Assembly: GCA_946623125.1 (NCBI GenBank)
Contig: CAMOQR010000003.1
Span: 1-57,574 of the forward strand
DNA from: an uncultured Bacillales bacterium
GTDB taxonomy: Bacteria > Bacillota_I > Bacilli_A > RF39 > UBA660
Direction of reading: 5' to 3'
DNA length: 57,574 bases
The notes beneath the pieces were generated by a model. That model saw only the letters and a list, made by a program, of their open reading frames with translations, did no database searches and had not been told where the DNA came from. Each line of letters begins with the position of its first letter. The first letter of the stretch is position 1. Position numbers and translations under genes: made by a program. This document shows positions 1 through 57,574 of the stretch, piece by piece.

Positions 1-2020
1 CAAATGGCATAAATGGATGTAACATTTTTAAAATACCTGTTAATACATAACATAAAGTAGATTTTGTGCTTTCTGTATCAATTGAGTATTTAGCCATCTC
101 AATGTAATAATCACAGAAATAATTCCATGCAAATTCATATATTTCTGCTCCTGCTAGATTAAACTCATATTTATCCATATGTTTGGTTACTGATTTTACT
201 GTTTTTTCATAGATTGTTAAAATCCATTTATCTTCATTTTTTAATGTTTTTAGATTTATTTCTTTTAAATCTTCTATATTCATTAATACAAATCTTGATG
301 CATTCCAAATCTTATTAATGAAATTCCAAGTAGATGTTAGTTTTACTTCATCAAATCTTAGATCCATTCCCATAGATCCATCTGTTGTTAGATAGTATCT
401 TAGAGAATCTGCTCCATATTTTTCTACCATATCAAATGGATCTACTCCATTTCCTAATGATTTTGACATTTTTCTTCCTTGTTTGTCTCTAATTAGTCCA
501 TGAATTAGACAGTCTTTAAATGGTCTTGAGTTTGTTACATATTCTGATTGGAATGTCATTCTGGCAACCCAGAAGAAGATAATATCATATCCTGTTACTA
601 AACAGTCCGTTGGGAAGTATCTTTTAAAATCTTCTGTTTCTTCTGGCCAACCTAATGTTGAAAATGGCCAAAGTGCACTTGAAAACCAAGTATCAAGTAC
701 GTCTTCGTCTTGAATCCATCCTTCTTCTTTTGGAGCCTCCATTCCTACATAAATCTGTCCATCTTTATACCATGCTGGAATTCTATGTCCCCACCATAAT
801 TGTCTAGAAATACACCAATCATATGATATCTCCATCCAGTGATTTAGTACTTTTTCAAATCTTTTTGGGATAAAGTTTACTTTTTTATTTTTATCTTTTT
901 GGAATTTTAATACTTTTTCTGCCAATGGTCCCATTTTTACAAACCATTGTTCTTTTACCATTGGTTCTACCATTACACCAGTTCTTTCACTATGTCCTAC
1001 TTCGTGTACTAATGGTTCTATTTCTAATAAAAGATCTTGTTCTTTTAAATCTTTTAGTACTTCTTCTCTTGCTTCTTCTCTTGTCATTCCTTGATATTTC
1101 TTTGGAACGTTTTCATTCATGGTTGCATCATCATTCATGATTACGATTCTTTCTAGATTATGTCTGTTTCCTACTTCAAAGTCATTAGGATCATGGGCAG
1201 GAGTAATTTTTACGCATCCGGTACCTTTTTCCATATCAGCATGTTCATCTGTTATAACTGGTATTGGTTTATTCATAATAGGTAGGATAACATTTTTACC
1301 CACAAATTTTTTATATCTTTTATCATTTTCATTTACTGCAACTGCAGTATCTCCAAATAACGTTTCTGGACGCGTTGTTGCAACATCTAGATAATCATCA
1401 GAGTCTTCAAGCTTATATTTCAAATGATAAAATGCACTTTTTTCTTCTTTATAGATTACTTCTTCATTTGATAGTGCAGTTTTAGCAGCAGGATCCCAAT
1501 TTATGATTTTTTCTCCACGATAGATTAATCCTTTCTTATAATAATCTACAAATATCTTTCGAACCGCTTTATTTAAATCATCATCTAGCGTAAATCTTTC
1601 TCTTGTATAGTCTACTGATAACCCTAATGCAGCCCATTGAGAACGAATATTATCTCCATATTCATGTGTCCAGTCCCAACATGCTTTTAGGAAGTTTTCT
1701 CTACCATATTCGTATTTATCAATTCCTTGCTCTTTTAATCTTTTTACAACTTTTGCCTCTGTTGCAATGGCTGCATGGTCCATTCCTGGTAACCATAAGG
1801 TATCGAATCCTTTCATTCTTTTATATCTTACAATGGCATCTTGTATCGCTGTATCATAAGCATGTCCTATATGTAGTTTTCCTGTTACATTTGGAGGTGG
1901 AATAACAATACAAAAAGGGGTTTTATCTGATTTATTATCTGCTTTAAAGTATCCTTTTTCTTTCCATCTATTATATTTTTCTTGTTCTACTAATTTATGA
2001 TCATATTTCTTTTCTAACAT
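1..2020 (-). CDS. valS: valyl-tRNA synthetase, N-terminal ~670 codons (3' end runs off the window start)
   Basis: Hand translation of the minus strand from ATG at 2018-2020 gives [25 protein letters not shown]...[18 protein letters not shown] (HIGH) ... KMSKSLGN (KMSKS). The frame is open to position 1. It is absent from the supplied ORF track because no stop lies in the window. A GAGGAAG RBS sits upstream. Confidence 0.9.
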
Positions 2021-2447
2021 TTTCTTCTTCCTCTTTTCTATATTTTTTATTTTTTCTTTTGGCTTCTTGGATGATTTCTAATAATCCAGATATTTGATCT
2101 GGTTCTTCTTCATTCTCATCTATTACATAGGCTCCTATTAAATTATCATTGAAAAATAAGAATTTATTATTTTCTAACCAATCCATTTGTCTGTTTGTCA
2201 CTCGATTTGGTAGATAAAATATAGCAATTCCTTGGTCTTCTACTGTTTTTATAATCATATGTCCATCTTTGGCAATATCAATTGGTGCCTTTTGATAATC
2301 GCCTTCTGTAAAATGATAAGGTAGTCTATATTTTCTTACAAATTCATCTAAGGCTTCTAAATGATTCATCACAATTTCTTGTTCAAAGCATTCCTCTTTT
2401 ATTTTCTTTTCATTAGGAATAATAATTACTCTTCCTCTTTCTCTCAT
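2001..2447 (-). CDS. hypothetical protein (148 aa), acidic/lysine-rich C-terminus
   Basis: ORF in the track. ATGA start/stop overlap with the upstream HAD gene and a 20-nt overlap with the valS start suggest translational coupling. I recognise no motif. Confidence 0.5.
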
Positions 2448-3010
2448 TCTTCCCCCTCCAATTCTTTTAATATTTCCATCCAGGTATTCACTCGTTTGAT
2501 TCCTTTTTTTTCTAATTCTTTATCATCAATATCTTTGTTATGCCACGCTGTCATTAATAATTTTTTATCTGAATTTTCTAAATTACATATTCGATCATCT
2601 ATCGCAATATCAGAATGAATTAAATTTTTATCACTAATAAAGATGTATTGTTTTGGGGATATGAATGGTAAATATTTTTTTAAATAGTCATATTTTTCTT
2701 TTAGATTTATTCCACTTATGTCTGGGTTACTCTCTTCATAAAGGTATGCTGTGGCAATATATAATTTATACTTTTGATTTAATATTTTAAGAGTCTCATA
2801 ACAATCTTTTAGTAATGGACAATCTCCATAAAATGTATGAGTCGTCATATAGTTCCAAAAGCCACCTTTCTTTTCTTTTGAAATTAGATTTTGGAGATAA
2901 AAATCTTTTTGATCATTTAATTTATAATTGGTATTTAAATATTCATTGATTCTTTCCATGAAATAAGCATCTGTTATACAATTGTCCATATCAATCATTA
3001 ATCGTTTCAT
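2444..3010 (-). CDS. HAD-superfamily 5'(3')-deoxyribonucleotidase-like (NT5C/YorS-like) hydrolase
   Basis: Start moved to MKRLMIDMDNCITD (ATG 3008-3010), which is preceded by AGGAGG. The N-terminal DxD motif (DMD) and ~190-aa size fit the NT5C-type HAD family. Confidence 0.6.
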   Translation of the reverse strand: MKRLMIDMDNCITDAYFMERINEYLNTNYKLNDQKDFYLQNLISKEKKGGFWNYMTTHTFYGDCPLLKDCYETLKILNQKYKLYIATAYLYEESNPDISGINLKEKYDYLKKYLPFISPKQYIFISDKNLIHSDIAIDDRICNLENSDKKLLMTAWHNKDIDDKELEKKGIKRVNTWMEILKELEGEE

Positions 3011-3021
3011 ATTTCCTCCTA

Positions 3022-3245
3022 CAAAAAAACTATTCATCCAAAAGGACGAATAGTTCGTGGTACCACCTTAATTTCTACTATATAAGTAGCTCTTTTTGTT
3101 AACGGAATAACCCGGGAATTCTTACTTATTTTCTGAATTCATGCTCCTCTGCTACCTTCATTATTCTTTTTTGTATTCTTTCACCAACATGAATACTCTC
3201 TTAAAAAAAAGTTATAATTACTCCTCAGATTCCTTGCATCTGCTA
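3022..3245 (-). promoter_or_regulatory. T-box riboswitch leader, Val specifier (GUA)
   Basis: Minus-strand read shows AGAGAGTA and GTTGGTGAAAG stem I elements and K-turn halves GATGC/GCATGA. The specifier loop ends ...AATGAAG-GTA-G before the CTG/CAG helix. T-box sequence AAATTAAGGTGGTACCACG is followed by terminator ACTATTC-N12-GAATAGT plus T7. Confidence 0.85.
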
Positions 3246-3248
3246 GTA

Positions 3249-3277
3249 ATTATAGCTCATTTTTCTTATTTTATCAA
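3249..3277 (-). promoter_or_regulatory. sigma-A type promoter of the Val T-box operon
   Basis: Minus strand TTGATA (3272-3277), 17 nt spacer, TATAAT (3249-3254), directly upstream of the T-box leader. Confidence 0.5.
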
Positions 3278-3281
3278 TAAA

Positions 3282-4148
3282 TTATTCATAAAAATCATCT
3301 AATGGTTCTTTTTCTTCTTCGTCATCTAAGTTGATTTCTTTTTGTTCTGGAACAATATCTTGTAATTCTGTAGAATAATCTACTTTTCCCATTCTAGAGT
3401 TTAATGCTTCTTGTGTTAAGTCATTTCCATAATACTTTTCTGCTTCTCTTCTTGTTCTTGATGCAACATATGGTTGTGGTGATTCTAACGCTTTCGTGTA
3501 ATCGTCATTTTCTAAGGTTTCATTTTTTGACTTGTTATTGGAATGTACTCTATATATTTTAACTGTATTATCCTTTCTTCCATGATGTTTTGCTTTATCT
3601 TTTTCAAACTTTTCATTTAATACTACTGCACCAACTGATCCTATTATTCCTGTTGCTCCAATAGCAATTCCTATTGGTACGGTATCAATAGAATCTGTTG
3701 ATAATTCTTTTTCAACTTGTTGATTTGACTTTTCTTTGTTACTACTATATAGTTCCATATTCAATGATTTCGTTAGGTCTATTGAGTTATTTGTTTTTAA
3801 TGATTTTAAAGATTTTCCAATATCATTTTCTTTATAGAAATCAGAAAGACTATTTACTGTTTCTTCTGTAACCTCTTCTAAATTAATAAAATATTGATTT
3901 GTTTTTTCTAAAGAGTCATATAAACTATTTGTCTTTCTTTTAATAATATTTAAATTATTGTAAATATTATTTAATTCTTCTTTATTTGTAAAGACTTCAT
4001 CATGTTTATAATTAATCTCTTTCATATATTCTTCTATATTTTCATAAAAGGATGTTAAATCAACACTATTAATGGTGTTATTAATGGAATCTAGAATACT
4101 AATGCTATTTGTTAATTTACTATGATCTATATAAACTTTATTATCCAT
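3282..4148 (-). CDS. hypothetical bitopic membrane protein: N-terminal helical/coiled region, one central TM (VPIGIAIGATGIIGSVGAVVL), charged C-terminal part ending in an acidic DDFYE tail
   Basis: ORF with AGGAGG RBS and no signal peptide. It is the last gene of the T7SS-style module. Confidence 0.6.
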   Translation of the reverse strand: MDNKVYIDHSKLTNSISILDSINNTINSVDLTSFYENIEEYMKEINYKHDEVFTNKEELNNIYNNLNIIKRKTNSLYDSLEKTNQYFINLEEVTEETVNSLSDFYKENDIGKSLKSLKTNNSIDLTKSLNMELYSSNKEKSNQQVEKELSTDSIDTVPIGIAIGATGIIGSVGAVVLNEKFEKDKAKHHGRKDNTVKIYRVHSNNKSKNETLENDDYTKALESPQPYVASRTRREAEKYYGNDLTQEALNSRMGKVDYSTELQDIVPEQKEINLDDEEEKEPLDDFYE

Positions 4149-4160
4149 AATTCCTCCTTT

Positions 4161-4631
4161 TTATAAAGAATAAGTTATTTGTTTTTTCTCTTCTAACCTC
4201 TTAATCCTATTTTTTAATATTAATATTTCATTTTCATTTTTTTGTCTATTATTTGATAAGATTCTAATATTATCTTGGTCTCTTTTTATTTGTTCTGTAA
4301 TTGCACTTATTAGTTGTCTTTTTTCTATTTCTTTTTGATTTATTGCTTCCTCTCTTATCTTTTTTAATAATAGAGTATAGGATATTTTTATTTCTTCTAT
4401 CTTGTTGATAATATCTATTGCAATATCGTTGGAAGGAGAATATCCTCCGACATTAAAAGCGTCTTTGGATAATCCCCCTGTTTTTATTTCTTGTTTTAAT
4501 GGTTCATAAATGACTGGATTCATATAGTGTGTGTATTCTTGAAAGTTTGATTGGATCGTTTCTTCAATTTCTGTCGGATTAATTATTTCTTTTGGATCTG
4601 TTTTCCAAGTAATCCATTCTACTTTTGACAT
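4161..4631 (-). CDS. hypothetical coiled-coil protein (156 aa)
   Basis: ORF with AGGAGG RBS. The C-terminal half is heptad-like and Lys/Glu/Ile-rich. No motif recognised. Confidence 0.55.
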   Translation of the reverse strand: MSKVEWITWKTDPKEIINPTEIEETIQSNFQEYTHYMNPVIYEPLKQEIKTGGLSKDAFNVGGYSPSNDIAIDIINKIEEIKISYTLLLKKIREEAINQKEIEKRQLISAITEQIKRDQDNIRILSNNRQKNENEILILKNRIKRLEEKKQITYSL

Positions 4632-4640
4632 ATTTTCCTC

Positions 4641-7496
4641 CTACTCACTTTCTAGTTCATTTAATTCCGGAGATATACTACTAAAATATGGATTATAGGC
4701 ATCTTCCTCTTTATAATATTCATCGTCTGGATGCTCATTTTCTTCCTTTTCTGATGACATTTTTTCAATATCATCTACTGATACATTTAGTGTATTATCA
4801 TCTTGGTCCCAATCATCCGTATAAAAATCATCATCTTCTATAGCATATTCATCTGTTTCTTCTTCTGTATTTTTGTTATCCATATATGCTTTTGCACCGA
4901 TTCCAGCAGCTGCTGCTGCACTGATTCCTGCCGCAATTGGAATGACTGATGATGAGGTTAGTTTTTGTTTTGAAACTGGTTTTGTTCCTGATGGAATACG
5001 ACTATATTTACTATTTTTTATTACTTCATCTATAGATGATGAACCTTTTTTAACAATTTCATCTAGTTCCTCAAGATTTTCTAAGTCTTGTAGTTCTTCA
5101 CTACCGGTTAAGGCAGCTAATTCTCCTAGGGATGAGGATTCTGTTGTTCCACTTGCGTTGTATCCTGATCCTGAATGATTTTCTCCATTGTTTGTTCCAC
5201 CTGTATTTGTTACCGTTCCTGTACCTTTAGGAGAAGGTATGAATTGTTCTCCAAGTGATGTGGTTGGTGTAGATTTTACGATACCGATGTTTCCTCCACC
5301 GCCCGGTGTAGGGGTGGAATGAGGATATGATGGTATTTTGGGAATTGGTGGTGTATATCTATAAGGCGGAGAATATGAATACGATGGGGTATAATACGAT
5401 GGGGTATAATACGTTGGCGTTGCTGTTACTGTAGGTAATAAAGTTGGAGTATACCTTTCTTGTTTGGTTGGGCAATATGTTTGAGATGGACTTGCTGTTG
5501 GTGTTGGAGATGGTGTTGGTGAGTATGTTGGAGTATACTTTGGTTCTTGAGAACTTCCTCCTTGATTTCTCACTTTTGGATATTCTCCGTTTGAATTTCC
5601 ACCTGAATTTCCACCTGAATTTCCGCCTGAATTTCCACCTTGATTTTGTCCATTTGAATATGGTTGTTCTTTATTATTACCACCTGGTGCTTCACCTCCA
5701 GGAGTATTTTCTCCTCCTGGATTTTCAGTTATTGTACGGACTTTTTCTGAAGTTTTTGGTGTGTCTTGGCTTCCCGTTCTTATTGTGTCATTTATTTCTT
5801 GAACAACTGCTTGTGTTGCTTCTCTTGTGTTATTTCCTGGTTTTTGGACTTCTGTTTCTGCCTTTAATTGTTGGTTTGCTACTTCACCTCTTGTTTGTGT
5901 TGCAGTTACGGCTACAACTCCTGGGATGGCTGGTGCTGCTGATGCTGCTGCAGTTGTTGCTGCATGAACAACCGATGCTGGATTAATATTTTTAGCGGCT
6001 TGTACGACTGATGCTGGATTTAGATTTTTGGCTGTTGCTACTACGCCATCTTTTATATTGGTTAAACCATTCTTTACTGAAGTAACAAGTCCTGCTCCTC
6101 CTTCTTTAGCGGTTGTTAGAGCAGCAGTAGCATTGGAAGTTACAGCTGATGCTGCAGATGTTGCAGCACCTTGAATACTTCCGGTAGTCGTTCCTTTGAT
6201 TGCAGAAATCATTGCATCTACGCCTTTTTTTGTAACCTCTGCTTGTTTTGATCCAATTTTTTGACCTAGTTTTGTAAATTTATCAGAGTAACCTTCAATC
6301 TTTATTCCTTTTGCTTCCTCTAAGGCTTGTTTTGCTTTTTCTAACTCTTTAGCATTTCTTGCCACATCATCCGTTGCATCTGCTATTTTTGCAGCAATAT
6401 CATCACTTGAATTTGCAGCACTATTTATAACGTCATCTGTTTTATCTACTACTTTTGATGTCTGTTTTGCAAGATGATTTATAACATCATCCCCTGAATT
6501 CGCGATTCCATTTAAAACATCATCTGAAGAGGATGCAGCATCTTTTTGAAGCATTTGTAATACTTTTTCAGATTTTGCAAGATTATTTGCCGCATCATCT
6601 ACTTTATCTGCTGCTTGTTGAATGGCTTTAGCCTTTGCAAGTCCTGCAAGTTTTTCTCCGGCTATTCCACCAGCAAAGGCAAATGCAGCTTGTGTTGCAC
6701 CTGCTTTCACACTTTTTTTCATCGCCTCATTATAACTTAGACCTGCGTTAAGTCCTTTTTCCATCGTGTTACCTAGACCACCTAAGCCATTTGCTGCTAC
6801 TGCTCCCCATGTTGAGCCTGATGCAGCTTGTAATGCTATGTTACTTGTTAAACCTAAACCTGACGCAGTCGATGCAAGTACTCCTCCTGCCATTAAGTAT
6901 CCTTCCACTTTTCCAACTACTTTAAGTGCTCCTGCTAAACCACTATCTTCCGTAAAAAGACTTTTTTTTGCAAAATCACTATTATAATATACATTGAACA
7001 AATCGTGAGAAAGATCTTTTTTAATAAAGGTTTCTACATCGTTCTGAAATTCATCGAATCCTAGGGCTCCTGCTCCCCATCCAACAACAGTTGTGACTGA
7101 ATCTATTAAATCCTCCCCAACTGATAAAAGTCCTTCTCCTAACTTTGCTAATGACATGATTGTTGTACTTGATATTTTTTCAAGAGCACTTGATTCACTA
7201 TAAATCTTTATTGCATCTGCTTTATCATTTAATTGAAGTGCTATTGAATGAATGGATTCTGTAATACTTTCAAATAGAGAATCATATGCTCCCACTTGAA
7301 TTGTTCCTACATATTGTTGTAATCCTCTTACATTATTTAATTGTTGTAATGCTGCATTAACATTGTCTTGTGCATTTCCTACCACTGTCTTTGCGATACC
7401 ATTTAATTCATCTGTTACAATTGCAACATTATCAAAATTTGCATATACATCTGCTTCTTTATCGTCTCTTCCTGTCAACCATGATATAAATCCCAT
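4641..7496 (-). CDS. giant T7SS-substrate-like protein, paralog 1 (helical N-domain, Gly/Ala-zipper region, Ala/Thr/Ser-, Gly/Asn- and Tyr/Pro/Thr-rich low complexity, C-terminal TM, acidic tail)
   Basis: Start moved to MGFISWLTG (ATG at 7496, GAAGGGAG RBS) to match the paralog start MGFFSWLTG. No signal peptide. The N-terminal ~200 aa and C-terminal ~70 aa align with ORF 8015-9964. Confidence 0.75.
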   Translation of the reverse strand: MGFISWLTGRDDKEADVYANFDNVAIVTDELNGIAKTVVGNAQDNVNAALQQLNNVRGLQQYVGTIQVGAYDSLFESITESIHSIALQLNDKADAIKIYSESSALEKISSTTIMSLAKLGEGLLSVGEDLIDSVTTVVGWGAGALGFDEFQNDVETFIKKDLSHDLFNVYYNSDFAKKSLFTEDSGLAGALKVVGKVEGYLMAGGVLASTASGLGLTSNIALQAASGSTWGAVAANGLGGLGNTMEKGLNAGLSYNEAMKKSVKAGATQAAFAFAGGIAGEKLAGLAKAKAIQQAADKVDDAANNLAKSEKVLQMLQKDAASSSDDVLNGIANSGDDVINHLAKQTSKVVDKTDDVINSAANSSDDIAAKIADATDDVARNAKELEKAKQALEEAKGIKIEGYSDKFTKLGQKIGSKQAEVTKKGVDAMISAIKGTTTGSIQGAATSAASAVTSNATAALTTAKEGGAGLVTSVKNGLTNIKDGVVATAKNLNPASVVQAAKNINPASVVHAATTAAASAAPAIPGVVAVTATQTRGEVANQQLKAETEVQKPGNNTREATQAVVQEINDTIRTGSQDTPKTSEKVRTITENPGGENTPGGEAPGGNNKEQPYSNGQNQGGNSGGNSGGNSGGNSNGEYPKVRNQGGSSQEPKYTPTYSPTPSPTPTASPSQTYCPTKQERYTPTLLPTVTATPTYYTPSYYTPSYSYSPPYRYTPPIPKIPSYPHSTPTPGGGGNIGIVKSTPTTSLGEQFIPSPKGTGTVTNTGGTNNGENHSGSGYNASGTTESSSLGELAALTGSEELQDLENLEELDEIVKKGSSSIDEVIKNSKYSRIPSGTKPVSKQKLTSSSVIPIAAGISAAAAAGIGAKAYMDNKNTEEETDEYAIEDDDFYTDDWDQDDNTLNVSVDDIEKMSSEKEENEHPDDEYYKEEDAYNPYFSSISPELNELESE
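5592..5639 (-). repeat. perfect/near-perfect 12-bp x4 in-frame tandem repeat encoding (GGNS)4
   Basis: tgaatttccacc tgaatttccacc tgaatttccgcc tgaatttccacc read on the plus strand. A neighbouring 15-bp x2 repeat (acgatggggtataat, 5381-5410) encodes YYTPS-YYTPS. Confidence 0.9.
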
Positions 7497-7571
7497 TTTC
7501 CATTCTCCCTTCAAGCACTTTCGTACAATATACCTATCATAATAATTATAAAAAAAAGTTTGTTATTAGTC

Positions 7572-7603
7572 AAATGAAAAAGAGGAGTTTACTCTCCTCT
7601 TTA
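7572..7603 (-). terminator. rho-independent terminator after the DUF4176 gene
   Basis: Minus strand AAGAGGAG-AGTAAA-CTCCTCTT followed by a T-run. Confidence 0.6.
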
Positions 7604-7607
7604 CTAT

Positions 7608-8000
7608 TTAATTATTTGGTTGCTCCTCAGGCTTTTCTTCTTCTTGTTTTTCAGCCTCTAGGCGTTTTTCTCTTTCTTCTAATCCACCAATCAAAATTTT
7701 AGAAATTTCCTTTTGTTTTTCTGTTTCATATCCTTTAAAACATACTTTTTCTATTTGATCATGATTGAAAGCAAATAATTGATCACTTGTTATCATTCCT
7801 TCAGGATAAACACATCCACCATAATCAAACATCTTATCTTTTACATCAACCTTACCATTTTTATCATAGGCATCTCCATTAGGAATAATACAATAGCTTA
7901 TAATCATTAATTCCCTTTTACCACCTTTTAATAGTACTACAGATCCGATTGGTAAAAATTTATTATCAATTTTGTTTTCTTCTTTTATTTCATTTTCCAT
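7608..8000 (-). CDS. DUF4176-family protein (T7SSb/LXG-neighbourhood accessory family)
   Basis: FLPIGSVVLLKGGKRELMII...FDYGGCVYPEGMI...FAFNHDQIEKVCFKGY matches my recollection of the DUF4176 consensus (LPlGSVV.Lk.g.kklmI...fDY.g..yPeG...fFnhedI..v.f.Gy). Confidence 0.7.
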   Translation of the reverse strand: MENEIKEENKIDNKFLPIGSVVLLKGGKRELMIISYCIIPNGDAYDKNGKVDVKDKMFDYGGCVYPEGMITSDQLFAFNHDQIEKVCFKGYETEKQKEISKILIGGLEEREKRLEAEKQEEEKPEEQPNN

Positions 8001-8014
8001 TTGATTTCCTCCTT

Positions 8015-9964
8015 TTATTGCAAGTCAGATAATTCTTCTTGATTTCTTGCAGTATAAGATTCTACGTTGTCTTGATAGTAGTCATCTTCTAATTCTTCGC
8101 CCGAATCATTACTACTATAATTAACTTCTACAGTGTCTTCATCGCCATTCCAATCTTCTGAGGTTGAAAAGTCATCATCTTCATATATAAACTCATCGTC
8201 TTCATCATCTGTTGAGTTATTCTTTTCACGATCAATATATGCTTTTGCGCCAATTCCTGCGGCTGCAGCAGCACTAAGCCCTGCAGCAATTGGAATAACT
8301 GAGCTTCCTTTTTTCTTTTTATTAACATTTGTAGGTGTCGTTGAAGTCGGAATCTTACTATACTTACTTCCATTTATTACATCATTCATTGCAGAATCTC
8401 TTGTTGCAGCATCATCTAATTCATCATCATGCGTTTCATCGAAATCATCAAATATTTCTTCATCTGTTTTTTCTAATGCTTGTAGAGTTTCTGCTTTTTC
8501 AAGTTCATTTACTTTTACACCATTGTCATATGTATATTCATCGTCTCCATATGCACCACCTGCATGAGAAGAATTTCCATCTTTTGGATTATCAGGGTCC
8601 TCATATTCAAATATTTTTTCTTTTTCAGTTGGTGGATCTTCTTGTCCTTTAATGCCCCATTCTTCGTTTGGAGTTGTTGGATTATTCGGATATTGATATC
8701 CTCCATTTACTCCACGTTGACCTCCTTCATCTGCTCTTGGATATGTTGGAATATCCGGTGCTTCTTTTGTTCCTGGAGGATTTTCTTGCGCTGGAGCAGT
8801 TGTTGGAATTGTGTCTGGAATTGTTGTTGGTACAGTTCCTAAAAGGTTCGGAGTTGTGGCTGGATTTGTCTCAGGTGTGGTTGTTGTTATTGTAGCAGGT
8901 GTTTGTTCTCCAGAAGTAGTTCCTCCGCCACCTGGTGTATTTCCACCACCTTCTACTTCTCGTTTTTGTATTTCTTTGTCGCCACCTTCTATTGGTATTT
9001 CTTGTTTTTGTTCTGGATCTTCTATTACTTCTGGAAGCTTTGTCTTTTCTTCTCCATCTTTAGGTATCCCGTCTTTTTTTGGCTCATCTATTATCGTTTC
9101 TACTTTGTTACTAAATTGTTGGTCAGCCATTTTACTTTTTTGAAGTCTTGCATCATTTAATAATGTTGCAGCGGCTGCTGCACCAGCAGTTGATGCAACT
9201 GTTCCACCTAAATGGGCCCCGGCAACTGTTCCAAGTCCTTGAATTATACCTGTTACTAATCCTGTTCCCATCGCCGCATTATAGCTTTGACCATTTTTAA
9301 GACCTTGTTCCACTCCATAACCAAATCCTGATGCGGCAGTTAGTGCTGGACTACCCAATAGCATTAATCCTGCTGTTTTACCTACTATTTTTGTGGCTCC
9401 TGCTATTGCACTATCTTCCGTAATAATACTTTTTTTTGCAAAATCACTTTTATAATACACATTAAATAAATCATGTGAAAGATCTTTTTTTACAAAGTTT
9501 GCAATATCGTTTTGAAATTTTTCAAATCCTAATCCTCCTGCACCCCATCCAACTATGGATACTGCTGTATCTAAAATTCCTTCCCCAACAGATGTAAATC
9601 CTTCTCCCAGTTTTGAAAGAACCATTGCTCCTCCACTTAAAACTTTTGAAAAAGGATCACTTTCACTATAGATTTTAATGGTATCCGCTTTATCATTTAA
9701 TTGTTTTCCTAGAGATTGAATCGTTTCAGTTATCGATTCAAATAATGAATCATAGCTATTTATTTGTATTGTTCCTACGTAGTCTGAAACACCATTTACA
9801 CTATTTACTTCTTGGATAGCTGCTTTTACCTCTTCTTCTGCTTGTTTTACTACTGTCGTTGATATATTGTTAAGTTCTTCAACAACTATTTCTACTTTAT
9901 CAAAATTGGCATATACGTCTGCTTCTTTTTCACTATGCCCTGTAAGCCACGAAAAAAAGCCCAT
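8015..9964 (-). CDS. giant T7SS-substrate-like protein, paralog 2 (same architecture as 4641-7496 but shorter)
   Basis: MGFFSWLTGHSEKEADVYANFDK... with no signal peptide. Features: a Gly/Ala-rich hydrophobic stretch, a Pro/Thr/Glu-rich region, a C-terminal SSVIPIAAGLSAAAAAGIGAKAY TM and an acidic DDEDDEFIYEDDDF tail. Confidence 0.75.
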   Translation of the reverse strand: MGFFSWLTGHSEKEADVYANFDKVEIVVEELNNISTTVVKQAEEEVKAAIQEVNSVNGVSDYVGTIQINSYDSLFESITETIQSLGKQLNDKADTIKIYSESDPFSKVLSGGAMVLSKLGEGFTSVGEGILDTAVSIVGWGAGGLGFEKFQNDIANFVKKDLSHDLFNVYYKSDFAKKSIITEDSAIAGATKIVGKTAGLMLLGSPALTAASGFGYGVEQGLKNGQSYNAAMGTGLVTGIIQGLGTVAGAHLGGTVASTAGAAAAATLLNDARLQKSKMADQQFSNKVETIIDEPKKDGIPKDGEEKTKLPEVIEDPEQKQEIPIEGGDKEIQKREVEGGGNTPGGGGTTSGEQTPATITTTTPETNPATTPNLLGTVPTTIPDTIPTTAPAQENPPGTKEAPDIPTYPRADEGGQRGVNGGYQYPNNPTTPNEEWGIKGQEDPPTEKEKIFEYEDPDNPKDGNSSHAGGAYGDDEYTYDNGVKVNELEKAETLQALEKTDEEIFDDFDETHDDELDDAATRDSAMNDVINGSKYSKIPTSTTPTNVNKKKKGSSVIPIAAGLSAAAAAGIGAKAYIDREKNNSTDDEDDEFIYEDDDFSTSEDWNGDEDTVEVNYSSNDSGEELEDDYYQDNVESYTARNQEELSDLQ

Positions 9965-9978
9965 AAGCTCTCACCTTC

Positions 9979-10380
9979 CTATCCAGTTACTCTCACTACT
10001 CCACTATGAGTTTTTACTGCTATATATGCTTGTTCATTTGCCAACTGTTGTAACTCATCATGTTTTCTGATTGATGCTTCATATAATTCATGGAAACTTT
10101 CTACAACTTGGGAAGGAATTTGAGCAATAGAGTCTGCTGTATCTTCAATGGCTCCTGTCATTTTTGTTCCTTGTACAATAATGGCTTCATTTGCATCATT
10201 ACTCATATCTCTTAACGCACTTGCAATTCGATTCATTGATTCTGTAAATACACTCTCTAAATTTTCAAGTGCTTTTAGTACTTCAACAGGATTAATTTTT
10301 GTTGTGGCATCTTCTGCTTGACATGAGGCAATACATTTTGATTCCCTATTATATCCATAATACTTTCTTGGTGCTAGCAT
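9979..10380 (-). CDS. hypothetical helical protein (~133 aa)
   Basis: Start moved to MLAPRKYYGY (ATG at 10380) behind a GGGGAG RBS. The longer track ORF would read through a strong hairpin. Confidence 0.5.
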   Translation of the reverse strand: MLAPRKYYGYNRESKCIASCQAEDATTKINPVEVLKALENLESVFTESMNRIASALRDMSNDANEAIIVQGTKMTGAIEDTADSIAQIPSQVVESFHELYEASIRKHDELQQLANEQAYIAVKTHSGVVRVTG

Positions 10381-10404
10381 TTTATCACTCCCCTTTTTTT
10401 GTAA

Positions 10405-10462
10405 TGTATAGGAAAGAGAGAACCTCGGTTCTCTTCTTCCTATACATTGCATAATTGCAATG
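10405..10462 (-). promoter_or_regulatory. intra-operon RNA structure: 20-bp imperfect hairpin plus adjacent 7-bp hairpin
   Basis: tgtataggaaagagagaacc/tc/ggttctcttcttcctataca (two central mismatches), then cattgca/taat/tgcaatg. No U-tract follows on the minus-strand transcript. Confidence 0.6.
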
Positions 10463-10466
10463 TATT

Positions 10467-10757
10467 TTATCCGTTTTGTTCATTACTGTATGCAAGAGAT
10501 TCAGCAACGATATTACGTATATTTTCTGCAGATAATTCCATAGCAGCTAATGTTCCTGGAATATCATCATTTTGATATTTATTCCAATTTTGTAATAAAG
10601 TATCAGCCCATGCTGTTTTGATGTTTCCACCAGCATATCTTCTCATTACTCCATCAAAATCTTCAAATGCAGTTTTCATTTGTCTAGTTACTCTTAAAAT
10701 TTCATCAGCATCTGAAAGTGCATTTGCTGTATCTGTAATTTCAATATTATTTTGCAT
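10467..10757 (-). CDS. WXG100-superfamily-like small helical-hairpin protein (96 aa; possibly Lap1/DUF3130-like)
   Basis: ~100-aa size with predicted helix-turn-helix composition, a central ...GGNIKTAWAD... turn and an FEDFD (FxxxD-type) motif. It sits two genes upstream of the first giant substrate-like gene. Confidence 0.5.
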   Translation of the reverse strand: MQNNIEITDTANALSDADEILRVTRQMKTAFEDFDGVMRRYAGGNIKTAWADTLLQNWNKYQNDDIPGTLAAMELSAENIRNIVAESLAYSNEQNG

Positions 10758-10781
10758 AATGTTATAATACTCCTTTCTTTA

Positions 10782-11075
10782 TTATCTCATATTTCCCATA
10801 ACGTTATTAATTGTTTGTCCTAACTGTTGACCTTTATCACCTAAATATTGTTCTGCTTTTTGAAGTTCATCTCTAATAGCATTAAAAATATCTTCTTTTG
10901 AATCAAATTTTTGTTTTAGGCTGTCAGCAAGTGGTCCTCTAATTGATTTTGTAGATGCATTTTGCATTACTGTTGATAGTGCATTATAACTCTTAATATA
11001 GTTAGATGCTGCTTGACCTACTTCATCTTCCAATGTTCTAATATCATTTTGATCTACAACTACTGTTTCTCCCAT
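10782..11075 (-). CDS. WXG100-superfamily-like small helical-hairpin protein (97 aa, degenerate WxG = IRG)
   Basis: ~100 aa. The central SIRGPLADSLKQKF aligns by eye with the EsxA-type WEGQAFSRFEEQF turn. First gene of the module, with a strong RBS. Confidence 0.5.
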   Translation of the reverse strand: MGETVVVDQNDIRTLEDEVGQAASNYIKSYNALSTVMQNASTKSIRGPLADSLKQKFDSKEDIFNAIRDELQKAEQYLGDKGQQLGQTINNVMGNMR

Positions 11076-11146
11076 ATTCTTTTCACCTCCTAATTTTTAT
11101 TTAAGAATATGTTTTCCTTCAATCCGAACCCATATCCTATGTCTTC

Positions 11147-11175
11147 ATTGTATATTTTTTTTTTAACTTAATCAA
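11147..11175 (-). promoter_or_regulatory. candidate sigma-A promoter of the T7SS-style module
   Basis: Minus strand TTGATT (11170-11175), 17 nt spacer, TACAAT (11147-11152), about 70 nt upstream of the first small gene. Confidence 0.4.
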
Positions 11176-11313
11176 GTATTTTCTATATTTTCTTAACATT
11201 TTTTTACATTCTCTTTTTCTTGTTAATCCTTTTTCATTTTTATATTTTTATATCGATTCGTATTTTTTTGCATATCTTATAGTATAGAGCTTATCTCTAT
11301 AGAAAGGAGTTAT

Positions 11314-11691
11314 ATGGAAAATAATTATATTCATGAAATTATTTGTAAAATCTTAATGTTGCAACATCAAGATTTTGATTCTGATCTATCTAGTTGTGAT
11401 AAACCATTTTTAGGTCCAAGTATTCCAAATTCTGTTTATAATACTAGACCAATTCAATTATACAATTCTTATACTGCTACTCCTTGGAGTTTTTCCTATA
11501 CTTCAGATGGAACAACTTCCTCTAGTGATATTTTTCGAATTGAATCCTGTGATACTGGTACAGTAACTGTTCGTCTCTTATCTTATGATGTTGCTAGTAA
11601 CACTTATACCAATTTAAATCAATTTGTGACTATTCGATTTGATACCATTGGTGCAATTCGTTGTTTACCGGATACTTTCATTACATTATAA
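11314..11691 (+). CDS. spore coat/exosporium protein, CotY/CotZ/ExsY family-like
   Basis: Pattern I..I..LQ...(C)...LG....NTRP..LY...P...FRIE....T.RLL.......AIRCL parallels B. subtilis CotZ (LQ..C..C..LL...DTVPF...FRVE...CATL.LL...CAINCL). Confidence 0.6.
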   Translation: MENNYIHEIICKILMLQHQDFDSDLSSCDKPFLGPSIPNSVYNTRPIQLYNSYTATPWSFSYTSDGTTSSSDIFRIESCDTGTVTVRLLSYDVASNTYTNLNQFVTIRFDTIGAIRCLPDTFITL

Positions 11692-11724
11692 AAGAATATC
11701 CATTTTTTACGGATATTCTTTTTC
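11690..11724. terminator. bidirectional terminator between convergent genes
   Basis: aagaatatcc / attttttac / ggatattctt, flanked by A/T runs on both sides. Confidence 0.6.
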
Positions 11725-11982
11725 TATTTCAACAATTTCATTTATTGGTATTCTGTTACTATCAACTGTTATAATCTCTTTCTCCGTTTTATCTATTATA
11801 TATGTTTTATATTCTTTTTCTTTTGTTTTGATTATCATTTTATTATGATATAACAGATTTCTATTTTGGAATAATTCATTTATTTTATCTTCTATATTAC
11901 CCTCTTTTACATAACAATATTTTTTATTATTTTGTGAAATATTTTTCGAATTTGTTTTATATATATTATCTATTTTATTCAT
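11707..11982 (-). CDS. hypothetical protein (91 aa)
   Basis: ORF only; Lys/Asn/Ile-rich; no motif recognised. Confidence 0.35.
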   Translation of the reverse strand: MNKIDNIYKTNSKNISQNNKKYCYVKEGNIEDKINELFQNRNLLYHNKMIIKTKEKEYKTYIIDKTEKEIITVDSNRIPINEIVEIEKEYP

Positions 11983-12034
11983 TTTTTCTCCTCACTTTAT
12001 TTTATGATTTTTACTAATAAAAATACTATCTTTT

Positions 12035-12043
12035 TGATATAAT
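12035..12043 (+). promoter_or_regulatory. extended -10 promoter element (TGaTATAAT) upstream of the SEDS gene
   Basis: tttTGaTATAAT lies 18 nt upstream of the GGGTGG RBS/ATG. No good -35 element. Confidence 0.35.
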
Positions 12044-12061
12044 ATTACTAAGGGTGGTCAT

Positions 12062-13189
12062 ATGAGACAAAATAAACTTAATTATTCTATTTTAATTCCT
12101 ATTATATTATTATCTTTAATTAGTATTATAACAATTTATAGTGCTTTGACTTATACGTCTCCTTCCTTGGGAAATTTGGCTCTTAAGCAGGCTATTTGGT
12201 ATTTTGTTGGATGGATATTAGTTTTTATTTTGATGAGACTAAAAAATGATTATTTATACCAACGAACATGGATTTTATATATTTTTGGAAATGTTCTATT
12301 AGTTGGTTTACTTTTATTTGCAGATCCTATTAATAATAGTAAATGTTGGTTTGTTATACCTGGCATTGGAAGTATTCAACCTAGTGAGTTTATGAAAATA
12401 TTTATTATGCTTACTTTGGCCACTATGATTCATAATTTTAAAAGTGATTATATAAGTCCCACTTGGAAAGATGAGTTTCTTTTTTTACTAAAGACTTTTA
12501 TTATTGTTTTAATCCCATCTATTTTAACATTTCTACAACCGGATACTGGTTGTGTTATTTTGTATTTTGTTATTTATATTTCCATGATTTTTGTTTCAGG
12601 AATTCGTCTTAGATGGTTTCTTATTGGATTATTCATTTTATTAGGCTTTGGTAGTATTTTCTTATATCTTTATTACTTTAAGGAAAATATTTTTATTTCG
12701 ATTTTTGGTTCTTCTATTTATTATCGTCTTGAAAGAGTTTTTAACTGGAGTGATGGTTCTGGTTTACAGCTTGAAAATGCTCTTACGGCAATCGGTTCTG
12801 CTGGATTGTTTGGCCATGGTTATAATCATACACCAATTTATTTTCCCGAATCTAGTACAGACTTTATATTTGCTGTTTTTGCATCTAATTTTGGTTTTAT
12901 AGGTGTCATAATCTTATTATTCATTATTCTTACTTTAGATGTTAGTATTTTTGCTTTATCTAAGAAGAAAATTGAAGATACAGATCAGTTTGTTATTTCT
13001 GGTATTCTTGGAATGTTATTCTTTCAGCAGATACAAAATATTGGTATGACTTTGGGCCTTCTTCCTATTATGGGTATTACTTTACCATTTGTTTCTTATG
13101 GTGGTAGTAGTTTATTATCTTATATGTTAATTGTTGGAATATTATTAAATATTTCAAAAAAGAAAAATAGAACTTATCGTTATAAATAA
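12062..13189 (+). CDS. SEDS-family peptidoglycan glycosyltransferase (FtsW/RodA/SpoVE)
   Basis: About 10 TM segments, QPSEFMK, LQPDTG and C-terminal GITLPFVSYGGSS signature. Confidence 0.85.
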   Translation: MRQNKLNYSILIPIILLSLISIITIYSALTYTSPSLGNLALKQAIWYFVGWILVFILMRLKNDYLYQRTWILYIFGNVLLVGLLLFADPINNSKCWFVIPGIGSIQPSEFMKIFIMLTLATMIHNFKSDYISPTWKDEFLFLLKTFIIVLIPSILTFLQPDTGCVILYFVIYISMIFVSGIRLRWFLIGLFILLGFGSIFLYLYYFKENIFISIFGSSIYYRLERVFNWSDGSGLQLENALTAIGSAGLFGHGYNHTPIYFPESSTDFIFAVFASNFGFIGVIILLFIILTLDVSIFALSKKKIEDTDQFVISGILGMLFFQQIQNIGMTLGLLPIMGITLPFVSYGGSSLLSYMLIVGILLNISKKKNRTYRYK

Positions 13190-13204
13190 GTTCTATTTTT
13201 TTCT
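13161..13204. terminator. bidirectional terminator formed by the 3' coding ends of convergent genes
   Basis: agaaaaatagaacttat / cgttataa / ataagttctattttt: a 15-bp perfect stem spanning both stop codons. Confidence 0.6.
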
Positions 13205-14197
13205 TAATACTTCTTCATATACTTCACGTAGCTGTTTTCCAACATTCCGGATATCTCTTTCTTGGGCTACTTTGTAGGCTTCTTTCCCTACTGGTGGTAA
13301 TTCCTTATTAATAATCTTTTTGATCTTATCTTCAAATTCATCTATATTTTTTGCTTTATATACATTTTTTCCGTCTTCTAACCAATCTTCAAATATTGGG
13401 ATATCTCTAATAACGGATGTTGCCTCACAAGCACAGGCTTCAATGATTGGGATTCCTTCTGTTTCTTCATATGTTGGGAATAAATAAATATCGCATCCAT
13501 TCATGGCTTCCACAATAATAGATTGTTCTACATATCCTGCAAAAACTAAATTATCTAATTTTGTATTTACGGCTTTTCTTACATCTTTTGTTGTTGCGGA
13601 TAACGGACTATAACCAAACCAGATGAATTTATATTCTGGCATTCTTTTTGCTAGTTCCACAAAATCAATAATTCCTTTTCTTTCTATATATAATCCTACT
13701 CCAACAATTACTTTATCATCTTCGCTATAATGATATCTCTCACGAAATCTTTTTCTTGCTAATTCATCTTTTTTAAATTTATCTAACTCAATTCCATTTG
13801 ATATTGCATATATTTTATTTTTAATTCCATATCCTTCTAATAATTTTTTAGAGTATGGAGTTGGAGTAATGATTACATCTCCTAATGTATAGCATTTTAT
13901 TATCCATTTTTTAAATGCTGGTGAAATTTGTTTTGAAAAAATGAATCCTTTTTTAAAATCTTCTTCTGTCGAATGAGCATGATATACAACTTTTTTACCT
14001 TTTTTATGGGCTTGTTTTGCAAGAGCAAATGAGTTTGGTCCATAGAAGTTAATATGAACGATATCATAATCATCTTTTAAAGAAGTTGTATATTCAATAT
14101 TTTCGTATTCAAGGGCTTTCATTTGATGATTAATTGCTTTTCCTAACCCACTTTTTGAAAATATTTTTTCTCCCTCTGTATATAATAGAACTTTCAT
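13193..14197 (-). CDS. GT4-family glycosyltransferase (glycolipid/wall polymer synthase type)
   Basis: GT-B fold hallmarks with the E-x7-E motif region ETEGIPIIEA. ~334 aa. Confidence 0.7.
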   Translation of the reverse strand: MKVLLYTEGEKIFSKSGLGKAINHQMKALEYENIEYTTSLKDDYDIVHINFYGPNSFALAKQAHKKGKKVVYHAHSTEEDFKKGFIFSKQISPAFKKWIIKCYTLGDVIITPTPYSKKLLEGYGIKNKIYAISNGIELDKFKKDELARKRFRERYHYSEDDKVIVGVGLYIERKGIIDFVELAKRMPEYKFIWFGYSPLSATTKDVRKAVNTKLDNLVFAGYVEQSIIVEAMNGCDIYLFPTYEETEGIPIIEACACEATSVIRDIPIFEDWLEDGKNVYKAKNIDEFEDKIKKIINKELPPVGKEAYKVAQERDIRNVGKQLREVYEEVLRKK

Positions 14198-14263
14198 TTT
14201 TTCATCTCCACATTTATTATATCTAAGGATAATAAAAAAGACAAGTTTTGCCTTTTTTACTAA

Positions 14264-15064
14264 CTAAATTTGTTTTCTTCCACAATGAGCACAAAACTCT
14301 CCTGTAACAATTTTACCACATCCAGGACAAAATTTATTTCTAAATTTAATTTTTCTGTTATGTTTTGACATAATGCTTAATTTTCTAAATGATAAAATAT
14401 ATAAAATAATAACAAAGATTATAAAGGCCGTTACTAAAATATCATATCCTGACATTAAACAAAAATCATATATTCCATGTAAAATCATTGGAACGATTAT
14501 ACTCATTGTTAAGTATTTTTTTTCTTCTTTTCTCTTTTTTCTTAATCCAAATTGTTTGGCAACACTTAAGTAATATCCCATAAAGATTGCATCACATGCA
14601 TGACCTGGTACTGCTGATATTCCTCTTAAAATGGCTGTTTCAATACTATAGGTACTAATAACGTATAAAATGTTTTCTACAAAAGCAAAACCTAATGAGA
14701 CAAAGACAGAATAGATAATTCCATCATATAGTTCATCAAAGGCCCTATGATGATATGCTCCCATATATACCATAAGCCATTTACAAAACTCTTCTACCAA
14801 TGCTACTCCAAAGAATGCATAGAGCAAGATATCTACTACACTTCGATAACTTTTTTCTGTGTCCATAAATGGAAGAAATAATTCCATAAAGTTTGATATC
14901 AATAGAACTAAAATACAAGAGATAAAGCCAAAGAAAAATAGTTTTATTAATAAAGTCATTGGTTCTTTATTTTTATCTTTTAAGTATACAATCATTAAAA
15001 TAATTACAACTGGTATGATTGCTAAAAAAAGTAAGAATGAAATAGGTATATATTCTTCAGTCAT
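14264..15064 (-). CDS. PrsW-family intramembrane protease with C-terminal zinc-ribbon
   Basis: Start moved to MTEEYIP behind an AGGAGGGG RBS. Polytopic, with EEFCKW and HGIYDF motifs. C-terminal CPGCG...CAHCG. Confidence 0.7.
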   Translation of the reverse strand: MTEEYIPISFLLFLAIIPVVIILMIVYLKDKNKEPMTLLIKLFFFGFISCILVLLISNFMELFLPFMDTEKSYRSVVDILLYAFFGVALVEEFCKWLMVYMGAYHHRAFDELYDGIIYSVFVSLGFAFVENILYVISTYSIETAILRGISAVPGHACDAIFMGYYLSVAKQFGLRKKRKEEKKYLTMSIIVPMILHGIYDFCLMSGYDILVTAFIIFVIILYILSFRKLSIMSKHNRKIKFRNKFCPGCGKIVTGEFCAHCGRKQI

Positions 15065-15136
15065 TTTTACCCCTCCTATTATTATATAGTATATCATGAC
15101 TTTTCCTTTATTTTTATTTTTTTTGCTTTTTCTTTA

Positions 15137-15167
15137 CAAAAAAAATCAAACTATAATAGCTTGATTT
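15137..15167 (-). terminator. terminator downstream of tRNA-Arg
   Basis: Minus strand AAATCAA-N10-TTGATTT followed by T8. Confidence 0.55.
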
Positions 15168-15176
15168 ATTTCATAA

Positions 15177-15253
15177 TGGTGTCCACGAGGCGACTCGAAC
15201 GCCTGACCGATCGCTTAGAAGGCGATTGCTCTATCCAGCTGAGCTACGTAGAC
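15177..15253 (-). tRNA. tRNA-Arg (anticodon UCU), CCA encoded
   Basis: The reverse complement folds as a cloverleaf. Acceptor GTCTACG/CGTGGAC, D arm GCTC..GAGC, anticodon stem ATCGC/GCGAT with loop CTTCTAA, T arm AGGCG-TTCGAGT-CGCCT, ending ACCA. 77 nt. Confidence 0.9.
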
Positions 15254-15316
15254 ATAACTCGTGACACCATAAATTATAATATAAAAGCATTTGAAAAACA
15301 AGTGTTTTTTTCACTT

Positions 15317-16195
15317 TTAGCCATCTTTTGAGATTAATTTATCTATTTTTCCATTTACTTTAAATAAAACTGATGAAATATCATAATTAGAAAAGACAGA
15401 ATAGGCAATTGTATTTAAGACTTCTTCTTTTTTATCATCTATTATTTTTTCATTTAAATCAATCATGAATACATTATTTTCTTCTTCATAGTTTATCATT
15501 TCTACTTTGGGATTTAAATAACTTATTAAATTGGTGGGAATATTATCTTTTAATTCATCCATAATTATATCTATCTTTTCTCTATCATCACTTATATATT
15601 TTGTAACTGGTAAATAATATTCTTCATCATTTAATAATTCATTATAGTAAACTACAACCTTTTGAATATTATTTCGATTCATTATTTTGTTTTCTAAGTT
15701 GATGGGAAAATCTTCATCTAAATCATTTTCATATCCTTTAATAGATTCTCCTTCTATTTTTAATTTTATTTTTTCAATGGATTTCGAATCAATTAAGGAG
15801 TGAACCATTCCAGAAATTGTTTGTTCTAAATTATTTGTTTTTAAAAAATCTTTTGATAAATTTAATGATAATACTTTATTATCTAGACTTTGTTCTATTA
15901 TTTTTGTTTTTTCTGGGATATATCCATTAAAATTATGATCCATATTCGTGTTTGTCTTTTTTAAGTATTCTATTATATTATATACTGTTTTTTCTACGCT
16001 CGTGTTTTCTATAAATACGTCTACTTCTACTAAATATTGATTATTATCTAATAAGTATACTGTTTTATTTTTTATTCCTGTTGTATTTTCCAACACAAGG
16101 TTTGTTTTTAATACTTTTTCTTTTGGTATTTTTATTATTGTTATCATACTTATCATTCCAAATATTATCCATACTATTATGAATAATTTTTTCAT
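15317..16195 (-). CDS. GerM-domain sporulation/germination protein (N-terminal membrane anchor)
   Basis: N-terminal TM plus two regions resembling GerM repeats (e.g. VVVYYNE...YYLPVTKYI...IMDELK). Confidence 0.55.
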   Translation of the reverse strand: MKKLFIIVWIIFGMISMITIIKIPKEKVLKTNLVLENTTGIKNKTVYLLDNNQYLVEVDVFIENTSVEKTVYNIIEYLKKTNTNMDHNFNGYIPEKTKIIEQSLDNKVLSLNLSKDFLKTNNLEQTISGMVHSLIDSKSIEKIKLKIEGESIKGYENDLDEDFPINLENKIMNRNNIQKVVVYYNELLNDEEYYLPVTKYISDDREKIDIIMDELKDNIPTNLISYLNPKVEMINYEEENNVFMIDLNEKIIDDKKEEVLNTIAYSVFSNYDISSVLFKVNGKIDKLISKDG

Positions 16196-16242
16196 AGAAT
16201 CACCCTTTTTAATCTATGAAATAAGTGTACTTTTTAGTACAC

Positions 16243-16446
16243 TTAAATCACTAATTCATTTAATTTTATTAATTCAACAACAGTACTTGCTCTTCCTTTG
16301 GTTCCTAGTTTTTGCATTACATTGGAAATATGATTTCTAACTGTTTTTTCACTTATATTTAAACGCTGTGCAATTTCTTTTGTTGTGTAGTTTTCTATCA
16401 ATAGTTTGAATATTTCTTTTTCTCTTACTGTTAGAATATTATTCAT
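16243..16446 (-). CDS. GerE/LuxR-type stand-alone HTH transcription regulator (67 aa)
   Basis: LTVREKEIFKLL..YTTKEIAQRLNISEKTVRNHISNVMQKLG is the LuxR C-terminal HTH signature. The size matches GerE-like proteins. Confidence 0.8.
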   Translation of the reverse strand: MNNILTVREKEIFKLLIENYTTKEIAQRLNISEKTVRNHISNVMQKLGTKGRASTVVELIKLNELVI

Positions 16447-16489
16447 AAAACCACCTAAATTATTGTATGTTCTTTAAAAAAATTGGTGT

Positions 16490-16990
16490 TTAATTCTTTT
16501 GAAATTTTACTGTAATATTCATTGGTTCATTATATTCCTTTTGAATTAATTTCATAATATTATTGGCTAATACTTTATCATGTTCATTTGAAATACATAT
16601 TACGGATATATTTGGATCATCTATTTTTGTATAACAGTCTAGATTAAATTCTTTTTTTAATTTTTTTTCAAAATTTTCTTCTTTACCTTGAACTTCATTT
16701 AAATATTTTAATAATTCAAATGTATTATTTTTTTCTTCTGTTGATAAGTTATCACTTGTAAGAGAGGTTTCTAATGACTCCATTTTTTCTTTTCTTTGTT
16801 CTTCTTTACTTACTCTAAGTGCTGTTAGAGAGTATTCTTCTTCTATTTTATCTTTTTCTTGTGAATTTTGCTTTTCCGTTTGAATTTTAATCTTTTCTAA
16901 TGTTTCGTTTGGCATTGTTACATAATATACTCCTAGTACTAATATTAGACTAAATAGTGTCATAAACCATATATTTTGTTTGTTTATCAT
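16490..16990 (-). CDS. SpoIIIAH-like protein
   Basis: N-terminus NKQNIWFMTLFSLILVLGVYYV closely resembles the SpoIIIAH anchor (KQTVWLLTMLSL..VLSVYY). It is followed by a charged linker and a C-terminal domain. Confidence 0.55.
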   Translation of the reverse strand: MINKQNIWFMTLFSLILVLGVYYVTMPNETLEKIKIQTEKQNSQEKDKIEEEYSLTALRVSKEEQRKEKMESLETSLTSDNLSTEEKNNTFELLKYLNEVQGKEENFEKKLKKEFNLDCYTKIDDPNISVICISNEHDKVLANNIMKLIQKEYNEPMNITVKFQKN

Positions 16991-17038
16991 TTTATCCTCC
17001 TATTTGTATATTTTTATGCATCAAAAAAAAGAATATTC

Positions 17039-18298
17039 TTAACTATTCTTTTTTCTTAATAATTTTTCAACGGCTTTCATTAGACCTATCTTACCATATG
17101 GATATGTAAGAGAGCCTTGCATGTAGGCAATGTATGGTTCTCTAATTGGTCCATCACAAGATAGTTCAATAGATGATCCTTGGGTAAATGACCCACTTGC
17201 CATAATAATTTTATCATCATATCCAGGCATATCTCCTGGTTCTACTACGGCATTGGAATCAATAGCAGAACCTTCTTGAATTCCTCTTGTGAATTCAATT
17301 AAGTCATCGGCATTGTGAAAAATAATGTTTTGGACAATATCTACACGTTCTTCTTGATAGGTTGGTTCTACTTCATACCCTAATTTTTCTAGTACTCTAG
17401 ATGTTAATACTGCTGTTTTTAGGGCAGACGTTACAACAGATGGAGCAAAATATATTCCTTGCAGAAGTTGTTTATTTACACCTAGAGATGGACCTACCTC
17501 TCTTCCTTCCCCTGGAAGAGTTAGTCGTTCTCCACATAATTCAATTAAATCATGTCTTCCAGCAATGTATGCTCCATTCGGTGCAATTCCACCACCTAAA
17601 TTTTTGATTAATGATCCAACTATAATATCTGCTCCTACAGCAAGTGGTTCTCCTTCACTTACAAATTCACAGTAACAATTATCAACCATTATAATTACAT
17701 TTTCATCTATTGCTTTAATTTGTTTTATTACTTTTCCAATTTTTGATAAATCAATACTTTTTCTTGTAGAATAGCCTTTGCTTCTTTGAATTTCTATAAC
17801 TTTTACTTTATGATTTTTGACGTATTCTTCAATTTTATCATAATCAAAATCATTATTTACTAATTCAATTTGATCATATTTTACTCCAAAACTCTTTAAA
17901 GAACTTGGATTTTCTTTAATTCCAATTACTTCATCTAATGTATCATATGGTTTTCCACTAATACTTAATAGAGTATCTCCTGGTCTTAATAGAGCAAAAA
18001 AACATACGTTTAGAGCATGAGAGCCTGATATAAATTGATTTCTTACAATTGCATCTTCTGCTTTCAATACATCTCTAAATATTTTTTCTACTGTTTCTCT
18101 TCCTAAATCATTATATCCATATCCTGTTGTTTCATGAAAACAAGATTCTGTTACTTGGTTTTTATGAAATGCACTTAATACCTTTAAACTATTATAATCA
18201 CAGGCCTTATCAAGTTCTTTGAATTTTTCTTCACAGTCTTTTTCACATTCATTTACTAATTGAATTATTTCATCACTTATTCCTAAATCACTATACAT
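17039..18298 (-). CDS. PLP-dependent Cys/Met-metabolism enzyme, aluminium-resistance/YnbB family
   Basis: GSLIKNLGGGIAPNGAYIAG (PLP-lysine region typical of YnbB-like proteins). ~419 aa. Confidence 0.65.
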   Translation of the reverse strand: MYSDLGISDEIIQLVNECEKDCEEKFKELDKACDYNSLKVLSAFHKNQVTESCFHETTGYGYNDLGRETVEKIFRDVLKAEDAIVRNQFISGSHALNVCFFALLRPGDTLLSISGKPYDTLDEVIGIKENPSSLKSFGVKYDQIELVNNDFDYDKIEEYVKNHKVKVIEIQRSKGYSTRKSIDLSKIGKVIKQIKAIDENVIIMVDNCYCEFVSEGEPLAVGADIIVGSLIKNLGGGIAPNGAYIAGRHDLIELCGERLTLPGEGREVGPSLGVNKQLLQGIYFAPSVVTSALKTAVLTSRVLEKLGYEVEPTYQEERVDIVQNIIFHNADDLIEFTRGIQEGSAIDSNAVVEPGDMPGYDDKIIMASGSFTQGSSIELSCDGPIREPYIAYMQGSLTYPYGKIGLMKAVEKLLRKKNS

Positions 18299-18307
18299 GT
18301 TATCCTC

Positions 18308-19051
18308 CTATCCATTGTATTTTCCACCATCTACTCTAATCACGGAATCATTTATATAATTTGCTTTTGATGATGCTAAAAAAACAACTACTTTGCTGAT
18401 TTCTTCTGGTTCTGCAAAACGTCCTAATAATATTTTTTTCTTTTCTTCTGCAATTTGTTCAATACTTAAATTTTTATTCATACCTGTTTTTACCCATCCT
18501 GGACAAATACAGTTTACTTGAATATGTGGTGCAAGGTATCTTGCAAAATTATGAGTTAGTGAAATAATTCCTGCCTTAGATGCATCATAATCACAGCTTT
18601 CTGGATAGTATGTATCTATTGCATTTGTTGAGGAAATATTGATAATCTTTCCTTTTTTAGCCTCTTGCATCACTTTTCCTACATATTTACTACATAAATA
18701 TGTTCCAATCACATTAACATCTAGGATTCTTTTAAATTCTTTGATATTTTTGTCCATTAACAAACTATCTCTACATACACTTGCATTGTTTACTAATATA
18801 TCAATCCCACCAAATTGATCCACAATGGTATTCACCATTTTTTCAACTTCTTCTTCTTTCGATATATCACATTTTATTGTTAATACGTCTACTTTGTATG
18901 TTTCTTTTATTCTTTTTTCTAATTGTTTGGCTTCTTGTTCATGGTGACAATAATTGATTACTACGGTAACTCCTTGTTTTGCAAATTCTTCAATGCAACT
19001 TGCACCAATTCCTCGATTACTTCCTGTAACTAATGCAACTACTCTTTTCAT
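18308..19051 (-). CDS. short-chain dehydrogenase/reductase (FabG-like)
   Basis: Start moved to MKRVVALVTGSNRGIG (ATG 19051, GAGGA RBS). NNAS and YDASK catalytic motifs. Confidence 0.8.
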   Translation of the reverse strand: MKRVVALVTGSNRGIGASCIEEFAKQGVTVVINYCHHEQEAKQLEKRIKETYKVDVLTIKCDISKEEEVEKMVNTIVDQFGGIDILVNNASVCRDSLLMDKNIKEFKRILDVNVIGTYLCSKYVGKVMQEAKKGKIINISSTNAIDTYYPESCDYDASKAGIISLTHNFARYLAPHIQVNCICPGWVKTGMNKNLSIEQIAEEKKKILLGRFAEPEEISKVVVFLASSKANYINDSVIRVDGGKYNG

Positions 19052-19062
19052 ATTATTCCTCA

Positions 19063-19482
19063 CTATTCTGTTTCTGTTTTTATGTTTGTAATAAACTCTT
19101 CTAAATTTTTCTTTTTAGCGGAAGTTAATATTGAATGTACATTTCCTTCTACAACATAAATAATACTTGGTTCAATAATATCATTTTCTACTAAATTTAT
19201 TTTTTTTAATATTGTTAGATAGTTTTTTTGGGTTGACGTATTTAGTATTTGGTATGGAATATTTTCTTTTTTAATAACTTCCTCTAACGCTTTACAATTG
19301 GAACATTTATCTTTTTTTACAAGGATTATAAATGTTTGGTGATTCTCTATATTTTTTTCTATATTAGATGTTATTATTCCAAACTTATTCCTTAAGAATA
19401 AGATAAAAGGAATTGAAAAAATTATAATTATAACTATTGTAAATACAATATTTCTTAATAAATTTTCTAAATCCTCATCCAT
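19063..19482 (-). CDS. membrane-anchored thioredoxin-fold protein (CxxC = CSNC)
   Basis: N-terminal TM, then ILVKKDKCSNCKALEEV, typical of a thioredoxin/glutaredoxin-like fold. Confidence 0.5.
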   Translation of the reverse strand: MDEDLENLLRNIVFTIVIIIIFSIPFILFLRNKFGIITSNIEKNIENHQTFIILVKKDKCSNCKALEEVIKKENIPYQILNTSTQKNYLTILKKINLVENDIIEPSIIYVVEGNVHSILTSAKKKNLEEFITNIKTETE

Positions 19483-19487
19483 TCCTA

Positions 19488-21758
19488 TTACCTCCCTACT
19501 GATTTTTGGGAAATTAAGGCTTCTTTTCTTTTTTCAAACTCTTTTTTAGATACTCCAAAGATTGGGTGGAATGTGTTATTCTCTGTTACCATACTTTCAC
19601 CAATTTCATGTAAATAAGATTCTCTTTCTACAATCTCCTCTAATGATAGTTTTAATATTCCTGTACTATTTTTTATACATTCTAATTTTCTTTTTCCATA
19701 AAGATATGCAAAAACACTACATATATGTGTTTTATTATGTATAATAGCTTGCGGTATTAGATACTCTTCTCCAAATTCTCTTTTAATATAGAGAATGCTA
19801 TCTTCTAATTCTAGAGCAGTTTTTACAAATACAATTCCAGTAATTGGTACATTATATTTTTTACATACATCAATTATTTTTTGAACTTCTTCTGGTTTTT
19901 TTACAAATGTATTATTGGTTGGTTTATGGCCTAATTCTTTCATCGTAATATTATATATTTGTCGTATTTCTTCAGGCGTTCTTTTAAATACAGAGCCTTT
20001 AGGTTCTATCTTTAAATCTTGGCATACTTCTATAATCTTAGACATTGCATCTGGGTTTTTACGAAATACGCTTGCATTGAGTGCAAGATTATTATCCTGA
20101 CAAATATCTAGAATTCCTTTTACTTCTTGTGGCTTTCTTTTAAACATAGCATCTTGATATGGTACTTTATATTGTTGACAAATCTTTAAGATTTTATCAA
20201 TTTCTTCTGGTGTTCTAAAAAACATTGAATTACATATCTTTATTTGATTCTCTTCACAATAATTTATTACATCTTGAAAATTGCTTGCACTTTTTTGAAA
20301 TAGTGTACCTGTTACTTTTATTCCTTTTTCCTTAGCAATTTTTAAAATATCGTTTACTTCGTTCGGTGGTTGGTTAAAGACGTTTGGTGTGATATTTACT
20401 TCATAGTCCTGGCATAATTTTATAATTTGTTTAATTTCTTCTAGACTTCTCTGTAAGTATGTTGGACTGTATTTCATGTTATGTCTTTTTAAATATGTGA
20501 TAATCATATTAAATTCTTTCGGTGTTTTAAGAAATACACTTCCTGTTGGTAGTATTTTGTTCCATTTACACAATTGTAGAATTTCTCTTACTTCTTCTGG
20601 GGTTCTATGAAACATGGTATTTTCTAATTTTATATTTTTATCATCACAGATTGCTATTATTTCTTCTATTTCTGATGCTGTCCGATAAAAAATAGATCCT
20701 TCTTTTTTCAAATTATATTTTTCACATAATTCCATTATTTTAGCAATTTCTTCTTCTCTTTGTTTAAAAATGGATCCTCCAATTGTTTCGATTTCCCTTT
20801 TTTTACAAAATTCTATAATATTCTCTATTTCTGTTGCACTTCTTGCAAACATGGATTCCACAATATCTATTTTATTTTTATTACATATTGCAATAATTCG
20901 TCTCATTTCTTGTGGTGTTGTCATAAACATACTTGCTTTTACTTTTAAATGATATTCTTCACAAATATTTAATATTTCTTCTATATTTTCAGGATTTGTT
21001 CGAAAAATTAATCCTTTTAAGTCAATCTTGTTACTACGACAGGTTTCAACAATACCCTTAAAATCTTCTAAGGGACAACCATACATACTCGGAGAAAGAT
21101 TGATATGTTCTTTTTGGCAGTATTCTTTCATGATACGAAGTTCAGATGAATTCTTATGGAAAATAGATCCTGTTATTGGGATTTCTTCTTCATTACAAAA
21201 CTTAATATCTTTTATTACTTCATATGGTGGTTGGTTAAATACTGTTGTTGTTACTGGTATTTTATAATAATTACATATTGCTATAATTTCATCAATTTCT
21301 TGATATGTTCTTGATGATGTACAAGCACCTAATAAGACATTTTTTTCTAATACTTCTCCAAATAAATAATAGATTAATCTTATTCTATTTGATTTTACTC
21401 TTAGAATCGTAGTATTTTTATTAATTGCATCTATTCCAAAACATTCCTCTGCCATACTATATGAATCTTTCAGATCTTCTTCGTTTAAAGATAAAATATG
21501 AAGACATCCTTCTACACTATAATTATCTATTTTTTTATCTTGTAAGAAGTTATAGTTATTTTTGATAACATCTTTTTTTTGCTTTAAAATACTCGGACAT
21601 TTTTCTATATTTTTGGTACTGATTCCTAATTCCTTTTTTAAATATTCTAATACTTCTAAAACATTTTCACTTGATGTTTCTTGTTCTAACATTTCGTATT
21701 GTTCTTGCTTTAGTTTTATATCATATTCTTGTAATACTTTCCATATATTTTTACTCAT
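19488..21758 (-). CDS. tandem 26-residue-repeat solenoid protein with mTERF-like N-terminal region (unknown function)
   Basis: About 19-20 consecutive repeats between residues ~145 and ~665. The conserved aromatic falls at residues 174, 200, 226, 252, 278, 304, 331, 357, 383, 409, 435, 461, 487, 513, 539, 565, 591, 618 and 644. Consensus: s-[IVM]-F-x-[RK]-t-P-x-E-[IV]-x-x-I-[IL]-x-[IL]-C. The N-terminus has LEYLKKELGISTKNIEKCPSILKQ. Confidence 0.7.
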   Translation of the reverse strand: MSKNIWKVLQEYDIKLKQEQYEMLEQETSSENVLEVLEYLKKELGISTKNIEKCPSILKQKKDVIKNNYNFLQDKKIDNYSVEGCLHILSLNEEDLKDSYSMAEECFGIDAINKNTTILRVKSNRIRLIYYLFGEVLEKNVLLGACTSSRTYQEIDEIIAICNYYKIPVTTTVFNQPPYEVIKDIKFCNEEEIPITGSIFHKNSSELRIMKEYCQKEHINLSPSMYGCPLEDFKGIVETCRSNKIDLKGLIFRTNPENIEEILNICEEYHLKVKASMFMTTPQEMRRIIAICNKNKIDIVESMFARSATEIENIIEFCKKREIETIGGSIFKQREEEIAKIMELCEKYNLKKEGSIFYRTASEIEEIIAICDDKNIKLENTMFHRTPEEVREILQLCKWNKILPTGSVFLKTPKEFNMIITYLKRHNMKYSPTYLQRSLEEIKQIIKLCQDYEVNITPNVFNQPPNEVNDILKIAKEKGIKVTGTLFQKSASNFQDVINYCEENQIKICNSMFFRTPEEIDKILKICQQYKVPYQDAMFKRKPQEVKGILDICQDNNLALNASVFRKNPDAMSKIIEVCQDLKIEPKGSVFKRTPEEIRQIYNITMKELGHKPTNNTFVKKPEEVQKIIDVCKKYNVPITGIVFVKTALELEDSILYIKREFGEEYLIPQAIIHNKTHICSVFAYLYGKRKLECIKNSTGILKLSLEEIVERESYLHEIGESMVTENNTFHPIFGVSKKEFEKRKEALISQKSVGR

Positions 21759-22029
21759 TTTCTATGCACTCCCATAGTCCTGTATTTTCTTCGATTTTTT
21801 CTACGTATTCAACTCCTAATTTTTTGATTAACTCATCAACCTTTTCTTGAAATAGTGTTGGATCTTGAAGAAATGAATATGGATAAAGCTCAAATAATTC
21901 TATCACATTATCATATCCTCTATTTTTTAAATAATCTAAATTGTCTAATAGATCTTCTTTATTATCTTTCAATTCTTTTAATATACTGTTTCCATATATT
22001 TCCTGTAACTTTTCTAGTTTTAAATTCAT
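21751..22029 (-). CDS. small mTERF-like helical protein (92 aa), overlaps the repeat-protein start by 8 nt
   Basis: Start moved to MNLKLEK (ATG 22029, GGAAGGTG RBS). LDYLKNRGYDNVIELFELYPYSFLQDP...LIKKLG resembles the mTERF motif and the N-terminus of the downstream protein. Confidence 0.5.
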   Translation of the reverse strand: MNLKLEKLQEIYGNSILKELKDNKEDLLDNLDYLKNRGYDNVIELFELYPYSFLQDPTLFQEKVDELIKKLGVEYVEKIEENTGLWECIENE

Positions 22030-22087
22030 AGAAAACACCTTCCTATTCTTATTGTACTATAAAGAATCAAAAAAGGAAAAGATTCTA

Positions 22088-22117
22088 GTGAAAAAAAGAT
22101 ATGTATGACATATCTTT
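22088..22117 (-). terminator. terminator after ileS
   Basis: Minus strand AAGATATGT-CAT-ACATATCTT followed by T7. Confidence 0.65.
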
Positions 22118-25100
22118 TACTTTGTTTTTTTAATATCAATATAGGCTTCTTCCTCATTTAATTTATATTTATTCTTTAAGTCTATATCTTTTATTAATTC
22201 ATCTCCTAGTACTTCTCCCATTATGTATGCTTTATAATGTTTAAACATTTCTTCTACTTTATCTGTTCCATTATAATATACTTTGATATGATCTGTAATT
22301 ACAAAGTCTTTTTCTTTTCTTAATGCTTGAACATTTCTTACAAATTCTCTTGCTAAACCTTCAAGTATTAAATCTTCTGTTAATTCTGTATCTAGTACTA
22401 CAATTGTTTTATTATTACTTGTAGATGCATATCCTTCTTTTTGTTTTATAGAGATTATTGTATTTTCATTGTTTAATTCAAAGTCTTCGTCTCCAAGTTT
22501 TATTTTTAATCCTTTTTCATTAATTTGTGAAATCTCATTTGATGTTAGTTTTTGTAATGATTGTTGTAATTCTTTCATTTTTGGACCTAATGTTTTTCCA
22601 AGTACTTGGAAATTAGGTTTTACTTGGTACTCTAAATATTCTGTCATATCTGTCATGAATTGTACTTCTTTTACATTCAATTCTTCTTTTATAATTGGTA
22701 GTAGATCTCCAATAATCATTTCATCTGATTTTGGTAATATTAATTTTGAGATTGGTTGTCTTACTTTTATGTTTGCTTCTTCTCTTGCAAATCTTCCTAG
22801 AGAACAAATATCTCTTACAAGATCCATTCTCTCTTCTACTGTCTCATCCATGTAGGATGTTTCTTCTTTTGGAAAATCTGCTAGATGAACTGATTTTTCT
22901 CCCGTTAATTTTTGATAAATCTCTTCTGTAATAAACGGTGTCATTGGTGCACATAATTTACATAAAGTAACTAGTACTTCATATGTTGTTCTATATACTT
23001 GTTTTTTTGATTCTGTTAGTTCTGAATCCCAGAATCTTCTTCTATTTCCTCTGATATACCAATTTGATAAATCATCATTTAAAAATGGTACGATAAGTTT
23101 TGCTGCTTTGTTTAAATCATATTCTTGATATGCTTCATTAACACCCTTTATTAATTTATTTAATTTTGAGATTAACCAACGATCCATTAATTGTCTATCT
23201 TTTACTGGAATATCATATTCCCTTGGATCAATATGATCAGCATTAGCATACATTTCAAAGAATGAGTATGCATTTTTTAATGTAGAATTATATTTTGAAT
23301 AGATTTCTTTTAACCCTTCTACATCGAATTTTAATGGAGTCCATACTGGGGATGCATATAGCATGTAAAATCTGACAGTATCTGCTCCATATTCTTCCAT
23401 AATTTCAAATGGAGAGATTGCATTTCCACGGGATTTATGCATCTTTTGACCGTTTTTATCTAATAGTAAATCGTTTACTAATACATTTTTATATGGAGTC
23501 TTTCCTGTTACAAAAGTTGATACAACTAATAATGAGTAGAACCATCCTCTTGTTTGATCAATTCCTTCACAAATAAAATCTGCAGGGAATTGTTGTTCAA
23601 ATACCTTTTTATTTTCAAATGGATAATGGTATTGTGCAAATGGCATGGCTCCACTATCAAACCAACAATCCATTACATCTTTTACTCTTTCCATTTTTTT
23701 ACCACAATGTGGACATTTGATATGTACATCATCTACGTATGGTCTATGAAGTTCAATTGTCTCGTCAATATCTTCTATTGCTTTTTCTACTAATTCTTTT
23801 CTAGAACCAATCATTTCATCATGGCCACAACTACATCTCCATAATGGAATTGGAGTTCCCCAATAACGGTTTCTTGAGATTGCCCAATCGTTCATATTTT
23901 CTAACCAATTACCAAAACGCTTTTCTCCAACATAGTCTGGGTACCAGTTTACTTTCTTATTTTCTGCAATAATTTCTTTTTGTTTTGCAGTTGTTTTAAT
24001 GTATAAGGATGGTTTTGAATAATAAACTAATGGTGTTTTACATCTCCAGCAATGTGGATAGTCATGGTTCATTTTTTGTTTTTTGAATAATTTATCTTCT
24101 TGAGAAAGATATTTGATAATTTCTATTTCTAGTTCTGGGTCAACAACTAATCTTCCTTTCCATGGCCCTTCTGTATAACATCCATCTTCTCCTACTGGAT
24201 TTAACATGGCTAAATCATATTTTAATCCAACTTCATAGTCATCTTGTCCAAATGCTGGTGCAATATGTACAATTCCCGTACCATCTTCCATTGTGACATA
24301 ATCTGCTGTTGTTACTATGAATGCTTTTTTATTTTCTGGTACTTTTAGAATTGGCATTAATTGTTCATATTCTCTATTTTCTAAATCTTCACCAAGATAT
24401 TCTTCTACAACTTCATAGTCATCCCCTAGAATCTTATTGGCTAGGGCTTTTGCTACTATAAAATTATATCCTTTTGATAAGCATTTTACATAAGTTTCTT
24501 TTGGATTTACACACAATGCAGTATTTGATAATAATGTCCATGGAGTAGTTGTCCAAACTAAATAATATGTATTATCTTCATCTTTTGCTTTGAATGGTAC
24601 ATATACTGTATTAACGGAAATTTCTTTGTATCCTTGTGCTACTTCGTGTGAAGCAAGTCCTGTTCCACATCTTGGACACCATGGTACAATTTTTAATCCG
24701 TCATAAATATATCCTTCATCATATATTTTTTTTAGGATCCACCATTCTGTTTCAATATAATTATTATCATATGTTACATATGGATGTTCTAGGTCAATGA
24801 ATTGTCCCATTTCTTTTGTGAATTTGGTAAAATATTCTTCATTTTTCCAAACACTTTCACGACACTTTTGATTAAATTCTTTAATACCATATTTTTCAAT
24901 ATCGCCTTTACCGTTGAACCCTAATTCTTTTTCAACTTGCACTTCTACTGGTAGTCCATGAGTATCCCAACCTACTTTACGTACTACACGATATCCTTGC
25001 ATTGCCTTATATTTTGTAATGGTATCTTTTAATAATTTTGCCATCATATGATGAATTCCTGGCATTCCATTTGCTGTTGCTGGTCCATCATAGAAAACAA

Positions 25101-25215
25101 AGTTTTCTTTTCTTTGTTTGATACTTTTTTCAAATATTTTATTTTTCTCCCAGTATTCACTATATTTTCTTTCTACGTTACATGTCTTATCTGTATCAAT
25201 TTTTTTAAACTTCAT
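22117..25215 (-). CDS. ileS: isoleucyl-tRNA synthetase (long form lacking a C-terminal Cys cluster; probably type 2)
   Basis: Start taken at MKFKKID (25215). PATANGMPGIHH (HIGH region), KMHKSRGN (KMSKS), editing-domain insert. ~1030 aa with no C-terminal CxxC pairs. Confidence 0.9.
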   Translation of the reverse strand: MKFKKIDTDKTCNVERKYSEYWEKNKIFEKSIKQRKENFVFYDGPATANGMPGIHHMMAKLLKDTITKYKAMQGYRVVRKVGWDTHGLPVEVQVEKELGFNGKGDIEKYGIKEFNQKCRESVWKNEEYFTKFTKEMGQFIDLEHPYVTYDNNYIETEWWILKKIYDEGYIYDGLKIVPWCPRCGTGLASHEVAQGYKEISVNTVYVPFKAKDEDNTYYLVWTTTPWTLLSNTALCVNPKETYVKCLSKGYNFIVAKALANKILGDDYEVVEEYLGEDLENREYEQLMPILKVPENKKAFIVTTADYVTMEDGTGIVHIAPAFGQDDYEVGLKYDLAMLNPVGEDGCYTEGPWKGRLVVDPELEIEIIKYLSQEDKLFKKQKMNHDYPHCWRCKTPLVYYSKPSLYIKTTAKQKEIIAENKKVNWYPDYVGEKRFGNWLENMNDWAISRNRYWGTPIPLWRCSCGHDEMIGSRKELVEKAIEDIDETIELHRPYVDDVHIKCPHCGKKMERVKDVMDCWFDSGAMPFAQYHYPFENKKVFEQQFPADFICEGIDQTRGWFYSLLVVSTFVTGKTPYKNVLVNDLLLDKNGQKMHKSRGNAISPFEIMEEYGADTVRFYMLYASPVWTPLKFDVEGLKEIYSKYNSTLKNAYSFFEMYANADHIDPREYDIPVKDRQLMDRWLISKLNKLIKGVNEAYQEYDLNKAAKLIVPFLNDDLSNWYIRGNRRRFWDSELTESKKQVYRTTYEVLVTLCKLCAPMTPFITEEIYQKLTGEKSVHLADFPKEETSYMDETVEERMDLVRDICSLGRFAREEANIKVRQPISKLILPKSDEMIIGDLLPIIKEELNVKEVQFMTDMTEYLEYQVKPNFQVLGKTLGPKMKELQQSLQKLTSNEISQINEKGLKIKLGDEDFELNNENTIISIKQKEGYASTSNNKTIVVLDTELTEDLILEGLAREFVRNVQALRKEKDFVITDHIKVYYNGTDKVEEMFKHYKAYIMGEVLGDELIKDIDLKNKYKLNEEEAYIDIKKTK

Positions 25216-25228
25216 TTTTACCACTCCT

Positions 25229-26179
25229 CTATGCAAATATTACGTAACTATAATAAACTGTAAATAACATTAAAAATATGATTCCTTCTTTTCTTGATAT
25301 TTTATAATCATTAAAGGAAAACATAAATAATAATATGGCTGATATTAACATTACTAATAGATCAATATAACTGAATGCAATAATTCCAATTCCTCCAAAT
25401 ATTGTAATAGGGACTCCTATAACCATTCCAATATTAAATATATTACTTCCTACTACATTTCCTATAGCAATGTCATATTCTCCTTTTCTGGTTGCTGTAA
25501 CACTGGTTACAAGTTCAGGAAGAGATGTTCCTAGGGCAATAATTGTTAAGGAAATCATTCTTTCACTTACTCCCATTGCTTTGGCAATAAAAGTTGCACT
25601 ATCTACTACAAAGTTACTTCCCAATATAATTCCAATCAATCCAACTATTGTAAATAAGAATGACTTTTTCATACTTAATACTTTTTCATCAGAATCATCA
25701 TTTATTTTATTTCTTGTTAGAGTAATTAAATAATACATAAATACTCCAAAAAATAATAATAGTACGATTCCATCTCCTCTAGTAAAGGAATTCATTGTCG
25801 CTTTATCAAAAACATTATCTGATAGCATTACCGCAAAGGCTGTCGTTATCATCATGGTTATTGGTAACTCTTTTTTTACCGTTGTGTTTTTTACATTTAG
25901 GGAATGAAATAGAGACGATACTCCTAATATTAATAAAATATTTAAAATATTACTTCCGATTACATTTCCTAAAACAATATCTCCGCTTCCAGATATTAGT
26001 GATTTAACACTTACTGCAAATTCTGGTGCACTTGTTCCAAAGGCTACTATGGTTAAACCAATTAGAATTTTTGATACTTTAAAATTTGCTGCAATGCCAC
26101 TTGCACCATCTACAAAAAAATCTGCTCCTTTTATTAGAACAACAAAACCTATTATTAATAAAACTGTTTGTAAAAACAT
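25229..26179 (-). CDS. CaCA-family (YrbG-like Na+/Ca2+ exchanger family) membrane protein
   Basis: Start moved to MFLQTVLL (ATG 26177-26179, AGGAGGA RBS). Two alpha-repeat signatures: GNVIGSNILNILLILG and GNVVGSNIFNIGMVIG. The first 27 codons of the track ORF lie in the T-box terminator. Confidence 0.8.
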   Translation of the reverse strand: MFLQTVLLIIGFVVLIKGADFFVDGASGIAANFKVSKILIGLTIVAFGTSAPEFAVSVKSLISGSGDIVLGNVIGSNILNILLILGVSSLFHSLNVKNTTVKKELPITMMITTAFAVMLSDNVFDKATMNSFTRGDGIVLLLFFGVFMYYLITLTRNKINDDSDEKVLSMKKSFLFTIVGLIGIILGSNFVVDSATFIAKAMGVSERMISLTIIALGTSLPELVTSVTATRKGEYDIAIGNVVGSNIFNIGMVIGVPITIFGGIGIIAFSYIDLLVMLISAILLFMFSFNDYKISRKEGIIFLMLFTVYYSYVIFA

Positions 26180-26212
26180 ATAATCCTCCTTTTTTATTCT
26201 TATGTAGATAAA

Positions 26213-26425
26213 TAAAAAAAAGAACGAAACGTCTAAGGACGAATCATTCCGTGGTACCACCTTAATTTATAGTAAAACTATCTTAAAACTATAACGCGTT
26301 ACCGTATTTATCTTATCCATAAATCGCAACTTGAAAGTGATCTGAATATTTCTTCCTAATCTATTTTCACCAACCATAGACTCTCTACTTATTCCAAAAT
26401 ATTCCGTCTTTCGCAAATGCTTTCA
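26213..26425 (-). promoter_or_regulatory. T-box riboswitch leader, Ile specifier (AUC)
   Basis: Minus-strand read shows AGTAGAGAG and GGTTGGTGAAA stem I elements. The specifier loop ends ...TTCAG-ATC-A before the GAAAG/CTTTC helix. T-box sequence AAATTAAGGTGGTACCACG is followed by terminator GAATGATTCGTC-CTTA-GACGTTTCGTTC plus T9. Confidence 0.85.
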
Positions 26426-26431
26426 CGAACT

Positions 26432-26460
26432 AATATAACACATATCATTTTTAAATTCAA
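26432..26460 (-). promoter_or_regulatory. sigma-A type promoter of the Ile T-box operon
   Basis: Minus strand TTGAAT (26455-26460), 17 nt spacer, TATATT (26432-26437). Confidence 0.45.
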
Positions 26461-26504
26461 CTGATTTTGTTGTGTTTTTGTTATTATCTTATTTTCTGTT
26501 TTTC

Positions 26505-26530
26505 ATTTTAAAAGTAGACTTACGTCTACT
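26505..26530 (-). terminator. terminator after divIVA
   Basis: Minus strand AGTAGAC-GTAA-GTCTAC followed by TTTTAAAA. It overlaps the stop codon. Confidence 0.5.
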
Positions 26531-26963
26531 CCTTTTCTATTTTTATTTGATTTATTTCTTCTAGTAATTCTTGTTGTTCTTCTATTATTAATTTTATCTT
26601 TCTTTTTACTTGTCTCATATTCTTTTCTAATAATAGTCTTTCTGCCACAATTTTTTCTGTTCTAATTAAGGCATCATTTATTATTTTTGATGCACTCTCT
26701 TTCGCATTTTTAATAATCAATTCTTTTTCATCTTGTGCCATTTTGCGGATATTTTCTCCTACCTTTTCTGATTGAAGTAAAGCATCCTTTATTTGATTTT
26801 CACTTTGTTTATATCTTTCGATTTCTTCTTGTAATTTTTTTATCTCTTCTTGTTGTTCTTTTACTTTTTTGACAATGGATTCTGTTTCGGTTATTACATG
26901 ACTTACAAAATCGTTAACTTCTTTTCGATTGTATCCATTTTCTTCATAACTAAACTTTTCCAT
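26526..26963 (-). CDS. divIVA: DivIVA-domain cell-division protein
   Basis: N-terminal F..E.NGYNRKEVNDFV DivIVA motif followed by a long coiled coil. Sits downstream of sepF and upstream of ileS, as in Bacillus. Confidence 0.8.
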   Translation of the reverse strand: MEKFSYEENGYNRKEVNDFVSHVITETESIVKKVKEQQEEIKKLQEEIERYKQSENQIKDALLQSEKVGENIRKMAQDEKELIIKNAKESASKIINDALIRTEKIVAERLLLEKNMRQVKRKIKLIIEEQQELLEEINQIKIEKE

Positions 26964-27002
26964 AGAACCACCTCAGAGATAAAAGTTATTATAACCTATT
27001 TC

Positions 27003-27467
27003 TTAAAAGAAATCATCCTCTGAGTCACTTTTTTCTTCTGTTTCTTCTTTTTTTCCTCTAGAATTTTTTGCTGTCGGAGTATTATCATCACTTATTTTTC
27101 CGTCTACAAGAACATTTTTAGGGGTACATAAGAAAATTCCCCCTCCTAGTTTTTGAATATCTCCTCCTATCGCATAGATTGTACCGTATAAAAAGTCTAC
27201 AATTCTTTTTGCTTGTTCTGGAGTTACTCTTTTCAAATTTACAACTACGGCATTTCTATTTTTTAAATAATCCGCTATTTGTTGACTTTCTGAATATGCG
27301 CGTGGTTCTAGTAACATCATTCTTGATCCAGCAATTCCATTTTGCTCATGATATTCTTCTTTTGATGTTGTGTAATAGGATTCATCTTCTTGTTGTTTTT
27401 CATCATCATCTGATCCTCCTCCAAAAAAACGATTAATTTTATCTTTCACATTATTTTTTTCTTTCAT
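27003..27467 (-). CDS. sepF: cell-division protein SepF
   Basis: Start moved to MKEKNNV (ATG 27467, GGAGGA RBS). [27 protein letters not shown]...[20 protein letters not shown] is the SepF core. Confidence 0.85.
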
Positions 27468-27579
27468 AATTGTCCTCCAAATACTTTTGCTATTCATCTA
27501 CTATAAGTTATTTTATCATATATTTTTTAAAAGAAAAAGTCCAAATTTGCATTTCTATTTATCATTTGAACTTTTTTTA

Positions 27580-29625
27580 TTACCCTACTGGTGTTAGCAT
27601 CATTGGATTTACGGCTTGTGTTTCTGCTGGATTTTGTGGAATCATTTGTTGTGGCATTACTGGTTGAGATGCTTGTTGCATGTTTGCTTGAATAATTTGT
27701 TGTGTTACGTTGTTTTGTTCCATTGGTTGTGGCATTGCTGGTTGAGCAGCATTTTGCATACCAAATGGATTTGCTGCCATCATTTGTTGAGCCATAGCTG
27801 TAGCATCTGCATTTGCAACAGCTTGAATGTTTTGATTTTGGACTGGTGCTGCCTCTGGTTCTGTATACCAAACTTTTTCAAGATCAACGTTATTTGATAA
27901 TGGTCTTGGATTTGGTAAGTCTATATACATTGTTGTAGGTACTTTAAAAGCACTTCCAAAAGCAATACAATTTCCTGGTTTCAAATTCTTTAATTGTAAA
28001 ACAATTTCGGCCGAAACAAATGGAACCATCTCTTTAATATATTTTAAATCTACCGGGTGCATCGTTCTTAAAATAACAAAATTTACACACTGAGATACAC
28101 AGGTATCGGATAACTCACTTGGTCTTTGAGTAATCATTGCTAAAAATATACCATATTTACGTCCCTCTTTAGCAATACGTTCGAATATATTATATCCTAA
28201 CAATTCAATATCACTATCGTGTTGTACATAACGGTGTGCCTCTTCGATGATAATATGAAAGGCTCTGCTACCTCTTGGTTTAATCATACTTGATTTGATA
28301 AATAGCATTCTTGAAATGATTTTTGTAATAACTTTAGCAATACGATCATCTACATAGTTTATGTTAAAGTTTACAATTTGTACTCTACCACCTGTTGTAG
28401 GATCCGTTGTCAAGGTATCAATAAACTGGTCTCTTGTAACATATTTTGGATAAGTAAAGTAATGTCTGTTATCTCCTGTTGCTAAGGTATGTAAACGTAC
28501 ACTCATAACGTTTGCATTATCAAATACTTTATTACTTTTTAAAATACCTTCATTAATAAGCGCAAAGTCCATAGCAAGTTCTAGATCATTTAATGAATAA
28601 TATGGATTTGCATCTGATTCATCTAGAATTTCATCTTCTAGTATGTATCCTCTTATAAACTCTACAACTAATTCCATCTCTTGCATTTTACCTGTTTTAT
28701 CAACAAATAAACATTGTTTAAAAGTACGAGTATATCCTGGTTGTACAATTTGACTTTCCAAATTAAGGGTTGGTGTATTAAATTTTGTCATTACACCTAT
28801 TACTTGGTCACGAATTTTGGTTGATTCATCTCCACTTAATAGGATATCTTGTACTGCTCTTGCAATAATATCATTTTTTCTTTTTATAACTTTATCACTT
28901 GTACCTGTTAAGATACGTACAAGTTTTAATGTTTTTTCAATAATAGGTAATTGAGATGGTGAGTTTGCATCTAGTAATAGTGCTAGATCATCTACATCTA
29001 ATAACCAAACTGGGATTCTTAAAATTTCACAATCTGGATCGATAATATTTGTTGTATATGATTTATATCCTAATTTAGAGTTTACATCATGTAATCCACT
29101 AAAGGCGTGCGTATACTCTCCATAGGCATCGAAGAAGAATAGGGATGAATTAATTGGTGGTGTTGGACTACTAGTAAATAGTTTTTGTAGGATAGATGCA
29201 ACTGTACAGCTTTTACCAGAACCAGTATTTCCTAAAATAGAAAAGTGACTGTTAAAAAACTCATTTATAGATACGTTTATTTTATATCCTTCATATACAT
29301 TACTTGTTCCAAAGTTTGTATATCCTAAAGATGTTTCTTGTTTACCATAGATTAATTCCAATTCTTCCATTTCAATTAATCGAATGGTTGATTTGAATGC
29401 AGGCTTTACATTTCCACCTGGTGTAAAGTTTCCATCGTTTATTTCACCTACTAAATTGGCATACATATATTCTTTGTCTACGTTTACTATTTCTGCAATG
29501 ATTTTCTTATTACTTCCATCTTCAAACACAATATGTAAGTTTACTAAGTTTGGTTGTTCTGTAATATCAATCTCTAATTTTATTTTTACTTGGTTATCTA
29601 GTATCTGTTCAATTTTTCCTAGCAT
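27580..29625 (-). CDS. HerA-like (DUF87) FtsK/HerA-superfamily P-loop ATPase with Gln/Pro/Met-rich C-terminal tail
   Basis: Start taken at MLGKIEQ (ATG 29625, GAGGGTGA RBS). N-terminal HAS-barrel-like segment, Walker A ILGNTGSGKS, Walker B FHIIIEEAHRYV, ITQRPSELS. The last ~85 aa are a low-complexity Q/P/M/A/N tail. No TM segment. Confidence 0.8.
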   Translation of the reverse strand: MLGKIEQILDNQVKIKLEIDITEQPNLVNLHIVFEDGSNKKIIAEIVNVDKEYMYANLVGEINDGNFTPGGNVKPAFKSTIRLIEMEELELIYGKQETSLGYTNFGTSNVYEGYKINVSINEFFNSHFSILGNTGSGKSCTVASILQKLFTSSPTPPINSSLFFFDAYGEYTHAFSGLHDVNSKLGYKSYTTNIIDPDCEILRIPVWLLDVDDLALLLDANSPSQLPIIEKTLKLVRILTGTSDKVIKRKNDIIARAVQDILLSGDESTKIRDQVIGVMTKFNTPTLNLESQIVQPGYTRTFKQCLFVDKTGKMQEMELVVEFIRGYILEDEILDESDANPYYSLNDLELAMDFALINEGILKSNKVFDNANVMSVRLHTLATGDNRHYFTYPKYVTRDQFIDTLTTDPTTGGRVQIVNFNINYVDDRIAKVITKIISRMLFIKSSMIKPRGSRAFHIIIEEAHRYVQHDSDIELLGYNIFERIAKEGRKYGIFLAMITQRPSELSDTCVSQCVNFVILRTMHPVDLKYIKEMVPFVSAEIVLQLKNLKPGNCIAFGSAFKVPTTMYIDLPNPRPLSNNVDLEKVWYTEPEAAPVQNQNIQAVANADATAMAQQMMAANPFGMQNAAQPAMPQPMEQNNVTQQIIQANMQQASQPVMPQQMIPQNPAETQAVNPMMLTPVG

Positions 29626-29645
29626 CAAAATCACCCTCTATTATC

Positions 29646-29673
29646 ATTATAAGTATAACAAAAAAAAAATCAA
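29646..29673 (-). promoter_or_regulatory. near-consensus sigma-A promoter upstream of the HerA-like gene
   Basis: Minus strand TTGATT (29668-29673), 16 nt spacer, TATAAT (29646-29651). Confidence 0.5.
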
Positions 29674-29702
29674 AATTAAAGTCAGTTTTTGTAGAACAAT
29701 TA

Positions 29703-29728
29703 AAAAGTTGTCTAATAAGACAACTTTT
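29703..29728 (-). terminator. terminator after the small membrane protein gene
   Basis: AAAAGTTGTC-TTATTA-GACAACTTTT followed by T. It overlaps the stop codon at 29712. Confidence 0.5.
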
Positions 29729-29969
29729 TGATACTTTTATTTGCTAATTTTCTTTTAGAATACTTCTTAATTTTATTATTTTCCATTTCCTTTCGAATTC
29801 TTAGAATGGATTGAATGATATTTATTCCTAAATATACGGCAACAATATAGAATAAATATCTTTGTTGTGTACGTACATAAACAAAAATTAAGCAAAATAT
29901 TACAAATCCGATAATAGAAATAACTAATTCTATTATTTCTAATATTTTATAAATATTTTTTCGTATCAT
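29712..29969 (-). CDS. small two-TM membrane protein (85 aa)
   Basis: Two hydrophobic spans and a Lys-rich C-terminus. GGGGTAGGGG RBS. Confidence 0.5.
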   Translation of the reverse strand: MIRKNIYKILEIIELVISIIGFVIFCLIFVYVRTQQRYLFYIVAVYLGINIIQSILRIRKEMENNKIKKYSKRKLANKSIKKLSY

Positions 29970-30026
29970 ACCCCTACCCCCATTGGTAGAGCTATTATAT
30001 CATAAAATGCTTATTTTTTCAAGTTT

Positions 30027-30572
30027 TTAATATAGTCCTTGTATTTTTTGAATGTCTAATTCATTTATTTTTTCTATTTCCCATTCTGTATCTTTTTTTA
30101 TTAATGAAAATGTTATGGAATACTTCATTTTATCTGTAACTTTTCCAAGTTCTTTTAATTTGTAGTCAATAAAGCTTTTTTCTTCATAGATTGTTTTTTC
30201 ATCTACTACGTTACTGCTAAACTCTTCTTGATGTTCTAGATAATATTTTTTAGATTTAAGAAGGGATGATGAGTAATCTAATACTTCTATTTCTGCTTCT
30301 ACTGTTGCAGTATCTTCTATGATTTCTTCTTTTACTATTTTATAAGATAAATTCTGATATTGTTTTTCTAATAAGTTTTTGTATTCTTTCTTTTGTTCTT
30401 TACTATAATATTTTTCTTGTTCTATCATTTCATCTAATTCGTTTATAATTGATGAATCTAAATTTTGATAGGATTGAAATACATTTTCTACTGCATTCGT
30501 TGGTGTATTGTGATTCATTCCACATCCAGTTAACAATCCTATTATCATTCCTATTACTATTATTTTTTTCAT
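30027..30572 (-). CDS. lipoprotein of unknown function
   Basis: MKKIIVIGMIIGLLTGCG lipobox signal peptide. Confidence 0.65.
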   Translation of the reverse strand: MKKIIVIGMIIGLLTGCGMNHNTPTNAVENVFQSYQNLDSSIINELDEMIEQEKYYSKEQKKEYKNLLEKQYQNLSYKIVKEEIIEDTATVEAEIEVLDYSSSLLKSKKYYLEHQEEFSSNVVDEKTIYEEKSFIDYKLKELGKVTDKMKYSITFSLIKKDTEWEIEKINELDIQKIQGLY

Positions 30573-30620
30573 ATTTTTCCTCCCATTATTATCATGGGAG
30601 TTTTTTCTTATTTTATGCGT

Positions 30621-31418
30621 CTACTTACTATAAATAGCACCTGAGGCGTTATCTCTTCCTTTAAATGGAAGAATATATTTTGAATATTTTTTTCTTTTTA
30701 AATACAATGGAATTCTAAGATGTTGTTCTTTATTAACCGCCTCATCTATTATGTTTAATAATATTTTTTTCTTTGGACTTGTTTCAATAATTTTTTTAAT
30801 TTTACGATCGGTTATTAAGTCTGTTACCCCATCTGTAAATAATAAAATCATTTCATATGAATTTGACTCTAATATTGTTGATCTGATATTACATAGATCT
30901 TTTGATATTCCAACACATGAGGTAATTATATTATTATTGTAAAAAAAACGTAAATCATCTTTTTTTACGGCACCATATTTGTAATAAAACCATACATCGG
31001 AATCATCTTCTGATACTTGTATTAATTTTTTCTTTTGATAAATATAGGCTCTAGAATCTCCTGCATTTAATATTAAAGTGGTTTTTTTGGTAATAAGTGC
31101 CACTGTAAGGGTTGTTCCTAATACATTTTCTCCATACTTTTCTATTAAATTATGATTTGCTTTTTCAATTGTCTCTCTTAACTGGTCTTCTGCTTTTTCT
31201 GTATTTTCTAAGGTTGAAGTACTTCTTGATGTAAACCATTTTTCTATTGATTTGGCTACATAAGTTGAGGCTATTTCTCCAAATTCTTTTCCTCCCATAC
31301 CATCCGCTACTAATAGTAGGATGATATTTTCATCTTTAGGATGAATTTTAGAGATGGCTATATCCTCATTATTCTTTCGAATTAGACCAATATTTGTTTC
31401 ATTTTGAACTATTTTCAT
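30621..31418 (-). CDS. PP2C-family Ser/Thr protein phosphatase
   Basis: GLIRKNNEDI..., LLLVADGMGG, LFTDGVTD metal-binding motifs. No adjacent Hanks kinase. Confidence 0.8.
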   Translation of the reverse strand: MKIVQNETNIGLIRKNNEDIAISKIHPKDENIILLLVADGMGGKEFGEIASTYVAKSIEKWFTSRSTSTLENTEKAEDQLRETIEKANHNLIEKYGENVLGTTLTVALITKKTTLILNAGDSRAYIYQKKKLIQVSEDDSDVWFYYKYGAVKKDDLRFFYNNNIITSCVGISKDLCNIRSTILESNSYEMILLFTDGVTDLITDRKIKKIIETSPKKKILLNIIDEAVNKEQHLRIPLYLKRKKYSKYILPFKGRDNASGAIYSK

Positions 31419-31491
31419 TTTTCATCAACCTGTTTGTATTATAACACCTGGTTTGATTTATTGAAAAGAAACTTATAGTACTTTACAGTAA

Positions 31492-31513
31492 AGAAAAAAA
31501 GGCATTTTGCCTT
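31492..31513 (-). terminator. terminator after asnS
   Basis: Minus strand AAGGCA-AAA-TGCCTT followed by T7, immediately after the stop codon. Confidence 0.65.
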
Positions 31514-32893
31514 TTAATAATTACAATTTCCTGGGGTTCTTGGATATGGAATAGCATCACGAATATTATCAATTCCTGTTAAATACATAATTAAACGTTC
31601 AAATCCCATACCAAATCCTGAGTGTACGCATCCACCATATTTTCTTAAATTCATATACCAATCTACAGAATCTGTATCTACACCTAATTCTTTTGCACGA
31701 GACATTAGGATATCATAATCATCTTCTCTTTGACTTCCTCCCATTAATTCTCCTGCTCCTGGTACTTCCAAATCAACTGCAGCAACGGTTTTATTATCTT
31801 TATTTAATTTCATATACCATGCTTTTATATCTTTTGGCCAATCTGTTATAAATACAGGTCCATCAAAATGTTCTGTAATATATTTTTCATGCTCTTTGGC
31901 AATATCTTCTCCGTAATCTGGCTCGAATTCCCATTTTACTTTTGCCTTCTTTAAAATATCGATTACTTCTTTATGAGTAATTCTTGTAAATTTAGATTTT
32001 AGAATCTTTTCTAATTTTTCTCTTAATCCATTCTCTACAAATTTATCGCAAAAATCGATTTCATCAGGGCATTTCTCTAGTACATATTTTACTATGTATT
32101 TAAGCATTTCTTCCTCAATATCCATTAGTCCATTAATATCACAAAATGACATTTCTGGTTCAATCATCCAGAATTCATTTGCATGTGTTTTGGTATTTGA
32201 ATTTTCTGTACGGAAAGTTGGCCCAAATGTATATATTCTATTAAATGCAAGAGCAAATGTTTCTCCATGTAGTTGTCCTGATCCTGTTATGAATGCGGTT
32301 GATCCAAATAAATCTTTTGACATATCAACCTTTTTATTCTCGTCTTTTGGTAAATTATTCAAATCCAATGTTGTCACTTTAAACATTTGGTCTGATCCTT
32401 CACAATCTGCTGTTGTTAACAATGGAGTATGAACATATAAATAATTGTTTGTTTGGAAGTATTCATGAATTGCCATAGCAGCAACACTACGAATTCTAAA
32501 AACTGCTTGAAATAAATTAGTCCTTGGTCTTAAATAGGCCTGTTCTCTTAAAAATTCTCTAGAGTGTTTTTTTGGTTGCATAGGATAATCTTCTGTACAA
32601 TCGCCAAGTAACGTTACAGTGGTTGCTTGTATTTCAAATTCTTGTCCTTCTTTTGGTGATTCTACTACTTTTCCTTCTACTTTAATACTGCTTCCTACTC
32701 TTATTTTCTGAATATTTTCAAAATCTTTTAATTTATCATCATATACAATTTGAATGTGTTTAAATGCTGTACCATCTGAGAAATCTATAAATCCAAATTC
32801 TTTTTGTTTTCTATGGTTTCTTACCCATCCTTCTAATGTTACTTTTTTCCCTATAAATTCTTTTATTTTGGCATATAATTCTTTATCTGTCAT
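31514..32893 (-). CDS. asnS: asparaginyl-tRNA synthetase
   Basis: Class IIb N-terminal OB fold (GWVRNHRKQKEFGFIDFSDGT), motif 2/3 regions, and a C-terminal PYPRTPGNCNY like the AsnRS FPRTPG ending. Confidence 0.85.
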   Translation of the reverse strand: MTDKELYAKIKEFIGKKVTLEGWVRNHRKQKEFGFIDFSDGTAFKHIQIVYDDKLKDFENIQKIRVGSSIKVEGKVVESPKEGQEFEIQATTVTLLGDCTEDYPMQPKKHSREFLREQAYLRPRTNLFQAVFRIRSVAAMAIHEYFQTNNYLYVHTPLLTTADCEGSDQMFKVTTLDLNNLPKDENKKVDMSKDLFGSTAFITGSGQLHGETFALAFNRIYTFGPTFRTENSNTKTHANEFWMIEPEMSFCDINGLMDIEEEMLKYIVKYVLEKCPDEIDFCDKFVENGLREKLEKILKSKFTRITHKEVIDILKKAKVKWEFEPDYGEDIAKEHEKYITEHFDGPVFITDWPKDIKAWYMKLNKDNKTVAAVDLEVPGAGELMGGSQREDDYDILMSRAKELGVDTDSVDWYMNLRKYGGCVHSGFGMGFERLIMYLTGIDNIRDAIPYPRTPGNCNY

Positions 32894-32901
32894 AAATCCT
32901 C

Positions 32902-33291
32902 CTAACTAATATAATAATAGTTTGCATCCATTGTTGCTACTAATATATCTTTATCATTATAAATATTGGTGCGTAAATAGCAAGTTGTTTTTCCATTCTT
33001 TATCATTTCTGCTTTTGCAATTAAGTATTTCCCTGTTGATGGTTTTAAATATGTAATATTGGATGATAATGTCACTGCATTTCTTCCAGTTGTTCTTGCT
33101 ACTACTCCCATGGCAGTATCTCCCAATCCAAATATTAATCCTCCATGAACGATTCCATACGGATTCATACAGTTTTCATTAATATCTGCTTTTAATGTTG
33201 CACTTTCTTTTTCTTTTGTTTCCAATATCTTTATGTGGTTATTCTTTATAAAGCCTGGTTTTTCTTCCATAATTTGTTTTATCTCATTCAT
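32902..33291 (-). CDS. PaaI/hotdog-fold thioesterase
   Basis: NPYGIVHGGLIFGLGDTAMG motif. 129 aa. Confidence 0.7.
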   Translation of the reverse strand: MNEIKQIMEEKPGFIKNNHIKILETKEKESATLKADINENCMNPYGIVHGGLIFGLGDTAMGVVARTTGRNAVTLSSNITYLKPSTGKYLIAKAEMIKNGKTTCYLRTNIYNDKDILVATMDANYYYIS

Positions 33292-34564
33292 TTTGTACTT
33301 CTCCTGTTTTTGCGTTTTCTTTCAATAATTTATAAAAGACACCTAGTATTATAGCATAATATTCACTTGTATAAAAGATAATTACTCCAAAAAAACTAGA
33401 TATAAAATAGGAACAAATGATAATTAGCAGTATATCTAATTCTATAAATTTGTTTTTTCTTTTTTTTATGTACTCTAAAAATAGCATTGATAAAAATAGT
33501 AAATATATAATTGTTAAAGGGATTCCATTATATGTTGCTAATTCTATTAAAGAATTATGAGGTGCATCTAATTGACTCAATTTTACTTTGTTACCATCTA
33601 TATTTTCTCCTCCATATCCTATAATTGGCGATTTTTTTATTATTCGAATATACCTTTTCCAAAGAGTCACTCTTCCTGTTCCAGCCGTTTTTTGAGTACG
33701 ATTAATTGTTTCTTTGATATCTTTTTGAAATATTTTAAAATTTTCTCTTACAATGTATTTTCCTTGCGTTTGTAGCATCACACTATTGATTAAAAATAAG
33801 ATTAGTATGATTATGATATCTCTTTTTTTTATTTTCTTCCAACATAATCCTATTAAGAGTATTATTCCAATACATACTGCTATATAAGAACCAAATGTAT
33901 TATTTATAATTAATAAATAGACATGTAAATAATAGATTATCAAATATAGACTTTTTTCTAAAACTCTTGTTTCCTTGAAAAAATAAAGTATCGTAATAAA
34001 TAGTATTATTGTCAAATAGTAAGCATAATGATTTGCATTATAAAAAACTCCATGGTAAGGATACTTTAGTCTCATTGTATTTGATAGATAATCATTCATA
34101 AAGACTGTTCTTGTAAGTTCATTATTTAATAAAGATATTATACACATTATAGTTGACACTATTAATAAGTTTTTTCCTAATCTTTTTATGCTCTCTTTTG
34201 ATAATGTCATAGAATTCAGAAAGATACCCATTAATAGGATATATGTCAATCCACAAGAGTGACGATATTTTCCACCAATAAATGCTTTTAATGGATATCC
34301 TGAACATAATACAGAAAAGAGAATCCAAATAATTGCTACTAAAATAAGATATCTGACCTTATATTTTTGCTTTCCTTTCATCCATTCCCAAATACTGATT
34401 ATCCATGAGCATAATCCTGCTAGTGCAAACAGGATGTACCATATATTTATATAGTTTTGTATACCGAAAAAACATAATACCATCATGAAGATTGGACTGA
34501 ATATTATACTTTCTATTATCCATTCTTTTATTTGATTCATTTTTTTCTTTTTCATAAAGGCCAT
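33284..34564 (-). CDS. O-antigen ligase/polymerase-like (Wzy_C) polytopic membrane protein
   Basis: Start taken at MAFMKKK (ATG 34564). More than 10 TM segments, with an extracytoplasmic loop carrying DAPHNSLIELATYNGIPL (HN..lE...e.Gi motif). Confidence 0.6.
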   Translation of the reverse strand: MAFMKKKKMNQIKEWIIESIIFSPIFMMVLCFFGIQNYINIWYILFALAGLCSWIISIWEWMKGKQKYKVRYLILVAIIWILFSVLCSGYPLKAFIGGKYRHSCGLTYILLMGIFLNSMTLSKESIKRLGKNLLIVSTIMCIISLLNNELTRTVFMNDYLSNTMRLKYPYHGVFYNANHYAYYLTIILFITILYFFKETRVLEKSLYLIIYYLHVYLLIINNTFGSYIAVCIGIILLIGLCWKKIKKRDIIIILILFLINSVMLQTQGKYIVRENFKIFQKDIKETINRTQKTAGTGRVTLWKRYIRIIKKSPIIGYGGENIDGNKVKLSQLDAPHNSLIELATYNGIPLTIIYLLFLSMLFLEYIKKRKNKFIELDILLIIICSYFISSFFGVIIFYTSEYYAIILGVFYKLLKENAKTGEVQNE

Positions 34565-34599
34565 TTTCAAATATCCTCCTTTCCTACATATTTTTATGT

Positions 34600-34630
34600 T
34601 AAAATAGTAATGGAAAAATTACCATTACTA
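34600..34630 (-). terminator. terminator after surface-protein paralog A
   Basis: TAGTAATGG-N8-CCATTACTA followed by TTTT. It overlaps the stop codon. Confidence 0.45.
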
Positions 34631-36088
34631 TTTATTATATTTTTCTCTTTTGTCTTGCTTTTTCAATATGATACTGAAGATAATTATTATTCCTAAGGAT
34701 AGAATTAGATTATAAAAATTATTTCCTGTTTTGGGATTATTATTTATCATCGTACTTTTTTCAGATGAATATTTAATAATTTTTTTATTTGGCACTATGT
34801 TTGTTGTAATTACAGATACTTTATATTCTTTATATTCTACGTCTTCACCAATTGCTGCCACACAGTATTTTGGATAATAAAAAGTATTTTCTGATACTTG
34901 ATAATATAGTCCTCCTAAATTTGGTCCTTGATAGGGGCTTGAGCATCCTCCCCCTTTGTAATAAAATTCACTTCCACATGCATATGTAAGAAAATGGGTC
35001 CCATCCTTTACAAATGCTCTAATGCTTTCAATTTGTTGATATTCTTTTAAAATAATTGTGTCATTTGTAATTTTTTCTTTTCCTTCTATTTGTATCGTTG
35101 CGATAAGATTGTCTTGCGTATGATTTTTATTTTTTAAAGAATAAAATGTGCTTTCGATATCTATATATTCATTTTGGATTTCATCATATTCTTCTATAGT
35201 ATCCGTAAATGTAGATAGTTCCCAATTGTCCGATACTTGTATGTTTTTTACATTAATCGTCTCATCATTTACAGAAAAAACAATAAAATCTATATTTTGT
35301 GGATTTGTTGATACTATTTTTGCTGTTCCTGTTTCATTTTTTTCCATTTCATTTACTTCTAAAGATACATCACTATAATCGTTTTCTTTATATACTATAA
35401 AGGCTCTTTTATAAGTATTATCTACATTTCCATCATAATCTATATGGTCTTCATTAAAATAATCATCTACTAATTGATTTATTCTATTTTTTTCTTCGTC
35501 AGTAAAACTAAAATTTGCAAATAAAGAATTTATGTCTGTTGTATATCCAAGAAACTGATAGAAATCAATGTTTTTGTAATTATCTCCTCTTGTATATGAA
35601 TCTATATAACATTTCTCACTTTCCTCTTGTGCTGTCGTGCAGGAAACATCTGTTATTAATTCTGTTATTGGTTTACCAATTGGAATTTCTTTGTATTGAT
35701 AATAACTATTCCATTTTTCTGTATAGCTTGTGTCATTACATGTCAATTGATCAGGAGAGTAATATTCCATTTGTTCTTCACATTCTTCTTTGCTTGTATA
35801 ATATTCGTTATCTGAATAATTATAAGTTTTCTCTTCTACATATGTTGTATCATATATATTGTCTGAGGCAAAATTTGCAAGTACAAAATTATTGTTTTTG
35901 TCAAAATATATTACGTATTGATAATCTTTAAAAAACACTTCATCACCTGTTGATATTATATTTCCTAATCCTTCCCAACCATTAAACTTTGTATAGTTCG
36001 AACTTTCAAAGTTAGCCATTACTTTTGTTGTAAGTGTTATTAAAAATACAGCAACAATTAAAACGAAAAATGTTCTCTTCTTTTTCAC
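34628..36088 (-). CDS. secreted Cys-rich protein of unknown family with NPKTG sorting-like signal (paralog A)
   Basis: GTG start. Signal peptide MKKKRTFFVLIVAVFLITLTTKVMA. C-terminus NNPKTGNN plus a hydrophobic span plus KKQDKREKYNK. Alignable along its length with 36362-37789 and 38440-39867. Confidence 0.75.
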   Translation of the reverse strand: MKKKRTFFVLIVAVFLITLTTKVMANFESSNYTKFNGWEGLGNIISTGDEVFFKDYQYVIYFDKNNNFVLANFASDNIYDTTYVEEKTYNYSDNEYYTSKEECEEQMEYYSPDQLTCNDTSYTEKWNSYYQYKEIPIGKPITELITDVSCTTAQEESEKCYIDSYTRGDNYKNIDFYQFLGYTTDINSLFANFSFTDEEKNRINQLVDDYFNEDHIDYDGNVDNTYKRAFIVYKENDYSDVSLEVNEMEKNETGTAKIVSTNPQNIDFIVFSVNDETINVKNIQVSDNWELSTFTDTIEEYDEIQNEYIDIESTFYSLKNKNHTQDNLIATIQIEGKEKITNDTIILKEYQQIESIRAFVKDGTHFLTYACGSEFYYKGGGCSSPYQGPNLGGLYYQVSENTFYYPKYCVAAIGEDVEYKEYKVSVITTNIVPNKKIIKYSSEKSTMINNNPKTGNNFYNLILSLGIIIIFSIILKKQDKREKYNK

Positions 36089-36129
36089 TTTTTATCCTTC
36101 TTTCTATTTTATTAGTTTTATTGTATCAT

Positions 36130-36222
36130 TTATATGCGTTCTGGACAATATTTTTTAAATGGCCAACGATAATGTGATGTAATCTCTGATTTATAAATCA
36201 TATCCTCTTCTTTGGCTTCTTC
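36130..36222 (-). pseudogene. remnant of the last 30 codons of a DUF1287-family gene (duplication scar)
   Basis: Reads EEAKEEDMIYKSEITSHYRWPFKKYCPERI*, versus EGAKEEDKIYKAEITSHYRWPFEENVVKNTSK* at the 3' end of 37827-38450. An in-frame TAA lies immediately upstream. Confidence 0.75.
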
Positions 36223-36312
36223 TTAATATTTTAAATCTTTCTTGTGTAGTTAGATGCATTATCTAGTCTTATCTTTTTCTTTTATTCGTTCCTTTATTTT
36301 TTTAAAATACAC

Positions 36313-36350
36313 TAAAAAAAAGAATAATGGATATTATTACCATTATTCTT
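36313..36350 (-). terminator. terminator after surface-protein paralog B
   Basis: AAGAATAATGG-N9-CCATTATTCTT followed by T7. Confidence 0.65.
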
Positions 36351-36361
36351 TTTTTAATCAT

Positions 36362-37789
36362 CTATTTCTTTTTTTCTTGTTTTTTTAATAGAATGGAAAA
36401 GATAAGAATTATTTCTAAAGATAGTACAAGGGGGATAACACTTCGTTGCGTTTTTGGATTATTATTTATAATAATCTTTTGTGGGGAAGAATATTTTATA
36501 ATTTTTTTATTTGGTACTGCGTCTTTTGTTCTTATTGGTACTTTATAATCATCGTATTCTATGTTATTATCTTTTCCAATAACACAATATTGAGGATAAT
36601 AAAATGTATTTTCTGCTATTTGATTGTATGAGTTTCCTTGGTCTGCTGATTGATATGGACTATCACAGCCTCCACCACTATAATTAAATTCACTTCCACA
36701 TCCATATGTATGATAATGCTCTCCGTCTTTTACAAAGGCTTTTATGTTCTCCATTTGTTGGTATTCTTTTATAATAACTGTATCATCTGTAATTTTTTCT
36801 TTTCCCTCTATTTGTATCGTTGCAATAAAATTGTCTTGTGTATGATTTTTATTTTTCAAAGAATAAAATGTTCTTTCAATATCTATATATTCATCTTGTA
36901 TTTCATCATATTCTTCTGTTACATCGGTAAATGTGGATAATTCCCAATTATCTGATGCCTTTAAATTCTTTACATTTGCCACTTGTTCATTAATAGAAAA
37001 CACAATATAATCAATATTCTGAGGATTTGATGATACTAATCTTGCGTTATTGGTTTCGTTCTTTGCTGTTTCTGTTAATTCTAATGTTACATCTGTATAG
37101 TGGTTTTCTTTATACACAACAAGATGATGATTTGTTGCTATCCCATACTTTTCTATTAGTTCGTTTAGTTTTGTTTTTTCTTCATTTGTAAAGTTAAAAT
37201 TTTCATATAATTTATTTACATCTTTTACATATCCGATAAATTGATATGTTTCAATATTTTTATAATTATTGTCTCTTTTATAGGAGTCTATATAACACTT
37301 TTTACTTTCATCTTGAGTTGTTAAACATTCAACTTCTTTTATGGTATCAGTAATTGGTTCTCCTAGAGGAATTTCAAAACTAGTATAATTATAATATCTT
37401 TTTAGTGTATAGCTTGTATTATTACATATTAGTTCATCTGGATCATCTGGACTGCTATAATAGTATTCTCTTTCCTCTTCACATTCTTCTTTGCTTGTAT
37501 AATATTCGTTATCTGAATAATTATAAGTTAGCTCTTCAAGATATGTCATGTCATATATTTCGTCTGACGTGAAATTGGCAAGGACAAAATTGTCATCTTT
37601 ATCCAAATATATTGCATTTTGAATATCAGCCAGTCTTATTTTTTCCCCTTTTTCAATTACTTCTCCTAAACCATCCCAACCACCAGAATGGCTATAATCC
37701 CATTCATCAAAATACGCCATCACTTTTGTTGTAAGTGTTATTAAAAATACGGCAACAATTAAAACGAAAAATGTTCTCTTCTTTCTCAT
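36362..37789 (-). CDS. secreted Cys-rich protein of unknown family, paralog B (sorting-like signal NPKTQ)
   Basis: Signal peptide MRKKRTFFVLIVAVFLITLTTKVMA differs from paralog A only at residue 2 (R for K). C-terminus NNNPKTQRS plus a hydrophobic span (containing a Glu) plus KKQEKKK. Confidence 0.75.
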   Translation of the reverse strand: MRKKRTFFVLIVAVFLITLTTKVMAYFDEWDYSHSGGWDGLGEVIEKGEKIRLADIQNAIYLDKDDNFVLANFTSDEIYDMTYLEELTYNYSDNEYYTSKEECEEEREYYYSSPDDPDELICNNTSYTLKRYYNYTSFEIPLGEPITDTIKEVECLTTQDESKKCYIDSYKRDNNYKNIETYQFIGYVKDVNKLYENFNFTNEEKTKLNELIEKYGIATNHHLVVYKENHYTDVTLELTETAKNETNNARLVSSNPQNIDYIVFSINEQVANVKNLKASDNWELSTFTDVTEEYDEIQDEYIDIERTFYSLKNKNHTQDNFIATIQIEGKEKITDDTVIIKEYQQMENIKAFVKDGEHYHTYGCGSEFNYSGGGCDSPYQSADQGNSYNQIAENTFYYPQYCVIGKDNNIEYDDYKVPIRTKDAVPNKKIIKYSSPQKIIINNNPKTQRSVIPLVLSLEIILIFSILLKKQEKKK

Positions 37790-37826
37790 TTTTTATCCTT
37801 CTTTCTATTTTATTAGTTTTATTGTA

Positions 37827-38450
37827 TCATTTGGATGTATTTTTTACAACATTTTCTTCAAATGGCCAACGATAATGCGATGTTATTTCTGCTTTATAAA
37901 TCTTATCCTCTTCTTTGGCTCCTTCTTGATTAAAATGCAGTATATAAGGGAGATTTTGTTCATTTTTTTTATCAGATAATATAGCAATATGTTGATCTGT
38001 ATTATAAATAATAATATCTCCTGGTTGCCACATTTCTTTTTCTTCTAAGTTGGTTGTTAATGAGATAGCATTTCTATCTAAAAATATTTTGATATTTCTT
38101 ACTCGTCGGAAATCGATGTTTGGATCTGGTTTTGTAATCGTTTTATATTCTTTTAGATTTTTTCGAATATCTTCATCTATTTTCATTTTAAAATTAATTC
38201 CTGCATATTTAAAAGAATACCAAATGATATCAGTGCAAACACCTCTGTTATCATTCGGATATCCTCCCTTATAATATCGACTATAATAGATTGGTTTTTT
38301 TTCTATGTATTTTCTTGCTCCAAAAACAATTTGTTCTTGCATGTTTCTTTCTTTTGACTGCTCTTTCTTATTTTCATTTTTTGAATTTAGGATTGTTAAA
38401 ATGCCTAAGATTATTACTAATGGTAAAATTATTATAATTTTATTTTTCAT
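37827..38450 (-). CDS. DUF1287-family protein (NlpC/P60-like fold family), N-terminal membrane anchor
   Basis: GVCTDIIWYSFKYAGINF...DPNIDFRRVRNIKIFL...WQPGDIIIYN...HIAILS matches my recollection of the DUF1287 consensus. Confidence 0.6.
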   Translation of the reverse strand: MKNKIIIILPLVIILGILTILNSKNENKKEQSKERNMQEQIVFGARKYIEKKPIYYSRYYKGGYPNDNRGVCTDIIWYSFKYAGINFKMKIDEDIRKNLKEYKTITKPDPNIDFRRVRNIKIFLDRNAISLTTNLEEKEMWQPGDIIIYNTDQHIAILSDKKNEQNLPYILHFNQEGAKEEDKIYKAEITSHYRWPFEENVVKNTSK

Positions 38451-39867
38451 ATTGTTTAATATCTTCTTTATTAAAGAGTCTTGAAAATAACATCATAATA
38501 ACTATGATTCCTAAAGATACTAGCATTACTATAAAATTGTTTCCCGTTTTAGGATTTTCATTCGGAGTTTTGGTGCGTACTTTCGAGTATTCAATTGTTG
38601 GTTTATTTGGTAGAACATTTATTGTTGTCAATGATGCAGTGTATTTTTTGTATTCGACGTCATCTATATCAGATGTTTTACAATAATCAGGATAATAGTA
38701 TAAATCATTTGTTATTTGAAAAAATGACGTTCCTAAATTCTTATTCTGATATGGAGTGTCGCATCCTGCACCATTATAGTAGTCATCCCAACCACTTCCG
38801 TAATCTATATATTCTTCTCCATCTTTTACAAATGCCATCATTTTTTCAATTTGTTGATATTCGCTTATTACAATTGTATCATTATTTATATTTGTTTTTC
38901 CTTCAAGTTGAATAGATGCAATTTCAGATTTTGATGAAGCATTTTTATTTTTTAATGAGTAAAATGTTTGAGTGATTGTTTTCCATTCATCATCATTATC
39001 ATCATATTTTTCAGTTTTATCTTCAAAAGTTTTCAATTCCCAATCATCACTTACATTAATATTCTTTACACTTGCCGTATTATTATTAATTGTAAATATA
39101 ATATAATCTATTTTTTGAGGATCACTTGAAACTAGTTGAGCATTACCTACTTCGTTTTTTGAAATATTATCTAATTTTAAAGTTACATCGGTCGCACCGT
39201 CTTCCTTATATACCGCAAAATGATTTGCTTCTTCATATGCTGTTGGTTCTTTTCTCAAGAAATACTCTGAAACGAACTTGTTTATTTGATTTTTTTCTTC
39301 TTCTGTAAAGTTGAAAGCATGATAAAGTAATTGAGGATTTTGTACATCACCTATATATTGATATGAGTCTATGTTTTTATAATTTTCATTTCTTATAATA
39401 GATTCTACTTTACACTTATTATTTGTATCTGTTAAACATGGTAAATCCGTTATTGTTTGAGTTACGGGTTCCCCTATTCTAGAATATTTTGTACCGTTGT
39501 ATCGTGTTTCCGAATAAGTATAACTATCTTGATTACATATTTTTCCCGAATAATCATTTGACTCACATTCTTCTTTATTAGTATAGTCAGATTGATCATC
39601 ATCATATTTGATTATAACTGTTTCAGTATACTCACCATCATAAATATTATTTGATAAAAAATTTGCCAATACAAAGTTATTGTTTTTATCAATATAAATC
39701 ATATTTTGCATTTCTTGTATCGTATATCTTTCGCCCTTCTTCATAGAATGTCCTATTCCATAGTAATTTGAATAGTTATATGTGTCGTACCATGCACTAA
39801 CATTTTTGGGTTTTAAATTTAATAATACTATTAATAATACAATTATAACAATATATTTTTTTCTCAT
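38440..39867 (-). CDS. secreted Cys-rich protein of unknown family, paralog C (NPKTG sorting-like signal)
   Basis: Start taken at MRKKYIVIIVLL. C-terminus ENPKTGNN plus a hydrophobic span plus a charged tail. Shares FVLANF, NYKNI.SYQ, TFYSLKNKN, AFVKDGE and YYYP.YC blocks with paralogs A and B. Confidence 0.75.
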   Translation of the reverse strand: MRKKYIVIIVLLIVLLNLKPKNVSAWYDTYNYSNYYGIGHSMKKGERYTIQEMQNMIYIDKNNNFVLANFLSNNIYDGEYTETVIIKYDDDQSDYTNKEECESNDYSGKICNQDSYTYSETRYNGTKYSRIGEPVTQTITDLPCLTDTNNKCKVESIIRNENYKNIDSYQYIGDVQNPQLLYHAFNFTEEEKNQINKFVSEYFLRKEPTAYEEANHFAVYKEDGATDVTLKLDNISKNEVGNAQLVSSDPQKIDYIIFTINNNTASVKNINVSDDWELKTFEDKTEKYDDNDDEWKTITQTFYSLKNKNASSKSEIASIQLEGKTNINNDTIVISEYQQIEKMMAFVKDGEEYIDYGSGWDDYYNGAGCDTPYQNKNLGTSFFQITNDLYYYPDYCKTSDIDDVEYKKYTASLTTINVLPNKPTIEYSKVRTKTPNENPKTGNNFIVMLVSLGIIVIMMLFSRLFNKEDIKQYEK

Positions 39868-39905
39868 AATCAAGATCTCCTACTCTATTTTTATTATAGC
39901 ATATT

Positions 39906-41084
39906 TTATAGTAGTCCACTATGAATTTTCCAAGCAATGATTCTGGTTACTGCTGTATTTATTACTTTTTCGGATATTTTTTTCTCATTATAGGCATTTA
40001 ATAGTTCATTTCTCATTTGTATAAAATCACTCGTTATTATCATGTCCTCTCCTGCATTAATTGCAAGAGTTGCTGCATTTCCATCATCTACATATTCTTT
40101 TACTGCAGACATTGCCAAATCATCTGTCATAATAATTCCTGTATATCCTAATTTATCTCTTAATTCACTAATTACTCTTTTACTTAAAGAGGAAGGATAT
40201 TTTTCATCTATCGATTTTACAATATTGTGAGAAACTAAAATAGATGGTACATTTGCTTGTATTCCTGCCATAAATGGTTTATAGTCATTCTCTAAAAAAA
40301 TGTTATATTCTCTTTCATCAATTGCTACTCCTGTATGAGTATCTTTATTATTTCCATATCCTGGAAAATGTTTTAAGCAAGAATTCATATTATTCTGATT
40401 TGCAACATTTACCATTTTTTCTATATATTCACTTGTTTTTTCTGTATCATATCCAAATGAACGATTATAAATAAAATCATTTGGATTTGTTGATAAGTCT
40501 GCTACTGGTGCAAGATTTAAGTTTATTCCTATCTCTTTTAATAATTCTATTTTTTCCTTTTCCATTTCTTCTAAGTAATCATATCCACCTTGATCATAAT
40601 AATATCTTGGTGTTTCAAAGCTATCATATCTAAAGTTTTTATATTTGCTTACTCTTGTTACATATCCGCCTTCTTCATCTACTCCGATGATTAGTGGATA
40701 TTTATGTTTTGATTGAACTTCAGATAATTCTTTTTTTATACTTTCTTTATTATGATTTTCAAAATCTCTTGCAAATAAAATGTAGCCTCCCGGATAATAA
40801 TCTTTGTATTCATCTACTTTTGTTTTGGAATATCTAACTAGGAATAATTGCCCTATTTTTTCTTCTATTGTCATATTTTTTACAATGTCTTGAGCACTAT
40901 GATATTCTTTATTAAATACTCCGTAGTCTATTTTTTCTTGGAATATTTTTGATTCTTTTTTCATTTCTTTTTTTCCATAATAAATATCATATATATCTCT
41001 TATTATAAAGACGTATCCTATTATTACTAAAAATAAGAATATCCAAATTATTTTTCTTTTCCATTTCCTTTTTCTTCTTTTCAT
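39906..41084 (-). CDS. membrane-anchored GH3-family beta-N-acetylhexosaminidase-like glycosidase (NagZ/YbbD-like)
   Basis: N-terminal TM. GGYILF, IGVDEEGGYVTR and KHFPGYGNNKDTH motifs of the GH3 N-terminal domain. Confidence 0.75.
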   Translation of the reverse strand: MKRRKRKWKRKIIWIFLFLVIIGYVFIIRDIYDIYYGKKEMKKESKIFQEKIDYGVFNKEYHSAQDIVKNMTIEEKIGQLFLVRYSKTKVDEYKDYYPGGYILFARDFENHNKESIKKELSEVQSKHKYPLIIGVDEEGGYVTRVSKYKNFRYDSFETPRYYYDQGGYDYLEEMEKEKIELLKEIGINLNLAPVADLSTNPNDFIYNRSFGYDTEKTSEYIEKMVNVANQNNMNSCLKHFPGYGNNKDTHTGVAIDEREYNIFLENDYKPFMAGIQANVPSILVSHNIVKSIDEKYPSSLSKRVISELRDKLGYTGIIMTDDLAMSAVKEYVDDGNAATLAINAGEDMIITSDFIQMRNELLNAYNEKKISEKVINTAVTRIIAWKIHSGLL

Positions 41085-41092
41085 ATTTTATC

Positions 41093-41941
41093 CTACTTCA
41101 TTATTCTTTTAAATTCTGTTGGAATACCTGTTTCTAATAATATTTCTTTTTTTATTTCTGGATAATACATTTTTAATCGATTTGCATGTAAATAAAGCCT
41201 TGTTTCTTTATCTTTTTTGTCACCATATTTTTTATCTCCGACTATTGGATTATTTAGAGATGCCATTGCAACTCTAATTTGATTCTTTCTTCCTGTTTCA
41301 ATATTAATTTGTAATAAGGAATAATTATTGTTTTCTTTTAATACTTTATAATTTGTTATGGCTTCTTTTCCTTCTTTATCATGAGATTCATATACTAGAT
41401 TTGTTTTAGTTTCTTTTAAATATTGTGTTATTTTATCTTCTTTCTTTTTTAATGTTCCATGTACAACGGCAGTATATTCTCTTAGACTTACATATTGATT
41501 CCAGTTTTCTTGTAATTTATTTTTCGTTTTCTCATCTTTTGCTAAAACTACAATTCCACTAGTTTCTTTATCTAATCGATGTACAATAAACACTTTTGCA
41601 TTTTTATTTTTACTTACTAGATATTCTCTTACCATATGATATAATGTGTGTTCTTTTTCTTTTTCTGTTGCAATGGTAAGAAGGCCACTTGGTTTATTAA
41701 CTGCAATAATATGTTCATCTTCCATTAATATTTCAAATGGTAATGTCTTTTGATTCTTATTGTCTGTTGCAATGGTAATATTCATTCCTGCTATTAATTT
41801 GTAATTATATTGTGTCGTCTTATTATTATTTACATATATAGAACCATGTGTTAAATATTGTTTAATTCTTTTTTTAGGCATATCTAAATGATTATATAGA
41901 TACTCTAATAACTCTCCATCTTTTTCTACTTTTAATTTCAT
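41093..41941 (-). CDS. RluA-family pseudouridine synthase with N-terminal S4-like domain
   Basis: HRLDKETSGIVVLAKD catalytic-Asp motif and GRKNQIRV. Confidence 0.8.
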   Translation of the reverse strand: MKLKVEKDGELLEYLYNHLDMPKKRIKQYLTHGSIYVNNNKTTQYNYKLIAGMNITIATDNKNQKTLPFEILMEDEHIIAVNKPSGLLTIATEKEKEHTLYHMVREYLVSKNKNAKVFIVHRLDKETSGIVVLAKDEKTKNKLQENWNQYVSLREYTAVVHGTLKKKEDKITQYLKETKTNLVYESHDKEGKEAITNYKVLKENNNYSLLQINIETGRKNQIRVAMASLNNPIVGDKKYGDKKDKETRLYLHANRLKMYYPEIKKEILLETGIPTEFKRIMK

Positions 41942-42019
41942 ACAATCACCTTTTTTCTACTGGTATTATATTATATTTTTGTTGTTTGTTCAAACTTATT
42001 TCATAGAAAAACCAATGTT

Positions 42020-45000
42020 TTATTCATTGGCTTTTTCTTTTTTTATTATTCTATAAATTGGGAATATTGATAGACTTAGTATTGTTCCTAAAATAATGAC
42101 TATTGGAACATAGGTCTTCGGATTCTTAACAGTATAAGTATTTACAAATTCTACATCACTTGTTTTTTGATCTATTATTTGTCCTTTTTCTCCACTACTT
42201 GTCATCGTATATCCCTTTACTTCATATCCTACTTCTTCAATTTCATAGTAATATCCGGCAGGTAGATTTTTAATTTCTAAAGATTCATTTGATTTTACTG
42301 TAAACTTAGCAACTCCATTTTCAAAAGTTAATCCACCTATTTCTCCATTTACGGATTCATCAACAATTTCTGTAGAATTTGCTGATACTTCTTCTAACAT
42401 TTCTTTGCTTATTGAATCATGATCGTTTTCTCGTTGTAATTCTTTTCTAAATTCATTTTCTCTTATTGATCTTCCACGTGATTCAAATACTTCAGGTGAC
42501 ATTAAGCGAATGATAAATTGGAATTCATCTTTCTCTGGGAATAAATCTCCTTTTATTCTCTTATTTACTTTAATTGTTCCTGTTTCTATCCTGTGTTCTG
42601 TCGTTTCTGATTTTATTTCAAATGTCTTATTATTAAATGCTTTTAAAGCAAAGTTATTATCAACTTGTGTATTGATTAGACTTTTTGGAGTTGTAGGTAT
42701 TAGAATATGAATTTCTTCTTGTGCTAATATTTGACTGATTTCAAATGTTAATTTGCTTCCGGAGTTTGTCATTTTAACTAGCGATGAATCTTTTAATAAT
42801 GTTGAATTGTCTTCATTTCCAATTCCTTCTTTATAGAATGATATTTCATCTAAATTTGGTGTAACATTACTTGGTATGTCATCTTCAATAATTACTTTTG
42901 AAAATGACTCATGTTCATTATTATTGGATACTGATAAATTATATACCAAATTTTCTTTAAATTTAACAGTAGGTAAATCTTTCTTGTTAACTTTTGCTGT
43001 CTTTCTTATATTTAGTTTTGGAGTCGTAATTCCTACCTTTGTGTATTCATATACGGACAAATTGAAATGTGCTGGTTCATCTCCTTGTTTTGTTGTTCCG
43101 CTCCACCATGCTGCATTATACGCATAAGCATTGTTTTTTTCTAATTCTTCAACATTTCTTGTTGGAGCCTGCATTGTAATTGTTGCAACAACACTCTCTT
43201 CGTTTTCTAGTATGAAGGCATCTCCTGATTTCTTTTTACTAATATCAATTGCAATTGCTGTTACTCTAGATAAATCATCTGGCGGCGTAGTTGTCCATTT
43301 TGAATTATTTGCCAAATCATTAATGCTGCTTGGAAGTGGCTTGTCAATACTTGCCTTTCCATTGTCATATATATTGAAACTTGATGGATCACTTGTTGAA
43401 TAATAAACAACTGGATTTGCTCCTTTTTTTTCTATTTGACTGGTATCAATTGATACAAATGAGCCTTTCCATTGTTCTTTATCTTTTGATTGATAATTTT
43501 CTAATATGTCATAAATTACTAAATCTGATGTAGATAGGTTTCTTTGTGTTGCATATCTTAATCGATAGGTATAATATCCTCCACCTGTTGTTTTTGCACT
43601 TCCATCTTGCCCGTCAGTATATTCATCTAGTCCTGGTGTAATAACAGCCTTATTAAAGAATGAATCAGATGCTGTATTGAAGGAGAAGGATGCACTTCTT
43701 TGGGCATATACTGTGTCTTTTTTCGTTGATGCATTTCCGTCTTGATCTAAATCTATAAAGTAATCTTTATCTACATAAGATGAACTAAGTTCTGATGAGT
43801 CGTCAGCATATCCATTACTTAAATCTGTGTTTTCTGATTTATAAGCAACTGTATTGACTAGGGAATTTCCATAATCTGGAATTCTATCCCAGTCATAATA
43901 TCCTGTAAATTTTAATACAAATCCTGAGTACACATATCTTTCTGTGGATGTTCCTTTCGGTACATAATTTGATGATTGGTCAGCAGGCAATGCTACGGAT
44001 ACTACCATCATGGTTCTTCCTGAATTTTTCCAGTTTTCAATTTTTGACACCTTTGTTGGTACAACTATTCCTGCCTTTAATGATGTTGGACTACTTGGTG
44101 TACTTGAATCAGTAATGGTTGTATCAAATGTTTCAACGGTAACTGTTTCTGGTGAGACTGTCATTCCCTTTGGAAGTAAATCATAGAATGTTCCGGCTTT
44201 TTGTTCTTTCAAAATTTTCATGTCAATCATATCAGTATCCGATAGATTATTGCTATTATATGTTACTCTTTCATACGATACAGCCGTGTATTCTGCTTCA
44301 ATTCTTCGTTTTGCCGTATTATTACTATATTTTACCCACTTATCACTATACGTTTTTCCATCAACTATTCTTGTATAGATTGTTGCATAACCTGTTGTTG
44401 GTCCATATTCTGTATATGGTCTGCTATAGTAATGATAATGATATATTTCCTTTCCGTAATCTGCAATATCTTTGGCATTTACAATTTCTGAAATTTTTCC
44501 ATTTGGTAATGTTTGATAACTCCCTCTATCATCTACTTCTTTACTATAGATATTTCCTTTATAATCCACTGCATAAGAACCGCTATAATTGTATAATTTT
44601 ACACTTTTTTGATTTTTCATGATATTTTTCACGTGAGCACTTGGTTTTAATCTGACGTGAACATATAAAGTCATACTAATGGAATAATTTTTATTTGTAG
44701 AGACCGCTTTAACACCACTTACTCCTTCAGGAAGAGGAATTCCATATATATTATTTTTCTTATTTGTACAATCATAGGATTTTATTGTTTCATCTAATAA
44801 TTCATAATCATAAGTGTAGTTTCCTACTTTTGTTACTTTTGCAAAATAATTCCATTCCCCATTCTTTTTATAATATAGAAGAATGGGTGGTAAATCGGAT
44901 GTGTTTGTTGATGTTGTTGTCCATCCAGTATAGTTTGTTGTTACTTTTGTCGAACTATTTGTAGAACTCCACTGACTATATATATAATTGGTTCCCGAGT

Positions 45001-46582
45001 AACTTCCTACTCCTAATGTTGTAAACTCATAATCTCCTTCTTGCAATAATTCAAATCCATCGGGATCATTTCCAAGAAGTAATGTATCGTCTACTAATAC
45101 TGCATCCCAAGTGTTTTGTCCATAGTCTTCGGGATTGGTTGCGTCTCCTCCCTCTTTTAATGTTAATGGATAAAATCTTAGTGTATTTGAAAAGTTATAA
45201 TTGTTGCTTACAGTCCCTTCTGTTCCACTGTTACCTGCTACAATTTTTCTTCCAGCCTCTAGGGCATTAATTCCACCACTTACTAATGTGTACCCATTTT
45301 TATATACAGAGTTATATGTTTTTGGTAAAAAACCAACGGTTTGTTCTACTGTAGTTGCCGGTATTTCAATATACTGATATTTTTTACTTGATGTCGCAGT
45401 TTTTGTATCTACATCGCCATCTATTCCGTTTATTGTTAGAGTTGACTCAACATTTAATGAATGTTCTTCTCCGTCGTGTAGATTTGATTTTGGATATTTT
45501 ACCATAAAATATGTGTATTCATAATCTTCATAAGATTTACTTGGTGTATTAATAAATGCATATTCATATTGGTTTTTTTGAACTCTTCCTTCTGTAGTTT
45601 GGCCAAAGCAAGTATTCTCATAACCAGTATAGTAATATCTGCAATATCCAATTACTTCTCCTCCTAATTCATCTGTTGATCTTGCAGTTACCACCGCAGT
45701 ATATGGTTGAGTGGCATAATTCACTCTTCCATCTGTATACCATATTGCATATACGTAGTCATCTGGATTTTCTGGTTTTAAATCTGCACTCCAATTCTTA
45801 TTCCATGATGTGTATACATTTACACTTTTTCCTGTTGCTGTATCGGTATGAGTGCTATAACTCATCGTGTAAGAATTCACTTTGGCATGTGATGCATAAT
45901 TCATTGTTAATGTATTAGATTCTGTCTCGATTTCATTATTACCATCTAAGTCGCTATCAATTGATAGTTTACCTTGTATTGTTTTTGTATAACCATTTGC
46001 TACAGTAGATGGTGTTGGTAAAATCCATGTTATGGAACATTCAAAAGCATATGATGCTGGAATTACTTGATAGTTTTCTAATATTAAATACTCTTGATTA
46101 TCCGTAGGGTCTAATTCATATCGATAGTTAAAACCGGTTCCTTCTGCATTTGGATATTCTACTAGTGGAACATCGATTATTTGAGTTGAAAGAGGTAGTC
46201 CATCTCTTCCATAAAAAACATTTTTAGGAAGTTTTATTTTGATGGCTCCAACGGGAATATCTTCTGACCCTCCCATATTAAATACCAATTGATAGGTTAC
46301 TTGTGCCCCTCCTCCAGTGTTGTTATATTCATTATAGATATTGTTTTCGTTTGGACTTACTGTTAAAACAGATTTATCATTTGATGAAGTAATTCCATGA
46401 CTATTTGTTTTATTATCTGTTATCCATGTTATTGAAAATTGTCCAATATCATTATCTGTTATTCGAAACTGAAAAAAAGGAATCTTCTTTCCTGATTTCA
46501 TGAAATTAAAGCTAAAAAAGATTCCAAAAAATGTTACTATAATCAATATAAAAATAATTGTTAACTTTTTTATATTTTTCAT
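42020..46582 (-). CDS. 1520-aa surface adhesin/pilin-like protein with C-terminal Cna-B/SpaA-type Ig-like domains and NPKTY sorting-like signal
   Basis: N-terminal signal/anchor. C-terminal GTIKVNKRIKGD...FQFIIRL and GGLTFENGVAKFTVKSNESLEIKNLPAGYYYEIEEV..GYT are typical of Cna-B/prealbumin-like domains. It ends VKNPKTY plus a hydrophobic span plus KKEKANE. Confidence 0.7.
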   Translation of the reverse strand: MKNIKKLTIIFILIIVTFFGIFFSFNFMKSGKKIPFFQFRITDNDIGQFSITWITDNKTNSHGITSSNDKSVLTVSPNENNIYNEYNNTGGGAQVTYQLVFNMGGSEDIPVGAIKIKLPKNVFYGRDGLPLSTQIIDVPLVEYPNAEGTGFNYRYELDPTDNQEYLILENYQVIPASYAFECSITWILPTPSTVANGYTKTIQGKLSIDSDLDGNNEIETESNTLTMNYASHAKVNSYTMSYSTHTDTATGKSVNVYTSWNKNWSADLKPENPDDYVYAIWYTDGRVNYATQPYTAVVTARSTDELGGEVIGYCRYYYTGYENTCFGQTTEGRVQKNQYEYAFINTPSKSYEDYEYTYFMVKYPKSNLHDGEEHSLNVESTLTINGIDGDVDTKTATSSKKYQYIEIPATTVEQTVGFLPKTYNSVYKNGYTLVSGGINALEAGRKIVAGNSGTEGTVSNNYNFSNTLRFYPLTLKEGGDATNPEDYGQNTWDAVLVDDTLLLGNDPDGFELLQEGDYEFTTLGVGSYSGTNYIYSQWSSTNSSTKVTTNYTGWTTTSTNTSDLPPILLYYKKNGEWNYFAKVTKVGNYTYDYELLDETIKSYDCTNKKNNIYGIPLPEGVSGVKAVSTNKNYSISMTLYVHVRLKPSAHVKNIMKNQKSVKLYNYSGSYAVDYKGNIYSKEVDDRGSYQTLPNGKISEIVNAKDIADYGKEIYHYHYYSRPYTEYGPTTGYATIYTRIVDGKTYSDKWVKYSNNTAKRRIEAEYTAVSYERVTYNSNNLSDTDMIDMKILKEQKAGTFYDLLPKGMTVSPETVTVETFDTTITDSSTPSSPTSLKAGIVVPTKVSKIENWKNSGRTMMVVSVALPADQSSNYVPKGTSTERYVYSGFVLKFTGYYDWDRIPDYGNSLVNTVAYKSENTDLSNGYADDSSELSSSYVDKDYFIDLDQDGNASTKKDTVYAQRSASFSFNTASDSFFNKAVITPGLDEYTDGQDGSAKTTGGGYYTYRLRYATQRNLSTSDLVIYDILENYQSKDKEQWKGSFVSIDTSQIEKKGANPVVYYSTSDPSSFNIYDNGKASIDKPLPSSINDLANNSKWTTTPPDDLSRVTAIAIDISKKKSGDAFILENEESVVATITMQAPTRNVEELEKNNAYAYNAAWWSGTTKQGDEPAHFNLSVYEYTKVGITTPKLNIRKTAKVNKKDLPTVKFKENLVYNLSVSNNNEHESFSKVIIEDDIPSNVTPNLDEISFYKEGIGNEDNSTLLKDSSLVKMTNSGSKLTFEISQILAQEEIHILIPTTPKSLINTQVDNNFALKAFNNKTFEIKSETTEHRIETGTIKVNKRIKGDLFPEKDEFQFIIRLMSPEVFESRGRSIRENEFRKELQRENDHDSISKEMLEEVSANSTEIVDESVNGEIGGLTFENGVAKFTVKSNESLEIKNLPAGYYYEIEEVGYEVKGYTMTSSGEKGQIIDQKTSDVEFVNTYTVKNPKTYVPIVIILGTILSLSIFPIYRIIKKEKANE

Positions 46583-46644
46583 TAGTTCACCATCATATCA
46601 TCTTATTATATTTTTATTATAACACATCTTTTTTATATTTTAAA

Positions 46645-46684
46645 TTATAAAAAAGAATTAATGTCCAGTATAACATTAATTCTT
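46645..46684 (-). terminator. terminator after the Cof-like gene
   Basis: AAGAATTAATGT-N8-ACATTAATTCTT followed by T6. It overlaps the stop codon. Confidence 0.6.
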
Positions 46685-47359
46685 TATTTTTTTTAAAACA
46701 GATTCTACTCCTTTTTTTTGATTACTTTTTGTTTTGTTTTTTGTTCGGGATTTTAGACTTTTTATTGCATTGCTTACAACATAAGTATTTGGTATTTTTG
46801 TTATCCATTCTTTTTCACTTTCATTTCCTATAAAGGCTAAAATATCGTTTTTTTTAAGATTTTCTATTTGCATTATTTTTTCAAAACTACTCATAGAATT
46901 TGTGTTAGATATCTCTAAAAAAAGTTGTTTGTCTTTTATCAAAAGTGTTCCATTATTATTTATTTTTTCTTTATCTTTTTTTGATATAATTATCTCTATT
47001 TTCACAACGTTCTCATTAGGTTTTTCATACCATACTTTTTCTTTTGTATAGTATATCATTTTACTATTATGATAAGTTTCTTCTATCCACTCTATTTGTT
47101 TTTTTGATAAATTGTTTTCTAAGATTATTTTGTTTTTTTCTACATCATAGACTATGCTTCCATTCAAAGCAATAATATAATCTATAAATGGATAATCATT
47201 ATTATAATAAAGTGCTTCTTGTAATGATCTATTTGTAATTATTGTTAATTTTGCGCCACTTTGTTTCCATTTATCTATTTCAAACATAGTTGATGTTGGA
47301 ATGGCATCTTCTTTATCAAGTAGTGTATTTTCCATACTAATTGCTAACATTTTTATCAT
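46676..47359 (-). CDS. Cof-type HAD-fold protein with degenerate catalytic motifs (probable pseudoenzyme)
   Basis: The fold-level pattern is Cof-like (..ITNRS.., ALNGS). Motif I reads ISMENTLL instead of DxDGTLL, and motif IV reads GNESE instead of GDxxND. Confidence 0.5.
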   Translation of the reverse strand: MIKMLAISMENTLLDKEDAIPTSTMFEIDKWKQSGAKLTIITNRSLQEALYYNNDYPFIDYIIALNGSIVYDVEKNKIILENNLSKKQIEWIEETYHNSKMIYYTKEKVWYEKPNENVVKIEIIISKKDKEKINNNGTLLIKDKQLFLEISNTNSMSSFEKIMQIENLKKNDILAFIGNESEKEWITKIPNTYVVSNAIKSLKSRTKNKTKSNQKKGVESVLKKIKN

Positions 47360-47963
47360 TTTTATTCCCCCTAAAATGATGATTTCCTAATGTTATTCCG
47401 TTTATTAATAATGTGATTGCTAATAAATATCCTCCTAATACGTCACTTGGATAATGTACCCCTACATATATTCTGCTTATTCCTATTAACAATATCAATA
47501 ATGTTAGTAGGAATACAAAAACTATCTTTTTTTTCTTGTTTTGTTCTTTTGTGATGATAAAATAAATCAACACTCCATATAAACATAATGAGATCATTGA
47601 GTGTCCACTAGGGAATGAATATCCTCCTTGCTTTATTAAACGCAGATGATTTGGTCTTGGCCTTTTTATAATGAATTTTAAAATTTGATTCATTCCAACC
47701 GTTACAATTGTATTCATTCCTAATAAAAATCTATCTTTTTGATTCAATTTTATTAATAATAGAATAATGATACATAAGACAGGTACTGTATTACCAAATT
47801 TTGTGATTGTTTTCATAAATTGATCCATTGGCTTAGATCGAAGAGATATTATCATTTGATATATACCGGTATCAAATTTTTCTATTTTATTTGAAATTAC
47901 AAAATAAGTTATCATTAGGAAAAGTAGAAAACAAAATATAGATAAATAATATTTTTTCTTCAT
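47337..47963 (-). CDS. PAP2-family phosphatase (undecaprenyl-diphosphate/phosphatidic-acid phosphatase type)
   Basis: KFIIKRPRP, SFPSGHS and SRIYVGVHYPSDV tripartite PAP2 signature. Polytopic. Confidence 0.8.
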   Translation of the reverse strand: MKKKYYLSIFCFLLFLMITYFVISNKIEKFDTGIYQMIISLRSKPMDQFMKTITKFGNTVPVLCIIILLLIKLNQKDRFLLGMNTIVTVGMNQILKFIIKRPRPNHLRLIKQGGYSFPSGHSMISLCLYGVLIYFIITKEQNKKKKIVFVFLLTLLILLIGISRIYVGVHYPSDVLGGYLLAITLLINGITLGNHHFRGNKNDKNVSN

Positions 47964-47965
47964 TT

Positions 47966-49159
47966 TTATCCTTCCAATGATTTTCTTACTTCTTCTTTGT
48001 AGACCTCAACACCTGGCTGATCAAATGGATTTACTTGAAATAAATATCCGGAGAATGCAGCGGCTAATTGAAAGAAATATATAAGAGTTGAGATGGTTTC
48101 CTCACTTATTTCATCTAATGTTAGTTCAATACATGGTACCCCACCTTTATAATGTGCTCTCATTACAGAATCTTCAACTAAATTATTGATCTCATGCAAA
48201 TTTCTATTTTGATAATCAATATAATTTGATGTATTTTCTACTTTTATAAAAGTTTCAAACATTATTTTATTGCCTTCTTGTATGAATTGACCTAATGAAT
48301 GTAAATCTCTTGTATGAATTGTTGAAATTGGTAGTATTCCAACACCATTTTTCCCTTCTGTTTCTCCAAATAATTGTTTTAACCACTCCGTAAAAAAAGA
48401 CATATTTTCTTCATAAACGCAAAAGTTTTCTACTACTTTGTTTGCTTTAAATAATAAATAACGTATCACTGCATATTGATAACTTTCATCAAGCAATCTT
48501 TTCCCATAATAATATCCACTTATAATTTCATCTAGGTCGTAATTGATTGCTAATGGTAGTAAATGTGCTGGAGTAATAAAGGAATATCTTCCACCTATAT
48601 TTTCTGGTATTTCAAATGATAAGTAACCTTCTTCGTTAACTTCTTCTCTAAGATTACCTTTTTCTTTATCTGTGGTAATGATAATATGATTTTTAATTTC
48701 TTCTTTTGTATATTTTCTTTTTAATAAGTCTTTTATTAATTTGTAGGCAATAGATGTTTCCATTGTAGTTCCGCTTTTACTAATTACATTTATACAAAAA
48801 TTTTTGTTTTTTAAATATTTTAAAAGTTCATCTAAATATTTACTTGATAATGTAGTCCCTGCATATATTATTTCAAATTTATCATCTTGGAAGTAATCTC
48901 GAAGCATTTTATCAAATGCATAACTTCCTAAAAATGATCCACCAATTCCTATCACTACTAGGCAGTCAAAATGTGATTTAATATCGTTTGCAGTTTGCTT
49001 TATTCTTTTTACTAGTTCTGGATTTATTCTTTGAAGCCATCCATTCTTATCACTTGAATTCAATTTTTCAACTATTTCATTTTTTTTTGTCATTAAAGTT
49101 TGATATTCTTCTTTGTCTATATATCGATCTACATAAGTATTAAAATCATATTTTAACAT
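47966..49159 (-). CDS. pgi: glucose-6-phosphate isomerase (short ~400-aa form)
   Basis: GIGGSFLGS, ISKSGTTMET and GGRYS motifs of the PGI/SIS family. Confidence 0.8.
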   Translation of the reverse strand: MLKYDFNTYVDRYIDKEEYQTLMTKKNEIVEKLNSSDKNGWLQRINPELVKRIKQTANDIKSHFDCLVVIGIGGSFLGSYAFDKMLRDYFQDDKFEIIYAGTTLSSKYLDELLKYLKNKNFCINVISKSGTTMETSIAYKLIKDLLKRKYTKEEIKNHIIITTDKEKGNLREEVNEEGYLSFEIPENIGGRYSFITPAHLLPLAINYDLDEIISGYYYGKRLLDESYQYAVIRYLLFKANKVVENFCVYEENMSFFTEWLKQLFGETEGKNGVGILPISTIHTRDLHSLGQFIQEGNKIMFETFIKVENTSNYIDYQNRNLHEINNLVEDSVMRAHYKGGVPCIELTLDEISEETISTLIYFFQLAAAFSGYLFQVNPFDQPGVEVYKEEVRKSLEG

Positions 49160-49198
49160 TTCATCACTCTCCTTATTTTATTATACCATTATTTTTCT

Positions 49199-49669
49199 TT
49201 ATTGATCATTCTTATTTCCTTCGTATATAATTGCCTCATATAATAGATCAACCAAATGATTTGAATCCTTTAAGTGATATTTTTCTTTTATAATATCAAA
49301 AATATCCTCTCGATATTCTAAGTTTAAATATGGGTATATTAATTCTTTTTTGTTTTTAATATCTTGTAAATAATCATTTGTATATTTATTTTCCATTAAT
49401 ATTAATGGATAATCTTCACACCATTTTTTGAATTTTTCAGGTATAAAATACTTATTTTTTACATAAGTAAACATCTGTTTATCATATTGTATCATTCTTC
49501 TCAAATCGTCATTATCAATTAAATAATCTTCTACTCGATAATCAAATCGGTCTACTAATTTGATTCCTTGTAGTTTCAATGCACTTATTTGTGCAATAAA
49601 GCCTTTCTCACTATTACTATGAGTTGGAATTATTTCTACTATTATATATTTATCTTTTTGAAGGTTCAT
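49199..49669 (-). CDS. hypothetical protein (~157 aa)
   Basis: ORF. Start taken at MNLQKDKY, 9 nt after GGAG. No secure motif. Confidence 0.45.
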   Translation of the reverse strand: MNLQKDKYIIVEIIPTHSNSEKGFIAQISALKLQGIKLVDRFDYRVEDYLIDNDDLRRMIQYDKQMFTYVKNKYFIPEKFKKWCEDYPLILMENKYTNDYLQDIKNKKELIYPYLNLEYREDIFDIIKEKYHLKDSNHLVDLLYEAIIYEGNKNDQ

Positions 49670-49723
49670 ATAGATCATCTCCGCTTTTATTATATCAAAG
49701 TTTTTACTTTTTTTCGTATTAAT

Positions 49724-49767
49724 TAAAAAAACAGAAATAGTTATCTCAATTAAGAGATTATTTCTGT
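49724..49767 (-). terminator. terminator after the glucan-synthase gene
   Basis: ACAGAAATA...ATCTC-N6-GAGAT...TATTTCTGT compound hairpin followed by T7 on the minus strand. Confidence 0.65.
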
Positions 49768-49777
49768 TTTATTTTTA

Positions 49778-52700
49778 CTACAATTTAATTTTCAATTCTA
49801 TTGTATGTTTTTTTCCATCGTTTGTTAAATTTATTGTATTACTTATGTGAGATTTTCCATCTAGTTTTAACGATTCTTTTGATGATTTATCGACCGTTAT
49901 ATCATATGTTGTATCCATATATTTATATGTTAATTTAAAGCCATTCCATGCAATTGGAATTTTAGGTTCTAATTTTAATTTGTCCCCTTGTTTATGAATT
50001 CCAAGTAGCTCCTGAATTCCTACTCGGTAAAACCATCCTGCAGATCCAGTATACCATGTCCATCCTCCTCTTCCTGGGAAGGCTTCAGAGGAATAAATAT
50101 CTGCTGCTATAACATATGGTTCTACTTTGTATTTTTTTACTGATGATTCATTTGCTGTCCGATTAATTGGATTTATCATTTGGAAATATCGATATGCACG
50201 ATCATAGTATCCCATTTTAATTAATGCCATTAAATACCATGAAACCGCATGTGTATATTGTCCTCCATTTTCACGAATTCCTTTTGCATAATTCATAATA
50301 TATCCTGGATTATTTAGGGTTTTCTCAAATGCTGGAGTTAGTAATTTTATAATTTTATTTTCATCATCTACTAGTTTTTCTTCAACTGATGTGATGGCTT
50401 TTTCTGCACGATCTTTTGGAGCAACCTCACTTAAAATTGAAAAGCTTTGAGATATTAAGTCAATTTTACATTCGTTATTCTCATGACTTCCTAATTTGTC
50501 TCCGTTATCAAAGAATGCTCTGAGATAGTATTCTCCATCCCATGTTTTTTTATTTAGATTTTCTTTTAATTTGATATTAAAATCATTATATTTTGTAGTA
50601 TCAATTTTGTTTTTAGATTTTTTTATTATTTTTGTAAAGTCATTGATAATGGTATATAGGAAGAATCCTAACCAGACACTCTCTCCTTTTCCCTTTATTC
50701 CTACTCGATTCATTCCATCATTCCAGTCTCCCCCACCTATTAGTGGAATTTTATGAGGTCCTAATGAATTCATGGAAAGTTCAATTGATTTTAAACAATG
50801 TTCTAATAATGATTCTGTTTTTTCTGTGTAGTTGAAAACAATTCCTTTTTCATTCTCATATTCACTTAATTCTTCTCCTGCAATGTATGGAACTTGTTCT
50901 TCTAGAATACTATAATCTTTAGTAACTTCAATATAATAATTGGTTGCATATACTAACCATAGATAATCATCTTTATATCTGCTTCGTAATCCAAAATGAT
51001 TTTTTTCATGCCACCAATGTAGTACATCTCCCTCTTCAAATTGATGGGCTGCATTAATCAATATTTGTTCCTTTGTATATTTAGGATTTACAGTTGCAAT
51101 ATTCATAGAGTCTTGTAATTGATCCCTATATCCAAAGGCACCACTTACCTGATAAAAACCTGCTTTGGCCATGATTCTAGAACTTATTGTTTGATATAAA
51201 TACCATCCATTCATCATGTAGTCAAATCCTTTATCAGGGGATGTTACCTGTACTACACCCAATACTCTATTCCATCTATCTTTAATTTGCTTTAATTCTT
51301 TCTTTGCATTTTGAACATTTGTAAATTTATTAATTAAAGATTTGTTTTGAGAATCACTTAGACTACATCCTAATACAAATACGATAGTCTTTTCTTCTTC
51401 TTTTTCTAGCGTGATATTAAATGAAATGCTTTTTGTCAACATTTTTTCACAAATTGCTTGCTCAATTTTTTCTGATGAAGACATAAACACATTAATATCT
51501 CCATAGTTGATGCTATATACATTTCTCATTTTAACATAATTATCATCACCCATGAATTCTGTTAGAATGTGTCTTGTTGTTTTTTCTTCAAAATTTCCAA
51601 ATGTAGGGTTAATCCAAAATTCAACATTTGTTTTTAATGAAGTATTTTTTTTGTTTTTTAATTTCATAAGATAGATTTTTACATTATCTTCTTCAGCAAC
51701 AAATTCAGTTATTTCATGTCGTAAATCTTTTGTTTCACTTTCTAAAATACTATATCCAAAGCCATGGGTACATTTTGTTGGATCAAACGTTTTTCCATCA
51801 AATCTAAATCCTTCTGATTTGTCATTTAATACCATCTCATTTGTCCATGACGTTATTTTATACTCACCTGAATTGTATGCATAAGTATATCCACATCCAT
51901 TATTTGTAACAATCGTTCCAAAAGTTTTATTAGAAATTACATTGCTCCATGGTGTTGGAGTATTTCTATTATAAATAACATATTCTTTTCCGTTGTTTTT
52001 AAATCCACCATACCCGTTATCAAAAGTTAATTTTTCAGTTTGTGGAATTTCGATGTTTTCTTCTAGTGGGTAAGTTGGATAATCACTTATTGTATTCTCT
52101 TTTTCTAGATTTGCTACCACTTCTTTTAGGCTTCTAAAATTATCAATTTCAAGTTTTATTCTTGGTACCATATCTAATAGACTTCTATCTTCTGCAGTGA
52201 TATTTTCAGCATTAATTACTGTTACAGATCCTGGTGTGTGATAAAAACTATTTAATGTGTATATTCTATATAGTTCATCTTCTATCTGCTTCTTTATCAT
52301 TTTTTGAGATTGCCCTGTTTCACTATTAATGATAATGATATCCACAAATATGGATTTGTTTTTATAGTATTCAAATGCTTTTAAAATTTCCATAATGAAA
52401 CTCATTTGACTGATATCTTTTATTTCTAATGTTATAATCGGACGATCTCCACTTACTCCAAATTTCCACAATCCATTTTGACCTAATGCATTATTTCTTA
52501 AAAGATTCATTCTTTTTTCATTTACGGATAATTTTGTTGTTTGATACAAGAAATTCAACATAATATTATAGGTTCTCATATTTTCACCCGTAATATTTAA
52601 GTTCTTTGTATCAATTATATTCATCAATGTTGAAATTTTGAATTCTTTATCTAATACAGACTTTGTGTCATAGTACTTTATAATATCTTTTATCTGCTCT

Positions 52701-55700
52701 TGACTTCTACCGAATCCTACTACTATGTATACAGAAACGGATTCATTTGCTGGAATTAACACCTTGTTTCTCATTGATAAAATTGGATCTAAATTATCTC
52801 CTGCATAATTTGTAAGTTTATTACTTAGTGCATTTGCATTATTCAAATTATTGTTTCTACCGATAAAATTACTTCTTTCTGTTTCATATGTATATTCTTC
52901 TACTGTATTTGGAACAATTAGTCTCATAAACATGTAACTATTAATGTTCGTATCTCCTCTGTTTCTTCTTTTTGCAATCAAACTATTTGTTTTTTTATCA
53001 TATTCTGTTGAGATAAACATATTATTGAATACTTTATGACTAACATCATCCATATTTTCAGATAAGATAGGTTCCGTGTAACTAGTTAGTTCAATTGTTT
53101 TATCTTCGTTTGATTCATTCTTGAATGATATTTTTCTTATTTCTGCATGATGAGATTTACAAACTACAATTTCTGTTTTTGTTGAAATTTCATTATCTCT
53201 TCTTAAAAATTTAATTTTGTCAGCTGCAAATATTACCTCATATTTTTCTGGCTTTTTATTCATTGGTGCATAAGTGTTACTCCAAATATAATTATTACTC
53301 ATATCTTTAGCAAATAGGAATACACCATAATCTTGTTCTGTTACTTTTCTGTATCTATTTAATTGTAAAGTTCTATATCTCGAAAAACTATCCCCTCTAT
53401 CATTCATAATTAATGAATACTTTTTATTGGATAATACTGACATCTCTGGCATGTAAGAAATATAATTGAAGTATCTAATATCATTTTCAATTGTTTCTTT
53501 GTTATAATCATATTTTTTGTATCCTGCCATTTTCAAATCAATACTTGTTTTTACTTGAACTTTTTCTTTTAATAGTAATTCAAATGTTCTTATATTAATA
53601 TTTGAATGAAATAATTCTTTAATTATATCTTTTTTTAAATAATTTGTTAATCCTAATAGGCTCATACCTTGATGGTGAGCAAAATAAGATTTTACTATAC
53701 CTTTATTGTCATAATCATATGATTCATAGAAGCCATAATCTGAAAACATATTTAAATCTTTGAATTTTTTCATGTTTTCATAGACATCTTCTGGAAATAA
53801 ATCAACTGCCATTAATGATGAATATGGTGACAATACTATTCTATTTTCTTTTTCTTCTTTCGCTTTTAGATATGGTGTTGCAAAGGCCTTATATTTATAG
53901 TTTAGAGAATTATCTAATTCATTGTATGCCGATTCTGAAATACCCCAAGGCAGTTTTTTTGAAATTGATTTTATATAATCTTTTTGACAGAAATGAACAA
54001 AGTTGTATGATTCATCTAATAAAGTATTTGGATAATTCTTCATAAAAAGTAATGGCATATAATATTCAAATGCTGTTCCACTCCATGAGATTAATCCTTT
54101 TCTTCCTTTATAGGTTGTCAAAGATTTATCTAGACTAAACCAGTGTTTTGATGGGGCATCTCCTAGGCAAATTGCAATATAACTCGTTAGACGTGATTCA
54201 CTTGCAAATTTATTATAATTGTATCCTGAAAGCCTTCCTTCATCTTCATCATAACCAATGCTAAAAACATTTCGTTTCGTGTACAGTTTCTTAAAGTTTG
54301 TGTTTTTTATCAGTTTATCACATAGCCTTACAAGGTCTTCTTCTTCAATTCTTTTTAAGAATTCTCTTGCTACAATATAACTTGCTACTAGGTTCCCCGA
54401 ATCAACAGTAGAAACAAAATTTGGGTTTAAAACTTTCCTTGTTTTTACGTCATACCAGTTATAAAGATGTCCATGCCATTTGTCTAATGAGTCTATTGAT
54501 TTTAAAATTTTATCTAAATATTCTATCGTTGTTTCTTTATCGATAAATTCTAATTCATATGCGCTAATTACAGATGTCAATGAAAATCCTAATGCAGTTG
54601 GTGATGTTCTATGATCAAGTTTTGGTTCTCTATTTTCTTGATAATTATCAGGTATTAAATAGTTGTTCTCTTCCGTTAAGTTATCTTCAAAATATTTCCA
54701 TGTTTTTAAAGCAATTTCTTTTAATTCATTAATTTGCTTGTCTTTAAGTTGAATTCTATTATGAGATATATCTTTGCTGACATAATATAATACGAATGGC
54801 CCACTAATGAATATAATTGCAATTATATATGCTGCAACATTTTTTGTTATGAAACCTATTCCAATAAATATTATTGCTGTAAAAATATTAAATAAAAAAT
54901 TTCTAATGTAATTTTTTAGGCTTCCATCAATTGTTTTTTCTACTTCCTCTGCTGTTATCCAGTTTAATAAATTCTTATGACTATAGAATAGACGATACAA
55001 CGTTCTAAAAAATGCATCCATGTATAATTTTGAATAAAATGGTATTGTTGCAAATCCTATATAGGCTCTTAATAATAGGCTTTTTCCTCCATAATATAAA
55101 TTTTTATAGTAAATACTTTTTTTGTGACGTTCTTTTATTGTCATTTTGCTTTTTAAAAAGAAGAAAATAGAAATTGCTAATTCTAAAATTACAAGAGATA
55201 TCCAAACATAGGATTTATATCCTTTAAATGTAAAAGCAAGCAATAAAATTAATAATAAACAAGGATTTAAAAACATTCGAATAATATTGTCTAATATTTT
55301 GTATTTTCCTAGTAAATTAATTGGATTTTTTACCTTTCCTTTATTCTTGTTTGGTACTTTTTTCCCTAACCATCCAATAATTTGAGTATCACCTCTTGCC
55401 CATCTGTGATGTCTTGTTATGTCTGTCAAGAATTTAGATGGAAAATCATCAATTAATTCAATATCTGAAACATATCCGCATCTTAAGTAATTTCCTTCTA
55501 GTAAATCATGAGATAGTATTAAATTGTCTGGAAATGTGTCTCCTAATAGTTTATTGAAAACTTCGACATCATATATTCCTTTTCCTACAAAACTTCCTTC
55601 TCCAAATGTATCTTGATAAACATTAGGTACTACAGCTGTGTAGGTATCAAATCCACCTATTCCAGCAAATATTTGACTATATAGGCTTTTATTGGTTGCT

Positions 55701-57406
55701 TCAATGTCAACATCTACTCTTGGCTGCATTAGACCATAACCTTGAATCACTTTTGTACCCTTATTGTTTATAACAGGTCTGTTCATTGGATGAGCCATTG
55801 CTCCAACTAAGTTTAGAGCAGAATTAAGCACTAGCTTTGTATCTGCGTCTAATGTTATAACATATTTGATATTTAAATTTGTTCCATGTAGTGTATTTAC
55901 ATTAAAATACTTTGGTTCATCAATGTATTCTCCGAGTAGCAATTTATTAAATTGAATTAACGCTCCTCTTTTTCTTTCATATCCTAAATAGCAATTTTCT
56001 TTTTTGTTCCAAATTCTCTTTCGATATATGAAATAAAAAATATCTTTTTTATACTTTTTATTTAATTCTTCTGCATATTGTTTTCCGTATTCAGATATTC
56101 TTGCATCATAATCTGTTTCTTTTTCATCTCCTGCTTTTACGTCACCTAATAATGTGAAATATAAGTTATCCGTTTTATTTACTAGGTAAAATGATTCTAA
56201 TGTTTCAAACATCTGCTTGATTTTTTCTGTATTTGATATGATTGTCGGTATTACAACCATTGTCCTTGATTCTTCTGGAATTCCTTTTGAATAATCAAGC
56301 TTTGGGATAATTTTTGGAGGTATAATGCTTGTTAATATTTGATTTGTAATCTGTACAATTAATTGGCTCACTGGAATCCATAAAATTAAAAATCCGATTA
56401 TTCTATTTGGTATAAAAATAGTTGATAATCCTATACATATAATGGATGTAAAAAACACAATACTCATTATATATATTACTGTTCTTAATGTGTTATCTTT
56501 TGTTTTAAATAATGTAAAGCCGATATGTTCTTCAGGATTATGAATTTTTGACAAGTAATCATATTCATTTAGATGGGCTTTCTTTGAAAGTTTCAATAGT
56601 TGCTTTCGATAAGAAATTTTAGATTCGATTGTCATGTTTTTATACATTTCATCTGTCATCAATAATCTTTCAGTCTTGGATACTTTTTCATATAATTCTT
56701 CAACAGAAAATTCTAAAAATTCACTTAAGTCATTGAAAATATTAGAAATCAATACATTACTATCAATTTTCTTTTGAAATTCTTCATTAATCACTTCTTT
56801 TAGGCTTATTTGCTTATTCTTTAAAAATTCATTTAAATTTTTAAAAACTTCAGTACTATTTTTTATTCTATATAACTGATTATTTATTTCAAAAATATAA
56901 TGACCGTTCTTTTTTAAATCAAAGTTGTCTTGAATAAATGATTCTAATGTAATATTATTTTTGTTTTTTATAATGTTATCAACATCTTCTTTATCTACCA
57001 GTTTTGCATATTCTTCTCTGCATAGATTATTTAATCTGTCTGTATAAATAAAGATCAGTGTTGGAAGAACGTTTTCCAATTCTCTGTAAGTAAATGCTTC
57101 CTTTGTTTCTTTTTGGTATTTTTTTAGCTCTTCAATTAAATATTTAAAACTTATATTATAATTTTTCTTTGACACAATATTTTTAATAATTTGATAATTT
57201 TTGATGATAATCTTTGCATCTTTTTTTATTTTTTTCTTTGAATTCATTATATTATTTTTGTGTTCAGCTAAAATATAGTAGTTATCAATTAACCACTCAT
57301 TTGTTATATCTACATATTCATGTTCCTTGGTTTTTTTTACTAGGAAATTGTAATATTCTGTTATATCTCCGAAATTATTTAAAAATTTTTTTATCACTTT
57401 CGCCAT
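49778..57406 (-). CDS. cyclic beta-1,2-glucan synthase-like giant (membrane GT84-type glycosyltransferase + (alpha/alpha)6 middle region + C-terminal GH94 phosphorylase-like domain)
   Basis: 2542 aa. TM segments flank a GT domain with VITLDADTKL (DxD) and TRHHRWARGDTQI. The C-terminal region has IGGGDWNDGMN and GGWTWYTGSAGW, typical of GH94 cellobiose/chitobiose-phosphorylase-like domains. Confidence 0.75.
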   Translation of the reverse strand: MAKVIKKFLNNFGDITEYYNFLVKKTKEHEYVDITNEWLIDNYYILAEHKNNIMNSKKKIKKDAKIIIKNYQIIKNIVSKKNYNISFKYLIEELKKYQKETKEAFTYRELENVLPTLIFIYTDRLNNLCREEYAKLVDKEDVDNIIKNKNNITLESFIQDNFDLKKNGHYIFEINNQLYRIKNSTEVFKNLNEFLKNKQISLKEVINEEFQKKIDSNVLISNIFNDLSEFLEFSVEELYEKVSKTERLLMTDEMYKNMTIESKISYRKQLLKLSKKAHLNEYDYLSKIHNPEEHIGFTLFKTKDNTLRTVIYIMSIVFFTSIICIGLSTIFIPNRIIGFLILWIPVSQLIVQITNQILTSIIPPKIIPKLDYSKGIPEESRTMVVIPTIISNTEKIKQMFETLESFYLVNKTDNLYFTLLGDVKAGDEKETDYDARISEYGKQYAEELNKKYKKDIFYFIYRKRIWNKKENCYLGYERKRGALIQFNKLLLGEYIDEPKYFNVNTLHGTNLNIKYVITLDADTKLVLNSALNLVGAMAHPMNRPVINNKGTKVIQGYGLMQPRVDVDIEATNKSLYSQIFAGIGGFDTYTAVVPNVYQDTFGEGSFVGKGIYDVEVFNKLLGDTFPDNLILSHDLLEGNYLRCGYVSDIELIDDFPSKFLTDITRHHRWARGDTQIIGWLGKKVPNKNKGKVKNPINLLGKYKILDNIIRMFLNPCLLLILLLAFTFKGYKSYVWISLVILELAISIFFFLKSKMTIKERHKKSIYYKNLYYGGKSLLLRAYIGFATIPFYSKLYMDAFFRTLYRLFYSHKNLLNWITAEEVEKTIDGSLKNYIRNFLFNIFTAIIFIGIGFITKNVAAYIIAIIFISGPFVLYYVSKDISHNRIQLKDKQINELKEIALKTWKYFEDNLTEENNYLIPDNYQENREPKLDHRTSPTALGFSLTSVISAYELEFIDKETTIEYLDKILKSIDSLDKWHGHLYNWYDVKTRKVLNPNFVSTVDSGNLVASYIVAREFLKRIEEEDLVRLCDKLIKNTNFKKLYTKRNVFSIGYDEDEGRLSGYNYNKFASESRLTSYIAICLGDAPSKHWFSLDKSLTTYKGRKGLISWSGTAFEYYMPLLFMKNYPNTLLDESYNFVHFCQKDYIKSISKKLPWGISESAYNELDNSLNYKYKAFATPYLKAKEEKENRIVLSPYSSLMAVDLFPEDVYENMKKFKDLNMFSDYGFYESYDYDNKGIVKSYFAHHQGMSLLGLTNYLKKDIIKELFHSNINIRTFELLLKEKVQVKTSIDLKMAGYKKYDYNKETIENDIRYFNYISYMPEMSVLSNKKYSLIMNDRGDSFSRYRTLQLNRYRKVTEQDYGVFLFAKDMSNNYIWSNTYAPMNKKPEKYEVIFAADKIKFLRRDNEISTKTEIVVCKSHHAEIRKISFKNESNEDKTIELTSYTEPILSENMDDVSHKVFNNMFISTEYDKKTNSLIAKRRNRGDTNINSYMFMRLIVPNTVEEYTYETERSNFIGRNNNLNNANALSNKLTNYAGDNLDPILSMRNKVLIPANESVSVYIVVGFGRSQEQIKDIIKYYDTKSVLDKEFKISTLMNIIDTKNLNITGENMRTYNIMLNFLYQTTKLSVNEKRMNLLRNNALGQNGLWKFGVSGDRPIITLEIKDISQMSFIMEILKAFEYYKNKSIFVDIIIINSETGQSQKMIKKQIEDELYRIYTLNSFYHTPGSVTVINAENITAEDRSLLDMVPRIKLEIDNFRSLKEVVANLEKENTISDYPTYPLEENIEIPQTEKLTFDNGYGGFKNNGKEYVIYNRNTPTPWSNVISNKTFGTIVTNNGCGYTYAYNSGEYKITSWTNEMVLNDKSEGFRFDGKTFDPTKCTHGFGYSILESETKDLRHEITEFVAEEDNVKIYLMKLKNKKNTSLKTNVEFWINPTFGNFEEKTTRHILTEFMGDDNYVKMRNVYSINYGDINVFMSSSEKIEQAICEKMLTKSISFNITLEKEEEKTIVFVLGCSLSDSQNKSLINKFTNVQNAKKELKQIKDRWNRVLGVVQVTSPDKGFDYMMNGWYLYQTISSRIMAKAGFYQVSGAFGYRDQLQDSMNIATVNPKYTKEQILINAAHQFEEGDVLHWWHEKNHFGLRSRYKDDYLWLVYATNYYIEVTKDYSILEEQVPYIAGEELSEYENEKGIVFNYTEKTESLLEHCLKSIELSMNSLGPHKIPLIGGGDWNDGMNRVGIKGKGESVWLGFFLYTIINDFTKIIKKSKNKIDTTKYNDFNIKLKENLNKKTWDGEYYLRAFFDNGDKLGSHENNECKIDLISQSFSILSEVAPKDRAEKAITSVEEKLVDDENKIIKLLTPAFEKTLNNPGYIMNYAKGIRENGGQYTHAVSWYLMALIKMGYYDRAYRYFQMINPINRTANESSVKKYKVEPYVIAADIYSSEAFPGRGGWTWYTGSAGWFYRVGIQELLGIHKQGDKLKLEPKIPIAWNGFKLTYKYMDTTYDITVDKSSKESLKLDGKSHISNTINLTNDGKKHTIELKIKL

Positions 57407-57480
57407 AAATCTAACACTCCTGACATGATTATACCATATTTTTTTTTCTTATACTATTAAAATCCATTTATCAAATGCAA

Positions 57481-57508
57481 ATAAAAACTCAGGTTTTAAA
57501 ACCCGAGT
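57481..57508 (-). terminator. terminator downstream of tRNA-Ser
   Basis: Minus strand ACTCGGGTTTT/AAAACCTGAGT (one G-U pair) followed by TTTTTAT. Confidence 0.6.
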
Positions 57509-57521
57509 TTATCTTTTTATA

Positions 57522-57574
57522 TGGCGGAGTAGGAGAGATTTGAACTCTCGCGCCAGTTGCCCGACCTACACCCT
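57522..57574 (-). tRNA. tRNA-Ser, 3' portion only (5' part beyond the window end), CCA encoded
   Basis: The reverse complement reads AGGGTGTAGGTCGGGCAACTGGCGC (long variable arm), then GAGAG-TTCAAAT-CTCTC (T arm), then CTACTCC-G-CCA. The long variable arm plus G73 discriminator fit tRNA-Ser. The anticodon lies outside the window. Confidence 0.7.

Follow-up and report, generated by a model that had tools for sequence, protein, structure and literature searches.

A conserved DUF4176 gene module of uncultured gut and rumen Bacilli with a previously undescribed LXG-like N-terminal domain

The window, i.e. the whole stretch of 57,574 nucleotides analysed here, comes from an uncultured rumen bacterium and carries eight intact, co-directional open reading frames on its minus strand between positions 3282 and 11075 (Table 1), in agreement with a preliminary description of this DNA. 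The short gaps mentioned in that description are found between most of the genes (9-24 nt), but not between g2 and g3 (89 nt) or between g5 and g6 (111 nt). An AGGGAG-type ribosome-binding site lies 5' of the g6 ATG at position 7496. When the eight proteins were compared with Pfam and NCBIfam, the only match to a curated family was that of g5 (DUF4176). We note that the genes are genuine and not chance open reading frames, since the module is conserved at 16 loci of GTDB genomes and at 79 of metagenomes. Between ftsW and g1 there are a CotZ-like gene (11314-11691) and a weakly CotO-like gene (11707-11982), and genes of the SpoIIIAH and GerM types are also present in the window.

Table 1. Genes and other features of the module, in coordinates of the window.
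Feature	Position	Strand	Remarks
g1	10782..11075	-	97 aa, divergent WXG100-like
g2	10467..10757	-	96 aa, contains FEDFD
g3	9979..10380	-	133 aa from inner ATG; mechanical ORF 157 aa
g4	8015..9964	-	649-aa giant protein
g5	7608..8000	-	130 aa, small DUF4176 protein (putative Ltc-type chaperone)
g6	4641..7496	-	951 aa from ATG, 957 aa from upstream TTG; paralogous giant protein
g7	4161..4631	-	156 aa, family unrecognised (Pfam, NCBIfam)
g8	3282..4148	-	288-aa bitopic protein
Promoter-like site	11147..11175	-	TTGATT-17-TACAAT, upstream of g1; 9/12 positions match
Terminator-like hairpin and promoter-like site	7545..7602	-	Hairpin 7602-7579, then TTGACT-17-TATAAT 7573-7545; pattern matches only
RNA stem-loop	10399..10452	-	Conserved, 24 bp, g2-g3 spacer; covariation

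The sequence upstream of g1 had been described as a consensus promoter. The region is AT-rich and contains 30 promoter-like matches against 34.6 expected from shuffles, i.e. there is no excess, and the site in question does not stand above chance expectation. A better promoter-like site (11 of 12 positions) follows the terminator-like hairpin between g5 and g6, so that the module may consist of two transcription units. The spacer between g2 and g3 contains a further element, a stem-loop in which 96.4% of the cells are paired as compared to at most 63.5% in slid controls. It shows compensatory changes at 7 pairs, which was equalled by none of 500 shuffles, and includes the invariant palindrome ATACATTGC/GCAATGTAT. 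Just 5' of it there is an invariant segment (10457-10465) that is able to pair alternatively with the 5' arm of the stem. The stem-loop matches no Rfam family, and we regard it as an extra, unexplained element of the module.

The similarity of the small proteins to known families was investigated with profile and structure comparisons. Both g1 and g2 had been called WXG100-like; this is supported for g1, whose alignment matches Pfam-confirmed WXG100 proteins of related loci over 83 columns (hhalign probability 88%, E=3e-6), but not for g2 (hhalign 10%, i.e. no profile similarity). In the former alignment the I-R-G of g1 falls on the W-x-G of the WXG100 proteins, and there is also a weak full-length match of g1 to EsxA of S. 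aureus (2vrz, E=0.043). Neither protein has a Pfam match at E<=1, and the NCBIfam family ESAT6_2 reaches g1 only at E=0.045. In terms of the WxG motif both deviate: the orthologues of g1, which are about 23-42% identical, have an [I/L/M]-x-G turn containing the invariant G47, whereas those of g2 have an invariant tryptophan (W50) without a conserved glycine two residues on, together with a conserved C-terminal A-x-x-Y-x-x-E-Q. On this sequence evidence g1 is a remote WXG100 homologue, and we propose that it acts either as a Lap-like targeting factor or as an EsxA-like partner. We propose g2 as a second targeting factor. The FEDFD of g2, which had been singled out and which could be taken for a Lap1-type FxxxD export signal, is confined to the protein of the window and is absent as a conserved motif from 15 orthologues.

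The third small protein, g3, has orthologues that are 35-49% identical, and an AF2 model based on 18 sequences (pLDDT 89.8) predicts a long helical hairpin (helices 31-63 and 75-123) capped by a small beta-sheet (strands 6-21 and 130-132). Foldseek searches of the PDB with this model returned generic helical hairpins only. Neither g2 nor g3 has detectable similarity to the WXG100 or Lap families, and g1-g3 give no Pfam or NCBIfam matches to Lap1 (DUF3130/TIGR04197) or Lap2 (DUF3958). Profile searches of the PDB with the alignments of g1, g2, g3 and the N-terminal domain of the giant proteins gave nothing beyond compositional coiled-coil matches and the weak EsxA match of g1, so that g2 and the N-terminal domain have no match of note in the PDB. 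From its gene position, we propose g3 as a third partner of the N-terminal domain of the giants.

The two giant proteins g4 and g6 are paralogues, as had been noted: their N-terminal regions are 55% identical (E=3e-90) and their C-terminal modules 43% identical (E=8e-9). In g4 an LXG-like N-domain (aa 1 to ~270) is followed by a Pro/Thr-rich low-complexity middle and by a C-terminal module that comprises the motif SKYxKIPTSTxP, the Gly/Ala-rich helix IPIAAGLSAAAAAGIGA and an acidic tail ending in YTARNQEELSDLQ. The same N-domain is found in g6 with an extra Gly-rich insert, after which come five 11-residue 'xxDDV[I/L]' repeats (aa 325-385), GGNS and Pro/Thr/Tyr-rich low-complexity stretches, and a C-terminal helix and acidic tail as in g4. 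The C-terminal helix is weakly hydrophobic in both proteins (Kyte-Doolittle 1.66-1.69), and its flanking charges leave the topology unsettled. In line with the preliminary description, neither giant has a recognisable toxin domain in Pfam or NCBIfam, and there is no immunity array.

The N-domain of g4 and g6 spans about 300 residues and is predicted to be all-helical. Its AF2 model (pLDDT 72.9) predicts a hairpin of about 80 residues formed by helices 21-55 and 68-101, with a conserved V-x-G and the invariant residues N54, G58 and Y62 at the turn. Farther on, W140, YY170-171 and TEDS182-185 are also conserved, while the overall identity among relatives is 34-57%. The profile of the LXG family (PF04740) matches neither g4 and g6 nor 10 distant members (E<=1), and it remained silent on 12 N-domains even at E<=10; the domain is thus not canonical LXG, as had been suspected. 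Foldseek gave nothing significant for the model, the EsxA-like match being weak (probability 0.6, E=8.7). Judged by these sequence comparisons, the N-domain is a previously undescribed family of its own, which is analogous to LXG and not detectably part of it.

The family of proteins carrying this domain (E<=1e-3) comprises 393 clusters at 50% identity, and the domain is N-terminal in all of them. About 70% or more have a Gly/Ala helix with an acidic tail at the C-terminus. A minority have a toxin domain instead: P0011 and P0039 end in an ADP-ribosyltransferase (ART, PF03496), and P0052 ends in EndoU (24 bits, just below the cut-off of 25.3). Downstream of the P0011 gene there are a gene of 99 aa and one for an ADP-ribosylglycohydrolase (ADP_ribosyl_GH), an immunity-like arrangement. 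In other words, the N-domain behaves like the trafficking domain of polymorphic toxins. Two orphan members of the family, P0009 and P0010, found nothing among the PDB sequences.

As a DUF4176 protein, g5 scores 89.4 bits with PF13780, whose cut-off is 25 (E=1.6e-25), and it also matches the solved DUF4176 structure 9dcs (chain 9dcs_A, E=2.4e-8). It is the most conserved gene of the module, with the strongest constraint: its orthologues in the clade are 61-74% identical over the full length (64-85% in local BLAST alignments) in 15 or more species, and even the distant copy in locus L023 is 46% identical. The putative Ltc-type chaperone function of g5, which would involve binding to a disordered amphipathic helix of the cargo, is taken from the literature on DUF4176 proteins (PMC12478183). 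The number of giant-DUF4176 pairs varies from one to three per locus.

In g7 a conserved N-terminus (VDWITWKTDPKEIINP) precedes a charge-rich C-terminal half, and there is no hydrophobic segment. In g8 a conserved N-terminal domain of ~110 residues is followed by the glycine-zipper-like transmembrane helix VPIGIAIGATGIIGSVGAVV and by a basic and then acidic tail with a conserved P-Y-x-A-x-R...Y-Y-G motif; the single strong hydrophobic segment (Kyte-Doolittle 2.15) agrees with the earlier view of g8 as a bitopic membrane protein. A relationship of g8 to the WXG100 proteins or to the giants was considered and rejected (hhalign 16% and 19%, respectively, not significant). In the clade of the window, g7 always has g8 on one side and the last giant or DUF4176 gene on the other.

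The general layout, i.e. small helical partners, a DUF4176 protein and large proteins with a helical N-terminus and without signal peptide, is that of T7SSb effector loci, as had been recognised from the window. Among the families named in that connection, DUF4176 was found, while the profiles of WXG100 (PF06013), DUF3130/TIGR04197, DUF3958 and LXG (PF04740) gave no direct match. The secretion machinery is missing from the window, as had also been stated: a Pfam analysis of all plausible ORFs of at least 120 aa in the 57 kb found no EssC, EsaA, EssA, EssB, EsaB or EsxA, and tblastn searches of the window gave nothing either, whether with three EssC types or with EssC, EsaB and WXG100 sequences from relatives. 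Two large proteins of the window were examined as candidates. A 1520-aa ORF (42020-46582) is not an EssC, as it carries DUF7601 and DUF5979 surface-protein domains, and a 684-aa ATPase of the DUF87/HerA type (27580-29634) was rejected as a T7SS motor, having no FHA match and an FtsK_SpoIIIE match around the P-loop that is sub-threshold (24.8 bits, no stretch passing alone). The gene of the latter adjoins SepF and DivIVA.

At least 15 species of uncultured Bacilli from gut and rumen have the module in synteny beside ftsW, and g1 and g2 (plus g3) are directly upstream of a giant in all syntenic loci. Small WXG100-like genes upstream of a substrate gene are the signature of Lap targeting factors (PMC10801868, PMC11217815). 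In loci L001-L022 neither EssC nor EsaB is encoded within 10 kb of the module, nor is a WXG100 protein that Pfam can detect. The linkage to the machinery is evident in other relatives. In L023 the order is essC, an esaB-like gene, homologues of g1 and g2, a g3-like gene, giant P0120 and DUF4176, i.e. the module is directly downstream of essC-esaB (EssC against TIGR03928: 929 bits, cut-off 778). Locus L051, whose DNA is ~90% identical to that of L010 (a GTDB species in the clade), shares the window's PrsW-GT4-ftsW-cotZ-g1-g2-g3-giant-DUF4176-g7-g8 synteny, and past g8 it continues with a second DUF4176 gene (DUF4176b), essC (927.6 bits, above the TIGR03928 cut-off) and an esaB-like gene, so that here the module is directly upstream. 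The sister lineage L026 has an essC cluster between GT4 and ftsW, which abut in the window, and in L029 essC lies at an unrelated chromosomal site. The essC cassette thus takes at least four positions relative to the module, and this variable gene order would account for the missing machinery in the window. The preliminary description had left room for a substrate set of a different export route; the occurrence of homologous modules beside essC-esaB in related genomes points instead to a variant of the known T7SS.

Taken together, we think that the module probably comprises T7SSb-type cargo together with its targeting factors and chaperone, and that it is built on a new LXG-like N-domain. The physical interactions, the dependence on EssC in this organism, the membrane topology and the final destination that we infer would be as follows. 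Each giant would be kept export-competent in the cytoplasm, where the helix-turn-helix of its N-domain (aa ~20-105, with the V-x-G turn) would bundle with g1, g2 and probably g3 as Lap-type targeting factors, while g5 as an Ltc-type chaperone would shield the Gly/Ala-rich hydrophobic helices (aa ~110-300) and/or the 11-residue DDV repeats. The complex would then be delivered to an EssC ATPase and EsaB encoded outside the window in the host genome. We see roughly an even chance that the exported giants remain anchored through the Gly/Ala helix at their C-terminus; the acidic tail would then lie in the cytoplasm, the Pro/Thr-rich stretch would cross the wall and the N-domain would be displayed on the surface. 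A possible but less favoured fate, by analogy with TelE, is that the Gly-zipper helices serve as toxin elements active on membranes and that g8, perhaps with g7, is a neutralising or immunity partner. It should be noted that the module is a vertically inherited core locus in a fixed position, which is unusual for polymorphic toxins and speaks against the cargo reading.

Another arrangement, which we consider unlikely, is that the giants, g7 and g8 are the self-exported, tethered envelope parts of a minimal, undescribed T7SS of which only EssC and EsaB are recognisable, or that they insert independently of a T7SS in those members that have no essC. The N-domain would then have been co-opted secondarily to deliver the ART and EndoU toxins.

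A further version, in which the module is the apparatus itself, with g1/g2 as an EsxA-like pair, the giants as stalks of the EsaA/TsdI kind and g7/g8 in place of EssA/EssB, seems to us decidedly unlikely. It would account for the lack of recognisable EsaA, EssA and EssB families in the neighbourhood of essC in L023, L026 and L051, where the giants and g8 are the sole membrane-associated proteins of the clusters. Moreover, the locus is single, syntenic and kept in every clade genome examined, which is typical of core machinery and not of cargo; besides the WXG100-like g1, the window yielded no further WXG100 protein; and big envelope-spanning components with a C-terminal transmembrane helix are known from T7SSd, e and j (PMC11217815). 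However, the ART and EndoU domains on the N-domain occur at separate loci with immunity-like neighbours, which marks the N-domain as cargo-targeting. Loci differ in having 1 to 3 giants, the middles of these proteins consist of hypervariable sequence of low complexity, DUF4176 proteins are substrate chaperones, and no homologues of g7 and g8 were detected in L023 (searched with queries other than g7). Finally, the related essC loci L024, L027 and L028 have Pfam-positive WXG100 genes of their own, and the giants possess neither the Sec signals nor the polytopic anchors on which TsdI and EsaA rely.

We also considered that the module is orphaned, i.e. that the T7SS core was lost and that the giants are tail-anchored by YidC or spontaneously, with g1-g3 and the DUF4176 protein as holdases. 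The window has no essC at either of the sites used by relatives: GT4 abuts ftsW, and past g8 the sequence continues with a T-box leader that belongs to the next operon, followed by ValRS. In at least 17 loci that read past g8 there is likewise no adjacent essC, the gene that comes next being ValRS, or NT5C and then ValRS, and the C-terminal hydrophobic helix with its tail resembles a tail anchor. The loss of the machine is hard to reconcile with eight intact genes and with the identity of the DUF4176 protein across the species, and the essC cassette is demonstrably mobile relative to the module (L023, L026, L029, L051). In the same kinds of samples there are moreover some 13 EssC clusters that are distinct from one another and share 49-63% identity with the EssC of the sister lineage, and the essC of L029 shows that an unrelated site can be used. 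We regard this explanation as improbable. That the module consists of sporulation or spore-coat genes, as its position between a ftsW/spoVE-like gene and the CotZ/CotO-like genes (an arrangement kept in many relatives) in a spore-former and the SpoIIIAH and GerM-type genes of the window might suggest, is hardly credible, given that the cotZ and u91 genes are missing from L007, L008, L012 and L023 (where the module follows essC), that g1-g8 match no sporulation family in Pfam or NCBIfam, and that DUF4176, WXG100 and the essC links point elsewhere.

If the module is cargo, the N-domain family enlarges the short list of T7SS targeting domains and adds three new partner families. A DUF4176 chaperone could then serve cargo that usually ends in a membrane helix and an acidic tail and not in an enzyme toxin, a hint that T7SSb may install membrane-tethered surface proteins besides releasing toxins. 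Since essC moves relative to the cargo loci in this lineage, little can be concluded when a stretch of 50 kb lacks the machinery. These uncultured bacteria are widespread in rumen and gut, and competition or adhesion mediated by a T7SS is a new subject for them.

The closest known counterparts are the LXG-Lap-Ltc modules of TelA and TelB in Streptococcus intermedius (PMC10801868, PMC12478183). Shared features are the gene order with small helical partners, a large protein with a helical N-terminal targeting domain and a DUF4176 protein, the lack of a signal peptide, a hydrophobic or disordered region after the targeting domain, interchangeable C-terminal toxin domains (ART and EndoU in our family) and, in the relatives, linkage to essC-esaB. 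Unlike LXG, the N-domain is missed by the LXG profile and has a V-x-G turn instead of L-x-G. There are three small partners and not two, and g1-g3 match no Lap1-4 family; the DUF4176 gene, of the 'small' class, follows the giant and does not lie between the lap and toxin genes; the module keeps to one place in the core genome and lacks an immunity array; and most C-termini of the family consist of a Gly/Ala helix and acidic tail in place of a toxin domain.

The TelE module of Streptococcus gallolyticus (PMC10434224; bioRxiv 10.64898/2026.03.12.711312) comprises seven co-expressed proteins. The LXG-type protein TelE has two partners at its N-domain and a DUF4176 protein bound to its central region, while its C-terminus, where a glycine-zipper helix is the membrane-active element, is bound by membrane and soluble proteins encoded downstream. 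Its gene order is comparable to g1, g2, ..., giant, DUF4176, g7, g8. However, our module has no DUF5085 protein (TipE) and no six-TM partner, and the giants are 1.3 to 2 times longer than TelE, with Pro/Thr-rich spacers and an acidic tail of 70-90 residues past the helix. Toxicity of the giants is putative.

In comparison with WXG100/EsxA (PF06013), the ~97 residues of g1 align over their full length as a remote homologue with the glycine of WxG in register, but its tryptophan is replaced by isoleucine, leucine or methionine and it falls below every Pfam and NCBIfam threshold. EsaA of T7SSb and TsdI/TseI/TsjI of T7SSd, e and j (PMC11217815) are large, variable, surface-exposed, TM-tethered and encoded with the T7SS, an arrangement that the giants would share. 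They carry Sec signal peptides or else multiple TM segments, neither of which is found in the giants, and they share no domain with toxins, whereas the giants have an N-domain in common with toxins and a dedicated substrate chaperone.

The eight co-directional genes (g1-g8) that the preliminary description placed at 3282-11175 are all intact and all lie on the minus strand. The gaps between them are short as described (mostly 9-24 nt), except for g2-g3 (89 nt) and g5-g6 (111 nt). The consensus promoter proposed at 11175-11147 is a weak candidate: it agrees at no more than 9 of 12 positions, and shuffled sequence yields such sites at least as often. A near-consensus promoter-like site, TTGACT-17-TATAAT (11 of 12 positions), lies together with a terminator-like hairpin in the g5-g6 gap, which suggests that g6-g8 may be transcribed separately from g1-g5. 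The T-box leader directly downstream of g8 opens the next operon (NT5C, a 148-aa gene and ValRS) and thus sets the 3' boundary of the module.

Features of the module and of the surrounding sequence (forward-strand positions)
Feature	Position	Strand	Remarks
g1	10782-11075	minus	97 aa
g2	10467-10757	minus	96 aa
g3	9979-10380	minus	133 aa
g4	8015-9964	minus	649 aa, giant
g5	7608-8000	minus	130 aa, DUF4176
g6	4641-7496	minus	951 aa, giant
g7	4161-4631	minus	156 aa
g8	3282-4148	minus	288 aa
g2-g3 spacer element	10381-10469	minus	conserved stem-loop; stem 10399-10452, competing segment 10457-10465
Terminator-like hairpin and promoter-like site	7545-7602	minus	between g5 and g6; 9-bp stem, then T-rich tail
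T-box leader RF00230	3039-3243	minus	130.8 bits (gathering score 93)
CotZ-like gene	11314-11691	plus	125 aa; Pfam-annotated in the L001 orthologue
Weakly CotO-like gene	11707-11982	minus	91 aa; like the CotZ-like gene, between ftsW and g1
DUF87/HerA-type P-loop ATPase	27580-29634	minus	684 aa; weak FtsK_SpoIIIE match
DUF7601 protein	42020-46582	minus	1520 aa; C-terminal DUF7601 and DUF5979; unrelated to module
GH94-family protein	49778-57406	minus	2542 aa; glucoamylase-like, supersandwich and GH94 catalytic domains; unrelated to module

Comparison of 15 loci, that of the distant relative L023 among them, showed strong conservation of the g2-g3 spacer in every one. It consists of an invariant palindrome, ATACATTGC...GCAATGTAT, followed by a hairpin. 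The middle copy pairs with a third one, ATGCATTGCAT, forming a 24-bp stem with seven compensatory pairs, a result that none of 500 shuffles reached. The upstream segment competes with this stem, the two folds being mutually exclusive. The stem-loop has no counterpart in Rfam. It may serve the operon as a regulatory or a processing element, and an RNase III processing site, a stabiliser, a switch and a DNA operator are all conceivable.

The only module protein that matches a curated family is g5, which is indeed a DUF4176 protein (89.4 bits) and also matches the solved DUF4176 structure 9dcs (E=2.4e-8). It is the most conserved gene of the module, with 61-74% full-length identity to g5 within the clade and up to 85% in local alignments. 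DUF4176 proteins act as Ltc chaperones: they bind a disordered amphipathic region and so stabilise the LXG toxins of T7SSb (PMC12478183).

Of the two small proteins described as WXG100-like, only g1 appears to be a remote relative of that family. An [I/L/M]-x-G turn with an invariant Gly is common to the g1 orthologues, and their profile aligns over its full length with Pfam-confirmed WXG100 proteins of related loci (hhalign 88%, E=3e-6), I-R-G falling on W-x-G; consistent with this is a weak match, again over the full length, to S. aureus EsxA. In g2 a central Trp is invariant and the C-terminal A-x-x-Y-x-x-E-Q conserved, and no homology to WXG100 was detectable. Its FEDFD is not conserved and hence not a Lap1-type FxxxD signal. 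The model of g3, a long helical hairpin capped by a three-stranded sheet, is confident (pLDDT 89.8) and has no significant structural neighbour. The g7 protein, which has no known relatives outside the syntenic loci, has a conserved N-terminus and a charge-rich C-terminal half, with no hydrophobic segment. In g8 a conserved N-terminal domain of ~110 aa is followed by a glycine-zipper-like transmembrane helix and a tail with a P-Y-x-A-x-R motif; this recalls the terminal Y-x-A-R of the giants, a similarity that is statistically not significant.

The giants g4 and g6 are paralogues (55% identity over the N-terminal 270 aa, 43% in the C-terminal module). Alignment with 11 database homologues gave a common architecture: a conserved N-domain of ~300 aa, a hypervariable low-complexity middle (Pro/Thr-, Gly- and Ser-rich), and a conserved C-terminal module made up of SKYxKIPTSTxP, a weakly hydrophobic Gly/Ala-rich helix (Kyte-Doolittle 1.66-1.69) and an acidic tail of 70-90 aa ending in Y-x-A-R-x-x-E-L-A-D-L-Q. 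Beyond its N-domain, at residues ~320-385, g6 carries five 11-residue repeats, xxDDV[I/L]xxxAx, a candidate amphipathic element for binding DUF4176 or lipid. In distant members of the family, P0120 for example, this repeat is present in many copies.

In line with the preliminary description, the N-domains could not be recognised as LXG: PF04740 gave no match even at E<=10, and nothing was found in the PDB by sequence or, at significant level, by Foldseek with the model. The AF2 model (pLDDT 72.9) is all-helical. Long helices rich in Gly and Ala come after a helix-turn-helix of ~80 aa, in whose turn N54, G58 and Y62 (V-x-G) are invariant. An exhaustive profile search yielded 393 clusters at 50% identity, 162 of them at E<=1e-30, and the N-domain was N-terminal in every member found. 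The C-terminal helix and tail are present in 106 of the 151 members retrieved, and a minority have soluble C-termini instead, e.g. an ADP-ribosyltransferase exotoxin domain (P0011, P0039) or an EndoU nuclease domain slightly below the Pfam cut-off (P0052). Downstream of P0011 lie a 99-aa gene and an ADP-ribosylglycohydrolase gene. The N-domain thus behaves like the constant trafficking part of a family of polymorphic toxins.

Apart from the module there is a second conserved locus (L021, L022, L003), which encodes "orphan" N-domain proteins (P0009, P0010 and P0011, respectively). Their C-termini are soluble and vary, as do the genes downstream, i.e. an RlaP-type nucleotidyltransferase and a CCA-adding enzyme, or the 99-aa gene and the ADP-ribosylglycohydrolase. 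This pattern looks like toxin-immunity polymorphism. The sheep-rumen sample series that yielded P0009 is also the source of the window, itself a stretch of a metagenome scaffold from sheep rumen.

Synteny of the module extends over 16 loci of GTDB species representatives, which are without exception rumen and gut MAGs of uncultured Bacilli, "Erysipelotrichaceae" or "Mollicutes". Dozens of metagenome contigs show it as well. The genes run PrsW - GT4 - ftsW(-) - [u91 - cotZ(-)] - g1 - g2 - g3 - giant - DUF4176 - [giant - DUF4176] x 0-2 - g7 - g8 - (NT5C) - ValRS, and in at least 17 loci g8 leads straight to ValRS, with or without NT5C first, as it does in the window. Identities within the clade are 34-57% for the N-domain, 35-47% for g3, 22-46% for g2 and 23-42% for g1. 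The CotZ-like and CotO-like genes are kept in many of the syntenic loci, not in all.

As claimed, secretion machinery is absent from the window: no T7SS core gene was found within its 57 kb. The 684-aa ATPase is not EssC-like; it has a C-terminal tail rich in Gln/Pro/Met and is flanked by SepF and DivIVA on one side and by a small membrane protein with a lipoprotein and a PP2C phosphatase on the other. Other neighbours in the window include FtsW, PrsW, IleRS, AsnRS, the GH94 giant and the DUF7601 protein, the last probably a surface protein.

In relatives the module is tied to T7SS by four arrangements. L023 has the order essC - esaB-like - g1 homologue - g2 homologue - g3-like - giant - DUF4176; the TIGR03928 score of this essC is 929 bits (cut-off 778), and the gene after it has a weak YukD match. 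L051, whose DNA is ~90% identical to the clade's GTDB species L010, has the full synteny of the window and, past g8, a second small DUF4176 gene, essC (927.6 bits) and an esaB-like gene. The sister lineage L026 has an essC-esaB cluster between ftsW and a GT4 gene 70% identical to that of the window; in the window the two genes are 3 nt apart. In L029 an EssC of the same type is encoded at an unrelated site. The essC cassette thus moves relative to the module. Similar samples contain ~13 distinct EssC clusters (49-63% identical to L026 EssC), which would fit the presence of EssC in most species of the clade.

Upstream of essC, L026 also encodes a 1562-aa protein (2878-7566), with no Pfam annotation, that may be another T7SS toxin; its central Gly/Ala-rich hydrophobic region recalls the N-domain of the giants and its C-terminal region has an HD-like motif. 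Another subgroup (L095-L099, L103, L106) has the variant order PrsW - GT4 - g1 - g2 - (g3) - giant - DUF4176 - ftsW(-) - cotZ(-), i.e. a shortened module lacking g7 and g8 in the slot of the L026 essC cluster. This GT4-ftsW slot looks like a hot spot of recombination.

The best-supported reading is that the locus is probably a T7SSb-type cargo module, as first proposed. The giants would be the substrates, their LXG-like N-domain bundled with the targeting factors g1, g2 and probably g3; DUF4176 would shield the hydrophobic helices after the N-domain, and EssC and EsaB, presumably encoded elsewhere in the genome, would drive export. We favour the view that the exported giants become membrane-tethered, wall-spanning surface proteins, because a Pro/Thr-rich spacer directly precedes the C-terminal helix, the acidic tail is conserved and cytoplasmic-looking, and the locus is a fixed part of the core genome with no immunity array. 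The main alternative is that they are glycine-zipper membrane toxins like TelE of Streptococcus gallolyticus (PMC10434224; bioRxiv 10.64898/2026.03.12.711312), with g8 and g7 as neutralising partners; the charges flanking the C-terminal helix do not settle the topology. It is unlikely that the module is itself part of a minimal secretion apparatus, although EsaA, EssA and EssB are not recognisable in the related essC loci and other T7SS variants have envelope-spanning TsdI-like components (PMC11217815). Given the essC linkage, the earlier idea of a different export route is not supported. An orphaned, T7SS-independent module seems quite improbable. A sporulation-related locus, in a window that outside the module carries spore-former housekeeping sequence (G+C 28%), is very improbable.

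Compared with the known LXG-Lap-Ltc modules of toxin, targeting factor and chaperone, the cargo module would, as read from its genes, work in the same way. It differs in that its proteins fall outside LXG, Lap1/2 and strict WXG100, and for this reason we regard the trafficking-domain family and the partner families as new, together with a C-terminus that is predominantly a membrane helix.

Follow-up and report, generated by a model that had tools for sequence, protein, structure and literature searches.

The window analysed here, 57,574 nucleotides of contig CAMOQR010000003.1 from an uncultured Bacillales bacterium, carries on its minus strand a gene (19488..21758) for a 756-aa cytoplasmic protein, referred to below as BIG, most of which is a tandem array of short Cys-containing units. 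What fold does such an array adopt, and what might it bind? Sequence comparison established the repeat, its family, a partner gene, the homology of a cap that flanks the array and a hypervariable unit position in relatives, and the fold was predicted with AlphaFold2.

Twenty regular units between two caps

BIG is laid out as an N-terminal cap (residues 1-145, 21324..21758), an array of 20 units (residues 146-667, 19758..21323) and a C-terminal cap (residues 668-756, 19491..19757), all read on the minus strand. A first-pass annotation of the DNA had described a regular 26-residue Cys-containing array of about 19-20 copies at 19764..21326, equivalent to residues 145-665, and this holds with 20 units in residues 146-667. 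BLOSUM62 self-similarity of the protein peaks at shifts of 52, 26, 78 and 104 residues (0.33, 0.28, 0.14 and 0.03, respectively), and this 26-residue periodicity lies far above the best value from 300 shuffles (−0.46). The units start in register at residues 146, 172 and onwards to 642 (n = 20), all with 26 residues except for two of 27 (302 to 329 and 589 to 616). Twenty unit matches in residues 151-653 were also obtained with a repeat HMM made from relatives, and the array is present in the structure model.

Phe occupies unit position 3 in 17 of the 20 units, Glu position 9, Ile position 13 and Cys position 17 in 16 units each, and Lys or Arg position 5 in 14. On pairwise average, two units share 26% of their amino acids and 50% of their nucleotides, and by this comparison the units are old and diverged. 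Tandem Repeats Finder reported no 78-bp DNA repeat in the gene because its units are only 50% identical as DNA. The protein is about neutral (pI 6.9, net charge −1).

A predicted helical solenoid

The AlphaFold2 model of BIG is a confident all-helical solenoid (pLDDT 90.5), which agrees with the solenoid or superhelical fold that the first-pass annotation had expected from the regularity. In the model each unit comprises a 5-residue helix at positions 1-5, s-[VIM]-F-x-[KR], and a 13-residue helix at positions 7-19. The repeat Cys is probably buried, since position 17 belongs with positions 10, 13 and 14 to the hydrophobic side of the 13-residue helix.

When the model was compared with the PDB by Foldseek, the top 22 matches were all TALE-type DNA binders, including BurrH 4cj9 (E = 5.5e-7), PthXo1 3ugm, the TALE-based TOD proteins and dHax3. 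Seven of the next 11 were mTERF proteins (MTERF1 and MTERF4/METRF4), for example 3mvb_O with a probability of 1.00 and a target TM-score of 0.45. HEAT, ARM, TPR, PPR and PUF entries were absent from the 50 matches listed. The TALE matches have TM-scores of at most 0.27, rmsd values above 23 Å and 8-11% identity; as modelled, the likeness between BIG and TALEs is one of the local unit, not of the global shape.

Caps related to mTERF proteins

A profile (A5) of 21 N-terminal caps searched against PDB sequences matched human MTERF3 (3m66) with E = 4.1e-6, followed by MTERF1 (E 0.003-0.02) and MTERF4 (E 0.04-0.1), and mTERF proteins made up 13 of its 14 matches. The whole-family profile likewise found MTERF3 first (E = 0.0015). 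The mTERF-like look noted earlier for the N-terminal segment is thus backed by the MTERF3 match; on profile evidence this cap is remotely homologous to mTERF proteins, the homology covering the cap only. The mTERF family PF02536, which had been named as a candidate, was the top Pfam match for three of four isolated N-terminal caps, at scores (16.6-17.1 bits, E about 0.003) below its gathering cut-off of 23.1 bits. The whole BIG protein had no mTERF match in Pfam, and a PDB sequence search with BIG as a single query gave no matches, the mTERF proteins being reached by profiles only. The C-terminal cap is kept across the family (C-terminal cap HMM E = 1.9e-38; conserved in alignments A1 and A2) and has one weak match to MTERF4.

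The motifs in the caps carry a conserved Pro and then hydrophobic residues (IEKCPSIL), as does the mTERF motif, which is described as about 30 residues long, position 8 being Pro and positions 11, 18 and 25 hydrophobic (PMC11417379). This Pro is absent from the 26-residue units. The unit itself has no significant sequence match to the mTERF motif: hhalign could align it with the cap motif only across a gap of 5 residues and below significance (P = 0.009, probability 4.5%). Matches of whole BIG to FAD_binding_4, CNOT1_HEAT, SAP and SAP_new25 in Pfam and NCBIfam were rejected as repeat artefacts summed from weak partial matches; most contain no single passing stretch, and the few passing ones span just 13-90 residues.

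Eukaryotic mTERF proteins (PF02536) are helical-repeat solenoids, like BIG as modelled, and bind DNA or RNA along the solenoid. Human mTERF proteins have few motifs (about 8-9), which are degenerate and about 30 residues long. The eukaryotic motifs are not tandemly homogenised and their proteins reside in animal and plant organelles, whereas BIG has 20 regular 26-residue units that look like contracted motifs.

A small family of gut and rumen Bacilli

BIG belongs to a small, unannotated and uncharacterised family of about 280 clusters among 1.8 billion proteins, with more than 265 homologues, which is confined to metagenome-assembled genomes (MAGs) of uncultured low-GC, small-genome Bacilli from gut and rumen. 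In the subfamily of BIG the length is fixed (747-771 aa) and the individually diverged units are kept in order among orthologues. Arrays in relatives have 6-24 units, 24 being the most scored; many MAG contigs are broken within family genes, which makes the copy numbers of public assemblies unreliable. The caps are common to relatives with 28-, 29- and 30-residue periods, and none with a 35-residue period was seen. PDB searches with the 29- and 30-residue-period relatives gave no matches, and a homology search with the cap profile returned 34 proteins, mostly fragmentary.

The family was not found in the phage collection or in IMG/VR, and PADLOC and PHROGs gave no credible match. It is also absent from the plasmid collection, where the sole match, on the Microcystis plasmid NZ_CP025929.1, was rejected as a coincidence of period, since it is 17% identical and lies antisense to an unrelated tandem repeat.

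A hypervariable unit position in relatives

Unit position 4 follows the conserved Phe and precedes the conserved Lys/Arg. Across 128 family proteins the within-protein entropy is highest at this position (2.10 bits), followed by position 1 (1.53 bits), with all others at or below 1.23 bits. Of 23 genes with a DNA identity of at least 80% between repeats, 22 diverge most strongly at codon 4. This codon has 1.85 nucleotide differences per repeat pair, as compared to 0.06-0.94 at the other codons. Synonymous-codon identity is 0.845 between repeats and 0.654 in non-repeat parts of the same genes, indicating that the arrays are homogenised while codon 4 stays diverse. The residues found at position 4 in relatives are L, R, K, Q, Y, N, M, H, F and S, and Asp or Glu occurs in only 9 of 905. 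Proteins with caps at least 95% identical differ in unit number (6-10) and in the string of position-4 residues, as in the strain variants RQQKSK, RQQKFYK and RQYQQKYYK.

Within the subfamily of BIG, position 4 is the least conserved among distant orthologues (identity 0.11), and at closer distances it is not more variable than other surface positions. As the signal is weak here, the code-like pattern comes mainly from the paralogous subfamilies. The first-pass annotation did not include the hypervariable position, which is seen in the relatives with homogenised repeats. The commonest residue at the position is Leu (26%), unusual for a residue that reads bases.

Upstream partner gene and neighbours

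Directly upstream of BIG on the minus strand lies a gene for a 92-aa helical protein (21751..22029), whose stop overlaps the start codon of BIG by 8 nt (ATGAGTAA). We take the ATG at 22029, which follows a GGAAGGTG ribosome-binding site, to be its true start, and not the GTG at 22038; a near-identical homologue (P0269, 99% identical) starts at the same ATG. This gene, not noticed previously, accompanies the family gene in the same orientation at 63 of the 80 loci (homologues at loci L001 and L004 are 39-40% identical) and is the only family-wide neighbour. A profile of the partner found nothing meaningful in the PDB, with weak CheY matches at E about 0.2. The partner shows a weak similarity to the BIG caps (hhalign E = 1.4e-4, probability 53%), and its HMM matches the start of the C-terminal cap with E about 0.02. 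A structure model of the partner (pLDDT 53), based on one near-identical sequence, was set aside.

Downstream, the first-pass annotation had listed a membrane CxxC thioredoxin-like gene and a short-chain dehydrogenase (SDR) gene, tightly spaced, and both are present as described with gaps of at most 5 nt. The former (19063..19482, minus strand) begins 5 nt after the BIG stop and encodes a 139-aa membrane-anchored thioredoxin/glutaredoxin-like protein that carries a CxxC motif as well as a single hydrophobic helix at the N terminus. Its Glutaredoxin and NrdH matches are weak and below cut-off. The SDR gene follows at 18308..19063, minus strand (PF13561, E = 1e-59). When neighbours were compared across the family, conservation extended to the 92-aa gene and not to these two genes. 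Since only 10 of the 80 loci have them, they are lineage-specific neighbours and not functional partners of the family. No other conserved neighbour was found across the family loci, where the surrounding genes are assorted housekeeping genes (ileS, thrS, mutL, truB, miaA, era and ruvB).

Putative nucleic-acid binding and its alternatives

The reading that we favour, with somewhat more confidence than doubt, is that BIG is a cytoplasmic alpha-solenoid with mTERF-related caps and a TALE-like shape that serves as a putative modular nucleic-acid binder. mTERF-type motifs would form both caps, with 20 contracted 26-residue units between them stacked through the hydrophobic positions 2, 3, 10, 13, 14, 17 and 22. 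We infer from the model which helix faces are exposed: that of the short helix would present position 1, position 4 and the conserved Lys/Arg 5 as a continuous stripe along the spiral. This stripe may bind nucleic acid, the basic residue holding the backbone while position 4, helped by position 1, reads about one nucleotide or base pair per unit. Such unit-by-unit reading would resemble that of TALE, PPR and PUF proteins, and the arginines of MTERF1 offer a further comparison. As the BIG subfamily keeps a fixed length and unit order, the target of BIG in its own cell would probably be a single, long and fixed one, and BIG is probably co-translated with its 92-aa, mTERF-motif-like partner. In favour of nucleic-acid binding are the TALE and mTERF fold matches, the cap homology, the variable position 4, the published pTERF analogy and the partner gene. 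Speaking against it are the low TM-scores of the TALE matches, the near-neutral charge, the frequent Leu at position 4, the weak position-4 signal in the subfamily of BIG, the sub-threshold Pfam scores and the failure of the 26-residue unit to match the mTERF motif significantly. A bolder proposal, possible although we regard it with doubt, is that the family is a native, programmable nucleic-acid reader of the bacterial cytoplasm in which position 4, with help from position 1, specifies one nucleotide, arrays are reshuffled between strains of uncultured gut Bacilli to retarget them, and a TALE-like code arose from an mTERF-like ancestor. Retargeted arrays might then act on particular DNA or RNA, for instance by regulating, silencing or excluding it.

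TALE, BurrH and Bat proteins of Xanthomonas and Burkholderia are the best structural matches to the BIG model. As modelled, the BIG unit resembles the TALE unit in its order of short helix, turn with a variable residue and long helix, and in both the long helix has a conserved Cys that is probably buried. TALEs and the BIG family also have in common near-identical repeats with a hypervariable position, and unit number and strings of variable residues that differ by strain. Variation in the TALE unit of 33-35 residues falls on two neighbouring positions (12 and 13), whereas the BIG unit has 26 residues and one main variable residue, and neither BIG nor the family profile has a sequence match to any TALE in the PDB. 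TALEs are secreted Gram-negative effectors that act in eukaryotic hosts; in contrast, BIG family proteins have no signal sequence and their genes lie among housekeeping genes of gut Bacilli.

At the level of published description, the closest relatives are the pTERF proteins (Hu et al., Nucleic Acids Res 2024, PMC11417379), mTERF-like DNA binders of prokaryotes with tandem repeats of a 35-residue period. The earlier remark that no characterised bacterial family with this repeat is known has to be qualified in view of these 35-residue binders, whose unit is a different one. According to that account, pTERF proteins from ruminant-gut MAGs bind specific dsDNA with nanomolar affinity, different repeat arrangements recognising different motifs, and pTERF1 binds ACTNNNAGTC with a Kd of 1.9 nM (PMC11417379). 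Both groups occur in gut and rumen Bacillota MAGs and have tandem helical repeats, distant mTERF similarity and a variable number of units. mTERF motifs are annotated inside the pTERF repeats, whereas BIG has sub-threshold mTERF similarity in its caps only. The single hypervariable residue, the strain-level variation and the 92-aa partner of the BIG family go unmentioned in the pTERF section of that paper.

Two further readings of the helical array have to be weighed against this one. BIG could be a plain member of the pTERF family and thus a known kind of sequence-specific dsDNA binder. Habitat and data source are the same, pTERF1 (MBQ3414883.1) coming from a ruminant-gut MAG and the family member MBQ8472592.1 (P0001) from the same MAG series, and both groups combine tandem helical repeats with mTERF similarity. 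The units differ, however: the pTERF1 identifier TR_35_C32_2 encodes a 35-residue period, and pTERF arrays are described with three helices per unit and 3-11 units, as compared to 26 residues, two helices and 20 units in BIG (up to 24 scored in relatives), and the relatives found to share its caps have periods of 28, 29 or 30 residues, none of them 35. We consider such membership improbable. A scaffold that binds proteins or peptides, as ARM, HEAT and TPR solenoids do, with position 4 tuning the fit to a fast-evolving partner such as a phage or mobile-element protein, is a stronger contender, if still rather unlikely. It would suit the predicted all-helical solenoid, the near-neutral charge and the frequent Leu, Met and Phe at position 4; the small co-translated partner could be its ligand or cap, and strain-level diversification is also what a protein-protein arms race would produce. 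Yet the nearest folds are nucleic-acid binders (TALE/BurrH and mTERF) and not ARM, HEAT or TPR proteins, the caps are homologous to mTERF, and the variable residue adjoins a conserved Lys/Arg and is almost never acidic. Nor does the setting favour an arms race: the genes lie among housekeeping genes and not in defence islands, PADLOC and PHROGs gave no real match, and the phage, plasmid and viral collections contain no member of the family.

The remaining alternatives start from the conserved Cys. A redox or metal-binding array that works with the membrane thioredoxin-like protein and the SDR is suggested by the single Cys conserved in the unit (present in 16 of the 20 in BIG) and by the close spacing of the CxxC protein and SDR genes behind BIG, and we give it very little credence. 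A unit has that single Cys with no CxxC, His or second Cys as partner, the Cys would lie on the hydrophobic side of the long helix, and the two genes are missing from most of the family. The likeness to Cys-containing leucine-rich repeats (LRRs) that had been raised earlier draws on the unit length of 26 and the conserved Cys only. The array model has no beta strands, and LRRs are found neither in Pfam nor among the Foldseek matches listed. An LRR protein thus has practically no probability left, and in so far as a confident prediction can decide the matter, the reading is refuted.

Should nucleic acid be read by the stripe that positions 1, 4 and 5 form, the BIG unit would be a new modular recognition unit with a single specificity residue. 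At 26 residues, as compared to 34-35 in TALE or PPR repeats, it would be shorter than these by about 25% and, to our knowledge, the shortest helical repeat in such a role. The many natural strain variants already sampled would then be attractive raw material for engineering. mTERF-type proteins were long thought to be limited to eukaryotic organelles, and the cap homology adds to very recent evidence of bacterial relatives; the programmable reader, if real, would suggest that these proteins have a bacterial history. In these uncultured small-genome gut and rumen Bacilli, arrays that occur in multiple copies, vary by strain and sit beside housekeeping genes are a pointer to a regulatory or conflict system not recognised before.

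Transcription of the BIG locus

A promoter scan gave sites no more numerous than in shuffled sequence. Directly after the ileS stop, an AT-rich hairpin (AAGATATGT-CAT-ACATATCTT) followed by a T run can be read at 22091..22116 on the minus strand. The terminator scan did not flag it because its stem holds just 2 G-C pairs. From its sequence and position the hairpin is likely the ileS terminator, and the partner gene and BIG would therefore begin a separate transcription unit.

The 26-residue repeat array

The minus-strand gene at 19488..21758 encodes a 756-aa protein in which 20 units lie in register from residue 146, each of 26 residues except two of 27. The array occupies window positions 19758-21323 on the minus strand (protein residues 146-667). 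The first-pass annotation had reported a regular 26-residue tandem array at 19764..21326, corresponding to residues 145-665, and this is borne out by self-comparison, register layout, and a repeat HMM built from relatives, which gives 20 unit matches. Self-similarity (BLOSUM62) peaks at shifts of 52, 26, 78, and 104 residues (0.33, 0.28, 0.14, and 0.03, respectively), compared with a best value of −0.46 among 300 shuffles. Conserved residues are Phe3 (17/20 units), Lys/Arg5 (14/20), and Glu9, Ile13, and Cys17 (16/20 each). The units are old: on average, two of them share 26% of their amino acids and 50% of their nucleotides. Because of this low DNA identity, Tandem Repeats Finder detected no 78-bp repeat. 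The slightly higher peak at shift 52 than at shift 26 hints at an ancestral two-unit block; unit-to-unit identity at offsets 1-4 (0.24-0.29) shows no clear alternation in this array.

A hypervariable residue in each unit

Among 128 family proteins with at least six clean units, within-protein entropy is highest at position 4 (2.10 bits), the residue between the conserved Phe and the conserved Lys/Arg, followed by position 1 (1.53 bits), with all other positions at or below 1.23 bits. Twenty-three genes have units with a DNA identity of at least 80%, and in 22 of them codon 4 diverges more between units than any other codon; it has 1.85 nucleotide differences per pair, as compared to 0.06 to 0.94 for the other codons. 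Synonymous-codon identity is 0.845 between units, as compared to 0.654 outside the repeats of these genes, and therefore the arrays have been homogenised or recently duplicated while codon 4 was kept diverse. The position-4 residues are L, R, K, Q, Y, N, M, H, F, and S, with acidic residues in only 9 of 905 cases. Proteins with caps at least 95% identical, presumably from strains of one species, differ in unit number, their lengths stepping by 26 (e.g. 419/445/471/497/523), and in their position-4 strings. This pattern matches that of the repeat-variable residues of TALEs. In almost every array of these cap-identical proteins the first, degenerate unit has Arg at position 4 (every position-4 string begins with R), recalling the fixed "repeat 0" of TALEs. 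In the window protein, position 4 of the first unit is Ser and position 5 is Arg.

The window protein belongs to a fixed-length subfamily of 19 proteins (747-771 aa, 28-46% identity, near gap-free alignment). Within it, distant orthologues agree less at position 4 than at any other position (identity 0.11); among closer members the variability of position 4 does not exceed that of other surface positions. From these alignments the window copy appears to be a stable version, part of the lineage core and with a single fixed ligand, rather than a fast-retargeting one.

Predicted fold and relationship to mTERF proteins

The AlphaFold2 model of the window protein, computed from an alignment of 40 family members, is all helical with a mean pLDDT of 90.5. 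Every unit forms a short helix of 5 residues (s-V-F-x-K/R) and then a longer one of 13, giving the regular solenoid anticipated from the periodicity. A pTM as low as 0.51 is normal for an elongated rod or spiral. Judged from the helical periodicity, positions 1, 4, and 5 would share the exposed face of the short helix, with positions 2 and 3 buried, and positions 10, 13, 14, and 17 (Cys) would form the buried face of the long helix. The top 22 Foldseek matches in the PDB are all TALE-type DNA-binding repeat proteins, including BurrH (4cj9, E=5.5e-7), PthXo1 (3ugm), TALE-based TOD proteins, and many dHax3 entries. With TALEs, TM-scores stay low (≤0.27), and the likeness therefore lies in the unit and not in the overall spiral. 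Seven of the next 11 matches are mTERF proteins (e.g. 3mvb_O, probability 1.00, target TM-score 0.45), with designed helical repeats after them. The PDB matches listed include no LRR, ARM, HEAT, TPR, PPR, or PUF structure, and with an all-helical model the suggested resemblance to Cys-containing LRRs is dropped.

The window protein sequence alone found no relative among PDB sequences. The family profile matched human MTERF3 first (E=0.0015), over the N-terminal domain, and a profile of 21 N-terminal caps matched MTERF3 (E=4.1e-6), MTERF1 (0.003-0.02), and MTERF4 (0.04-0.1), with mTERF proteins making up 13 of its 14 PDB matches. PF02536 is the top Pfam match for three of four isolated caps, at ∼17 bits, under the cut-off of 23.1. 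On the evidence of these profile and Pfam matches, the caps are remote homologues of mTERF proteins. The mTERF likeness proposed in the first-pass annotation thus stands for the N-terminal cap, with PF02536 below threshold, and does not reach significance for the unit. A 5-residue gap brings the 26-residue unit into sensible register with the cap motif (P=0.009, probability 4.5%, not significant), which is only suggestive of an mTERF motif with a contracted middle helix.

Distribution of the family

Against 5.8 billion proteins, a word-indexed search in which the 8,000 best candidates were scored yielded at least 265 homologues, all from metagenomes or MAGs and named in every source, where named at all, "hypothetical protein". 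Searched exhaustively with an HMM, 1.84 billion cluster representatives gave only 281 at E≤0.001. Across 185,579 species, with one genome per species, 130 stretches encode relatives, all in gut or rumen MAGs. Their labels include Bacilli bacterium, Mycoplasma sp. CAG:877, Clostridium sp. CAG:302, Tenericutes, and Erysipelotrichaceae; we take the CAG:877 and CAG:302 names usually to denote small-genome uncultured Bacilli orders of the RF39 and RFN20 type. Family members were absent from phage, plasmid, and viral collections. The only plasmid tblastn match, at 4001-5833 of locus L081 (Microcystis aeruginosa NIES-2481 plasmid p1, NZ_CP025929.1), was rejected as a coincidence of period: it is an antisense translation of an unrelated near-perfect tandem repeat in a 1237-aa hypothetical protein.

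Other relatives combine the same N- and C-terminal caps with a unit length of 28 (P0137, P0172), 29 (P0208, P0210, P0234), or 30 residues (P0185, P0188, P0261; unit LLTPxIFxR..EI..IL.LPYWK), and one protein (P0128) has an alternating 54-aa double unit. The 26-residue array is therefore one class of a broader superfamily with variable unit length and is the shortest class among those seen. Many MAG contigs end inside the array (L013, L016, L020, L033, L037, L043, L048, L052, L054, L059, L060, and others), presumably since near-identical 78-bp units defeat short-read assembly. With contigs broken in this way, repeat counts from public assemblies are not reliable.

A small partner gene

Directly upstream on the minus strand lies a gene for a 92-aa protein (21751..22029), the end of which overlaps the first 8 nt of the large gene (ATGAGTAA), an arrangement that suggests translational coupling. 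Its true start is the ATG at 22029, behind the ribosome-binding site GGAAGGTG, and a 99% identical protein (P0269) begins at the corresponding ATG. The small protein shows weak similarity to the large protein's caps. Its homologues adjoin family genes on the same strand in 63 of 80 loci, and it is kept even where all other neighbours differ. An AT-rich hairpin and a T run follow the ileS stop, and a separate transcript therefore probably starts with the small and large genes. The thioredoxin-like and SDR genes remarked on earlier do follow the large gene, and are in turn followed by a Met gamma-lyase-family gene, but this arrangement is confined to the window's own lineage (10-11 of 80 loci); the remaining neighbours across loci are assorted housekeeping genes. 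Orthologues with 33% identity (P0004, loci L001-L003) share the order ileS, small gene, large gene, thioredoxin-like, SDR.

The window carries a single large gene and a single small one. Many genomes have tandem paralogues, with a maximum of four large genes behind one small gene (L035, 1373-8284). Other clusters are a row of three large genes of up to 1115 aa (L036, 4923-12724), L063 (2057-8491), L018, L021, and L022. In some such clusters the small gene is found between the large genes, or after them.

Candidate function

The best-supported reading, to which we give somewhat better than even chances, is that the large protein is a nucleic-acid-binding solenoid. The conserved basic residue at position 5 would contact the nucleic-acid backbone, and specificity would come from position 4 together with position 1. 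This reading is favored because the closest fold neighbours (TALE-type and mTERF) are nucleic-acid binders, the caps are homologous to mTERF, and the variable residue is code-like and avoids acidic side chains. Base-specific contacts in MTERF1-DNA structures are made by arginines along the solenoid, which would parallel the proposed reading by position 4. By analogy, the prokaryotic mTERF-like tandem-repeat proteins pTERF1 and pTERF2 also argue for it, being described by Hu et al. 2024 (PMC11417379) as binding specific dsDNA with nanomolar affinity. Against nucleic-acid binding count the neutral charge of the window protein (pI 6.9), the frequency of Leu at position 4, and the low Foldseek TM-scores; the main rival is a protein-binding scaffold.

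Hu et al. was the only relevant report in our literature search. Its pTERF1 (MBQ3414883.1) has the identifier TR_35_C32_2, encoding a 35-residue period, and is described with three helices per unit and 3-11 units. The unit of our family differs, a distinction drawn from period and description. The pTERF section of that paper makes no mention of a hypervariable residue, strain-level variation, or a partner gene like those of our family. No Pfam or NCBIfam model covers the window protein, and the initial view that no characterised bacterial family has this repeat needs amending for the similar type published in 2024. The Pfam and NCBIfam matches listed were discarded as summed weak partial matches produced by the repeat. 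By analogy, we place the family among the modular nucleic-acid binders built from helical repeats, with those of prokaryotic mTERF-like type.

Other features of the window

The T-box leader, the five large ORFs with little or no Pfam annotation, and the 2542-aa and 684-aa proteins described here are all on the minus strand. A T-box leader (RF00230, 130.8 bits) at 3039-3243 lies directly upstream of a 197-aa ORF (2444..3037). ORFs of 957 aa (4641-7514), 649 aa (8015-9964), 486 aa (34628-36088), and 475 aa (36362-37789) have no Pfam match at E≤1e-5, and the only Pfam match of a 1520-aa ORF (42020-46582) is a C-terminal DUF7601. A 2542-aa protein (49778-57406) with GH94 catalytic, GH94 supersandwich, and glucoamylase-like domains is a very large protein of the glycoside phosphorylase or glucan synthase type. 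A 684-aa protein (27580-29634) has a HerA/DUF87 ATPase domain, and its gene is overlapped by a 114-aa TTG ORF (27527..27871).
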